A stretch of 45,349 bases of DNA from Vulcanimicrobiales bacterium (GCA_038244445.1 JBBRTL010000001.1:1-45349); one strand, 5' to 3'; counted from the first letter of the stretch, positions 1 through 45,349 are shown. Numbers and translations: made by a program. The notes: generated from the sequence alone by a model not told the origin.

Positions 1-321
1 ATGATCGTGTTCTTCACCGACGTGATCGACCCGGTCGCGCAGAGCGCCGTCCTGGCCGAACTCGGGACGCTCGCCAAACGCCACCTGGTGGTCTGCGTCT
101 TCATGAACGACGCGGCCGTCGCAAACGCTTTGACGGTTCCGGTGACGAACGCGGCAGGCGCATACGAAGCGGCGGTCGCGCTCGGTCTCGACTACGAGCG
201 TCGCGCGGCCGCCGCGAACCTGAACGCGCGCGGCATCATCACGATCGACGTTCCGGCACGCAAGCTCACGACCGCATTGATCGATCAGTACCTACGCGTC
301 AAGGCGCGCGGACTGATCTAG
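1..321 (+). CDS. DUF58-like protein, C-terminal fragment (gene runs off the left edge)
   Basis: Open from base 1 to TAG 319-321. The tail ...HLVVCVFMND...GIITIDVPARKLTTALIDQYLRVKARGLI resembles the C-terminus of DUF58/vWA-like partners of MoxR ATPases. The neighbouring SpoIIM-like and RDD genes are usual companions of that module. Confidence 0.55.
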   Translation: MIVFFTDVIDPVAQSAVLAELGTLAKRHLVVCVFMNDAAVANALTVPVTNAAGAYEAAVALGLDYERRAAAANLNARGIITIDVPARKLTTALIDQYLRVKARGLI

Positions 322-1301
322 AGTCTGACCGGATCTCCCGGCTTACGGCGCCCGGCCAAGCCGAAGTAGCCGACCAGCGCGACTGCGGTGACGAGGCCGA
401 AATCGAGCCGGACGTTCTCCGGCAGGCGACGCGGGGAGAAAAAGCCTTCGATCGTGCCCGCGACCACCAGCATCGAGGCGACGCCCGCGACCAGCACGCC
501 CGCGCGGCGCGCGTTGGCGACGACCGCGTCGCGACGTCGCAATCGGCCGGGGTAGAGAATGCCGGCGGCGAGGAGCAGTCCGGCGCCGCCCGCGATCTGG
601 ATGGCGGTCAGTTCGATGAAGCCGTGCGGCGCCACCGTGATCCAGAAGTCGCGACCGAAGCCGGCGTTCTCGAAGAGCGCGCCAAGCCCGCCGAGCATCA
701 GCCCGTTGAGCGCGATCTCGTAGATGGTGAAGAGTCCGAGGGTGATCCCGCCCGCGAACGCCATGAACGCGACCCGCACGTTGTTGAAGACGATCAGCGA
801 CGCCATCTCGGGCGAGGAGGCGAACGAGTGCGCGAAGTTCGAGTCGTGCAGGCTCTTCTTGATCTCGGGCGGGACCATGCCTTGCGGGAGCAACGCGTAC
901 GCATCGCCCGGATGGTTCCGGCAGACCACGTAGGCGACCACCGCGGTCACGACCGTGAGCGCCGTGCAGATCGCGAAGAACGCGAACGAGCGGCGAAACT
1001 CGATCGGAAAGGTGTGCGTGTAGAAGCGGGCCACCCGCGTCCAGCCCGTCTCGGCGGATCCTCCATAGACGTAGGCGTGTGCGCGAGCGGTCAGGCGATT
1101 GAGGTACTCGAGCAGCCCTGAGTCGAACGAGCGGCTCTGCGCGTAGGCCAGATCGCTGGTGGTCCAGCGGTAGTTCCGGCCGAGTTCGGCGACCTCTTCG
1201 GGCGCAAGCGCGCGGATGCCGCGCCGGCCGGCTTTCCCCAAGAGTGTCTCGAGCCGCTCCCACGTCGCAGCCCGTCGCTCGACGAACGCCGATTGCTTCA
1301 C
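318..1301 (-). CDS. SpoIIM/DUF95-family integral membrane protein
   Basis: Minus-strand ORF 318..1400. Conserved core ...NNVRVAFMAFAGGITLGLFTIYEIALNGLMLGG...APHGFIELTAIQIAGGAGL... is typical of the SpoIIM family. The start is uncertain: GTG at 1301 gives MKQSAFVERRAATWERLETLL and avoids overlapping the divergent RDD gene. TTG 1310 and the ATG at the ORF limit (1400) are alternatives. Confidence 0.75.
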   Translation of the reverse strand: MKQSAFVERRAATWERLETLLGKAGRRGIRALAPEEVAELGRNYRWTTSDLAYAQSRSFDSGLLEYLNRLTARAHAYVYGGSAETGWTRVARFYTHTFPIEFRRSFAFFAICTALTVVTAVVAYVVCRNHPGDAYALLPQGMVPPEIKKSLHDSNFAHSFASSPEMASLIVFNNVRVAFMAFAGGITLGLFTIYEIALNGLMLGGLGALFENAGFGRDFWITVAPHGFIELTAIQIAGGAGLLLAAGILYPGRLRRRDAVVANARRAGVLVAGVASMLVVAGTIEGFFSPRRLPENVRLDFGLVTAVALVGYFGLAGRRKPGDPVRL

Positions 1302-1362
1302 TTCCCGCAAGTTTGCCGCGCGTCGTAGTGGAGCCTGGCGTTCGCGTCGAAACGACGCATGG

Positions 1363-2103
1363 ATGGAGCGGAACGTCGACGTTCGAACGCCCGAGAGCAT
1401 TGCATTCCGCTACGAGCTGGCCGGGCTCGGCAGCCGCTGTCTGGCGGTCTGCGCCGACATCACCATCCAGACGATCACGCTGCTCTTGATCTTCTGGGGC
1501 ATCTACTACGCCGCGATGCGCCTCCCGACCGCGCACGCCCAGCTCACGCCCGACGACGACAGCCTGGGGCGATCGCTCGCGATCGCGCTCGTCGTCATCA
1601 TCGTCTTCATGGTCTACTTCGGCTATCACATCTTGTTCGAGGCTTTTTGGAACGGTCAGACGCCGGGCAAGAAGATGCTCGGGATCCGGGTCGTGCGCGA
1701 CGGTGGTTACCCGCTCGATTTCGGCGGTGCATTTCTGCGCAACGTCATCCGGATCGGCGAAGAGGCGCTGGGCTTCTACGCGATCTCCGCGGTCACCATG
1801 CTTCTCTCATCGGAGAACAAACGAATCGGCGACTATGCGGCCGGCACCATCGTCGTGCGCGAAGGCAGACTCGCCAAGCCTCTCTCGCTTGTCGAGGCGC
1901 TCTCGGTAGGCGCGCGGGCCGGCTCGGGCGCCTATCTGACCGACGACGAACGCGCGCTGATCGCGCAATTTCTGGCGCGTCGCGCCGACCTGGACGGCCA
2001 GCGCCGCAACGAGTTGGCCGCGGCCTTGGCCGCACGCTTCCGCGACCGAGCGCAGGCGGACCTGCGCATGCTTCGTGATGAGGAACTGTTGGAACGACTA
2101 TGA
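1363..2103 (+). CDS. RDD-family membrane protein
   Basis: ATG 1363 (MERNVDVRTPESIAFRYELAGLG...), TM segments, ...KRIGDYAAGTIVVRE... signature, and a C-terminal soluble tail. The stop overlaps the next ATG (ATGA at 2100-2103). Confidence 0.8.
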   Translation: MERNVDVRTPESIAFRYELAGLGSRCLAVCADITIQTITLLLIFWGIYYAAMRLPTAHAQLTPDDDSLGRSLAIALVVIIVFMVYFGYHILFEAFWNGQTPGKKMLGIRVVRDGGYPLDFGGAFLRNVIRIGEEALGFYAISAVTMLLSSENKRIGDYAAGTIVVREGRLAKPLSLVEALSVGARAGSGAYLTDDERALIAQFLARRADLDGQRRNELAAALAARFRDRAQADLRMLRDEELLERL

Positions 2104-2654
2104 CGCAACCGCTGACGAAACAACTCCTGTGGTGGACGCTGGCATTTCCGATCGTGATGATCGCGGCGCTGATCGCCGGAAGCTTCTTCTGGCTCAACTG
2201 GATCCACGTGCTCTCCGGATCGCTCTGGACCGGCGCCGACCTCTTCATGGGGTTCATCCTGGGCCCGGTCATGCGCAGGCTCGAGCCGCCGCAGCGCTCC
2301 GGCGTGATCGCCTACCTGGTGCCGCGCACGATCCTGTATTTCCCGATGGTCTCGCTCACGACGACGACGGCGGGCTGGTTCCTGGCGGCGCATTTGGGCT
2401 ATACGGTCCCGGGAAACCCGAACTTCGGCTGGGTGGTCGCGGCGCTCGTCATCGTCACGGTGCTGACGATTCAGGGCCTGGGCATTTTTCTGCCCAACTC
2501 GATCCGGATGTGGCGCGAACTGAGCAAGGCCCAACCGGATCGCGAAAAGATCGGGCGGCTCGCACGGATCAACTTCTCGCTCGCGGGCGTGCAGGCGATC
2601 TTCCAAGTGGCGATCATCCTGGTGATGAGCCACTTCGTCGTCGGCGGTCCCTAG
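2100..2654 (+). CDS. hypothetical polytopic membrane protein (about 5 TM), translationally coupled to the RDD gene
   Basis: 184-aa ORF with hydrophobic helices (LLWWTLAFPIVMIAALIAGSFFWL, WVVAALVIVTVLTIQGLGIF, AIFQVAIILVMSHFVV). ATGA overlap with the upstream gene. No family recognised. Confidence 0.6.
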   Translation: MTQPLTKQLLWWTLAFPIVMIAALIAGSFFWLNWIHVLSGSLWTGADLFMGFILGPVMRRLEPPQRSGVIAYLVPRTILYFPMVSLTTTTAGWFLAAHLGYTVPGNPNFGWVVAALVIVTVLTIQGLGIFLPNSIRMWRELSKAQPDREKIGRLARINFSLAGVQAIFQVAIILVMSHFVVGGP

Positions 2655-2669
2655 CGCGGAAGCGGCGCG

Positions 2670-3659
2670 CTACCTCTTGAAACGCGCGATCGTGTCGCGG
2701 GCGAACTGCATCGCGTCGGCCTTGGTACGATCGAAGATCTCCGCGGCTTCGGCCTTGTTCATGTGGTGGCCGTGTTCGAGGAAGAACGTGATCGATTCGC
2801 CGACCACGATGGTGCCGGCGTAGGCGATCGCGCCTTTGATCGGAATGCCCGCGACCGGCACGAAGCCGGAGAGTTCGCGCGCGAGCGCGCGCCAGCCGAA
2901 GCCGCCGCCGATGACGGGCAGGATCTGCCAGACGCGCTGCACGTCGGGATCCTTACCGTACGCGGCCTCGACGTGGAGCAAGAGCATCAACTGGATGCCG
3001 GTGATCGCGACCATGTCGCCGGCCGAGGCGAACGCTCCGAGCACGATTCCGATGACCGGAATGTGATCGGCGACCGCGCTTGCGATCGAGACTTTCAACG
3101 CGTTGTTGGCGGCGTCGCGCGTCAACTTGGCGGCGACCGCTTCGCGCATCGCGGGCAGGCGACGTCCGACGGCGATCTCGACGCCCTTCGAACAGATGAC
3201 GAGCTGCGGGAAGACGCGCCCACGCAGCGCTTCGCGGGTGAGCGCGGGCACCACATACTCGGCCGATGTTCCGGGTGCGGGCGGCGCGCTCGGACCGCTC
3301 GCGGGTGCATCCGGGTCGACCGTCAGCGCCAGGATCGGAAGTTTGAGGGGCGCGAGGATCGCGAGGTCCGCGCCGGCCACATCGCCGGGACGTCCGAGAA
3401 AGATGACGACGCGTGCTTCGACCGGATCGGTCAGCAGCGGCCGACCGGGGACGATCGTCTCGAGACAGGCGGCCGCATCGAGCGGGATCGCGTCGTCCGG
3501 ATGGCCGGAGAGCAACAGGCCGCGGAGCGCCGCGATCAGCCCCGGATCGCCGCAGAGCAGAAACCGGAACGGTTTGCGGACGTGCGCATCGACCGCTCGC
3601 GCGTCGACCTGCGAGCGGACCATCTTGAAGAGATCTTTCGCGCCGTATGCCGTTGCCAT
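2670..3659 (-). CDS. DUF697-like membrane-associated protein with a P-loop-less GTPase-like N-terminal domain
   Basis: ATG at 3659 (MATAYGAKDLF...), 2 nt after the stop of the M48 gene. The C-terminal half ...AVADHIPVIGIVLGAFASAGDMVAITGIQLMLLLHVEAAYGKDPD...LPVIGGGFGWRALAREL... looks like DUF697 (YcjF-like). The N-terminal half has GTPase-like strand/helix spacing, but FRFLLCGDPGLIAALRG replaces a GxxxxGK[ST] Walker A. Confidence 0.7.
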   Translation of the reverse strand: MATAYGAKDLFKMVRSQVDARAVDAHVRKPFRFLLCGDPGLIAALRGLLLSGHPDDAIPLDAAACLETIVPGRPLLTDPVEARVVIFLGRPGDVAGADLAILAPLKLPILALTVDPDAPASGPSAPPAPGTSAEYVVPALTREALRGRVFPQLVICSKGVEIAVGRRLPAMREAVAAKLTRDAANNALKVSIASAVADHIPVIGIVLGAFASAGDMVAITGIQLMLLLHVEAAYGKDPDVQRVWQILPVIGGGFGWRALARELSGFVPVAGIPIKGAIAYAGTIVVGESITFFLEHGHHMNKAEAAEIFDRTKADAMQFARDTIARFKR

Positions 3660-3661
3660 GC

Positions 3662-5725
3662 TCACATCGGGGTGATCGACTGCGAGCCCGACGCATCGCC
3701 CGCGTGGCGGAGTTCGTTTGCCGGGTCGTCGGTGTAGTCGAGATAGACTAGGCCCGTGAAGATCTCGAGCGGCCAGGCGTGCATGCCGCGCGCGTTGGCT
3801 TCGTCGACCATCGAGCGGTGGTTGAGTTTGGCGTCGTCGATGATCGCCTGGGTGGTGGTCTTGGTATCGGCGGCCACGATCGTCGCGACCGTCACATCGC
3901 CCGGATTGAGGTTCTGCTTGATCATGGCGTCGTAGCTGATCCCGTCGTACGTACCTTCGTCGCTCGAGAAGCGTTTGTCGAGCGCGTAGGTGAGCGTCGC
4001 ATAGCGTTGCGGCGAGGTGCCAAGCCCGAGCAGGGCGATGCGCGACTGCAGCTGACGCGCGCGCGCCATGTTGTACAGCTGCGCGGCCTGCGCGGATGCG
4101 ACCGCCGCTTTGTTGATCGAGTCGTTGGCCTTCTGCATGAGCGGCACCAGGGCCTGATAGTCGAACAGCGAGACGTCGCCCGCGAAGTTGATCTGGGCGT
4201 GCTGGAGCGGTTTGAGGAACTCGTCGAGATCGCCCATCGCCTGATCGAGCATCAGGGCCGCGGCGCGGCCGGCATCGACGCCACGCAGCATGTCGGCGCT
4301 CGCGTCGGAGACGTTCTGGAGCATGCTCGGATAGTTCGGCAGGATGGCGAGCGAGTCGGCCGGGATCGGTGCCGAGTCGAGCGGCGCGCGCATCTGCTTG
4401 AGCAAGTCCGAACTCTCGCGGAGCAGGCCGGCCTCCTTGCCGCGATCGAGCGAACCCGGACCGGAGATGGCGTTGCCGGCGTCGTCCAGGCCGCTGTTGA
4501 TCGCGCGCGACATCGACTCGAGGTTCTTGACGATCGCTTCGATCCGCGAACCGGATTTGATCTGCACGTTGCTGAGATCGGGCAACTCGTAGCCGACCGC
4601 GTCGATTCGCGCCGAGAGGTTCTTCAACTGCGCGCGACCTTGATCGCGACGGACTTGGATCTGACCGGCGACGGCCGAGAGATTCTGCTGCGCATCGTTC
4701 ATGGCGGTGCGCAGCTTGTTCAGATTCGGCTGCGTCAGCGAGACGCGACGCGAGTCGATCCGGCGAAGCGCCGCCATCCGTTCGAGCGCGACCGCTTGAG
4801 TCGGCCCGTTGCCCTTCTGGGCGGCTTCCGCGAGCGTCTGTTCGCTCTTGCTGGTCTGCCCGAGCGCGAGTTGGGCCTGGCCGAGTTTGAGCAGCGCCTC
4901 GGCATTGCCCGGATCTTTCTTGAGGATGCTCTGAAGTTCGAGCATCGCGACGTGGTAGCGCGCGCGCTCTTCGTCGCCGACCGCCTGCACGAGCAACTGA
5001 TCGTTCGTCACTTTGGTCGGATCGAGTTCGGGATAGCCGAGCAAATGTTTGATACGATCGGGCGAGGCCGGGTGATCGGCCAGATACTTGGTGACGATAT
5101 CGGAGTGTTCGTCTTCCATCGAGCCCAGATGGTTCATCATCGTGAGCATGGCTTGCGGATCGTAGCCGGCGCGCGACATCAACTGTAGACCGTAGCGGTC
5201 GGCCTGGATCTCGTCGGCGCGCGACATCTTCTGTTGGATTCCGGCTTGCAGCAGACTGCCGAAGTTGTAGATGAACGGCGAGAACAGGGCCGCGATGCCG
5301 AACAGGATGTTGAGCGCTTGCGCTTTCGCCTGCCCGCTGACCGCGTGCCGTCGTTCGATGTGGCCGGTCTCGTGCGCGATCACGCCCGCCAGTTCGTCGT
5401 CGCTCTGCACGAAGTCGATCAGACCCTCGTAGACGTAGACGTAGCCGCCCAGGGTCGAGTACGCGTTGACGTCGCCCGCCTTGATGATCTTGATGTTGTA
5501 CGGGACGTCTTTGCGCGCGGTCTCGGCGAAGAGCTTGTCGCCGATCGATTTGACGTAGGCGTTGAGCAGCGGGTCGGTCTCGATCACGTTCGTCTGGACG
5601 ATCTCGTTGTCGGCCGCCTGTCCGGCGGCGATCTCGGCTTGCGTCGACATGGCGAGCGCCGGCGCCGGGACCATATTGGCCAGGAGCGTGATGGAGACGA
5701 TGAACGGAACGATACGGCGTAGCAT
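3662..5725 (-). CDS. exported M48-family zinc metalloprotease with TPR region and long helical C-terminal extension (BepA/YfgC-like)
   Basis: 687 aa. Signal peptide MLRRIVPFIVSITLLANMVPAPALA, HExxH site (VIAHETGHIERRH), a TPR-like stretch (ARYHVAMLELQSILKKDPGNAEALLKLGQAQLALGQ), then about 330 aa of helix-rich sequence. AAGGA Shine-Dalgarno about 11 nt upstream of ATG 5725. Confidence 0.85.
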   Translation of the reverse strand: MLRRIVPFIVSITLLANMVPAPALAMSTQAEIAAGQAADNEIVQTNVIETDPLLNAYVKSIGDKLFAETARKDVPYNIKIIKAGDVNAYSTLGGYVYVYEGLIDFVQSDDELAGVIAHETGHIERRHAVSGQAKAQALNILFGIAALFSPFIYNFGSLLQAGIQQKMSRADEIQADRYGLQLMSRAGYDPQAMLTMMNHLGSMEDEHSDIVTKYLADHPASPDRIKHLLGYPELDPTKVTNDQLLVQAVGDEERARYHVAMLELQSILKKDPGNAEALLKLGQAQLALGQTSKSEQTLAEAAQKGNGPTQAVALERMAALRRIDSRRVSLTQPNLNKLRTAMNDAQQNLSAVAGQIQVRRDQGRAQLKNLSARIDAVGYELPDLSNVQIKSGSRIEAIVKNLESMSRAINSGLDDAGNAISGPGSLDRGKEAGLLRESSDLLKQMRAPLDSAPIPADSLAILPNYPSMLQNVSDASADMLRGVDAGRAAALMLDQAMGDLDEFLKPLQHAQINFAGDVSLFDYQALVPLMQKANDSINKAAVASAQAAQLYNMARARQLQSRIALLGLGTSPQRYATLTYALDKRFSSDEGTYDGISYDAMIKQNLNPGDVTVATIVAADTKTTTQAIIDDAKLNHRSMVDEANARGMHAWPLEIFTGLVYLDYTDDPANELRHAGDASGSQSITPM

Positions 5726-5823
5726 GCGAATCGCTATCCTTTACCCTGAGACGGGTCCGATTGTTGCGGCTACCCGGAAGAACGCTCGGGGGACCTTCCG
5801 CGTTACCGACGTTACGAGGAGAA

Positions 5824-5876
5824 CCTGTGGGGTTCGTGTGGATAACGCGATAATCTTGTGGGTTGCTTGTGGAGTG
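5824..5876 (+). promoter_or_regulatory. phased TGTGG direct-repeat array (four 11-mers) flanking a GATAAT -10-like hexamer; contains one perfect DnaA-box 9-mer
   Basis: CCTGTGGGGTT (5824-5834), CGTGTGGATAA (5835-5845), spacer CGCGATAAT (5846-5854), CTTGTGGGTTG (5855-5865), CTTGTGGAGTG (5866-5876). TGTGG cores start at 5826, 5837, 5857 and 5868. TGTGGATAA is the reverse complement of TTATCCACA. The array sits in the 255-bp divergent region between the M48 gene and minC. Confidence 0.45.
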
Positions 5877-5980
5877 CGCAGGGGTCGGCACGAGACGGGC
5901 CCAACCCGAAGCCAATCCCTTCGAGACGCCGCTTCGCGGGCTCTTCGGGACAAGCTCATCAAAGGAATACGACGGTCGGA

Positions 5981-6799
5981 ATGACGCTTTTGCGCGGCAA
6001 AGGACTTGGTCTTGAAGTCGTCCTGACGGGGCGCGATTTCGACGAGGCCTTGGTCGAACTAGAAGAGCGCTTGGCCGCTCAGCCGGGGTTCTATCGCGGT
6101 TCCGATGCGGTCGTCGTCGGCGAAACCGAGCCCGACCACGAGCAGACCCAGCGTCTGCGCCGGGTCCTCGAGGTCGGCGGGATTGCATTCAAGGGCTTCA
6201 CCCCTGCCGCCGTCGTCGAAGGGGCCGAGCTTCAGCGTCGCCGGGCCATGCGCCCGCTCCGCGACGACGTCACCCTTTTGGACTCGGCGCGCTCGTTGGT
6301 CGCCGATTTTGCCGGGGCCCGGGCCGACATCGCTCAGCGCCGCCGCCGCGGTGAGGAATCCGTCCGTCGCGCCGACCTGGCCACCCGCCCTCCGGTCTCG
6401 GCTACCGCGCCGCCCGCGCTGACGGTCGTCGAGCCGCCGCCGAGTACGCATTACCACGTCGGCACCCTGCGGGGCGGCCAGTCGCTCCAGCAGGTCGGCA
6501 ACATCGTGGTCGTCGGCGATGTCAATCCGGGCGCCGAGTTGATCGCGAGCGGCGACATCGTCGTCTTCGGCCGCCTCGGCGGGGTCGCCCACGCCGGCGC
6601 CCAAGGTGATGCGACCGCCCGCGTCTACGCCCTCGACCTCTCGCCGACCCAGTTGCGGATCGCCTCGTGCATCGCGGCCGACACCGGCGAGCGAACCGAT
6701 CCGCCGGGACCCGAAGCGGCCTTCGTCCGCGACGGGCGGATTTTGGTCGCCGTCCTCGATAAACTTCCTCACCCCGAAGCCCAGGGAGCCCAAACTTAA
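5981..6799 (+). CDS. minC: septum site-determining protein MinC
   Basis: ATG 5981 (MTLLRGKGLGLEVVLTG...) with AAAGGAA upstream. C-terminal beta-helix signature ...LRGGQSLQQVGNIVVVGDVNPGAELIASGDIVVFGRLGGVAHAGAQGD.... TAA ends 1 nt before the minD ATG. Confidence 0.9.
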   Translation: MTLLRGKGLGLEVVLTGRDFDEALVELEERLAAQPGFYRGSDAVVVGETEPDHEQTQRLRRVLEVGGIAFKGFTPAAVVEGAELQRRRAMRPLRDDVTLLDSARSLVADFAGARADIAQRRRRGEESVRRADLATRPPVSATAPPALTVVEPPPSTHYHVGTLRGGQSLQQVGNIVVVGDVNPGAELIASGDIVVFGRLGGVAHAGAQGDATARVYALDLSPTQLRIASCIAADTGERTDPPGPEAAFVRDGRILVAVLDKLPHPEAQGAQT

Positions 6800-6800
6800 G

Positions 6801-7595
6801 ATGAGCGGTCGCAGAATCGTCGTCACGTCGGGCAAGGGCGGCGTCGGCAAGACCACGACCACGGCCAACCTCGGCGCGACCCTGGCCAAGCGCGGACATC
6901 GCGTGATCCTGATCGATGCGGACATCGGTCTGCGCAATCTGGATCTGGTGCTCGGGCTCGAGAAGCGGATCGTCTTCGACATCGTCGAGGTCGTCGAAGG
7001 GCGTTGCCAGCTCCGCCAGGCGCTGATCAAGGACAAGCGCTTCGGCGAGCTGCTCTCGATCTTACCGGCCGCTCAGACCCGCGACAAGGACGCGATCACC
7101 GAAGAGCAGTTCGCGGAGATCGTCAAGCAGGCGGCCGAGTTGGCCGACTACGTCTTCATCGATTGTCCGGCCGGGATCGAGGCCGGCTTCCGCAATGCGA
7201 TCGCAGGTGCCGACGAAGCCATCATCGTGACCACGCCCGAGGTGAGCGCGATCCGCGACGCCGACCGCGTGATCGGCAAGGTGACGGAGAAGAATCTGCC
7301 CGTCCGCCTGATCGTCAATCGCCTTCGTCCCGAGATGGTGCGCACCGGCGACATGCTCTCGGTCGAAGACGTCTGTGAAATTCTTTCGGCCGAACTGATC
7401 GGCGTCGTGCCCGACGACGAAGAAGTGATCGACACGACCAATCGCGGCGAGCCGATCGTACTCGGCGAAGCGAACAAGCTGAAGGTCGTCTACGAAAAGA
7501 TCGCGCGCCGTTTAGAGGGCGAACTCGTTCCGTTCACCAATTTCGACAACCAAGGATTTTTCGGACGCCTCCTCGGCGTACTGAAAGCGGGGTAG
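6801..7595 (+). CDS. minD: septum site-determining ATPase MinD (copy 1)
   Basis: 264 aa. Deviant Walker A TSGKGGVGKTTTTANLG, IDCPAGIE, NRLRPEMV...MLSVEDV, and a C-terminal amphipathic membrane-targeting helix GFFGRLLGVLKAG. Confidence 0.93.
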   Translation: MSGRRIVVTSGKGGVGKTTTTANLGATLAKRGHRVILIDADIGLRNLDLVLGLEKRIVFDIVEVVEGRCQLRQALIKDKRFGELLSILPAAQTRDKDAITEEQFAEIVKQAAELADYVFIDCPAGIEAGFRNAIAGADEAIIVTTPEVSAIRDADRVIGKVTEKNLPVRLIVNRLRPEMVRTGDMLSVEDVCEILSAELIGVVPDDEEVIDTTNRGEPIVLGEANKLKVVYEKIARRLEGELVPFTNFDNQGFFGRLLGVLKAG

Positions 7596-7601
7596 CAAGC
7601 G

Positions 7602-8447
7602 ATGCACGAAGTTCAACCCGAGCCCGTACCGGTGACGCAGACCCCGAAACGCGGACGCGCCATCGTCATCACGTCCGGCAAGGGTGGCGTCGGTAAGACG
7701 ACCACGACCGCCAACCTCGGGCACGCGCTCGCCGCGCGCGGCTGCAGCGTCGCATTGATCGACGCCGACGTCGGCCTGCGCAATCTCGACATCGTGCTCG
7801 GCCTGGAGAGTCGCGTCAAGCATCACGTGCTCGACGTGCTCGAAGGCAAGGTCGAACTTGAAGAAGCCCTCGTCCGCGACAAGCATAACGAGAACCTCGT
7901 GCTGCTGGCCGCCGCCCAGACGCGCGAGAAGGACGAAGTCGACACCGAGAAAATGAAGGCGCTGGTCGAACAGATGCGCGAGCGCTTCGACTACGTCATC
8001 ATCGACTGTCCGGCCGGCATCGAACTCGGATTCAAGAACGCCGTCATCGGCGCCGACGAAGCGATCGTGGTCTGCACGCCCGAGGTCTCGGCGGTGCGCG
8101 ACGTGGACCGCGTGGTCGGCCTGCTCGGCAACCGATTCCGCCCGCAGTTGATCGTCAACCGCCTGCGCCCGGCGCTGGTGAAGAAAGGCAAGATGCTCTC
8201 GGTCGAGGACGTCAACGCCATCCTGCGCCTGCCACTGCTCGGCGTGATCGCCGACGAACCTGAGATCATCATCACCACCAACCGCGGCGAACCGATCGCG
8301 CTCCGGCGCGACGGGGCGACCGCCTCCGCCTATCACGCGATCGCTGCGCGCATCGCCGGCGACGACGTGCCCGCCCCGACCGTCGAGACCAAGGAGACCT
8401 CGTTCTTCGGCAAGCTCGGCGCGATCTTCGGAGGGTCGAAGGCATGA
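7602..8447 (+). CDS. minD: MinD paralogue (copy 2) with a short N-terminal extension
   Basis: 281 aa. It has the same motifs (TSGKGGVGKTTTTANLG, IDCPAGIE, NRLRPALV...MLSVEDV) and its own C-terminal amphipathic helix SFFGKLGAIFGG. It starts 6 nt after copy 1 ends, and its stop overlaps the minE ATG (ATGA). Confidence 0.9.
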   Translation: MHEVQPEPVPVTQTPKRGRAIVITSGKGGVGKTTTTANLGHALAARGCSVALIDADVGLRNLDIVLGLESRVKHHVLDVLEGKVELEEALVRDKHNENLVLLAAAQTREKDEVDTEKMKALVEQMRERFDYVIIDCPAGIELGFKNAVIGADEAIVVCTPEVSAVRDVDRVVGLLGNRFRPQLIVNRLRPALVKKGKMLSVEDVNAILRLPLLGVIADEPEIIITTNRGEPIALRRDGATASAYHAIAARIAGDDVPAPTVETKETSFFGKLGAIFGGSKA

Positions 8448-8833
8448 TCGACTGGGTCCGAAAGTTCTTCGCACCGACCACCTCCAGCCAGACCGCCAAA
8501 GAGCGCCTGCGCCTGGTGCTGATGACCGATCATCTCTCGCTCGCGCCGGAGATGATCGAGCAGATGAAACGCGATTTCATCGACGTGATCGCGAAGTACG
8601 TCGAAGTCGATCGCGACAAGATCGAGATCAACTTCGAACAACAGGACAAGGCGCTCGCGATGCTCGCCAACGTCCCGATCCTGGCCGTCAACCGCAACTC
8701 CGGCGGCGGCGACGGCGGGAGCAAGAAGGAAGAACCGAAGGCGACCGAGGTCGCGAACGCGCTGCCGCGTCGCAAACGTCGTAAGAAGAGCACGGTCGCA
8801 CCATCGACCGCGAGCCCCGCGCCTGCCGGCTGA
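8444..8833 (+). CDS. minE: cell division topological specificity factor MinE with a 44-aa basic C-terminal tail
   Basis: Residues 1-85 (MIDWVRKFFAP...AKERLRLVL...IDVIAKYVEVDRDKIEINFEQQDKALAMLANVPI) align with canonical MinE of about 88 aa. The tail SGGGDGGSKKEEPKATEVANALPRRKRRKKSTVAPSTASPAPAG has no MinE counterpart. Confidence 0.88.
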   Translation: MIDWVRKFFAPTTSSQTAKERLRLVLMTDHLSLAPEMIEQMKRDFIDVIAKYVEVDRDKIEINFEQQDKALAMLANVPILAVNRNSGGGDGGSKKEEPKATEVANALPRRKRRKKSTVAPSTASPAPAG

Positions 8834-8882
8834 CTTTCGGCGGTATCTCCGCAACTTCAATTGGCCGCTGGTCCTCGCGTGC

Positions 8883-9941
8883 GTGCTGATCTCGCTGATC
8901 GGCGTGCTCTCGATCCGGTCGGCGGATCTGCATAGCGGGCATCCGGCCAACGAATACCACAAGCAGATATTCTACGTCATCTTCGGCCTGGTCCTGATGT
9001 TCGGACTTTCGTTCGTCGATTATCGGAACTGGCAGCGTTGGGCGCCGGGACTCTACGTCTTGAATTTGATCCTGCTGCTCGTCGTGATGCGCGGCGGGCA
9101 CAGTGCGCTCGGCGCGCAGCGCTGGATCGACCTCGGTCCGCTCGGTACGTTCCAGCCCTCGGAGCCGGCCAAGCTGGTGCTCGCGATCTCGCTTGCGGCG
9201 GTGCTCTGCATGGGCACGTACGAGCGCTTGCGCGAGCTGTGGAAGCCGCTGCTCGTGCTCGGCATCCCCGCCCTGTTGATTCTCAAGCAGCCGGACTTCG
9301 GCACGACCCTGGTGTTGCTCGCGGTGTTGACGTCGCAGCTGTACTTCGGCTTACCACGGATCCGCGACTTCTGGATCTTCATCGGTGGCGTGACCGCGAC
9401 CGCGCTCTTCACGGTCGGCACGAACTTCGTGCTCAAGCCGTTCCAGAAGTCGCGTCTGCTCGTCTTCCTCAATCCGAAATCGGATCCGCAAGGCGCCGGC
9501 TACAACCTCAACCAATCCAAGATCGCGGTCGGAAACGGCGAGTGGTTCGGACGCGGGCTCTTCCACGGCACCCAGACTCAGCTCAACTTCGTACCGGAGC
9601 ACTCGCGCGACTTCATCTTCACCGTCTGGGCTGAAGAGTTCGGATTCGCTGGCGCGATGGCGCTGATCGTACTCTACGGCATGATGCTCTACGGCGGCAT
9701 CCGCGCCGTGCTTGCGGCGCGCGACCGGTTCGGCTTCCTGTTGGGCACGGGCCTGGTCGCGATGCTCGCGTTCCACGTACTCGTCAACATCGGCATGACC
9801 ATCGGCATCATGCCGATCACCGGCATCCCGCTACCGTTCATGTCCTACGGCGGCTCCGCCATCCTGACCAATTTCATGGCCGTCGGCGTCCTGCTGAACA
9901 TCTATGGGCAACGCGACCGCGGCGTACTCGGTAACGCGTAG
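8883..9941 (+). CDS. rodA: SEDS-family peptidoglycan glycosyltransferase RodA (true start probably upstream of the first canonical start codon)
   Basis: Motifs ...GAQRWIDLGPLGTFQPSEPAKL..., ...NFVPEHSRDFIFTVWAEEFGFAG..., ...PITGIPLPFMSYGGSA.... GTG 8883 is the first ATG/GTG/TTG in frame. The frame is open from 8589 and encodes ...FRRYLRNFNWPLVLAC upstream, which looks like the missing start of TM1. Confidence 0.85.
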   Translation: MLISLIGVLSIRSADLHSGHPANEYHKQIFYVIFGLVLMFGLSFVDYRNWQRWAPGLYVLNLILLLVVMRGGHSALGAQRWIDLGPLGTFQPSEPAKLVLAISLAAVLCMGTYERLRELWKPLLVLGIPALLILKQPDFGTTLVLLAVLTSQLYFGLPRIRDFWIFIGGVTATALFTVGTNFVLKPFQKSRLLVFLNPKSDPQGAGYNLNQSKIAVGNGEWFGRGLFHGTQTQLNFVPEHSRDFIFTVWAEEFGFAGAMALIVLYGMMLYGGIRAVLAARDRFGFLLGTGLVAMLAFHVLVNIGMTIGIMPITGIPLPFMSYGGSAILTNFMAVGVLLNIYGQRDRGVLGNA

Positions 9942-10496
9942 GAACTTGAAACCGAACTCGGCCGCGACGTCGAGATGCTCGGGCGTATGATAGAGCACGT
10001 AGACCCGGCCGGGAACTTCGCGGGCCATCATCTTGGCGAAGGTCGCTCGGAGTGCGTCGGCGTCGAACGGATTGAACAGGAAGACGACCAGATCGCCGCT
10101 CGGGAAGTCGAACGTGCGCGCGTCTTTGTTGACGAAACGCGCCTCGCGCGTTCGGACCGGAAACGCGCGCAGGTTGTGGAAATTTTCTTTGGCGGTCTCG
10201 TTGAGCGCGGCCGAGACCTCGACCCCGACGATCTTCTTGAAGGGCAGGCGCATCGCGAGGAAGACGGCCCGGCCGAGACCGCTGCCGATGTCGACGAACG
10301 TGGCGCCCCGGACGAACGTCTCCGGCACGTGCGCCATCAGCGCGTCGAAGTCTTCGACCGGGACGGCTTCATAGTGGGTGGCGTGCGCCGCCGCTTCGCC
10401 GAGATACTCGGCGTCGAGTTCGCCCAAGAACAGCAACGCCTCAGTGACGACGCCGTGCGCTTTATCGAAGCGCTGACCCTCCGGTCGTATGCCCAT
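9831..10496 (-). CDS. class I SAM-dependent methyltransferase
   Basis: 221 aa. Motif I FVDIGSGLGRAV, post-I VGVEVS, and later DLVVFLFNPF. The last 35 or so codons run antisense through the 3' end of rodA (111-nt convergent overlap). Confidence 0.7.
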   Translation of the reverse strand: MGIRPEGQRFDKAHGVVTEALLFLGELDAEYLGEAAAHATHYEAVPVEDFDALMAHVPETFVRGATFVDIGSGLGRAVFLAMRLPFKKIVGVEVSAALNETAKENFHNLRAFPVRTREARFVNKDARTFDFPSGDLVVFLFNPFDADALRATFAKMMAREVPGRVYVLYHTPEHLDVAAEFGFKFLRVTEYAAVALPIDVQQDADGHEIGQDGGAAVGHER

Positions 10497-10510
10497 GGTA
10501 CGAGTCTAGC

Positions 10511-11308
10511 ATGAGGCGGCCATACCACGCAGGCGACACGTTCGCGATCCCGATCGTCGGTGGACGCGCCGCGCGCGGTGTGGTCATCGAAGCCGGCGGC
10601 GAAGTCGCGGTGCTCGGCCTCGGCCGCGATGTGGTCGCGCGCGTCCACGATCGCGCCCTACATACGCTGCGCTGGCCGCTGACGGGCCACGTTCCGGACT
10701 TCGATCGGGCGGATTGGCCGGCGGCGGACTCGCGCTACGTCGAATCGCCCGAGACGTTCGCGGATCGCGCGCGCGCCTTGATAGACGGCCAGACCTGGAA
10801 TCGCCCGCGGATCGTCGTGCGCAACGGCTCGCTCGTCGAACCCGCCCCGGATCCGCGCCTGCTCCGCATCGTCGGGCGGCGGAGCCAGACGTTCGATGCG
10901 CGCTCGTTAGCCGGGCAGGAGGGCGTGACGGCGCTCGATCTGGCCGGCGTGACGCTTGCGCACCCCCGGGCGATCGCGCAGTCGAACGTGCGGGTGCTCC
11001 GCTTGGTCGACGTTCGCGCCGGTGACGATCTCGAGTGGCTCGCCGCGACCTTGCTCACGCATCTCTATCTGCATCGCGCCTATCGCGCGGCCAGCTTGGA
11101 GCCGCTCGCGCGGATGAAGGCGCTCCGTCATCTCGACGTCCGCGGCGCGTGGCAGTTCCGTCTCGACGCGATGGATTGGAAGGCCGCGTTCGGCCATCTC
11201 GAGGGCGCGACCATCGACCTCGGCAGCCGGCGCAAGAACACCGAACTCTACCGCACGTTTGCGCCGCCCTATCCGGAGCCGTTCGAGCGCGCGCTCGGCT
11301 CCCCCTAA
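10511..11308 (+). CDS. hypothetical protein; C-terminal half has leucine-rich-repeat-like periodicity
   Basis: 265-aa ORF with ATG 10511. N-terminus GDTFAIPIVGGRAARGVVIE. The C-terminal half shows repeated LxxLxL-type spacing (VTALDLAGVTL, VRVLRLVDV, LTHLYLHR, LRHLDVRG). No confident family assignment. Confidence 0.5.
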   Translation: MRRPYHAGDTFAIPIVGGRAARGVVIEAGGEVAVLGLGRDVVARVHDRALHTLRWPLTGHVPDFDRADWPAADSRYVESPETFADRARALIDGQTWNRPRIVVRNGSLVEPAPDPRLLRIVGRRSQTFDARSLAGQEGVTALDLAGVTLAHPRAIAQSNVRVLRLVDVRAGDDLEWLAATLLTHLYLHRAYRAASLEPLARMKALRHLDVRGAWQFRLDAMDWKAAFGHLEGATIDLGSRRKNTELYRTFAPPYPEPFERALGSP

Positions 11309-11599
11309 GCCCGAAGCACCGCGACCGGATAGCGAAGTGAGGCGGCCTCGCCCGGGCAGGTCCCGACCTTCTCCCCCCGACCAGGGGCCACTGGCCGCAC
11401 GGTCGATCCTCCTCGAAGGCGAGTATAGGGTCCCGGGCAGCCGAATAAGTTTCAAAACGAGCGCGCCGGTGCGCAGAAGCGTACCCGCTCGAAGGCGATC
11501 GCAAGGCTACCCCTGGTGAGGGAGTACTGCCGGCAGGGTCGCCCGCGGAGGAGTTCAAGCTGAACGCCGCACGCGCTCGCGCTAGTGTAAGGTTACAAT

Positions 11600-14443
11600 T
11601 TGTCTACCGAGATCCTGATCTCGAGCGACCCCTGGGAGAACCGGGTCGCCATTCTCGAAGACGGCGCGCTCGCCGAACTCTACATCGAACGCGAAGAAAA
11701 AGTCATCGGTTCGATCTACAAAGGAAAAGTCCAAAACGTCCTGCCCGGCATGGGTGCGGCGTTCGTCGACATCGGCCTGGGGCGCAATGCGTTCCTCTAC
11801 GTCGACGACATCAGCAAACAGCCGCTCAACATCGGCGACGTCGAGATCACCCAGGGCCGCAGCGGCTTCACGATCTCCGATAAGGCCAAACGCGGCGACG
11901 ACATCCTGGTCCAGATCGTCAAGGAGCCGCGCGGCCTCAAAGGTGCGCGCATCTCCACGAATATCTCGCTGCCGGGTCGTTACCTGATCCTGATGCCGAA
12001 CGGTCGCTTCTCGGGCGTCTCGCGCAAGGTCGAGTCCGCCACCGAGCGCGACCGCCTCAAGAACGTCATGAAGCGCATCCGCCCCGAAGGCATGGCGACC
12101 GTCGTCCGGACCGCCGCGACCGGCGTGAGCGAAGCGGAGCTGATCGCCGACCTCGGCGTGCTGATCCGCATGTGGCACGGCATCCTCGAGACGTACAAGC
12201 GCGCGGCTTCCCCGTCGCTCTTGCATAAGGACATGAACCTCGTCTACAAAGCGGCGCGCGATTTCATCACCGCCGATGTGGACAAGGTCCTGATCGACAA
12301 CGAGGAAGAGTACCAGAAAGTCCGCGCGTTCCTGCAACTGCTCGGCCCGCAATATCTCGATCGCGTCGAGTATTACAAGAACGGCGACACGCTCTTCGAC
12401 GACTACCACGTCAACGAAGATCTTGCGAAGCTGATGAAGTCCACCGTCAAGCTGCCCTCGGGCGGTTCGATCGTGATCGAGTCGACCGAAGCGCTGACCG
12501 TGATCGACGTCAACTCCGGCAAGTTCACCGGCGGCAAGAACCTCGAAGATACGATCACCAAGACGAACATCGAAGCCGCGGCGGAAGTCGCGCGTCAGGT
12601 CCGACTGCGCGATATCGGCGGCATCATCGTCGTCGACTTCATCGACATGTCGAGCGAAGCATCGCGCAACAAGGTCATCAAGATCCTCGAAGACGGTCTG
12701 CGCAAGGACCGCACGCGTTCGACCATCCAGTCGTTCTCGAACCTCGGCCTGCTCGAGTTCACTCGCAAGCGTATCGGCAAGGACCTGGGCGCGCAGCTGC
12801 GCGGCTCGTGTCCGACCTGCGCCGGCCTGGGCACCGTACTCTCGTCGCAGTCGGTCGCGATCGACACGTTGCGCCAGGTGCGCGAGATCGGCAAGAACGG
12901 CAAGCCGGTGGTGATCCACGCCGCCCCGACGGTCGCATCGCAGCTCGACTTCTGGTACGAAGACGAAACCGAAGCGCTCGCCAAAGAACTCTCGTGCGAG
13001 ATCCACGTGCGCGTCGATCCGATGATTCATCCGGAACGTTCGCGCGTCGAATCGGTCGCCTCGTTCAAGGAAAGCGTCGGCGAGACCGTGCGCGTCGGCG
13101 ACGAGCACACCGTCGAACTGCTCCACGGGCGTCTGCCCAACGCGACCTCGGCCGCCGCCGTCGTCGCCGGACACATCGTCGAAGTCGAGAACGCCGCGAA
13201 CAACACCGGTGGTTCGGCTCGCATCAAGATCATCGACGTCGACGACGCCGACGACTATGTGCTCGCCGAGATGCTGACCGCGGGCCTACCTGCGGCCAAA
13301 GCCGAGGCCGGCGCGAAACGCAAGCGTCGTCGCGGCGGACGCAAGGCGCCGCTCACGGCCGCCGAGCAGACCGCGCAGCTGCGCGAACTCGCCAAGGAAG
13401 CCTCGGAGTTCGCGTCCGCGCGTCCGCCGATCGGCATCACCGCGATCTCCGAAGAAGAAGAGGCGCTCGACAAGAAGCTCTCGGCCGAAGCCAAGGGCGA
13501 GCGTAGCCCGGATGCGATCGTGATCGTCGAAGGCGAAGCGCAACATCACGGTGACGAACCCGAACTCGACGCGAACGGCGAACCCCGCCGCCATCGTCGC
13601 CGTCGCGGACGCGGCGGACGCGGACGTGGTGGCGCGGCCGCCGCGGCCGGCTCGAACGAGCAGCAGCCGCAGCAACAACAACAGCCGCAGCGTCAACCGG
13701 TCCGCGCCCAAGCGGCGGCGCCGGCTCCGGTCACGGATGCCGACGACGATGACGATCGCGACGAAGACGAATCGACCCAATCCGCCACCGGCCAACCGGC
13801 CGAAGGCGAAGCCGGTCGTCGCCGCCGCCGCCGTCGCCGTCGCCGTGGACGCGGAGGTCGCGGTGGCGAGAACGGTGCGGCCACGGCCGAGCCGGGTTCG
13901 CAGCCGTCACCGGCGGTTCCGGACCGCCACATCTTCCGGGTCGGCTCGGCCGGCGATGCCGAGCCGACCGGACAGGTCGCGCCTCGCGAGCCCTCGCGAG
14001 CAATCGCGACCTTGCGTCGCGCCCACCCGCCGGCCGTCAACGCGCCGCCGCCGTCCTTGAAGGCGCCCGAGGAGTCGGTTCAGCCGACCAAGCCCGCCCG
14101 TCGCCGCCGCCCGGAACCAACTGGACCGGCCCCGGAACTTTCGGCCAAGCGGATCGCGGCTCTGCCGCCCGCCGCGCCCGAGCCCGCAGCCAAGCCGAAG
14201 TCGACGCTCAAGCGCGTCGCCCCGAAGGCGAAGGAGGCTGTCATCCCGAGCGTAGCTGCGCGTAGTCGAGGGACCGCCGCCAAGGAAGCTCCCGCCAAGA
14301 AAGTCGCGCCCGCAAAGAAAGCGACGCCGGTGAAAAAGGCGGCTCCGGTCAAAAAGGCCGCGCCTAAGAAGACCGCGGCGACTAAGGCTCCGGCGAAACG
14401 CAAGACCGGCAGTACGGTTGCAAGCTCGCGCAAGAAGAAGTAG
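11600..14443 (+). CDS. rne: ribonuclease E (RNase E/G catalytic N-terminal half plus long disordered C-terminal half)
   Basis: TTG start at 11600 with TAAGGT 10 nt upstream. S1 domain (IYKGKVQNVLPGMGAAFVDIGLGRNAFLYV), catalytic core (ALTVIDVNSGKF...GGIIVVDFIDM), and Zn-link CPTCAGLG. The C-terminal part (about 450 aa) is Arg-rich, acidic, poly-Q and then Lys/Ala/Pro repeats. Confidence 0.93.
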   Translation: MSTEILISSDPWENRVAILEDGALAELYIEREEKVIGSIYKGKVQNVLPGMGAAFVDIGLGRNAFLYVDDISKQPLNIGDVEITQGRSGFTISDKAKRGDDILVQIVKEPRGLKGARISTNISLPGRYLILMPNGRFSGVSRKVESATERDRLKNVMKRIRPEGMATVVRTAATGVSEAELIADLGVLIRMWHGILETYKRAASPSLLHKDMNLVYKAARDFITADVDKVLIDNEEEYQKVRAFLQLLGPQYLDRVEYYKNGDTLFDDYHVNEDLAKLMKSTVKLPSGGSIVIESTEALTVIDVNSGKFTGGKNLEDTITKTNIEAAAEVARQVRLRDIGGIIVVDFIDMSSEASRNKVIKILEDGLRKDRTRSTIQSFSNLGLLEFTRKRIGKDLGAQLRGSCPTCAGLGTVLSSQSVAIDTLRQVREIGKNGKPVVIHAAPTVASQLDFWYEDETEALAKELSCEIHVRVDPMIHPERSRVESVASFKESVGETVRVGDEHTVELLHGRLPNATSAAAVVAGHIVEVENAANNTGGSARIKIIDVDDADDYVLAEMLTAGLPAAKAEAGAKRKRRRGGRKAPLTAAEQTAQLRELAKEASEFASARPPIGITAISEEEEALDKKLSAEAKGERSPDAIVIVEGEAQHHGDEPELDANGEPRRHRRRRGRGGRGRGGAAAAAGSNEQQPQQQQQPQRQPVRAQAAAPAPVTDADDDDDRDEDESTQSATGQPAEGEAGRRRRRRRRRRGRGGRGGENGAATAEPGSQPSPAVPDRHIFRVGSAGDAEPTGQVAPREPSRAIATLRRAHPPAVNAPPPSLKAPEESVQPTKPARRRRPEPTGPAPELSAKRIAALPPAAPEPAAKPKSTLKRVAPKAKEAVIPSVAARSRGTAAKEAPAKKVAPAKKATPVKKAAPVKKAAPKKTAATKAPAKRKTGSTVASSRKKK

Positions 14444-14463
14444 CCGTACTTGATGACAAAAGC

Positions 14464-14494
14464 GAAGGGCCCGGCAGTGATGCCGGGCCCTTTC
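14464..14494. terminator. bidirectional intrinsic-terminator-like hairpin between convergent rne and ctp genes
   Basis: GAAGGGCCCGGC (14464-14475), loop AGTGAT, GCCGGGCCCTTT (14482-14493). This gives an 11-bp perfect GC-rich stem plus a G-U pair, followed by TTTC. It lies in the 74-nt gap between the rne stop (14443) and the ctp stop (14518). Confidence 0.7.
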
Positions 14495-14517
14495 GTCTGT
14501 CCGCGTCCGCGGTCCAA

Positions 14518-15900
14518 CTACTGGTTGGTGCCCGTCACCGACGCGGGCGTATTGATGCTGAGCTTCGCGAGACGACCGTTGATGAAATCGATCGCTCGCT
14601 GGAGCTGGGCGTCCCTTTTGGGATCGCCGATCACCGACTTGGCCGGTTCGTTGACGACGATGTCGGGTGTGATGCCCTTGTGATTGATGTCGTGGTTGTG
14701 CGGCGTCAGATAACGCGCGATCGTGACCTTGATGGCCGATCCATCCGGCATCGGCCAAACATTCTGCACGACGCCCTTGCCGAACGTGCGCGTACCGATC
14801 AGCGTGCCGGCGCCGTTGTCCTGGATGGCGCCCGACGTGATCTCCGATGCCGAAGCGGTGTGCCCGTTCACGAGCACCGCGAGCGGAAGCGGCGGGATCG
14901 CCGTGTCGTCGGCTTCATACGTGGTGATGTTCGAAGCGCGCTGTTCGACCGAGACGATCGGTCCGGCCGGGATGAACTTGGAACTGACCGAGACCGCCGC
15001 GGTCAGGTAGCCGCCGCCATTCTCGCGCAGGTCCATGATGATCGCCTGTGCGCCGTCGCGTTGCAGGCGGTCGAGTGCGGTCGCCATCTCGGTGGCGGTC
15101 TCGCTGCCGAAGACGCTCAACTGCACGTAGCCGATCTTGTTCGGCAGCATCCGTTCGTAGACGCTCAGCTGATGGATCTTCGCGCGCGTGATCGAGATCG
15201 GCGGCATGGTCGCGCCGTCGCGCTGCACGATCAGGACGACTTGCGTGCCCGCTTTGCCGCGCAGATGCGTGCTGGCTTTCTGGATCTCCATGCCCTTGGT
15301 CGAGACGCCGTCGATGCTGACGATGACGTCGTCCTGCTTCACGCCCGCCTTGTCGGCCGGACCGTCGGGGACGAGATTCGTCACGTCGATCATTTTGGTC
15401 GCGTCGTCTGCGGCGATCACGATGCCGGTCCCGCCGAAATCGCTGCCGTCGAGATCGCCGTTGAGCGCGGCGTACTCCTTGGGGTCGAGGAAGACCGTAT
15501 ACTTGTCGTGGACCGAACCGAGCATGCCGGAGATGGCGGCGTAGGCGAGTAGATGGGACGAGACTTTCGCCCCCGACTCTTTGGCGGCCGCGTCGACCGC
15601 GCGGTTCACCGCGCTGACGTTGCCCTGCGCGTCCAGACCGGCGTGGATCGGTGCGAGCGTCGGCGCTTTCACGCCCGAGTGCTTCATCATCAGGATCAGC
15701 GTGTCGTGCGCGCCGTCGAGAATCGCCTGCGGGTTCGTCTTCTTGTAGTAGTCCTGCGTGATGTGGCCGTAGGCGACCGCGATCTCTTCGGAATCGAGCG
15801 GTGCGACGCCGGCGGCTGCGACCGAGGATGCGGGCACTTGGAGAAACGTAAACGCGAGGGCCGCCGCAAGGGCGATCGAGAGCGGTCGCTTGGTATTCAT
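14518..15900 (-). CDS. ctpA: S41-family carboxy-terminal processing protease (copy B)
   Basis: 460 aa. Signal peptide, PDZ (GTGIVIAADD...VTNLVPDGPADKAGVKQDDVIVSIDG), catalytic region MDLRENGGGYL...VNGHTASASEI...GTRTFGKGVVQ. Confidence 0.9.
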   Translation of the reverse strand: MNTKRPLSIALAAALAFTFLQVPASSVAAAGVAPLDSEEIAVAYGHITQDYYKKTNPQAILDGAHDTLILMMKHSGVKAPTLAPIHAGLDAQGNVSAVNRAVDAAAKESGAKVSSHLLAYAAISGMLGSVHDKYTVFLDPKEYAALNGDLDGSDFGGTGIVIAADDATKMIDVTNLVPDGPADKAGVKQDDVIVSIDGVSTKGMEIQKASTHLRGKAGTQVVLIVQRDGATMPPISITRAKIHQLSVYERMLPNKIGYVQLSVFGSETATEMATALDRLQRDGAQAIIMDLRENGGGYLTAAVSVSSKFIPAGPIVSVEQRASNITTYEADDTAIPPLPLAVLVNGHTASASEITSGAIQDNGAGTLIGTRTFGKGVVQNVWPMPDGSAIKVTIARYLTPHNHDINHKGITPDIVVNEPAKSVIGDPKRDAQLQRAIDFINGRLAKLSINTPASVTGTNQ

Positions 15901-15907
15901 GATCTTC

Positions 15908-17296
15908 CTAACGAGCGAGTTGGGCTAAACGTGCCTCGGCGGCCTTGAGTTGTTTGTCGCGGGGTGTCCCGATCAGCGACGGGTCGTCGGCGTTCTGGTT
16001 CACCACGACGTCGGGGACGATGCCGCGGTGCTGGATGTCGCGACCCATCGGCGTGACGTAGCGCTGGGTCGTGATCTTGAGCGCGCCACCATCCGGCCAT
16101 TGGTAGATGCTCTGGACGACGCCCTTGCCGAAGGTGGTCGTCCCGACCAGCGTCGCCAGATGGTAGTCTTGCAACGCGCCCGAGGTGATCTCGGATGCCG
16201 ACGCGGTGTATTTGTTGACCAGGATCACGACCGGCTTGAGGCCGGCGATCTGGGTGCCGAGCGCGTCGTCGTCGACCCGGTCGCCGTCGCGCGAGATGGT
16301 CGAGACGATCGTGCCGCTCGGCACGAAGTAGCTCGAGATCTTCACGGCCGCATCGACCAATCCGCCGCCGTTGTTACGCAGATCGAGGATGTAGCCACGC
16401 ACGTCGTGCGCCCGTCCGTTGAGCAGCGCTTTTTTGACCTCGTCGGCCGAGGTGGTACCGAAGTCCGCCAAGCGGATGTATTCGTAGCCGTCCTTGATCT
16501 CGGCATGCACGGTCGGGACTTGGATGGTCTGGCGCACGATCGAATAGGACTTGTGCGACCCGGGCTTCTTGAACGGATACGTGTCGAGGCGGACGGTCGT
16601 GCCGACCTCGCCGCGGATCATCTGCTCGACGCGGTCCATCGTGAGGCCGGCGACCGGGGTCGCGTCGACCTTGGTGACGACTTCGCCGATCGTCATGCCG
16701 GCGTGCGACGCAGGCATCTCTTCGATCGGCTGCAGCACGACGCGCTTGTCGCGGAGCTGGAAGATGTAGACGCCGATGCCGCCGAAATTGCCGCCGTCGA
16801 GCGATTCGTTTAGGCTGCGATTCTCGCGCGGCGAGAGATAGACGGTGTAGGGATCGTTGACCGCGCCGAGCATGCCGCGCATGGCCGCTTCGGCGAGAAT
16901 GCTCGCGCCGTTCGGACCGAGCGCGCTTGCGTATTTGCGCTGCGCGTCGGCGAGCGTGAGCCCGGCCTCGGTGCCGTCACCGAGCTTCGCGTCTTCCGCG
17001 ACCGGACCGGCTTGTACGCTTGCGGCCTTGACGTGTCCCTTGAGCGCTGCCAGGATGCCGTCGCGCTCGCCGTTGACGAGCGTTTGCCCGCCGACCCGTT
17101 TGTAGTAGACGTGCTGAAGTTGTCGGAACGCAAGCGATGCGAGTTGCTCGCCGGCCGGCGTGGACTGTCGCGCGACGATCGGAATGCCGGTCGCATCCGC
17201 GGTTCTCGCGGAACGTAGGCTGATGGCGAAGGCGCCGGCCACGGCGACGACCGCCACGAGCAGGGCGGCGAAAAGAGCGCGAACGATAGGACTCAT
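15908..17296 (-). CDS. ctpA: S41-family carboxy-terminal processing protease (copy A)
   Basis: 462 aa. N-terminal TM/signal, PDZ (GGIGVYIFQL...EEMPASHAGMTIGEVVTKVDA), LDLRNNGGGLV...VNKYTASASEI...GTTTFGKGVVQ. It ends 7 nt before the start of copy B. Confidence 0.9.
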   Translation of the reverse strand: MSPIVRALFAALLVAVVAVAGAFAISLRSARTADATGIPIVARQSTPAGEQLASLAFRQLQHVYYKRVGGQTLVNGERDGILAALKGHVKAASVQAGPVAEDAKLGDGTEAGLTLADAQRKYASALGPNGASILAEAAMRGMLGAVNDPYTVYLSPRENRSLNESLDGGNFGGIGVYIFQLRDKRVVLQPIEEMPASHAGMTIGEVVTKVDATPVAGLTMDRVEQMIRGEVGTTVRLDTYPFKKPGSHKSYSIVRQTIQVPTVHAEIKDGYEYIRLADFGTTSADEVKKALLNGRAHDVRGYILDLRNNGGGLVDAAVKISSYFVPSGTIVSTISRDGDRVDDDALGTQIAGLKPVVILVNKYTASASEITSGALQDYHLATLVGTTTFGKGVVQSIYQWPDGGALKITTQRYVTPMGRDIQHRGIVPDVVVNQNADDPSLIGTPRDKQLKAAEARLAQLAR

Positions 17297-17378
17297 TGCG
17301 CCCTATACTACCCCCAAAACCTTAAGATCGTTACAGCCGCGACGGTTAGACCTGCGTTAAGGCTTTGGTCTTGGGCCG

Positions 17379-18587
17379 CTAATGCAGGAACGGCGAGGGG
17401 TCGATAGGTTTGCCGTGGCGCCGGACCTCGAAGTGGAGGTGCGGGCCGGTCGAGGCACCGGTACTTCCGGAGGCGGCGATCGCCTGGCCGCGCTGGACCT
17501 GCTGGCCGGCGGAGACATAAAAGGCCGAGAGATGGCCGTAGCCGGTCGAGATGCCGCCGCCGTGATCGATCAGGATGTAGTTCCCATAGCCGCCGTAGTA
17601 TTGTGCCATGATGACCGTGCCGCTAGCGGCCGCGACCACGGTCGTACCGCTACTGATCCCGATATCCAGTCCCGGGTGGAAGTCCGGCGCGCCGCCGAAC
17701 GGGTTACGGCGCATCCCGAAGGGCGACGTGATCGGGCCCGAAGCCGGCCACATCAGTTGGCTCGGTCCGCCCGAAGATGGCGGTGGGATAACGCCGGCGA
17801 TTCCGGCCGCACGCCGGGCCGCCTCGCGCTGCGCATCCAACTCGCGCTGGCGCTCTTGGATCAACGCTTCGAGGCGGGCCTCTTCGCCGGCCGTCAGGTT
17901 CTCGATCGTCGCGACTTGGGTCGCGACGCCGTGGCGCTGGACGTCGGCCATCACCACCAGGTTGGCGCGTTCTGCGGCAAGGCCCGCCAGTTGCGCCTTG
18001 GCGCGTTGCTGTTCGGCTTGCTGGGCCGCGAGCGCGATCTTGGTCTGCTGAAGCGAGGCCTGGACGCTTGCGACCTTCTTCTCGAGACTCTTGCGTTCGC
18101 GGACCGCGCGCTGATTGGCGACGATCAGCAGGCGCAGATCGGCCCAGCGCTCGACGAACTCGCTGAACGTATGCGCGCTCATGAGCACGTTGAGATAGCC
18201 GACGTCGCCATTCTCGTAGATCGCGACCAGACGACGCTTGAACGCGTCGTCGTGCAGGTGCAGAGACTTCTGCGCCGCGTTCAGCTGCAGGGTGTTCCAG
18301 TTCAGGCGCGCTTGGGTCGAACGTTCTTGCGCGTCGAGATCGCCGATGTGGGTGTTGACGACCGAGATCGCGCCGTTCGTCTGGTCGAGTTGGGCTTGCG
18401 CGTTGTAGACCTTGTCGGTAGCGGCGTGTAACTCGATCCGCTTCTGATGGAGTTGCGAGCGGAGCTTCTCGGCGCGCTGACGCTCCTGGAGGATCTTGTC
18501 GTGGAGCGTCGGCTTGGCCGGCTTCGCGAGCGCAAATGGCGTCGCGGAGAGGGCGATCAGCAGGGCCAGGGCGATGAGACGTTTCAC
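17379..18587 (-). CDS. coiled-coil M23 (LytM-domain) peptidase, EnvC/PcsB-like candidate FtsEX partner
   Basis: 402 aa with GTG start. Signal peptide, about 230 aa of heptad-rich Q/A/L/E sequence, and an M23 domain (FHPGLDIG...GNYILIDHGGGISTGYGHL...GPHLHFEVR). The GTG overlaps the upstream stop (GTGA). Confidence 0.9.
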   Translation of the reverse strand: MKRLIALALLIALSATPFALAKPAKPTLHDKILQERQRAEKLRSQLHQKRIELHAATDKVYNAQAQLDQTNGAISVVNTHIGDLDAQERSTQARLNWNTLQLNAAQKSLHLHDDAFKRRLVAIYENGDVGYLNVLMSAHTFSEFVERWADLRLLIVANQRAVRERKSLEKKVASVQASLQQTKIALAAQQAEQQRAKAQLAGLAAERANLVVMADVQRHGVATQVATIENLTAGEEARLEALIQERQRELDAQREAARRAAGIAGVIPPPSSGGPSQLMWPASGPITSPFGMRRNPFGGAPDFHPGLDIGISSGTTVVAAASGTVIMAQYYGGYGNYILIDHGGGISTGYGHLSAFYVSAGQQVQRGQAIAASGSTGASTGPHLHFEVRRHGKPIDPSPFLH

Positions 18588-19540
18588 GATTTGCGCTTTT
18601 CCTTGACGAAGACGGATCCGCCGATCGACTTCGCATAACGTTTGAGTTCGGCGGCGGCTTCGCCGACCTGGGCGTAGCTTTCGAACGGACGGTCCTCGTT
18701 CGAGAGCAGGGCGATCGAGATCGTCATGATCGGGAAACGGTTGAGCGTACCGCGTCTATCGCGCGTTTCGATATAACCCTGGCGGAGGTCCTGGGCGTTG
18801 TAGAGCGACCGGATCTCGACGTCGAAGGTAGCCACGATTTCGCGCGCCATCTCTTCTCCTCGATCCGGCACCGTGACCAGGATGAAGTCGTCGCCGCCGA
18901 TGTGCCCGACGAAGTCGCCCGCGGTGCCGCGCCGCCGGACCACGTCGACCGCGATGCCGGCGACCAGCTGGATCGCCTCGTCGCCGTGCACGAAGCCGTA
19001 GATATCGTTGAACGCTTTGAACGAATCGAGATCCAGATAGAGCAGCGAGAACGGCTTGCCGGATTCGATCCGGGCGCGCAACTCGACCTCGATCGCGAGA
19101 TTGCCCGGCAGTCGCGTGAGCGGAGAGAGCGAGGAGTCGGTCTCGACGCGCCGGATCTTGGCGCGCACGCGCGCGAGCAACTCCTGCCCGCCGAACGGTT
19201 TGGTGATGTAATCGTCGGCGCCGCTCTCGAAGCCTCGAAGCTTGTCTTCGGTCTCGCCCTTCGCGGTGACCATGATGATCGGAACGTGCGAGACGGTCGG
19301 GTTCGAATGCGCGCGGATGCGCTGCGCGACCTCGAAGCCATCCATGTACGGCATCATCACGTCGAGCAGGACCAGATCGACGGCGGACTGCTCGTCGAGG
19401 ATCTTGAGCCCGTCGGCACCGTTCGAGGCCGTCAGCACTTCGAAACCGCCAAGCTCCAGGTTGGTCGCGATGATCTGGCGCAGATTGCGGTCGTCGTCGA
19501 CGACCAGTACCCGCCGCGCGGTCTCCTCGAACTGCTTCAC
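18584..19540 (-). CDS. response regulator, REC domain fused to a GGDEF-type domain with GGDDF variant motif
   Basis: 318 aa from GTG 19540. REC (RVLVVDDD...DLVLLDVMMPYMDG...IIMVTAKG...YITKPF), then PLTRLPGN...LYLDLDSFKAFNDIYGFVHGDEAI...FVGHIGGDDFILV. The GTG overlaps the kinase stop (GTGA). Confidence 0.9.
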   Translation of the reverse strand: MKQFEETARRVLVVDDDRNLRQIIATNLELGGFEVLTASNGADGLKILDEQSAVDLVLLDVMMPYMDGFEVAQRIRAHSNPTVSHVPIIMVTAKGETEDKLRGFESGADDYITKPFGGQELLARVRAKIRRVETDSSLSPLTRLPGNLAIEVELRARIESGKPFSLLYLDLDSFKAFNDIYGFVHGDEAIQLVAGIAVDVVRRRGTAGDFVGHIGGDDFILVTVPDRGEEMAREIVATFDVEIRSLYNAQDLRQGYIETRDRRGTLNRFPIMTISIALLSNEDRPFESYAQVGEAAAELKRYAKSIGGSVFVKEKRKS

Positions 19541-20607
19541 GAGCGCGCCGGCAACGAGAGCGTGAAGGTGCTGCCGCGACCCGGCTCGGAGCGGACGTCG
19601 ATCGTGCCGCCATGGGCGCGCGCGAGGGCGCTTGCGATGAAGAGTCCGAGACCGCTGCCGTCCGAGACCGAAGCGAGCGCGTGGTCGGCCCGGTAGAAGC
19701 GGTCGAAAATATACGGAAGATGTTCGTCGGCGATGCCGATCCCGCGGTCCGCGACGGTCACGACGCAGCGGCCGTCGCGCCGTTCGCCGCGGATCTCGAT
19801 GATCTCGCCGGGAGCGGAGAACTTGGCCGCGTTCTCGATTACCTGCGCGAGCGCGTCGCGCAGCAGATCCGGATCGCCGGAGATCTCGATGCCGTCGGTA
19901 CGGCGGTCGATCGGGTGGAGTGACGCATCGAACGCGATCGCCGCCAGCGCCGCGTCGATCACGGCGTCGAGCGGGATCGTCTCGCGGCGTTTGAGCAGTT
20001 GTCCGGCTTCGACGCGCGAGACCAGCAACAGATCGTCGATCGCGCGCGCGAGCCGGTCGGCCTGTTCGCCCATCACGTCGAGATACTCGCGCGCCGCTTC
20101 GGGCGAAAGCGCGTGGTCGCGCAGCATCTCGACGTACGCCTTGATCGTCGCGAGCGGCGTCTTGAGTTCGTGCGAGATCGAACCGACCAGTTCGTTCTTG
20201 AGTTGTTCGATCTCTTCGAAGCGCTGTTGCGGCGCGAACGAGACCAGCCAGCCGTCGACCATTCCGCCGCGCACGATCGCGACCACCTGCGCGCGCGCCG
20301 GCGCGCGCCCGGAAGCACCGAAACTCCAGTGGACCGGATGCGCCGTGCCGTCGAGCGGAGTCGCTCGCAAGGTCTCCCAACCGCCGGGTACCAGCGCGTC
20401 GAGCCGGTTGCCGAGCGCGCGTTCGGCGGAGATCCCGCTGATCGTCTCGGCGGCGACGTTCCAGCGCGCGACCGTGCCGGCTGCATCGACGTGGGCGATG
20501 CCGTCGGCGGCGACGCCGAGGAGCGCGTCGAAGCGCGCTTTGGAGGCGACCAGCTCGTCGAGCAGGTCGGCGGTTACGTCCGGAGGTAGCGTCCGACCGA
20601 TATCCAC
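19537..20607 (-). CDS. cytoplasmic PAS-domain sensor histidine kinase (HisKA + HATPase_c)
   Basis: PAS-like (FDALLGVAADGIAHVDAAGTVARWNVAAETISG), H-box SISHELKTPLATI, N/G boxes (VIENAAKFS, DRGIGI, GSGLGLFIA). No TM segment. The start is uncertain: GTG 20607 (34-nt overlap with ftsX) or GTG 20697 (124-nt overlap). Confidence 0.88.
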   Translation of the reverse strand: MDIGRTLPPDVTADLLDELVASKARFDALLGVAADGIAHVDAAGTVARWNVAAETISGISAERALGNRLDALVPGGWETLRATPLDGTAHPVHWSFGASGRAPARAQVVAIVRGGMVDGWLVSFAPQQRFEEIEQLKNELVGSISHELKTPLATIKAYVEMLRDHALSPEAAREYLDVMGEQADRLARAIDDLLLVSRVEAGQLLKRRETIPLDAVIDAALAAIAFDASLHPIDRRTDGIEISGDPDLLRDALAQVIENAAKFSAPGEIIEIRGERRDGRCVVTVADRGIGIADEHLPYIFDRFYRADHALASVSDGSGLGLFIASALARAHGGTIDVRSEPGRGSTFTLSLPARS

Positions 20608-21455
20608 GAAGCGACCGCACCGACGACGGCACCGACCAGCAATAGTTCGAGCGCCATCGCGGTCCCGTCGATGTGCGCGTTGTTGAGCGAGAGCCACGAG
20701 AGGTTTTCGACCAAATGCGGCCAGACTGCGAGCTTGGCGACGGCGAGCAGGGCGAGCGCGACGAGCGCGCCCAGGATTCCGGCCAGGAGTCCCTCGCAGA
20801 TGAACGGCATACGGATGTAGGTGTTGGTCGCGCCGACCAACTGCATGATCGCGATCTCGCGGCGCCGCGCGAAGACGGTCAGCCGGATCGTGTTCGAGAT
20901 GATGATGCCGGCGACGACGATGAAGACCACGATCACGCCGATCCCGATCGAACGGAGCACGCTCCCGGCCTGCAAGAGACGCGCGACCAGGTCGGAGGCG
21001 AAGACCACGTTGCCGACGTTCGGAAGTCTCTGGATCGAGGCGGCGACGGCGGAGACGGTCTCCGGCGCCTTCACCTTCACGCGCAGCTTGTCCGGAAGCG
21101 GATTCTCCGTGAGCAGCGACATATCGATCGTCCCGCGGTTCTGGTTGCGGAAGTCCGCCAGGCCTTGCTTCTTCGAGACGAACGTGACCGAGAGCACGCG
21201 CGGGTCGGCGCGCAATGCGCTCTCGACGGTCGCGACCTGCGCGGGCGTGGCGTCGCCCGTCATGTAGGCGGAGATCTCGATCTGGTTGAGCACTTCGGTG
21301 CCGAGACCCGCGAGCGTCGCGCGCACGAACAGGAACGCACCGAGCAATACGATCGTCACCGCGACGGTTCCGATCGCGGTGATCTGCATAGCCGCGTTCC
21401 GCGTGAAGTTCCGGAGGACTTCACCCAGAAAGAATTTGGTCTTGCCCCAGTCCAA
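20574..21455 (-). CDS. ftsX: cell division ABC transporter permease-like protein FtsX
   Basis: 293 aa, TTG start. N-terminus LGEVLRNFTRNAAMQITAI, an extracellular loop domain, and C-terminal TM bundle ...RREIAIMQLVGATNTYIRMPFICEGLLAGILGA.... Confidence 0.92.
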   Translation of the reverse strand: MDWGKTKFFLGEVLRNFTRNAAMQITAIGTVAVTIVLLGAFLFVRATLAGLGTEVLNQIEISAYMTGDATPAQVATVESALRADPRVLSVTFVSKKQGLADFRNQNRGTIDMSLLTENPLPDKLRVKVKAPETVSAVAASIQRLPNVGNVVFASDLVARLLQAGSVLRSIGIGVIVVFIVVAGIIISNTIRLTVFARRREIAIMQLVGATNTYIRMPFICEGLLAGILGALVALALLAVAKLAVWPHLVENLSWLSLNNAHIDGTAMALELLLVGAVVGAVASWISVGRYLRT

Positions 21456-22131
21456 GGTAATAGTAGCCCCGTTCTTCGTCGGTGACCACGCGGCCGTCTT
21501 CCATGCGCACGACGCGGCGGCGCATGCGATCGACGACCGCTTGGTTGTGCGTGGCGACGACCACGGTCGTGCCTTTGAGATTGATCCGCTGCAGCAGTTC
21601 CATGATCTCGGTCGTCGTGGTCGGATCGAGATTGCCGGTCGGTTCGTCGCAGAGCAGCAGTTTCGGATTGTTGACGAGCGCGCGCGCGATCGCGGTACGT
21701 TGCTGTTCGCCGCCCGAGAGTTCGCCCGGATACATCCGGCTCTTGTGCGCGAGCCCGACCAGATCGAGCGCGCGCGGGACCTGGCGACCGACGTCTTTGC
21801 TGTGCGCGCCGGTCACCTGCATCGCGAACGCGACGTTCTCCCAGACGGTCTTCTCGGAGAGCAATTTGTAGTCCTGAAAGACGACGCCGAGGTGGCGGCG
21901 GAGCGCCGGGATGCGGCTGCGACGCAGGCGATCGACGCGGATGCCATCGACGGTGATATCGCCGCCCGTCGGGCCCATCTCGCGGTAGAGCAGACGTAGG
22001 AGACTCGTCTTGCCGGTGCCCGAATGGCCGACCAAAAAGACGAACTCGCCCTTCCCGATCTCGAGGCTGACGTTGTCGAGGGCGCGCGTCCCGTTGGGGT
22101 AAGCGAGCGAGACGTTCCGAAGGGAAATCAT
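21421..22131 (-). CDS. ftsE: cell division ATP-binding protein FtsE
   Basis: 236 aa. Walker A GHSGTGKTS, signature LSGGEQQR, Walker B LLLCDEPTGNLD. The 3' end overlaps the ftsX start by 35 nt. Confidence 0.95.
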   Translation of the reverse strand: MISLRNVSLAYPNGTRALDNVSLEIGKGEFVFLVGHSGTGKTSLLRLLYREMGPTGGDITVDGIRVDRLRRSRIPALRRHLGVVFQDYKLLSEKTVWENVAFAMQVTGAHSKDVGRQVPRALDLVGLAHKSRMYPGELSGGEQQRTAIARALVNNPKLLLCDEPTGNLDPTTTTEIMELLQRINLKGTTVVVATHNQAVVDRMRRRVVRMEDGRVVTDEERGYYYLGLGQDQILSG

Positions 22132-22175
22132 TCCGAAAGGGTTTTTCCGGGACCTCGGACCTATACCTGTTGGCG

Positions 22176-23324
22176 ATGAATTTCGATCTCAACGACGAGC
22201 AAAAGGCGATCCGCGATCTAGCTCGTGAATTTGCGCAAGGCGAGGTGAAGCCGCTCGCCGAGGAGATGGACCGCGAGGAAGCGTTCCCGTACGGGCTGGT
22301 CGAGAAAATGGCGGCCCTGGGTTTCATGGGCCTACCGTTCCCCGAGAAGTACGGCGGTGCAGGCGCGGATACGGTCAGTTATGCGCTCGCGGTCATGGAG
22401 TTGGCTCGGATCGATGCGTCCACCGCGATCACGATGGCCGCGCACGTCTCGCTCGGGAGCACGCCGTTCTATCTGTTCGGTACCGAGGCGCAGAAAGAGA
22501 AGTACCTCGTACCGCTCGCGCAGGGCACGATGCTCTGGGGCTTCGGCCTGACCGAGCCGGGCGCCGGCAGCGACGCGGGCAACTGTCAGACCAAGGCCGT
22601 GCTGCGCGACGGCAAGTGGATCGTCAACGGCACCAAGGCGTTCATCACCAACTCCGGCACCACCATCAGCGGCGGCACGACCATCACCGCGACCACTGGC
22701 GTGCGAGAGAACGGACGGCCGGAGATCTCGAACCTGATCGTTCCGCAAGACGCACCCGGCTTCACGCGCAGCAAGAAGTACAAGAAGATGGGCTGGCGCG
22801 CGTCGGACACGCGCGAGCTGGCCTTCGTCGATGCCGAGATCCCGGAAGAGAATCTCTTGGGCGTACGCGGTCAGGGCCTCCATCAATTCCTGACGATCCT
22901 CGACGGCGGACGGATCTCGGTCGCCGCCCTTTCGGTCGGCCTCGCGATGGGAGCGTACGACGAAGCGCTCGCTTACGCGAAGGAGCGTAAGGCGTTCGGC
23001 AAGTCGATCTCGCAGTTCCAGGCGATCCAATTCAAACTGGTCGACATGTTGATGGAGATCGAGCACGCCAAGCTGATGACGCTCAAAGCGGCCTGGGAGA
23101 AAGACCAGAAGCGCGACTTCTCGCAGACCGCCAGCTTTGCGAAGCTCTATGCGGGCGAGGTCTCGCGCCGGGTCGTCAACGAAGCCGTGCAGATCCACGG
23201 CGGCTACGGCTTCATGGACGAGTATCCGGTCTCGCGCATGTATCGCGATCAGAAGATCAACGAGATCGGCGAAGGCACGAACGAAGTCCAGCGCGTCGTT
23301 CTCGCGCGGATGATGGGGCTCTAG
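22176..23324 (+). CDS. acyl-CoA dehydrogenase (short/branched-chain type)
   Basis: MNFDLNDEQKAIRDLAREFA...GLTEPGAGSDA...QIHGGYGFMDEYPVSRMYRDQKINEIGEGTNEVQ. ATG 22176 is preferred over TTG 22170. Confidence 0.93.
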   Translation: MNFDLNDEQKAIRDLAREFAQGEVKPLAEEMDREEAFPYGLVEKMAALGFMGLPFPEKYGGAGADTVSYALAVMELARIDASTAITMAAHVSLGSTPFYLFGTEAQKEKYLVPLAQGTMLWGFGLTEPGAGSDAGNCQTKAVLRDGKWIVNGTKAFITNSGTTISGGTTITATTGVRENGRPEISNLIVPQDAPGFTRSKKYKKMGWRASDTRELAFVDAEIPEENLLGVRGQGLHQFLTILDGGRISVAALSVGLAMGAYDEALAYAKERKAFGKSISQFQAIQFKLVDMLMEIEHAKLMTLKAAWEKDQKRDFSQTASFAKLYAGEVSRRVVNEAVQIHGGYGFMDEYPVSRMYRDQKINEIGEGTNEVQRVVLARMMGL

Positions 23325-23338
23325 CCCCGGGAGGCCCT

Positions 23339-23884
23339 ATGTTCACACGGTTCCTCGCCGCCGCGGCAGTTCTCGCGCTCGCGCTCACAGCGCCCGCGCT
23401 CGCGGCGCTGAAGGTCGGCGAGAAGGCGCCCGACTTCACGCTCCAATCCTCGCTCGGAGGCAAGGTCTCCACGTTCCATCTGGCCGACGCGCTCAAAGCG
23501 GGTCCGGTCGTGCTCTACTTCTATCCGGCCGCATTCACCAAAGGCTGCACCATCGAGGCGCACGAGTTCGCCGACGCGATCCCCGATTACAAGAAGCTCG
23601 GCGCGACCGTCATAGGCGTCTCGCACGACGGAATCGAGAAGCTCAACAAGTTCTCGGTCAGCGAGTGCCGGAGCAAGTTCGCGGTTGCGGCCGATACGGA
23701 CCAGATCGTGATGAAGGCGTACGACGCCATCCTCACGCAGGCGCCACAATACGCCAACCGGACCTCGTACGTGATCGCACCGGACGGCACGATCCTCTAC
23801 ACCTACACGGACCTTGAGCCGGACAAACATGTAGAGAATACGCTCGCGGCGCTGCGCACCTATCGGGCCGGAGGCCCGCACTAG
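23339..23884 (+). CDS. exported AhpC/TSA-family peroxiredoxin (BCP/PrxQ-like)
   Basis: Signal peptide MFTRFLAAAAVLALALTAPALA, then VGEKAPDFTL...VVLYFYPAAFTKGCTIEA.... GGGAGG Shine-Dalgarno upstream. Confidence 0.85.
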   Translation: MFTRFLAAAAVLALALTAPALAALKVGEKAPDFTLQSSLGGKVSTFHLADALKAGPVVLYFYPAAFTKGCTIEAHEFADAIPDYKKLGATVIGVSHDGIEKLNKFSVSECRSKFAVAADTDQIVMKAYDAILTQAPQYANRTSYVIAPDGTILYTYTDLEPDKHVENTLAALRTYRAGGPH

Positions 23885-23925
23885 CTCGGAGCGGTAAACG
23901 GTCGACGTTGCGAGAAGACGGTCGT

Positions 23926-24732
23926 ATGAAGATACGCCGCATCGCCCCTTTGGCCGTTCTCGCGCTGGCGCTCGTCGCGGCGCTCGCGATCCCCGCGCAG
24001 CCGGCGCGCGCCGACGCGCCGCTCTACCAGGCGCTCACGTCGTTGCGCAATCTGAGCAGTGGCTCGTTCGAAAAAGTGGTGATCTGGGCCCGCAACGGTT
24101 CGCCGCAGGTGTACGCGCCGATATGGGACTACCAGAACGCCGAAGCCGGGATCCTTTCGTTGCCGAGCGACGAGCGCCATGCGGTGCGCCAGTGGCTGAT
24201 CGGAAACGGTCGTAGCGCGCTCTACTCGCTCGGCGTGAGCGACCATGCGATCGGGCCGCGCCGGCCCGGTGCGGACGTTCCGCTCGCGACGCCGACGCCG
24301 GATCCGTGGCGGCAGCTCCAGTTCGCCACCGATTCGTTCTCGGACGCGCCGACCGGCCCGATCCAGGTCGGTGCGGGCATCGCCGCCGCCAAGCGGGATG
24401 GGACGAGCCTCGTCGCCTGCGTCACCTTCACGAACACCGCGCCTCAGGCCGCCACGAGCGTCTCGTTCGTCTTCACGCTGAAGAGCGGGAACGGCGATGC
24501 GGTCGGCACGATCGGCTTCGTACGCAACGGCACGTTCTCCACGGGCATCGGCATCCACACGTGGGATTCATATGCGTCGTGGCGCCAACAGAGCGGGAAT
24601 CGCGGCTATAACGACAACTGCGTCACGAAAGAGACCGGCGTCGCTGCATTGCCGATCCTCGAGACGCGCTTCGTGACCTACGCGGTGAAGAGCGTCACGT
24701 TTGCCGACGGCACGTCTTGGAGCGCTCCATAG
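23926..24732 (+). CDS. exported hypothetical protein
   Basis: ATG 23926 (MKIRRIAPLAVLALALVAALAIPAQPARA signal peptide). 268 aa with a beta-rich C-terminal half. No family recognised. Confidence 0.6.
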   Translation: MKIRRIAPLAVLALALVAALAIPAQPARADAPLYQALTSLRNLSSGSFEKVVIWARNGSPQVYAPIWDYQNAEAGILSLPSDERHAVRQWLIGNGRSALYSLGVSDHAIGPRRPGADVPLATPTPDPWRQLQFATDSFSDAPTGPIQVGAGIAAAKRDGTSLVACVTFTNTAPQAATSVSFVFTLKSGNGDAVGTIGFVRNGTFSTGIGIHTWDSYASWRQQSGNRGYNDNCVTKETGVAALPILETRFVTYAVKSVTFADGTSWSAP

Positions 24733-24772
24733 GGATCTAGCCCGACGACTTTGATTTGAAAGGAGTCTCTCG

Positions 24773-25201
24773 ATGAAAAACGTGCGCATGGGCTTCCTAG
24801 CGGTGCTGGCATTGTTAGCGCTGAGCACCCTGCCCGCCTTGGCGATCAACCTCCATAATGGCTACGTCGCCATCAAAAACAACGGCCCGCGCCCGCTCAT
24901 TATTGAAATCCAGCACAACTTTACGGGTTCCGGAGGTGCCAGAATCCAGCCAGAAGTCGAGATTCAGCCGGACACGACGTTTATCGCTAACGAGTGTTGT
25001 TACGCCGCAGGGTCGGTCTATATCATGTATGCGCATTTTAAAGGATACGGCAACATTCGACAGATGAATTTCATTCCGCGCCTCTGCAACGTCAATGCGA
25101 TTCCACACGGGTTTGCTGCATTCGCCATTCGCCAGCATAAAGACGAGCATTCCGGCCGGGTTTACGTCGTCGACTCTCGCGTCGATACGAGCTGCCCCTG
25201 A
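24773..25201 (+). CDS. small exported cysteine-containing hypothetical protein in a low-GC islet
   Basis: 142 aa. Strong GAAAGGAG Shine-Dalgarno 7 nt upstream. Signal peptide MKNVRMGFLAVLALLALSTLPALA. The mature part has 4 Cys (CC, C, C). Codon usage is visibly A/T-richer than the flanks. Confidence 0.65.
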   Translation: MKNVRMGFLAVLALLALSTLPALAINLHNGYVAIKNNGPRPLIIEIQHNFTGSGGARIQPEVEIQPDTTFIANECCYAAGSVYIMYAHFKGYGNIRQMNFIPRLCNVNAIPHGFAAFAIRQHKDEHSGRVYVVDSRVDTSCP

Positions 25202-25235
25202 GGGGCCCATCCGATCGCGCCGAGAAGCCAGCCGC

Positions 25236-25439
25236 ATGGCGACCAGGCGGCAGCAGCGCACTACGGATCGGGCGTGCTTCAAATTCAGCGGTAAGCCCAA
25301 GGCCGCATACGCGACGAAAGAAGACGCCGAGCGGGCGATCGGGGATAATCGGATACTGATCGCCCGCGCCTGTCCCAAACACGGCTACCACGTCGGGCAC
25401 CGCGAAGCCGACGACCCGTTCGAGCGCTTCGACGATTAG
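25236..25439 (+). CDS. small hypothetical protein (67 aa), possible Cys/His metal-binding
   Basis: MATRRQQRTTDRACFKFSGKPKAAYATKEDAERAIGDNRILIARACPKHGYHVGHREADDPFERFDD. The call rests only on ORF plausibility and non-overlap with neighbours. Confidence 0.3.
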   Translation: MATRRQQRTTDRACFKFSGKPKAAYATKEDAERAIGDNRILIARACPKHGYHVGHREADDPFERFDD

Positions 25440-25446
25440 GCTCTGG

Positions 25447-26634
25447 CTAGGCGCTCTCTTCGTGTCCGCCGAGCGGAAGTTGTTGCGTGCGGGCGATCCG
25501 CGCGGTCGGCTTCTGAACCGCGTCGAGAGCGGTGATCGCGCGGGCGGTCGTATCGATCACGCCGATCTCCGGCAGATCGTCGTCCGAGAGAGCGGCCTCG
25601 TCCTTGAGCTTGCGGCCCTGCGGCAGTAACCGCGTCTCGTACGAACCGACTGCGCCGTTGAACGACTCGACCGTGCGCTCGAGATTCTTGCGCACGCCGG
25701 TCAGGTGCTCCGCGAACTTCAACGCCCGGTCGTAGAGTTCGCGACCGATCGAAGCGATCCGTTTGGCGTTCTCTTCTTGGCGGACGGCCTGCCAGCCCAT
25801 CGCAAACGAACGTAGCAACGAGATAAGCGCAAGCGGTCCGGTGACCAGCACGCCCTTGTCGAGCGCGTACTCGATCAGCATCGGATTCTCGTTGCAGGCG
25901 GCGCTCAAGAACGATTCGCCGGGCACGAACATGATCACGAAGTCGGCCGAGCCTTCGGCGCTCTGATAGTTGCGCTTCGCAAGCGCGTCGACGTGCTCTT
26001 GGAGCGTCTTGGCGTATTGCTTGACGAGGGCTTTGCGCGTGTCGTCGTCGTGCGCGTCGAGGGCGGTCTGCAGCGCATCGACCGGCGCCTTCGAATCGAC
26101 GAAGACGCGCCGGTCGTCCGGCAGGTTGACGGTCATATCGGGTCGAGCTTTGCCGGACTCGAGCGAGATCGTCTGCTGTTCGGCGAAGTCGCAGTGCATC
26201 TGCATGCCGGCCTTCTCGACCACGTTGCGCAGCTGCATCTCGCCCCACTTGCCGCGCGTCGTCGGATTGCGCAGGGCAGTGACGAGAGTAACGGTCTGGG
26301 TGGTCAAGCTGGTGGTTGCGGTCTCGAGTTTCTCGGTCCGCGTCAGCAGGCTCGAGAGCTGTTCGCGCAGACTTCCCGCATCGGTCGCGCGCAACGTCTC
26401 GAGTTTCGAGACGAGCGCGTTGAACTCGGCGAGCTGTTTGCTGACCGGATCGACCAGGTTGCCGACCTTCTCGCTCGCGCGCGCGGCGGCGGTATCGCCA
26501 AGCTCGTTCTTGGCGCGTTCGACCAGCGCCTCGAGCGCGTGCGTCTGCGCCTGCGAACGCGGTGCGGCGATCGCCCACGCGACGGCGGCCCCGACGATCA
26601 GACCGATCGACAGCGCGACCAGGATCGCGGTCAT
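25447..26634 (-). CDS. rmuC: DNA recombination protein RmuC
   Basis: 395 aa from ATG 26634. N-terminal TM, coiled coil, then ...RNPTTRGKWGEMQLRNVVE...PDMTVNLPDDRRVFVDSKAP...DFVIMFVPGESF.... The ATG overlaps the upstream stop (ATGA). Confidence 0.9.
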   Translation of the reverse strand: MTAILVALSIGLIVGAAVAWAIAAPRSQAQTHALEALVERAKNELGDTAAARASEKVGNLVDPVSKQLAEFNALVSKLETLRATDAGSLREQLSSLLTRTEKLETATTSLTTQTVTLVTALRNPTTRGKWGEMQLRNVVEKAGMQMHCDFAEQQTISLESGKARPDMTVNLPDDRRVFVDSKAPVDALQTALDAHDDDTRKALVKQYAKTLQEHVDALAKRNYQSAEGSADFVIMFVPGESFLSAACNENPMLIEYALDKGVLVTGPLALISLLRSFAMGWQAVRQEENAKRIASIGRELYDRALKFAEHLTGVRKNLERTVESFNGAVGSYETRLLPQGRKLKDEAALSDDDLPEIGVIDTTARAITALDAVQKPTARIARTQQLPLGGHEESA

Positions 26635-27491
26635 GCCGGCGCTCCGACGTATGTGCGGAAGAAGCCGACCGTGCGAACCCAAGCGTCTTCGGCGGCGGAC
26701 GCTACGTACGCGGAGCGCTGATCGTCGAAGAACGCATGTCCGGCTTCGGGATAGATCTTGATGTCGTGCGGGACCGTCAATGCATGCCCGAATGCGAGTA
26801 CGTCTTCCGACGGGATCGAGGTATCGCGGCCACCGTAGCTGCCGCAGATCGGCACGCCGACCTTGACGGGATCGATATCTTCTACGGCCCCGTAGAACGG
26901 CGCGGCGGCGGCGAAGATATCGGCGTTCGCGATCGTCTGTTGCAGCACGAGCGTGCCGCCCATGCAGAACCCGGTTATGCCGATCTTGGCGAGCGGGCGC
27001 GCGACCTGACACCAGAGCGCGGCGGCGCGCAGGTCGCCCGCGACCTTCGCGGGCACGAGCGTTTTTGCGAACGGGCGGAAGATGGAGACGTCGCTCACGC
27101 CGTCGCCCGACGGTTCGTTCCCGCGCGCGTAGAGATCCGGCGCGATCGCGACGTAGCCCAGACGTGCGTAGCGGCGGACGACGTCGCGGATCGAGGTATC
27201 GACGCCCCAGATGTGCATGGTCACGACGATCGCGGGCGTGGTGACGGTCGCGCGCTTGGGCCAGGCCGCGTAGGCGGGCAGTTCGATATCCGGTCGGCGC
27301 AACCTCAGGCGCTGCGTCTGGATCGACGGATCGTTCTCGGCGACCAGCGGCGGATGGGTCGTGCCGAGGTCCGCGCCGGTCGCACGGCCGCCGGCGGCGA
27401 GGCCGGCAGCGGCTGCGGCCGAGAGTCCGACGAAGGTGCGCCGGTCGAAGCCCGGGTTGGTGGAGCGCGTCGGGTCGATCTCGTCTGCCAC
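26631..27491 (-). CDS. Tat-exported dienelactone hydrolase family protein
   Basis: GTG 27491 with GAGGA 7 nt upstream. Twin-arginine signal FDRRTFVGLSAAAAAGLAAG, nucleophile motif GFCMGG, and PEAGHAF near the C-terminus. Confidence 0.85.
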   Translation of the reverse strand: MADEIDPTRSTNPGFDRRTFVGLSAAAAAGLAAGGRATGADLGTTHPPLVAENDPSIQTQRLRLRRPDIELPAYAAWPKRATVTTPAIVVTMHIWGVDTSIRDVVRRYARLGYVAIAPDLYARGNEPSGDGVSDVSIFRPFAKTLVPAKVAGDLRAAALWCQVARPLAKIGITGFCMGGTLVLQQTIANADIFAAAAPFYGAVEDIDPVKVGVPICGSYGGRDTSIPSEDVLAFGHALTVPHDIKIYPEAGHAFFDDQRSAYVASAAEDAWVRTVGFFRTYVGAPA

Positions 27492-27737
27492 AGTAGTGTC
27501 CTCGCCCCTCTCTTCGCGCTTCGAGCGCCCGTTCCGGCAGGTTTGCGGGCGCGATGCCGCGCAGGCCCGCGTATGCGGACAGAACGTCTGACCCTCGTCA
27601 TCGGTCTCGCGTTCGCGGCCGTCGCCGCGCTCGACGATCCGGCGGCATTGCCGGCCGGCCACGATCTGATCGAGAACACCCACGCTAAGAACCGCGCGGT
27701 CTCGTTTCCGTCGCAGCCGGCCTCGTTCTTCTAGCGC

Positions 27738-28727
27738 ATGAAGCTCGTCCCCGGCTTGCTTGCGTGTATCGGCGTCGCGATCGTCGCGACGTTGCTCGGG
27801 CTGCGTTTGCCGGTCGTCGGCGGCGCGGTCTTCGCGATCGCGATCGGCTTGATCATCGGCCTGCTGGTGGCGGCCTTGCGCGCGCCCTCGGCGGCGATGC
27901 AGCCGGGAATCGCGTTTGCGAGCAAAGTTCTGCTGCAGGTCTCGATCGTTCTGCTCGGCGCGAATCTTTCGATCGGACGCGTTATCGCGAGCGGTGCGCG
28001 CTCGTTCCCGGTGACGATCGTCACGCTCGTGCTGGTGCTGGCCGCCGCATACGCCGTCGGCAAGCTGCTCGGCATCGATCGCGATCTGCGCCGTCTGCTC
28101 GGCGTCGGCACCGGCATCTGCGGCGGCTCGGCGATCGCGGCGGTCTCGAGCGCGATCGAGGCGGACGGCGCGGCGATCGCCTATGCGATGTCGGCGATCT
28201 TTCTCTTCAACGTGGTCGCGGTGCTCACGTTTCCGTGGCTCGGCCACTTGATGAACCTCTCGCAGCACGCCTTCGGACTATGGGCGGGCACGGCGATCAA
28301 CGACACCTCCTCGGTGGTCGCGGCGGGCTACGCCTACGGGCACGACGCGGGCGACGAAGCCGTGATCGTCAAGCTTACCCGGACGTTGCTGATCGTGCCG
28401 CTGGTCGGATTCTACGCCTATAAGCGGATCGCGGCGGCACGCGGCGGCGATGCCGTCGATTGGCGCGCGGTCCTGCCATGGTTCGTGCTGTGGTTCGTGC
28501 TGGCCGCGGTGGTCAACGGACTCGGCTGGATCCCCGCGGTCGCGCACCCCGCGCTGCAGACGCTCGCGCTGTTCTGCATCACGGTCGCCCTCGCCGGGGT
28601 CGGACTCTCGGCCGACTACGCCAAGATGCGGAGCGCCGGCTTGCGGCCGCTGCTGCTCGGCTTCATTCTTTGGGTGACCATCGCGGTCTCGAGCCTGGTG
28701 GTCGCTAAGCTCACCGGGATCGGCTAG
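27738..28727 (+). CDS. YeiH/UPF0324-family putative sulfate exporter
   Basis: 329 aa, polytopic. ...LLGVGTGICGGSAIAAVS... and ...WAGTAINDTSSVVAAG... are typical of the family. Confidence 0.85.
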   Translation: MKLVPGLLACIGVAIVATLLGLRLPVVGGAVFAIAIGLIIGLLVAALRAPSAAMQPGIAFASKVLLQVSIVLLGANLSIGRVIASGARSFPVTIVTLVLVLAAAYAVGKLLGIDRDLRRLLGVGTGICGGSAIAAVSSAIEADGAAIAYAMSAIFLFNVVAVLTFPWLGHLMNLSQHAFGLWAGTAINDTSSVVAAGYAYGHDAGDEAVIVKLTRTLLIVPLVGFYAYKRIAAARGGDAVDWRAVLPWFVLWFVLAAVVNGLGWIPAVAHPALQTLALFCITVALAGVGLSADYAKMRSAGLRPLLLGFILWVTIAVSSLVVAKLTGIG

Positions 28728-28861
28728 CCCTGCCCGGTCGCTTGGCTTGCCCCCCAGGTCGTACCTGGCGAGGCGGTGCGGGGGTAGAATGGTGGCCTTG
28801 AGGAACCTCATCCTCTCTAAAATCGCGCACGGTTTCCAGGCGGACGGAGCAACGAGCACAG

Positions 28862-31800
28862 GTGTCGGACACGACGGTCAGCGTCACCCTTCCCGAGATG
28901 GGCGAATCGGTCAGCGAAGGCTCGATCGTCGAGTGGCGTAAGAAGGTCGGCGATTTCGTGGCCGAGGGTGACACGCTGGTCGACGTGACCACCGACAAGG
29001 TCGACGTCGAAGTGCCCGCGACCGCCTCCGGCGTGATCGCCAAGATCCTCGCGGGCGAAGGCCAGACGGTCGCGGTCGGCGCAGCGCTTGCCGAGATCAC
29101 CGTGTCGAGCAATGGCGCCGTCCCCGCGCCGGCAGGGCCGGCCGCGCCGTCGGGACCGCCGCGGTTGGTCGACGTGACGCTGCCCGAGATGGGCGAGTCG
29201 GTGACCGAAGGCTCGATCGTGCAGTTCCGCGTCAAGGCCGGTGACTTCGTGAACGCAGGCGACACGATCGTCGACGTGACGACCGATAAGGTCGACGTCG
29301 AAGTGCCCGCGCCCGAGAGCGGCGTCGTCACCGAGATCAGCGCGAAGGAGGGCGACACGATCGCCGTCGGCACGAAGTTGGCGGTGTTAGATGCGTCCCT
29401 CGACTCTGGTCGCGTTGCTCTCGACGCTCGGGATGACATGGAAAGTAAGGCGGTCGCTGCGGCTCCCGCGGTGACGCAGCAGAGCGTTCCGCAGCGTGCT
29501 TCCGGTGAGGTGGTGGCTTCGCAGCCGGCGCGTCGGATGGCGGGGAAACTGGATATCGATCTCGGGTTCGTACGCGGGAGCGGTCCGAACGGACTGATCT
29601 TGCGTAACGACGTCACGTCGCAGGCTTCGCAGGCGAAGCGCACGCACGGCGCTGCGGCGCAGCCGCAACCGCCGCTGGCGGCCGGCGCGAAGCTTACGAC
29701 GCTCAAGGGTCCGGCGGCAGCGCTTGCGGCCTACATGGAACAGAGCCTGACGATCCCGACCGCGACCTCGTTCCGCACGCTCTCGGTCGACGTGCTCGAC
29801 GCACGTCGCAAAGAACTCAACGGCGCGATCAAAGCGGCCGGACGCGGCGAGAAGATCTCGTTCACCCATATCATCGCGTTCGCGCTCGCGCAAGCGGCCC
29901 GCGAGTTACCGTCTATCACCAACTCGTTCCGGCGCGAGAACGGCCAGCCGACGCGCGTCGAACCGGGCGTACATCTCGGCATCGCGGTCGACACCGAACG
30001 CAAAGACGGCTCGCGCTTCCTGATGGTTCCGGTCATCAAGAACGCCGGCGACCTGGACTTCGTGCAGTTCCGCCTCGAGTACGAAGCCTTGATCGCCAAG
30101 GCGCGCGAGAACAAACTCACCGCCGACGATCTGCAAGGCGCGTCGTTCACGCTCACCAATCCGGGCGGCATCGGCACGGTCGCGTCGGTCCCGCGGCTGA
30201 CGGCCGGCCAGGGCGCGATCATCGCGGTCGGCGCGCTCGGCTATCCGCCGGGCTTCTCGGGTGCGAACGAACAGGCGCTCCGCTCGCTCGGCATCAGCAA
30301 GATCATGCAGATGACGAACACCTACGATCATCGCGTGATCCAAGGCGCGCAGTCGGGCGAGTATCTCCGTCGCGTCGACGATCTCTTGCACGGCAAGGAC
30401 GGCTTCTACGAAAACGTCTTCGCCGCGTTCGGCCTGGAAGCGGCCGCATCGCCGCACGTCGCAACCGCCGCACCGAGCGTCGCCGGTAGTGCGCAAGCCG
30501 CGCCTTCCGATGAGATGCTCCGCGCCGTCGCCGCCGGTATGGCGATCGTCGCGGCCTATCGCACGTACGGCCATCTGGCGGCGAATCTCGATCCGCTCGG
30601 ATCGAAACCGCCGGGCGATCCATCGCTCGAACCGGCGACCTGGGGCCTCACGCCCGCCTTACAGAGCGCGATTCCGGCCTCGGTTCTGCGCGTCAAAGTT
30701 CCGGGCAACACGCTCGCCGAGGTGCTGCCGCGCCTCAAAGAGACGTACGCCTCCACGATCGCCTACGAAGTCGAGCACATCTCCGATACCCAGCAACGCG
30801 AATGGCTGCGCGACCATATCGAAGCGGGTCGCCATCAAGTCGCGCTCTCGCGCGATCGCCAGGTCGAGTTCTTGCAGCGCCTGACGCGCGTCGAAGTGCT
30901 GGAGCGCTTTCTGCGCAAGAACTTCCTCGGCGCCAAGACGTTCTCGGGCGAAGGCCTCGACGTGATGGTTCCGATGCTCGAGGAGACGCTTGAGATGCTC
31001 TCCGCCGAGGGCGTGCAGTGCGCCGTGATCGGCATGGCGCATCGCGGCCGCCTGAACGTGATCGCACACGTCGTCAACAGCCCGTACGAAGAGATCCTCG
31101 GCGAGTTCGAGGCGGCCCACCGTCGCGGCGAAGGTGTCGGCGACGACGACGTGACCGGCGACGTGAAGTACCACCACGGCGCGAGCGGCGTCTATCAACT
31201 CGCCAACGGCAAGACCATCAGGGTCCGGCTCGCGCACAACCCGAGCCACCTCGAAGCGGTCGATCCGGTGGTCGAAGGTCGCGCCCGCGCGCTCCAGACC
31301 GATCATTCCACCGGCGTACCGACGACCGACGTGAAGAAAGCTGCACCGATCCTGATCCACGGCGACGCGGCGTTCACCGGCCAAGGCATCATCTCGGAGG
31401 TCTTGAACCTGCAGTCGCTACCGGGCTACACGACCGGCGGCACCCTGCACGTCATCGCGAACAACCAGATCGGTTTCACGACCGATAGCGGCGACAGTCG
31501 CTCGACGCGCTATGCCTCGGATCTCGCCAAGGGATTCGACGTACCCATCATCCACGTCAACGCCGACGACGTCGACGCCTGCATTTCGGCCGTCCATCTC
31601 GCGATGGAGTTCCGCAAGCAGTTCCAGCGCGACGTGCTGATCGACTTGATCGGCTATCGCCGCCTCGGTCACAACGAACAGGACGAGCCGGCCTACACGC
31701 AACCCTCGATGTACGACAAGATCAAGACGCATCCGAGCGCGCGCGAACTCTTCGCGAACAAGCTGATCGCGCAAGGCATCGTGACGGCCGATCAGTCGAA

Positions 31801-33082
31801 CGAGATGGTCGCGACCGCGACCGCGCGACTGACCGAGGCGCTCAAGCGCGTCAAGGCCGAAGATCAGGCCGGCGCGATCGCCAAGCTGCGCGAGAAGAAG
31901 CTGCCCGAGCCGCCGGCGCTGGCGCCCGTCTCGAAGGCGCAGTTGCTGGAGTGGAGCGAGCGGGTCGTCTCGGTGCCGCCGGACTTCCAGATCAACAAGA
32001 AACTGCAGACCCAGTTCGAGCGTCGCCGAGGCGTGATAGCCGAGAAGAATCTGGCGGACTGGGGCATGAGCGAAGCGCTCGCGTTCGCGTCGTTGGTCAC
32101 GGCCGGCTTCCCGATCCGCCTCACAGGTCAGGATACCGAACGCGGCACGTTCAGCCATCGGCACGCACTGCTCCACGATCCGCGCACCAACGCGGAGTAC
32201 GTGCCGCTACAGCACGTCGGAGAGAAGCAGGCGTCGTTCGAGATCCGGAACAGCCCGCTCTCCGAGTACGCGTGCGTCGGCTTCGAGTACGGCTACTCGG
32301 CCGCGGTGCCGGTCGGCCTCGTGCTCTGGGAAGCCCAGTTCGGCGACTTCGTCAACGGCGCGCAGATCGTCATCGATCAGTTCATCGTCGCGGGTCAGGC
32401 CAAGTGGGGCCAGCTCTCGCGCCTGACGCTCTTGCTCCCGCACGGCTACGAAGGCCAGGGACCGGAGCACTCGAGCGGGCGTCTCGAACGCTTCTTGCAA
32501 CTCGCCGCCGAGGGCAATCTGCGGGTCGCCTATCCGTCGAACGCGGGCAACTACTTCCACCTGTTGCGCCTGCAGGCGAGCACGCCGAACGCGGTGCCGC
32601 TGGTGGTGATGACGCCCAAGTCGCTGCTCCGCTTGGAGACGGCCTCGGGCGATCTCGACGACATGGCGACCGGCACGTTCAAGCCCGTCATCGACGACGC
32701 GCGCGTGGCCGATAAGGCGACGATCGAACGCGTGATCCTGTGCTCGGGCAAGATCTACTACGATCTGGTCGGCTCGGAACTCTACGGCAAGACGAGCAAG
32801 ACCGCGATCGTGCGGATCGAGATGCTCTCGCCGCTTCCGTTCACCGAGATCAACAACGCGATCGCGAGCTATCCGAACGCGAAGAAGCTGATCTGGGTCC
32901 AGGAAGAGCCGAAGAACATGGGTGCCCGCGCCTACGTCCGCCGCCGCCTGCTCGAACACCGCGACGACCGCCTCGACATCGAGTACGTCGGCCGCGGCTA
33001 CCGCGCCTCACCCTCCGAAGGATACGCCGGCGCCCACGCCGTCGAGCAAGAGCGCATCATCGCGCAGGCGTTGACGGAGTAG
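28862..33082 (+). CDS. fused 2-oxoglutarate dehydrogenase: lipoyl x2 + E3-binding domain + E2o-type acyltransferase + E1o (Kgd/OdhA-like but with lipoyl domains)
   Basis: 1406 aa, GTG start. Two lipoyl domains (VTTDKVDVEVPA with K46 and K143), PSBD (ARRMAGKLDIDLGFVRGSGPNGLILRNDV), acyltransferase (…NTYDHRVIQGAQSGEYL), and E1o (AYRTYGHLAANLDPLG, GMAHRGRLNV, HGDAAFTGQG, LLLPHGYEGQGPEHSS). Confidence 0.93.
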   Translation: MSDTTVSVTLPEMGESVSEGSIVEWRKKVGDFVAEGDTLVDVTTDKVDVEVPATASGVIAKILAGEGQTVAVGAALAEITVSSNGAVPAPAGPAAPSGPPRLVDVTLPEMGESVTEGSIVQFRVKAGDFVNAGDTIVDVTTDKVDVEVPAPESGVVTEISAKEGDTIAVGTKLAVLDASLDSGRVALDARDDMESKAVAAAPAVTQQSVPQRASGEVVASQPARRMAGKLDIDLGFVRGSGPNGLILRNDVTSQASQAKRTHGAAAQPQPPLAAGAKLTTLKGPAAALAAYMEQSLTIPTATSFRTLSVDVLDARRKELNGAIKAAGRGEKISFTHIIAFALAQAARELPSITNSFRRENGQPTRVEPGVHLGIAVDTERKDGSRFLMVPVIKNAGDLDFVQFRLEYEALIAKARENKLTADDLQGASFTLTNPGGIGTVASVPRLTAGQGAIIAVGALGYPPGFSGANEQALRSLGISKIMQMTNTYDHRVIQGAQSGEYLRRVDDLLHGKDGFYENVFAAFGLEAAASPHVATAAPSVAGSAQAAPSDEMLRAVAAGMAIVAAYRTYGHLAANLDPLGSKPPGDPSLEPATWGLTPALQSAIPASVLRVKVPGNTLAEVLPRLKETYASTIAYEVEHISDTQQREWLRDHIEAGRHQVALSRDRQVEFLQRLTRVEVLERFLRKNFLGAKTFSGEGLDVMVPMLEETLEMLSAEGVQCAVIGMAHRGRLNVIAHVVNSPYEEILGEFEAAHRRGEGVGDDDVTGDVKYHHGASGVYQLANGKTIRVRLAHNPSHLEAVDPVVEGRARALQTDHSTGVPTTDVKKAAPILIHGDAAFTGQGIISEVLNLQSLPGYTTGGTLHVIANNQIGFTTDSGDSRSTRYASDLAKGFDVPIIHVNADDVDACISAVHLAMEFRKQFQRDVLIDLIGYRRLGHNEQDEPAYTQPSMYDKIKTHPSARELFANKLIAQGIVTADQSNEMVATATARLTEALKRVKAEDQAGAIAKLREKKLPEPPALAPVSKAQLLEWSERVVSVPPDFQINKKLQTQFERRRGVIAEKNLADWGMSEALAFASLVTAGFPIRLTGQDTERGTFSHRHALLHDPRTNAEYVPLQHVGEKQASFEIRNSPLSEYACVGFEYGYSAAVPVGLVLWEAQFGDFVNGAQIVIDQFIVAGQAKWGQLSRLTLLLPHGYEGQGPEHSSGRLERFLQLAAEGNLRVAYPSNAGNYFHLLRLQASTPNAVPLVVMTPKSLLRLETASGDLDDMATGTFKPVIDDARVADKATIERVILCSGKIYYDLVGSELYGKTSKTAIVRIEMLSPLPFTEINNAIASYPNAKKLIWVQEEPKNMGARAYVRRRLLEHRDDRLDIEYVGRGYRASPSEGYAGAHAVEQERIIAQALTE
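28877..29395 (+). repeat. intragenic tandem duplication encoding the two lipoyl domains
   Basis: Copies at about 28877-29104 and 29165-29395. They share long identical runs, e.g. the 24-mer AAGGTCGACGTCGAAGTGCCCGCG at 28997-29020 and 29288-29311, plus CCCGAGATGGGCGA and GAAGGCTCGATCGT in both. Confidence 0.85.
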
Positions 33083-33090
33083 TCGCCTAA

Positions 33091-33114
33091 GCGGGTCGCT
33101 ATGAGGGTGACCCG
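33091..33114 (+). terminator. possible weak terminator hairpin after the oxoglutarate dehydrogenase gene
   Basis: GCGGGTC (33091-33097), 10-nt loop, GACCCGC (33108-33114). There is no U-tract. Confidence 0.25.
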
Positions 33115-33141
33115 CGAGTACGTTCCGCCGGGGGACTTGCA

Positions 33142-33561
33142 GTGAAGCTTTCGTGGTTGAACGTGACGGCCCGAACGGCGCCGCTTGTCTTTGGCGTGAT
33201 GACGGTGGCCGCACTTGTCATCGCCGTACTCTCGTACGTTCGCTACGCGGATCCGCACGGTACGCGCTGGACGGTACTCTGGATCGATCTGCCGTGCATG
33301 GTTCTGATCTTCCTCGGTTTCGATATATCCATGTTCTCGTCGGCGGCTCTCCGACGTGCCGAGCCGGACCGCGCGGGATTGGCGTCGGCCGGCAGACTGG
33401 GCATTATTTTCGCGGTACTCGGTTTCGGCGGTATGCTCGTCCTGCTGGCGCTCGAGTGGAACGCCGATCCCTCGCAGTACGCCGCGCTCGTGACTGCGAC
33501 CGGTCTCGGGTTTTATGTCGCCGCTCTCGGCCACCTCGCGTTGGTCCGTCGTTTTGGATAG
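33142..33561 (+). CDS. hypothetical membrane protein (4 TM)
   Basis: 139 aa, GTG start. Hydrophobic helices APLVFGVMTVAALVIAVLSYV, LWIDLPCMVLIFLGFDISMF, LGIIFAVLGFGGMLVLLAL, ALVTATGLGFYVAALGHLAL. Confidence 0.55.
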   Translation: MKLSWLNVTARTAPLVFGVMTVAALVIAVLSYVRYADPHGTRWTVLWIDLPCMVLIFLGFDISMFSSAALRRAEPDRAGLASAGRLGIIFAVLGFGGMLVLLALEWNADPSQYAALVTATGLGFYVAALGHLALVRRFG

Positions 33562-33940
33562 CGACAAATTCGCCCGCGGCGAGGAGATGATGCGGCTCGT
33601 CGACGGAGACAGAGTGACCGACCATCTGCTCAAGCGGTACGAGGACATCGCTCCGGACTTTGCGCGGTATCTTGTGGAGTTCGTCTTCGGCGAGATCTAT
33701 GCGCGCGAGGGTGATCTCAAGCAGCGCGAGTTGGTAGCGATTTCGTCGCTCGCGACGATGGGCGGGTGCGATCCGCAACTCGAGACGCATGTGAACGGCG
33801 CGTTCAACGTCGGCCTAACCGAAGCCGAGATCGTTGAAGCCGTCATGACCTTAATCCCCTACATCGGCTTTCCGCGTGCGCTGGTAGCAATGCGGATCGT
33901 TAAGCGCGTGGCCGATGCGCGGCGGGAGTCCGCACCGTAG
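33554..33940 (+). CDS. carboxymuconolactone decarboxylase (CMD/AhpD-like) family protein
   Basis: ...APDFARYLVEFVFGEIYAREGDLKQRELVAISSLATMGGCDPQLETHVNGAFNVGLTEAEIVEAVMTLIPYIGFPRAL.... The start is uncertain: TTG 33554, ATG 33515 or ATG 33587. Confidence 0.8.
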   Translation: MDSDKFARGEEMMRLVDGDRVTDHLLKRYEDIAPDFARYLVEFVFGEIYAREGDLKQRELVAISSLATMGGCDPQLETHVNGAFNVGLTEAEIVEAVMTLIPYIGFPRALVAMRIVKRVADARRESAP

Positions 33941-33989
33941 TCCCTGCTTGCATGTCCGAAAACGGCTAGTGTAGTTCGGTTCGGGGGCG

Positions 33990-33995
33990 TATAGT
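33990..33995 (+). promoter_or_regulatory. TATAGT -10-like hexamer 7 nt upstream of the ada-alkA ATG (possible leaderless transcript)
   Basis: TATAGT at 33990-33995 and ATG at 34002. There is no usable Shine-Dalgarno spacing, because GAGG ends 1 nt before the ATG. The -35 is poor. Confidence 0.25.
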
Positions 33996-34001
33996 CGAGG
34001 C

Positions 34002-35438
34002 ATGCTCCCGGATGGCGATGCCTGTTATCGCGCTCTGCGTACCCACGATGCCCGCTTTGACGGGCGGTTCTTTGTGGCCGTCACCTCGACGCGGATCTAT
34101 TGCCGGCCGATCTGCACGGCCAAGCCGGTCAAGCGCGAGAATTGTCGCTTCTATGCGACGGCGGCCGAGGCCGAGGCGGCCCGCTATCGTCCGTGCCTGC
34201 GCTGTCGGCCGGAGCTTGCGCCAGGAAACGCAAGTGTCGACGCGAGCGCGCGCCTCGCGCACGCCGCGGCCATCGCGATCGAGAACGATACGTATGGCGA
34301 CGGCGGCTTCGAGGAGATCGCGCGCCGGCTCGGCGTGACGGACCGGCATCTTCGTCGCGTCTTCGGAGCGGAGTTCGGCGTATCGCCGGTCGCCTTCGCG
34401 CAAACGCAGCGCTTGCTCCTTGCGAAGCGGCTGCTCACCGATACGGCCATGAGCGTGACCGAAGTGGCGTATGCGAGCGGCTTCTCGTCGCTGCGGCGCT
34501 TCAATGCGCTCTTCGTGGAGCGCTACCGCTTGCGTCCGCTCGAGTTGCGCAAGCGACGAGTGGCCGAGCCGCGTGGCGGCGCGGACGCGATCGAACTGAA
34601 CATCGCGGTCCGCCCGCCGTACTCGTGGGAGACACTCGCGGGGTTCCTTGCATCGCGGACGATCGACGGCGTCGAAGAGATCGACGAACGCTCGTATCGG
34701 CGCACGGTGCGGATCCAACGCGGCGAACGGACGTACGCCGGCTGGATCGAGATCGCGCCGGTCAAGAACAAGCACGCGCTGCGGTTGCGCATCTCCGGCT
34801 CGCTCACCGGCGTATTGCCGGCCGTCCTCGGGAAGGCCAAGCATTTGACGGACGCATCGGCCGACCCGATCGCGATCGCGACGACGCTCGGAAAGCTCGC
34901 GAAGAACGAGCCGGGCCTTCGCGTGCCCGGAGCGTTCGACGGGTTCGAAGTCGCGGTCCGCGCCGTCCTCGGCCAGCAGATCACCGTGAAAGCGGCTCGT
35001 ACGCTTGCGGCGCGGTTCGCAGCCGCGTTCGGGGCGCCGATCGAGACGCCGTTCGAAGGGCTGCGTCTGCTCTTTCCGTCGGCGCACGAGATCGCCGGCA
35101 AGACAGTCGATGAGATCGCGCGCCTCGGCATCATCGCCTCGCGCACGCGGACGATCATCGCGCTTGCCGGGGCGCTCGACACCGGTGCACTCCTGCTCCA
35201 ACCGGGCGCCGACGTAGACCTGACTCTGAAGGCGCTTCGCGCCCTTCCCGGCGTCGGTGAATGGACGGCGCAGTACATCGCGATGCGCGCGCTCGCCTGG
35301 CCGGATGCGTTCCCGCACACCGACCTCGGCGTGATGAAGGCGCTCGGCGAAAAGAACCCCAAGCGCGTCTTGGAAGCGGGCGAAGCCTGGCGTCCGTGGC
35401 GCGCCTACGCCGTGATGCATCTCTGGAGATCGCTATGA
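34002..35438 (+). CDS. alkA: bifunctional Ada-type regulator / DNA-3-methyladenine glycosylase II (Ada Zn-domain + AraC HTH + AlkA)
   Basis: 478 aa. Ada Zn site (IYCRPICTAKP...YRPCLRCRP), AraC-type HTH (VTEVAYASGFSSLRRFNALF), and HhH-GPD (VRAVLGQQITVKAART...LPGVGEWTAQYIAMRAL...FPHTDLGV). Confidence 0.9.
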   Translation: MLPDGDACYRALRTHDARFDGRFFVAVTSTRIYCRPICTAKPVKRENCRFYATAAEAEAARYRPCLRCRPELAPGNASVDASARLAHAAAIAIENDTYGDGGFEEIARRLGVTDRHLRRVFGAEFGVSPVAFAQTQRLLLAKRLLTDTAMSVTEVAYASGFSSLRRFNALFVERYRLRPLELRKRRVAEPRGGADAIELNIAVRPPYSWETLAGFLASRTIDGVEEIDERSYRRTVRIQRGERTYAGWIEIAPVKNKHALRLRISGSLTGVLPAVLGKAKHLTDASADPIAIATTLGKLAKNEPGLRVPGAFDGFEVAVRAVLGQQITVKAARTLAARFAAAFGAPIETPFEGLRLLFPSAHEIAGKTVDEIARLGIIASRTRTIIALAGALDTGALLLQPGADVDLTLKALRALPGVGEWTAQYIAMRALAWPDAFPHTDLGVMKALGEKNPKRVLEAGEAWRPWRAYAVMHLWRSL

Positions 35439-35932
35439 GCCGCGCCTATCGCTACTACGACGCCCCCACCGGGCCGTTGCTCCTCGTCGCTACCGAGGAG
35501 GCGGTCTGCGGGCTTTACTTCGCCGGCCCGCAACGCAAGCGCGAGATCGTGCCGGACGGCATTCCCGACGACGGCCGCGAGATTCTGGTCGCCTGCGCGC
35601 GCGAACTCGACGAGTACTTCGCCGGTGCGCGCACGGTCTTCGATGTGCCGGTAAAACTCGAGGGTACGCCGTTCCAACTGACAGTCTGGAACGAACTGGC
35701 CAAGGTCGGGTACGGCGTGACCATGTCGTACGGCGAGTTGGCGCGCCGCGCCGGCCTTCCGAAAGAGGCCGTCCGCGCGGTCGGCTCGGCCAACGGCAGC
35801 AACCCCGTCTCGATCATCATCCCGTGTCACCGCATCATCGGTGCCGACGGCAGCCTGACCGGTTACGGCGGCGGCCTCGAGAACAAGCGCATGCTGCTTG
35901 CCCTAGAATCGCCCGAGCGACCACTGCTATAG
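35435..35932 (+). CDS. ogt: methylated-DNA--protein-cysteine methyltransferase
   Basis: 165 aa. ...TPFQLTVWNEL...SYGELA...VGSANGSNPVSIIIPCHRIIGADGSLTGYGGG.... The ATG overlaps the alkA stop (ATGA). Confidence 0.93.
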   Translation: MSRAYRYYDAPTGPLLLVATEEAVCGLYFAGPQRKREIVPDGIPDDGREILVACARELDEYFAGARTVFDVPVKLEGTPFQLTVWNELAKVGYGVTMSYGELARRAGLPKEAVRAVGSANGSNPVSIIIPCHRIIGADGSLTGYGGGLENKRMLLALESPERPLL

Positions 35933-35964
35933 GGAATAGCCCTCGCGCCGCTAAGCCATATCGC

Positions 35965-38088
35965 ATGAAGCGTTTGGTTGTTGCGTGTGCCGTAATTGCG
36001 GCACTTCTCGGTCCGTGCGTGGCGGTCGCCGCAAGCACAATCGTCTACCCGGCCGCCCCCAAGGGCGACGTGACGGACACCTATTTCGGGACAGTCGTTC
36101 CGGACCCGTACCGCTGGCTTGAGACGTACTCGCCGCAAACGATCGCCTGGATCAAGGACGAAGGCGCGCTGACGCGTTCCTACCTCGACGCGATCCCGCA
36201 GCGCGCCGCGATCGCTACGCACTTACGCAAGCTCGCGAACTACGAGAAGATCGGCGCACCGTCGCACGTCGGCAATCAATACTTCTACTACTACAACTCC
36301 GGCCTGCAGAACCAGGCCGTGCTCTACACCATGACCGGTCCGCACGGCAAAGCGCACATCTTGCTCGACCCGAACGCGTTCAGCTCCGACGGTACGGTCG
36401 CGCTCGGTTCGACCGCGACCACCGACGATGCGAAGTACATGGCGTATTCCACCCAAGCCTCGGGTTCCGATTGGCAGACCTGGCACGTGCGCAAGGTTGC
36501 GACCGGCAAGGACCTCGCCGACACGCTCGTCTGGAGCAAATTCTCCGGCGCCTCGTGGTTGCCCGACGATAGCGGCTTCTACTACGACCGCTACCCCGCA
36601 CCGAAAGCCGGTGGCACGTTCAAGGCCGCACTCACCGGGCAGACCATCTACTTCCACAAGCTCGGCACGCCGCAGTCGGCGGACACGCTCTTCTACAAGA
36701 GCGCGCATCCGGAAGATTACGTCGGCGCGTTCGTCACGCTCGACGGACGTTACGTCGTCATCAGCGTGAGTGGCGGTACGACGATCAACAGCGACGTCTA
36801 CTACGTCGACCGCAAAGAAAAGGGCCGGCCGGTCCACGCGCTCTTCGCCAAGCGCGACGCGCAGTACGGCTACGTCGATAACGTCGGCACCCGCTTCATC
36901 TTCACGACCACGCGCAAGGCGCCGAACACGAAGGTCATCGCCGTCGATCTCCGGAGCCCGAGCGTCCTCGCGACGATCGTCCCGCAGGCGAAGCAGGCGC
37001 TTCAGAGCGTATCGACGGCCGGACACCGGCTCTTCGCGCAGTACCTGACCGACGCGCACTCAGCGGTGAAGATTTACGATTATAACGGACGCTTCATCCG
37101 CGACGTGGCGTTGCCGGGACTCGGCACGGCCGGTGGCTTCGACGGTTGGCCGAACGACCGCTCGGTCTACTACTCGTATGCCGGCTATACCTCGCCGCCG
37201 GTCACGTACGCCTACGACATCGCCTCCGGGAACAGCAGCGTCTATCGCAAGCCGAAGATCGCGTTCGACGCGCCGCTCTACACGACCAAAGAGATCTTCT
37301 ACACGAGCAAGGACGGGACGCGCGTCCCGATGATGATCTCATATAGAAAGGGTCTCAAGCTCGACGGGACCAACCCGACCATCCTGTACGGCTACGGCGG
37401 CTTCGATGTCCCGATCACGCCGCATTTCTCGACCACGATCGCGACCTGGCTCGCCATGGGCGGCGTCTATGCAGTCGCAAACATCCGCGGTGGTTCCGAG
37501 TATGGCGAGGCCTGGCATCGGGGCGGCATGCTCGCGAACAAGCAGAACGTCTTCGACGATTTCATCGCGGCGGCCGAATATCTGATCGCCAAGAAGTACA
37601 CCTCGACGCCGAAGCTCGCGATCAACGGCGGATCGAACGGCGGCCTGTTGATGGGTGCGGTCGAGAACCAGCGCCCGGATCTCTTCGGCGCGGTCGTTGC
37701 TCAGGTAGGCGTGATGGATATGCTCCGGTTCGACAAGTTCACGGTCGGCCACGGCTGGGTCTCCGACTACGGCTGCTCCACCTGTAGCGCGGCGCAGTTC
37801 AAGACGCTCTATGCCTACTCGCCGCTCCACAACGTCAGACCCGTCGCGTATCCGCCGACGTTGGTGATGACGGCGGATCACGACGACCGTGTCTTCCCGG
37901 CGCACTCGTTCAAGTACACCGCGGCCATGCAGGCGGCCCAGACCGGCGCCGCGCCGATCCTGCTCCGCGTCGAGACCAAGTCCGGCCACGGCGGCGGCGC
38001 TCCGATCGCGATGACCATCAACGAGTGGGCCGACGTCTACGCGTTCCTGGTCAAGAACCTAAACGTCACGGTTCCGAAGAACTTCTAA
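35965..38088 (+). CDS. exported prolyl oligopeptidase (S9A family)
   Basis: 707 aa from ATG 35965. Signal peptide MKRLVVACAVIAALLGPCVAVAA, DPYRWLE, catalytic Ser GGSNGGLL, DHDDRV, and SGHGGG. Confidence 0.93.
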   Translation: MKRLVVACAVIAALLGPCVAVAASTIVYPAAPKGDVTDTYFGTVVPDPYRWLETYSPQTIAWIKDEGALTRSYLDAIPQRAAIATHLRKLANYEKIGAPSHVGNQYFYYYNSGLQNQAVLYTMTGPHGKAHILLDPNAFSSDGTVALGSTATTDDAKYMAYSTQASGSDWQTWHVRKVATGKDLADTLVWSKFSGASWLPDDSGFYYDRYPAPKAGGTFKAALTGQTIYFHKLGTPQSADTLFYKSAHPEDYVGAFVTLDGRYVVISVSGGTTINSDVYYVDRKEKGRPVHALFAKRDAQYGYVDNVGTRFIFTTTRKAPNTKVIAVDLRSPSVLATIVPQAKQALQSVSTAGHRLFAQYLTDAHSAVKIYDYNGRFIRDVALPGLGTAGGFDGWPNDRSVYYSYAGYTSPPVTYAYDIASGNSSVYRKPKIAFDAPLYTTKEIFYTSKDGTRVPMMISYRKGLKLDGTNPTILYGYGGFDVPITPHFSTTIATWLAMGGVYAVANIRGGSEYGEAWHRGGMLANKQNVFDDFIAAAEYLIAKKYTSTPKLAINGGSNGGLLMGAVENQRPDLFGAVVAQVGVMDMLRFDKFTVGHGWVSDYGCSTCSAAQFKTLYAYSPLHNVRPVAYPPTLVMTADHDDRVFPAHSFKYTAAMQAAQTGAAPILLRVETKSGHGGGAPIAMTINEWADVYAFLVKNLNVTVPKNF

Positions 38089-38456
38089 CCGGCGTTCAGC
38101 TTGGCGGCGGCTCGGACGAGGGCTTTGAAGGCCGGCTCGTCGAGCTTGTCACCTTCGAAGAGGTCGATCGCGCGGCGCACGTTCCCGTCGAGACTGGCGT
38201 TGAAAAGGCGCTTGGGGTCTTTGAGCGATGCGCCCTTGTGGAAAGTGACCTTGACCTGCATCTTGTACGATTCGCCCGTACAGATCAGTCCGTTCTCGTA
38301 CCAGCACGGGACGCCGCGCCACTTCCACTCTTCGGTCACGTCGGGGAGCGTCTCTTTGATCAGCTTGCGGATGCGGGCGAGCATCTCGCCGCGCCAGTCG
38401 CCGAGTTCGCCGATCCTGGCCGTGATGAGTTGCGAAGGGGTTGCGGCCTTGCTCAC
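38085..38456 (-). CDS. DUF1801 (YdhG-like) domain protein
   Basis: 123 aa, GTG start. ...WRGEMLARIRKLIKETLPDVTEEWKWRGVPCWYENGLICTGESYKMQVKVTFHKGASL.... Confidence 0.75.
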   Translation of the reverse strand: MSKAATPSQLITARIGELGDWRGEMLARIRKLIKETLPDVTEEWKWRGVPCWYENGLICTGESYKMQVKVTFHKGASLKDPKRLFNASLDGNVRRAIDLFEGDKLDEPAFKALVRAAAKLNAG

Positions 38457-38591
38457 GCTAGCGCCTTCGGTGGCTGGCGCAGTGCGTAGGACTCGCCTCC
38501 GGTGAGCTCGCGGAAGAATTGCTTGGCCGCGGTCATGTCCACAGCCGGGGAGAAGATCATGGAAACGTCTTTCAAGATCGGGACTCCTCTG

Positions 38592-39002
38592 TTAGAGGTC
38601 GATGCTGTAGAAGATCTCGGGATCGCCGGGATCGAGGTCCAAGTCGCCGCGGCGGACATAGCCTCGTTTACCCAGGAGCGCATGCATCGCGGTGTTCGTC
38701 TCATTCGTCGACGTATAGAGCCGCGAACCGCGCGCGTCGTTTTCGACGTGCGCGAAGAGCAGCTCCGCCAGGCCCTGGCGACGTGCGTGCGGAGCGACCG
38801 CGATCAGCCACACAAACGGCCGGTCGAAGAACTCGCGGTTCCAGACGACGAACGCGATCGGTCCGGCCCCCTCGTCGATCACCGCGACTTCGTTATTGAG
38901 CGTCGCCGCCCGGAGAAACGCGGACTTCTCCCAGGGCGTATCTGCGAGGATCGCGATCATGTCCGGCACGTCGGACGGCGTCGCGACGCGGATGCCGGTC
39001 AC
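38592..39002 (-). CDS. GNAT-family N-acetyltransferase
   Basis: 136 aa, GTG start. ...VWLIAVAPHARRQGLAELLF... (acetyl-CoA binding Q/RxxGxA motif). It begins 1 nt after the LOG stop. Confidence 0.8.
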   Translation of the reverse strand: MTGIRVATPSDVPDMIAILADTPWEKSAFLRAATLNNEVAVIDEGAGPIAFVVWNREFFDRPFVWLIAVAPHARRQGLAELLFAHVENDARGSRLYTSTNETNTAMHALLGKRGYVRRGDLDLDPGDPEIFYSIDL

Positions 39003-39003
39003 G

Positions 39004-39537
39004 TTAGCGCATGCTCGCGAGCAGCGCGTCGATGGTCGGGGCGGTCGCGATCAGCGCGCGGGTGCGCGCGAGCACCATGCCGTCCTCGAGCATCGCGTCG
39101 AAGAGCGCGATCAACCGGTCGTAGTAGCCTTCGTGGTTGAGCAGGCCGATCGGCTTGTCATGGATCTCGAGTTGGCGCCAGGTGACGATCTCGAAGAACT
39201 CGTCCATCGTACCGAAGCCGCCGGGCAGCGCGATGAACCCGTCGCTCAGGTCGGCCATCAAAGATTTGCGTTCGTGCATCGTCTGCACGACGTGGAGCTG
39301 CGTGACGCCGCGGTGCGCTATCTCGGCGGTCGCGAGCGAAGAGGGGATCACGCCGATCACCTCGCCACCTGCGGCCAGGGCCGCATTGGCAAGCACGCCC
39401 ATCATCCCGACTTGGCCGCCGCCGAACACGATGCCGATGCCGCGCTCGGCGAGCGTCGTTCCGACTTGGGCCGCGAGCGGCAGATAGGCGTCGTTGCGGC
39501 CGCCGCGTGCACCACAAAAGACGGCGATGCGCTTCAT
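39004..39537 (-). CDS. LOG-family (TIGR00730) nucleotide phosphoribohydrolase
   Basis: 177 aa from ATG 39537. MKRIAVFCGA...GIVFGGGQVGMMG...GFIALPGGFGTMDEFFE.... The ATG overlaps the upstream stop (ATGA). Confidence 0.9.
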   Translation of the reverse strand: MKRIAVFCGARGGRNDAYLPLAAQVGTTLAERGIGIVFGGGQVGMMGVLANAALAAGGEVIGVIPSSLATAEIAHRGVTQLHVVQTMHERKSLMADLSDGFIALPGGFGTMDEFFEIVTWRQLEIHDKPIGLLNHEGYYDRLIALFDAMLEDGMVLARTRALIATAPTIDALLASMR

Positions 39538-40124
39538 CGCGGGATCAGGCTCGAGAGGCGTTCGGAAGGTGGAAACATGTAGGCGCGATACGCTGGCTCG
39601 GGGCGTTTGGCCTCCGCCACGATCCGGCGCTTGGCCGTCATCTCGACGACCCTCGCGCGCATGCCGATGATATAGTCCGCGACGCCCGGCGTGATCGGCT
39701 CGAAGCCTCCTTCCGGACGGTACTTCTCCAGCAGCTCGTACTGCTGCCGCTCGATCGCCGCACCGTCGCGTTCGATCTCGACCACGCACCGCGCGACCAC
39801 GCTTTCGAACTCGAAGCTGGTGTTCTCGGCCTCGGGCGCTTTCAGGAACGAGATCGCCTCGTCGACGACGACGCAGATATGCGGATCGCGTTCGACCGCG
39901 CGCGCGAAGTGCCCGAACCGGCTGGTATGCAACAAGAACGCATCGCCGTGCTCGGCGTCGAGCACGAAGCGGAAACTGGTCGGCACGACGTACGGAAACG
40001 GGTCGCCGTTGAGCGCGACGCGGCAGACGACCCGGTCGTCGAGGAACGCGCGGATCGCGTCGAAGTCGTCCCAGGAGCGCTCGCTACGGCGCAGGTCGCG
40101 GCTGAAGTAGTGCGGTAGGTCCAT
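39534..40124 (-). CDS. pyridoxamine 5'-phosphate oxidase-like FMN-binding split-barrel protein
   Basis: 196 aa from ATG 40124. ...RRSERSWDDFDAIRAFLDDRVVCRVALNGDPFPYVVPTSFRF... is typical of the Pyridox_ox_2-type family. Confidence 0.78.
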   Translation of the reverse strand: MDLPHYFSRDLRRSERSWDDFDAIRAFLDDRVVCRVALNGDPFPYVVPTSFRFVLDAEHGDAFLLHTSRFGHFARAVERDPHICVVVDEAISFLKAPEAENTSFEFESVVARCVVEIERDGAAIERQQYELLEKYRPEGGFEPITPGVADYIIGMRARVVEMTAKRRIVAEAKRPEPAYRAYMFPPSERLSSLIPR

Positions 40125-40163
40125 ACCCGGCAGTATAGACGATAGGAACAAGAGCGATACCCG

Positions 40164-40496
40164 ATGCCCGACGATAATCGACGACTGGTCTATTCGAGCG
40201 ACGCCGGCATGCTGGCCGCTCCGACGCGCGACCGGCCCCAGCAGAAACAGACGAACGCGACCCCCGATGACGGCATCGTGCGGGTTGCGCGCTCGCCCCG
40301 GCGCGGCGGGGTCTCGAGCGTCGTGACCGGTCTTGCCGAGAAAGAGATCGCCGAGATCGCGAAGCAACTCAAGCGCCTGTGCGGCTCGGGCGGCACGGCC
40401 AAGAACGGCGCCGTCGAGATCCAGGGCGACCATCGCGACACGATCGTCGCGTGGTTCGAAGGGCAAGGCCGAAAGGCCAAGAAGGCGGGCGGCTAA
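40164..40496 (+). CDS. yciH: SUI1/YciH-family translation initiation factor
   Basis: 110 aa. ...GIVRVARSPRRGGVSSVVTGL...EIAKQLKRLCGSGGTAKNGAVEIQGDHRDTIVAWF.... Confidence 0.9.
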   Translation: MPDDNRRLVYSSDAGMLAAPTRDRPQQKQTNATPDDGIVRVARSPRRGGVSSVVTGLAEKEIAEIAKQLKRLCGSGGTAKNGAVEIQGDHRDTIVAWFEGQGRKAKKAGG

Positions 40497-40509
40497 TACT
40501 GCGTCGCGG

Positions 40510-41883
40510 TTATGCCGTGACCAGCGCCTGATCGCCGATGCCGGCGTTGCGAAGAGCCTCGTGGATCATCTGATCTTGGATCTCGCGGACGGCCCAGCGT
40601 GCCTGGGCGTCGGCCGCGAGCCTATCGATCGGGTCGAAGTACAGGAACGCCTTGCCCGGCTTGACGCTCGGCGCGGCGTAGACCGCGATTCCGTTCGCGC
40701 GATCGTAGTACTCGTACGAGTGGACGTCGCGCTTCCCGCCGCCGCCGGGCGCGTCGCACACGAACGTCGGCGTGTTGAAGCCGGCCGTGCTGCCGCGCAC
40801 GAACTTCTCGATGTCGGTCGCGGTCTGGATGGTGGTGCGCAGCTCTTCGACGCCCTTGACCATGTCGTGCATGTAGACGTAGTAGGCGTGGACGTTCATC
40901 ATGCCCAGACGCTTGACGAGCAACTGCATCCGCTCGGCCGTATCGTTGACGCCGCGGATGAGCACCGACTGGTTGCGCACGAAGATGCCGCGTTCGAAGA
41001 GCATCCGCATGGCGCGTTGGGTGATGCCCGTGATCTCTTCGGGGGCGTTGAAATGGGTGTGGAGAACGACGTCTTTGCCGAGCTTGCGGCCGCGATCGAC
41101 GACCTGCGTTATCGCATCCAGCCACTTGGTGTCGGTGATGATCTTCATCGGCATGATGGCCGGGCCTTTGGTCGCGAAGCGCATCCGGCGCACGTGCGGG
41201 ATGTCGAGCAGGGCGTTCCCGATCAGTTCGATGTTCTTGGGCGGCAGTTGATACGTGTCGCCGCCCGAGATCACGATGTCCTCGAGTTCGGGACGCTCGG
41301 AGATGTACTGAAACGCCTCTTGCCACTGGGCCGGCGTCTTCGCGAGCGAGACCTTGTCGACGTTCTCGGTGTCCGGGCCGATCGCGTACGAACGCGTGCA
41401 GAAGCGGCAGTAGACGGGGCAGACGTTGATCGGGAGGAAGAGCGCCTTGTCGACGTAGCGATGGACGAGGCCGGGCACCGGGCTGTCGTCCTGTTCGTGG
41501 AGCGAGTCGAGCGTCAGACGCGGATGATCCGGGAGCAGTGCGGAGGCGACCGGCACGAACTGACGGCGGATCGGGTCGTTGACGGGGTCGTTCCAGTCGA
41601 TCAACGAGATCGCATACGGCGAAACGCGGACGGCCATCGGCGCGCGCGCGAAGCCCTCGGCGACGTCGGCGAAGAACTCGGGCGAGCAGAGATCCTTGAT
41701 CGTCTCGAGCAGTTCTTCCGGCGTCTTGACGGAGTTCTTCTGTTGCCAGAGATGATCCATGAAGGTCGCGTCGTCGACGTCTTTGTAGGCCGGGACGTGA
41801 CGCCAGAACTCGCCTTCCTTGAGGTTCCGGTATTCCAGCACGTCGTCGTCGACGGCCGGTTTCTTGTGCGCGATGTCGGACAT
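40510..41883 (-). CDS. kamA: lysine 2,3-aminomutase (radical SAM, PLP)
   Basis: 457 aa. CPVYCRFCTR cluster motif, ISGGDTYQL, VRNQSVLIRGVND, and YYVYMHDMVKGVEELR. Confidence 0.93.
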   Translation of the reverse strand: MSDIAHKKPAVDDDVLEYRNLKEGEFWRHVPAYKDVDDATFMDHLWQQKNSVKTPEELLETIKDLCSPEFFADVAEGFARAPMAVRVSPYAISLIDWNDPVNDPIRRQFVPVASALLPDHPRLTLDSLHEQDDSPVPGLVHRYVDKALFLPINVCPVYCRFCTRSYAIGPDTENVDKVSLAKTPAQWQEAFQYISERPELEDIVISGGDTYQLPPKNIELIGNALLDIPHVRRMRFATKGPAIMPMKIITDTKWLDAITQVVDRGRKLGKDVVLHTHFNAPEEITGITQRAMRMLFERGIFVRNQSVLIRGVNDTAERMQLLVKRLGMMNVHAYYVYMHDMVKGVEELRTTIQTATDIEKFVRGSTAGFNTPTFVCDAPGGGGKRDVHSYEYYDRANGIAVYAAPSVKPGKAFLYFDPIDRLAADAQARWAVREIQDQMIHEALRNAGIGDQALVTA

Positions 41884-41886
41884 GGT

Positions 41887-42942
41887 CTAGGCTCCCTGAT
41901 ATTTTGCGTTGAAGTAAGCGTGGATCGCTGGGTTCTCGCGCAACGTCTGCAGCGCGGTGTCGGCGTGGCCTTTGCAGTAGCCGTTGCCGACGATCATGGT
42001 GACGTCCTTACCGACGCCCTCGGCGCCGAGCGCGGCGGCCGTAAACGAGGTCGACATCGAGAAGAAGTAGACGATGCCGTCGTCCTTCGCGCACAGGATC
42101 GAAGCGAGTTCGGTACCCGGCACGTTGACACAGTTGATGACGACGTCGGCCAGTTCCGGCACTCGTGCTTCGACGGCGGTGCTCGTGCCGAGCGCATCGC
42201 GCGCGTCGGCGCAGATCAGCGCGTCGACCAAGCCGGCGTCGCGGAGCAGTTTCGCGGAGGGCGTCTCCAGATTCGGTGCGATGCCGATCACGCGACCGCT
42301 CGGACCGACGCGCGCTTTGGCCTGCGCGCACGAGAGCAGGCCGCTCTTGCCGTCGGCCCCGATCACGACGACCGTCTGGCCGGACTTGACCATGCGTTTG
42401 ACCTGGGCGGGCGCCCCTGCGACGTCGAGCACGGCGAGCGCGACGTTCTCGTCGATGTCGGCCGGGAGCTTCGCCCAGAGGCCGCTCTCGAACAGGATCG
42501 CTTTGGCTTTGACCCAGATACGGCCGGTCGTGACGTCGACGCGCTCGATCGATTCGAGATGCAACGGCGTGAGCGTCAGCGAGACGAGCGAGGCGATCCG
42601 ATCGCCCGGGACGATGTCGACGCCGACCAGTGCGCGCCCGACGTCGAGCACGCGACCGATGAACATGCCGCCCGAGCCGGTGACCGGATTGTGCTGCTTG
42701 CCGCGTTCGCGCACGATGCGCTCGATGTGCGCGGCGATCTTCCGTGCGTCGCCGCCTTCGGCGTCGGCGATCTGTTTGAACGAGGCCGAATCGATGTTGA
42801 GGGTCTCGACCTCGCACAGGATCTCGTTCTCACAAGCGACCGGCGTGCAGTCGATCTTCCAGGCGCTCTGCGGCATCGCGCCGGCGGGTTCGATCACGCG
42901 GTGGGTGCCGAGCGCGTGCGGGCGTTGGAAGGTCACGTTCAC
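41887..42942 (-). CDS. kdd: L-erythro-3,5-diaminohexanoate dehydrogenase
   Basis: 351 aa from GTG 42942 (GTGA overlap with the lrp stop). GTHRVIEPAGAMPQSAWKID...NEILCEVETLNIDSASFKQI...GKQHNPVTGSGGMFIG... matches Kdd as remembered from Fusobacterium/Clostridium lysine fermentation. Confidence 0.88.
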   Translation of the reverse strand: MNVTFQRPHALGTHRVIEPAGAMPQSAWKIDCTPVACENEILCEVETLNIDSASFKQIADAEGGDARKIAAHIERIVRERGKQHNPVTGSGGMFIGRVLDVGRALVGVDIVPGDRIASLVSLTLTPLHLESIERVDVTTGRIWVKAKAILFESGLWAKLPADIDENVALAVLDVAGAPAQVKRMVKSGQTVVVIGADGKSGLLSCAQAKARVGPSGRVIGIAPNLETPSAKLLRDAGLVDALICADARDALGTSTAVEARVPELADVVINCVNVPGTELASILCAKDDGIVYFFSMSTSFTAAALGAEGVGKDVTMIVGNGYCKGHADTALQTLRENPAIHAYFNAKYQGA

Positions 42943-43415
42943 AGCGCTACCGGAATGCCGCCGCGTTCGAACGGCGAGGAGAGGACGATGGTGGTCTTGG
43001 TGCGCGCCATACCGGGAACGATCTTCAGGCGCGTGAGTAGATCGTCGAGGTGTTGGGTCGAGCGCGTCATCGCTTTGCAGATGTACGCCTCTTCGCCGGC
43101 GACGCTGTGGATCTCGACGATCTCGGGCATCGCACCGAGCACGCTCATGAAGGGTTCGTACGCACAGTCGGGCGTCGTGTAGCAACTGATGAAGGCGACG
43201 AGTTCGTAGCCGAGCCGTTTGGCATCGAGTTGGGCGGCGTAGCCGCGCACGAACCCACGCGTCTCGAGACGCTTGACGCGATCGTGGACGGCGGGCGGCT
43301 TGAGGCCGACCAGGATGCCGAGTTCGGCGAAGGTCGAGCGCGCATTCCGCTGCAGGGCGTCGAGCAGACGGAGGTCGAGTACGTCTAGGTCGGACAGTTC
43401 TGAGCGACTAATCAT
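42939..43415 (-). CDS. Lrp/AsnC-family transcriptional regulator
   Basis: 158 aa. HTH LDLRLLDALQRNARSTFAELGILVGLKPPAVHDRVKRLE, followed by a RAM/ACT-like domain. Confidence 0.92.
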   Translation of the reverse strand: MISRSELSDLDVLDLRLLDALQRNARSTFAELGILVGLKPPAVHDRVKRLETRGFVRGYAAQLDAKRLGYELVAFISCYTTPDCAYEPFMSVLGAMPEIVEIHSVAGEEAYICKAMTRSTQHLDDLLTRLKIVPGMARTKTTIVLSSPFERGGIPVAL

Positions 43416-43462
43416 TCGGAAATACCTACCTCCCCCCGAAAATCATTCGTTTGCCAGGGGTT

Positions 43463-43491
43463 ATTATACCCCGTTTGTTCGGAGATGACTA
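43463..43491 (-). promoter_or_regulatory. candidate sigma-70-type promoter for lrp-kdd-kamA
   Basis: On the minus strand there is a perfect TATAAT (43468..43463), with TAGTCA (43491..43486) 17 nt upstream. It lies 48 nt upstream of the lrp ATG, inside the only AT-rich patch (GGGGTTATTATACCCC) of the divergent region. Confidence 0.35.
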
Positions 43492-43535
43492 GAGGGGTGA
43501 CGGACCTCGGCGAGCGGGAGCCGTACAGGGCGAGG

Positions 43536-45149
43536 GTGAGGATCGCAGCAATCGCCCGTTCCGCCCTCGTGCTGGCGGCCACCCTCGTCGTCGCCGGCTG
43601 TGCCGGCTCGGGCGGCCCGGCGGCGGACAAGCACACCATGCGGTTCGATCTGGCGGCCGACCCGGCCAACCTCAACCCGCTCTTCCTCCACCAGGACGCC
43701 GCCTCGGTCGAACAGCAGCTCGCCCGCCTGGCCTTCGAGCCGTTCGTCGATCTGGACGGCAAGGGCCGCCCGGTCCCCGGCCTGCTCGCGGTCATCCCGA
43801 CGCGCGCCAACGGCGGGATCTCGGCGGATGGCCGGACGATCGTCTATCACCTGCGCCCGGACGTGAAGTGGAGCGACGGCGTACCGGTGAGCGCGGACGA
43901 CGTGCTCTACACCCTGAACGCGATCTTGGATCCGAAGAATCCGGTCCGTTCGCTCGAGGGCTACGATCTGATCGACCAGGCGAAGGCGCGCGACGCGCAC
44001 ACGGTCGTCTTTCATCTGCGTCGCGCATGGGCGCCGGCGGTGATGACCTACTTCTCGTACGGCTTTGCACCGCAGTTCGTATTGCCGGCACACGTGTTGC
44101 GCAAACAGGAGCCGCTCGCCCAAGCCGCCTTCAACGCGGCACCGACCGTCGGCGACGGACCGTACTCGTTCGTCTGGTGGCATCGCGGCGATGGGCTGCG
44201 GTATAAGGCGAATCCGACCTACTGGCGCGGCGCGCCGAAGATCGCGACGTTGGATATCCGCTTCGTGCCCGATCCGCAGACGAACCTGGTGATGCTGCAA
44301 TCCGGCTCGATCGATTGGAATTTGATCGCTCCCGTTCAACAAACGAATCTCGAAGGCGACCACGACATCGCCTACGTGCACACCCCGACCTCGGTGGTTG
44401 CCGGACTCGCGATCAACACCGCGCATCCGCCGTTCGACGATCGCAACGTCCGGCGGGCGATCGCGATGGCGATCGATCGCCCGACCATCTCGCAGAAGAT
44501 CACGCGCGGCGCCTATCCGGTGACGGATATGATCCAACCGCAGTTCTCGTGGGCGTACGATCCGACCGTCAAGCAACCCGGCTTCGATCCGAAGGGCGCG
44601 GATGCGTTGCTCGATGCGGCCGGTTGGAAGCGCGGTGCGGACGGAGTTCGCGTGAAGAACGGCAAGCGGCTAACGCTGCTCTACGTGCAGTTCCCGGAGA
44701 CGACCACCGGCGTGCGGGTCGCGACGTTCGCGCAGGCCGAACTCCAAAGCCGCGGCTTCGACGTGACCTTGAAATCGATCAGCAACGCCCAGCTCTTCCT
44801 GCCGAAGACCGGGACGCTCGCCGCCGGGAAGTTCGACCTGGCCTACGTGCCGTTCACGATGGGCGCCGATCCCGACGACTCCTCGATCTTGGGTTGCCGG
44901 GGCGCCTCGAACTACATGCGCTGGTGCGACCCGCGCGTCGACGCGCTCGAAAAGCAGGCGCTGGCCGCGACCACCCAGGCCGAGCGCAAGAGGCTCTACG
45001 CCAAGATCGGCTGGATCGTGGCCGACGAGGTTCCCGTGCTCTATCTCTTTAACGCATACTATATCTACGCGTATCGCACGCGCGTGAGCGGCTTCGCACC
45101 GAACGCCTTCCTCCCGACGTGGAACGCGTCGACCTGGTCGCTGAAGTAA
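43536..45149 (+). CDS. ABC transporter substrate-binding lipoprotein, family 5 (peptide/nickel type)
   Basis: Lipobox LVVAGC. ...LNPLF...RLAFEPFVDLDGKGRPVPGLLA...DVKWSDGVPVSADDVLYT.... GTG 43536 gives a normal-length signal peptide; ATG 43485 is the ORF-track alternative. Confidence 0.88.
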   Translation: MRIAAIARSALVLAATLVVAGCAGSGGPAADKHTMRFDLAADPANLNPLFLHQDAASVEQQLARLAFEPFVDLDGKGRPVPGLLAVIPTRANGGISADGRTIVYHLRPDVKWSDGVPVSADDVLYTLNAILDPKNPVRSLEGYDLIDQAKARDAHTVVFHLRRAWAPAVMTYFSYGFAPQFVLPAHVLRKQEPLAQAAFNAAPTVGDGPYSFVWWHRGDGLRYKANPTYWRGAPKIATLDIRFVPDPQTNLVMLQSGSIDWNLIAPVQQTNLEGDHDIAYVHTPTSVVAGLAINTAHPPFDDRNVRRAIAMAIDRPTISQKITRGAYPVTDMIQPQFSWAYDPTVKQPGFDPKGADALLDAAGWKRGADGVRVKNGKRLTLLYVQFPETTTGVRVATFAQAELQSRGFDVTLKSISNAQLFLPKTGTLAAGKFDLAYVPFTMGADPDDSSILGCRGASNYMRWCDPRVDALEKQALAATTQAERKRLYAKIGWIVADEVPVLYLFNAYYIYAYRTRVSGFAPNAFLPTWNASTWSLK

Positions 45150-45164
45150 GGGGGTACCGGAACG

Positions 45165-45349
45165 ATGGGCATCGCAGCGGCCATCTCGTGGATCTTCGCC
45201 AACACGCCGGTGTGGCTGTTCCTGGTCGCGGTGATCGTCACCGCCGTTAAACTACGCCGTGCACGCTTCGCACGCCGGGTGGTGACGGCATCCTACGTGT
45301 TGTGGGGCGAAGTGCTGTTCTACACGCTCGGCATCGGCTTCGTCTACAT
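45165..45349 (+). CDS. hypothetical membrane protein, N-terminal fragment (runs off the right edge)
   Basis: ATG 45165, open to the end of the window. MGIAAAISWIFANTPVWLFLVAVIVTAVKLRRARFARRVVTASYVLWGEVLFYTLGIGFVY has two hydrophobic helices. Confidence 0.4.
   Translation, partial: MGIAAAISWIFANTPVWLFLVAVIVTAVKLRRARFARRVVTASYVLWGEVLFYTLGIGFVY

Follow-up and report, generated by a model that had tools for sequence, protein, structure and literature searches.

The window, by which we mean the whole 45,349-nucleotide stretch that was analysed, derives from an organism belonging to the Eremiobacterota and carries seven minus-strand genes in the order ftsE, ftsX, soluble histidine kinase, REC-GGDEF-type regulator, coiled-coil M23 peptidase, ctp and ctp. 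The genes, together with their spacers and the terminator that follows them, are located as follows:

22132..22175, no strand assigned: short divergent spacer between ftsE and an oppositely oriented acyl-CoA dehydrogenase gene
21421..22131, minus strand: ftsE, ABC ATPase of FtsEX, 236 aa (TIGR02673; ABC_tran)
20574..21455, minus strand: ftsX, permease-like subunit with extracellular domain, 293 aa, TTG start (PF18075 FtsX_ECD and PF02687)
19537..20607, minus strand: PhoR/WalK-like soluble histidine kinase, 356 aa from GTG 20607 (HisKA and HATPase_c)
18584..19540, minus strand: response regulator, 318 aa, with a receiver (D60), a helical linker and a variant GGDEF-fold domain with the motif GHIGGDDF (REC and partial GGDEF)
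17379..18587, minus strand: M23 (LytM-type) metallopeptidase, secreted, coiled-coil, 402 aa (CC_PcsB and Peptidase_M23)
17297..17378, minus strand: M23-ctp1 spacer, 82 nt, the sole sizeable gap in the operon
15908..17296, minus strand: ctp paralogue 1, S41 C-terminal processing protease with PDZ domain and N-terminal membrane anchor, 462 aa (Peptidase_S41)
14518..15900, minus strand: ctp paralogue 2, S41 protease with PDZ domain and signal peptide, 460 aa (Peptidase_S41)
14465..14492, minus strand: intrinsic-terminator-like hairpin and T-run, 12 bp with 9 G-C pairs, G+C-rich

The gene content and coordinates proposed by a first-pass annotation were borne out by Pfam and NCBIfam domain matches to all seven minus-strand ORFs, and every junction, recomputed from coordinates and sequence, was exactly as it had been read. 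The ftsE and ftsX genes overlap by 35 nt, ftsX and the kinase gene by 34 nt (124 nt if the alternative upstream GTG at 20697 is used), the kinase and regulator genes share GTGA at 19537-19540, the regulator and M23 genes share GTGA at 18584-18587, and the intergenic gap is 82 nt before ctp1 and 7 nt before ctp2. Because relatives conserve MDWGK..NFTRNA at the FtsX N-terminus, both the TTG start and the 35-nt overlap are fixed, while the kinase is conserved from VD(I/S)(G/S)RTLP onward, thus supporting GTG 20607 as its start. No strong internal terminator was found inside the seven-gene operon; the single strong one is the hairpin located 25 nt past the ctp2 stop codon, between the convergent ctp2 and RNase E/G genes. 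These chained overlaps, together with the single terminator, support the annotation's view of one transcript, translationally chained, from which the genes may be co-expressed stoichiometrically. The operon promoter must lie inside the spacer 22132..22175, where a sigma-70 consensus was sought and not found, or within the acyl-CoA dehydrogenase gene, which is the divergent neighbour of ftsE in relatives also. The only plausible location for an internal promoter or ribosome-binding site is the 82-nt spacer, in which no consensus promoter, terminator or Rfam match was found. No c-di-GMP receptor domain (Pfam) or riboswitch (Rfam) was visible within the operon.

FtsE matches the FtsE equivalog model TIGR02673 over its full length (295 bits, cutoff 264.85) and retains 84-97% identity among related loci, and FtsX scores 73 bits against PF18075, 48 bits against PF02687 and 245 bits against NF038347, above the 225-bit cutoff of the latter. 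The M23 protein combines a CC_PcsB coiled coil (PF24568, 34 bits, above the 27-bit cutoff) with a Peptidase_M23 domain (122 bits) whose zinc ligands are intact (HxxxD as HPGLD, HxH as HLH). A signal peptide was read in its translation, and it aligns full-length to the EnvC model NF008644, with a score below that model's cutoff. We presume it to be the FtsX-activated peptidoglycan hydrolase. Both Ctp paralogues carry the Ser/Lys dyad motifs TASASE and FGKG and PDZ matches, as expected of S41 peptidases, with scores for ctp1 and ctp2 of 176 and 186 bits against Peptidase_S41 and of 280 and 303 bits against TIGR00225 (cutoff 218.6); the tandem pair is kept in nearly all related loci.

In the kinase, HisKA (69 bits) and HATPase_c (94 bits) domains are present, with the H-box SHELKTPL, and neither a transmembrane segment nor a membrane or periplasmic sensor was found in the protein. 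The PAS match is sub-threshold (19.7 bits against a 22.6-bit cutoff), leaving a weakly PAS-like N-terminus, and in one sublineage (L128, L129 and L131) the PAS domain is absent, the kinase of about 231 aa consisting of the DHp and catalytic domains only. Residues 22-351 align to the PhoR model TIGR02966, the best full-length model match, and the WalK model is matched at E = 1e-52. The kinase gene is the least conserved of the operon (median identity of 46% across related loci) and, where present, always lies directly 3' of ftsX. Its two-component counterpart, the receiver of the regulator, conserves the phospho-acceptor D60, K114 and the DD pair.

For the regulator, the REC and GGDEF folds of the earlier description were confirmed. 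Pfam gives 108 bits for REC and 53 bits for GGDEF (PF00990, cutoff 23.8), the latter over profile positions 5-101 of 161 only, and the AF2 model (mean pLDDT 92.6) displays a REC-helix-GGDEF fold whose top Foldseek matches, at E = 1e-23 to 1e-20, are all diguanylate cyclases (WspR 3bre, DgcR 6zxm and PleD). What had to be corrected is the active-site motif, which reads GGDDF rather than [G/A/S]G[D/E]E[F/Y] and is a family signature, not random decay: GH(I/V)GGDDF is near-invariant in the regulator family, H[IVL]GGDDF occurs in 117 of 150 family representatives, and in the family alignment GG-D-F is invariant, with Asp (D218) at the fourth motif position in at least 90%. The equivalents of PleD D327, K332, N335, D344 and K442 are also invariant in this alignment, across phyla, and include the metal and guanine residues D170, N178 and D187 (PleD D327, N335 and D344) as well as K304 (PleD K442). 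The phosphate/transition-state residues are changed, with PleD R366 replaced by an invariant His (H213) and R446, the Arg of GRN, by Gly or Ser, and the PleD E371 position is Asp; the K442 and R446 positions are those we take to be equivalent from motif comparison with PleD. No RxxD I-site was found in the regulator, which reads TAGD in the window, and the family has no Arg there. The family also has an insert of its own, about 15 residues long (Y..D...GYI...DR.G), as well as a DRR tail, and only the N-terminal 100-110 positions of the cyclase domain can be aligned with sequences of diguanylate cyclases or with the GGDEF profile of Pfam. Because Asp (D187) is kept at the base-specificity position, GTP is the predicted substrate; the replacement of R366 and E371, the absence of R446 and the lack of an RxxD I-site make cyclase activity and its product uncertain.

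Assignment of the regulator to the PleD family (NF007135) was rejected, since it scores 160 bits where the cutoff is 474 bits and has one receiver instead of REC-REC-GGDEF. A Cas10 or mCpol-type GGDD palm cyclase was likewise rejected: one stray Pfam match (E = 0.074) fell on a relative, and all PDB sequence and fold matches to the regulator are diguanylate cyclases. In conservation the regulator ranks second among the proteins of the operon (median of 73%, versus 63% for FtsX, 61% for M23 and 46% for the kinase). It belongs to a large uncharacterised REC-GGDEF subfamily; more than 6000 50%-identity clusters match the regulator at E < 1e-30, a count that includes generic REC-GGDEF proteins. 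Across 25 loci from other phyla, the family was never found beside ftsEX, M23 or ctp, and its members are usually orphans. The settings are housekeeping ones, such as that between rpe and ribD in Actinomycetota.

An ftsX-anchored survey covered 80 metagenome loci, 69 of them classifiable. A regulator or kinase gene occupies the ftsX 3' junction in 47 of the 69: both genes are present in 33 loci (6 of which are cut off inside the kinase), and the regulator stands alone between ftsX and M23, the type C arrangement without a kinase, in 14. Both are missing from the other 22, about a third, where ftsX is followed directly by M23 (20 loci) or by ctp (2 loci); type B loci couple the M23 gene directly to ftsX. 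The window's locus recurs with the same flanks in four other genome assemblies or MAGs, the regulator-only form is found with identical flanks in a closed 3.89-Mb genome, and independent genomes whose proteins are only 42-90% identical share the gene order. In every locus type, overlaps of -4 or -1 are present at nearly all ftsX-regulator, kinase-regulator, regulator-M23 and ftsX-M23 junctions; the 4-nt kinase/regulator overlap is conserved in 27 of the 31 type A loci. The shared order and the recurring overlaps speak against a chance arrangement.

This survey indicates that the pair is not a recent insertion, so that the refuting condition which the first-pass annotation set for itself leaves its reading standing. 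It was inherited vertically across lineages with FtsX down to 59% and kinase down to 42% identity, and the position of the regulator between ftsX and the hydrolase gene was kept while FtsX fell to 54% and the regulator to 44-52% identity. The FtsEX-linked regulators are monophyletic within the regulator family, and their tree mirrors that of FtsE+FtsX. Since regulator-only loci branch basally, the regulator was probably recruited first and the kinase later, and both have probably been lost several times. The proposal that the kinase-regulator pair is the partner of FtsEX-M23 therefore survives in modified form: the pair does occur in 33 loci, but the conserved partner is the regulator, alone in 14 loci and in the closed genome. 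Because 22 of the 69 loci couple ftsX directly to M23 or ctp, FtsEX-M23 works without the module, which is an optional accessory outside the core FtsEX mechanism. The regulator, with the kinase in the window lineage, is thus a long resident between ftsX and the hydrolase gene in Eremiobacterota, an arrangement that we have not found described.

The window resembles the FtsEX systems acting with E. coli EnvC, S. pneumoniae PcsB, M. tuberculosis RipC and B. subtilis CwlO in its FtsE ATPase, in the PF18075 domain of FtsX and in a secreted partner that joins a PcsB-type coiled coil to a peptidoglycan hydrolase domain. EnvC is degenerate, and FtsEX partner genes are unlinked in model organisms; in contrast to EnvC, the partner in the window is a catalytically intact M23 enzyme encoded in the same operon. 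The feature that sets this locus apart from known FtsEX systems is the receiver-GGDDF regulator, with or without the kinase, between ftsX and the hydrolase gene, of which no description was found in the literature; nor did the literature searched contain an FtsEX system with an embedded two-component pair, in agreement with the first-pass annotation. The comparison with Gram-positive-type lineages made there did not stand, as the host lineage is diderm (PMC9758169).

The regulator shares its fold, domain order and conserved phospho-acceptor Asp with WspR (3bre), DgcR (6zxm) and PleD (1w25), at about 23% identity, but differs from them in carrying GH(I/V)GGDDF instead of R-x-GG(D/E)EF, in lacking the RxxD I-site and an Arg446 equivalent, and in its insert of about 15 residues and DRR tail. 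Asp as the fourth motif residue is shared with the Hypr GGDEF enzyme GSU1937 of Geobacter sulfurreducens, a GGDDF-motif protein that is active in vivo (PMC8835794). GSU1937, however, is membrane-anchored, has Ser at the base-specificity position and makes cGAMP, whereas the regulator takes its input through a receiver and is a member of another subfamily.

In BceAB-BceRS, with its FtsX-family permease, and in PstSCAB-PhoU-PhoR, a kinase without an extracytoplasmic sensor is found beside an ABC system. The window kinase likewise lies beside an ABC system, whose activity state could by analogy be its input, but it is soluble rather than intramembrane, its regulator lacks a DNA-binding output, and both genes lie inside the ABC operon instead of in an adjacent one. 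In Firmicutes, WalRK (VicRK), which controls pcsB, cwlO and lytE, ties two-component signalling through a related PAS kinase to FtsEX-dependent hydrolases; WalR is transcriptional, WalK is membrane-bound and their genes are unlinked to ftsEX, whereas the window combines a GGDEF-type output with linkage within one operon. S41 PDZ proteases act as P. aeruginosa CtpA-LbcA on the M23 enzyme MepM and as E. coli Prc-NlpI on MepS, peptidoglycan hydrolases being the substrates in both systems. Those of the window are encoded with an M23 endopeptidase, which by analogy may be their substrate, but they are two tandem paralogues with no adaptor lipoprotein evident.

Starting from the established gene content, domain architecture, operon structure, deep vertical conservation and conserved active-site-like residues, we propose an Eremiobacterota-specific elaboration of an FtsEX/coiled-coil M23 hydrolase/Ctp operon, an explanation that, with its full signalling mechanism, we judge to be about evenly poised between right and wrong. 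An early member of the phylum would have taken up a REC-GGDDF regulator at the junction between ftsX and M23, and a cognate soluble PhoR/WalK-like kinase would have been inserted later just upstream of it, in the window's subclade. On sensing a cytoplasmic signal or the state of FtsE/FtsX, the kinase would autophosphorylate on its H-box histidine and transfer the phosphoryl group to D60 of the regulator, whose phosphorylation would, on the model of WspR and DgcR, promote dimerisation and activate the GGDDF nucleotidyl-cyclase domain. This domain would most likely convert GTP to c-di-GMP or a related nucleotide, and the signal made alongside FtsEX may tune or report the ATP-driven activation of M23 via the FtsX extracellular domain, while the two Ctp proteases may process or degrade the hydrolase. 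We infer the phosphotransfer, the enzymatic activity and its product, the physical or regulatory link to FtsEX/M23 and the Ctp role. Conserved, translationally coupled gene order suggests functional coupling of the regulator with FtsEX/M23, and septal hydrolysis may, as first supposed, be wired to phosphorylation or a cyclic dinucleotide; against this reading count the 25 loci of other phyla without ftsEX linkage, the 22 related loci without the module, the altered cyclase residues, the single conservative column found by the crude FtsE/FtsX search described below, and the lack of a visible c-di-GMP receptor domain or riboswitch.

The wiring might instead run in reverse, the soluble kinase reading the ATPase or conformational state of FtsE/FtsX and the regulator informing the whole cell, by a nucleotide signal, of the status of division or wall hydrolysis without controlling the hydrolase, much as PhoR reads PstB via PhoU and BceS reads the FtsX-family transporter BceAB. 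Such an arrangement would suit a kinase that has no membrane or periplasmic sensor, is best modelled full-length by PhoR and is always encoded directly after ftsX, and particularly the PAS-less kinases of about 231 aa, since without a PAS domain their input must come from a partner protein. Regulator-only loci, however, are basal and common, so that the original association had no locally encoded kinase, and no FtsE or FtsX residues track the presence of the module, FtsE position 211 being the sole column, in a crude FtsE/FtsX search, constrained only with the regulator present, and conservatively so; we consider this reading unlikely. We regard as rather improbable a non-catalytic adaptor, in which the GGDDF domain would bind a nucleotide (GTP or c-di-GMP) or a protein and phosphorylation would control binding to FtsE/FtsX or the divisome, in the manner of degenerate GGDEF receptors and localisation factors. 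The altered catalytic set (Arg366 to His, Glu371 to Asp, Arg446 missing) and the short alignable portion of 100-110 positions fit this idea, but non-catalytic GGDEF domains normally lose the motif, whereas in this family, over many phyla and architectures, there is no or almost no variation at the metal, base and GGDD positions; moreover, the GGDDF enzyme GSU1937 is active (PMC8835794), and the regulator has no I-site with which to bind c-di-GMP.

That the regulator, with or without the kinase, is a functionally unrelated hitch-hiker using a constitutively transcribed, growth-coupled operon for its expression appears quite improbable to us. A third of related loci lack the module and the family elsewhere is unlinked to ftsEX, including the rpe-ribD context in Actinomycetota, yet one would expect a neutral passenger to have moved or decayed, and this one has kept its exact place between ftsX and the hydrolase gene despite the divergence of FtsX and of the regulator itself, with both flanking junctions repeatedly kept as 4-nt overlaps and a kinase added at the same spot. 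An artefact, with the kinase and regulator as spurious ORFs of a 65% G+C genome or with overlaps created by wrong start choices, has a negligible probability. Many long alternative-frame ORFs do occur in the region, and one of 682 aa spans both genes, but the strong domain matches, the hundreds of close homologues and the independent gene calls in other assemblies, which give the same genes with the same overlaps, led us to reject spurious ORFs as refuted by homology and synteny.

In model organisms it is an open question by what means the cytoplasm turns FtsEX-driven wall hydrolysis on and off, and a phosphorylation-controlled, cyclase-like protein kept across a phylum in one translationally coupled unit with FtsEX and a hydrolase is a concrete candidate regulator. 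The REC-GGDDF family is also large and sharply conserved, with an altered active site whose chemistry is apparently unstudied. The three family-invariant substitutions and the conserved insert prompt a bolder conjecture, which we hold to be distinctly improbable, that these proteins form a distinct class of nucleotide-signal synthases with a product other than canonical c-di-GMP, and that in Eremiobacterota this product or the phosphorylated regulator directly gates the FtsE ATPase; if true, the operon would by its very make-up place a type VII ABC mechanotransmitter and septal peptidoglycan cleavage under the control of a second messenger. Vulcanimicrobium, a cultured relative, forms rods or filaments of 1.5-92 µm in length (PMC9758169), which is compatible with regulated cell separation and makes the predicted mutant phenotype, altered separation or filamentation, checkable in a cultured member of the phylum.

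On the minus strand, the ORF listing and translation placed seven genes in succession between 14518 and 22131, and Pfam and NCBIfam scans supplied their identities:

Minus strand: ftsE (TIGR02673, 295 bits, above cutoff)
20574-21455, minus strand: ftsX, with FtsX_ECD and the FtsX permease domain (NF038347, 245 bits, above cutoff)
19537-20607, minus strand: soluble histidine kinase, with HisKA and HATPase_c and a sub-threshold PAS match
18584-19540, minus strand: response regulator, with a receiver domain and a partial GGDEF match
Minus strand: secreted peptidase, with a PcsB-type coiled coil and an M23 domain, HxxxD and HxH ligands intact
Minus strand: ctp1 and ctp2, two S41 Ctp proteases, each with PDZ domains
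14465-14492: terminator-like hairpin of 12 bp, G+C-rich, with a T-run, 25 nt past the last stop

The junction figures of the first-pass annotation, which had described a two-component pair embedded between ftsX and the M23 gene, were all correct: ftsE and ftsX overlap by 35 nt, ftsX and the kinase by 34 nt (124 nt if the kinase starts at the upstream GTG), GTGA is shared at 19537-19540 and again at 18584-18587, and gaps of 82 nt and 7 nt precede the two ctp genes. We set the kinase start at the GTG at 20607, because conservation with relatives starts there. An alignment with the PhoR model spans the kinase from end to end; the protein carries every catalytic box and has no membrane segment. 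No hairpin comparable to the terminal one occurs within the operon, and the 13.5-23.5 kb region holds no consensus sigma-70 promoter, a negative that is uninformative for this phylum. Searches of the operon for c-di-GMP or other riboswitches, and for nucleotide-receptor domains, were likewise negative, the isrO match being the terminator hairpin at a score below threshold. The seven genes form one tightly coupled operon. Converging on ctp2 is a plus-strand RNase E/G homologue (11600-14443, 947 aa) whose C-terminal ~450 aa form a low-complexity tail rich in Arg, Lys, Pro and Ala; the hairpin at 14465-14492 is common to both genes and is likely a bidirectional terminator. FtsX gives its best score, and passes, against the NCBI Gram-positive-type model NF038347, although an outer membrane is present in the phylum's cultured member (PMC9758169).

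The regulator has close homologues (71-97% identity) under the names Candidatus Eremiobacterota, Baltobacteraceae or Vulcanimicrobiaceae. The gene order is identical in four other genome assemblies or MAGs; where the flanks are present, the upstream neighbor is again a divergent acyl-CoA dehydrogenase gene and the downstream one RNase E/G. The kinase-plus-regulator form was found in a Vulcanimicrobiaceae MAG. For a wider survey we anchored on the FtsX alignment, since anchoring on the regulator itself was to be avoided, and scanned metagenome contigs, which yielded 80 loci with FtsX identities of 54-80%. These loci carry no taxonomy, and since the search that found them used two Eremiobacterota-type FtsX peptides, the survey is silent on other phyla. 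They were typed from tblastn matches by what comes after ftsX.

Locus types in the FtsX-anchored survey
Type A: ftsE-ftsX-kinase-regulator-M23-ctp-ctp; 27 loci, plus 6 ending inside the kinase
Type C: ftsE-ftsX-regulator-M23-ctp-ctp, without kinase; 14 loci
Type B: ftsE-ftsX-M23-ctp-ctp; 20 loci
Type D: ftsX-ctp; 2 loci
Unclassified: contig too short; 11 loci

Type C was confirmed, with the same flanks, in a closed 3.89-Mb genome, and the relatives of its regulator likewise bear the names Baltobacteraceae or Candidatus Lustribacter. The module, that is the regulator with or without the kinase, is dispensable in roughly one related locus out of three. In every locus type, adjoining genes share 4-nt or 1-nt overlaps at almost all junctions, in a tally whose preference for the start closest to -4 biases it towards overlaps; the 35-nt ftsE/ftsX overlap is retained in essentially all loci surveyed. 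Within type A, median identity to the window is 88% for FtsE, 73% for the regulator, 63% for FtsX, 61% for M23, 55-63% for the Ctp proteins and 46% for the kinase; the conservation of the regulator is thus exceeded by that of FtsE only.

Several individual loci depart from these arrangements. In the two type D loci, L135 and L147, a ctp gene lies directly 3' of ftsX with no M23 gene between, suggesting that loss or relocation can affect even the hydrolase gene. At locus L083, a GAF-GGDEF protein gene (12100-13179) directly follows the second ctp, as a second c-di-GMP-type gene there; ftsE is missing from the source annotation of this locus, tblastn gives a partial FtsE match (87% identical), and the uncalled gene may reflect a frameshift or assembly error. 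In the regulator-only closed genome (L164), a stand-alone 125-aa PAS protein (4837-5214) is encoded upstream of ftsE, just past the divergent acyl-CoA dehydrogenase gene.

A HMMER search with the regulator against 1.84 billion cluster representatives returned 6133 clusters at E < 1e-30, a count that also takes in generic REC-GGDEF proteins; the best 150 of the 6133 are nearly full-length matches at 31-65% identity, and H[IVL]GGDDF is present in 117 of these 150 representatives. On sequence grounds, a 23-member alignment delineates a sharply defined subfamily, with the motifs NPLTxLPGN, D-x-D-x-FK-x-x-ND-x-YG and GH(I/V)GGDDF, an insert of about 15 residues (Y...D...GYI...DR.G....FP), AK...GS and a DRR tail. 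Among the best 150 matches, the protein stands alone, has additional receiver domains or forms the terminal part of a hybrid kinase. The regulator of one regulator-only locus (L160, 8793-9757) keeps GHVGGDDF and apparently lacks most of the insert (GYI...DR.G).

Mapped onto PleD through the HMMER alignment, the equivalents of the metal-binding D327, of K332 and of the guanine-specific N335 and D344 are invariant in the subfamily, the position of R366 is an invariant His, the fourth residue of the motif is Asp, and there is no RxxD I-site. By motif comparison, the GRN arginine (R446) has been lost and the K442 equivalent kept. The AlphaFold2 model of the regulator is confident (mean pLDDT 92.6), with WspR, DgcR and PleD as its top PDB matches, and the C-terminal domain profile matches diguanylate cyclases only, over the first ~110 positions only; a Cas10-type GGDD palm was also weighed and rejected. 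With no variation at the substrate and metal positions, and with one set of changes at phosphate and catalytic positions shared by the whole family, the pattern points to a working enzyme of somewhat altered chemistry rather than a decayed domain. Degenerate GGDEF motifs are typically inactive, and the GGDDF enzyme GSU1937 of Geobacter is active in vivo (PMC8835794).

Outside the phylum, a genome scan for the family, a sample rather than a census with no Eremiobacterota among the matches listed, gave at least 25 members, from Actinomycetota, Gemmatimonadota, Chloroflexota, Clostridia, Omnitrophota, Dormibacterota, Desulfobacterota and others. Among the matches listed, none of these 25 loci has ftsE, ftsX, M23 or ctp near the family member, and most of the members have no adjacent kinase. 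The Actinomycetota gene lies between rpe and ribD, and neighbors elsewhere are heterogeneous (alpha-2-macroglobulin, T2SSE, RecG or panB). Since the family is unlinked to ftsEX in the other phyla sampled, its tie to FtsEX is lineage-specific, an orphan regulator of wide distribution having been recruited. In Actinomycetota, including Salinispora, the orphan REC-GGDDF gene without adjacent kinase (L003, 10010-10939; also L002, L005, L006 and L008) belongs to a conserved block of housekeeping genes, priA-def-fmt-rsmB-rpe-[regulator]-ribD-ribE-ribBA-ribH-infC.

In neighbor-joining trees, which carry no support values, all FtsEX-linked regulators fall in one clade apart from the other-phyla members, with type C basal and type A nested within. 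The FtsE+FtsX tree agrees with this in broad outline, and type B loci are scattered through it. The simplest history has the regulator arriving between ftsX and M23 early in the phylum, the kinase joining it there at a later stage, and several losses of the module. The first-pass annotation had held that absence from all relatives, together with signs of recent insertion, would count against its proposal; the module is present in relatives, and recent insertion is rejected by the uniform G+C across the operon and by vertical inheritance. A comparison of crown-group loci with and without the module gave no convincing signal of FtsE/FtsX constraint tied to it, the sole differing column being FtsE position 211 (E versus D/Q). 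In one Eremiobacterota sublineage (L128, 8894-9589; L129; L131), the kinase is reduced to about 231 aa, DHp and catalytic domain only, having lost the entire PAS-like N-terminus and retained the overlap with the regulator start.

In characterized systems, the FtsX extracellular domain binds coiled-coil partners; the M23 coiled coil is of this type, and the active site of the enzyme is intact. The regulator combines a phosphorylatable receiver with a diguanylate-cyclase-like output domain that keeps its substrate-binding residues. We propose that the kinase would phosphorylate D60 of the regulator, which may then dimerize, as WspR and DgcR do, and switch on nucleotide synthesis, probably from GTP. 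The nucleotide signal would tune or report the FtsEX-driven activation of the M23 hydrolase, which the Ctp proteins may trim or degrade, by analogy with CtpA-MepM and Prc-MepS. An attractive alternative reverses the flow of information, the kinase sensing the state of the FtsEX ABC complex, by analogy with PhoR-PhoU-PstB and BceS-BceAB. Such a role would suit a soluble, PhoR-like kinase that invariably adjoins ftsX and in one lineage has no sensor domain. However, regulator-only loci are basal, so the original association had no locally encoded kinase.

FtsEX-hydrolase modules and REC-GGDEF cyclases are already known, as is the control of FtsEX-dependent hydrolases by WalRK and of hydrolases by Ctp. 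New are a regulator of receiver-GGDDF type that is physically embedded, accompanied by a kinase or not, between ftsX and the hydrolase gene and conserved across a phylum, and the recognition of this regulator as a member of a large, sharply conserved and apparently uncharacterized GGDEF subfamily. In agreement with the first-pass annotation, the open-access literature searched describes no FtsEX system with an embedded two-component pair or regulator, and the description of Vulcanimicrobium alpinum mentions neither Fts nor c-di-GMP (PMC9758169). Regulator mutants are predicted to show altered cell separation, a prediction made testable by Vulcanimicrobium, a cultured, diderm relative that forms rods to filaments 1.5-92 um long (PMC9758169).

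Elsewhere in the window, a 1172-aa minus-strand ORF (2670-6188) has no Pfam match at E <= 1e-5 and may represent either a large, novel protein or a spurious ORF arising from high G+C; several other long ORFs (41887-43185, 33966-35420 and 26562-27734) likewise gave no hits. On the plus strand, a single 1406-aa ORF (28862-33082) joins two lipoyl domains, an E3-binding domain and an E2 acyltransferase core to a complete 2-oxoglutarate dehydrogenase E1; this fusion resembles OdhA/Kgd but has lipoyl domains too.
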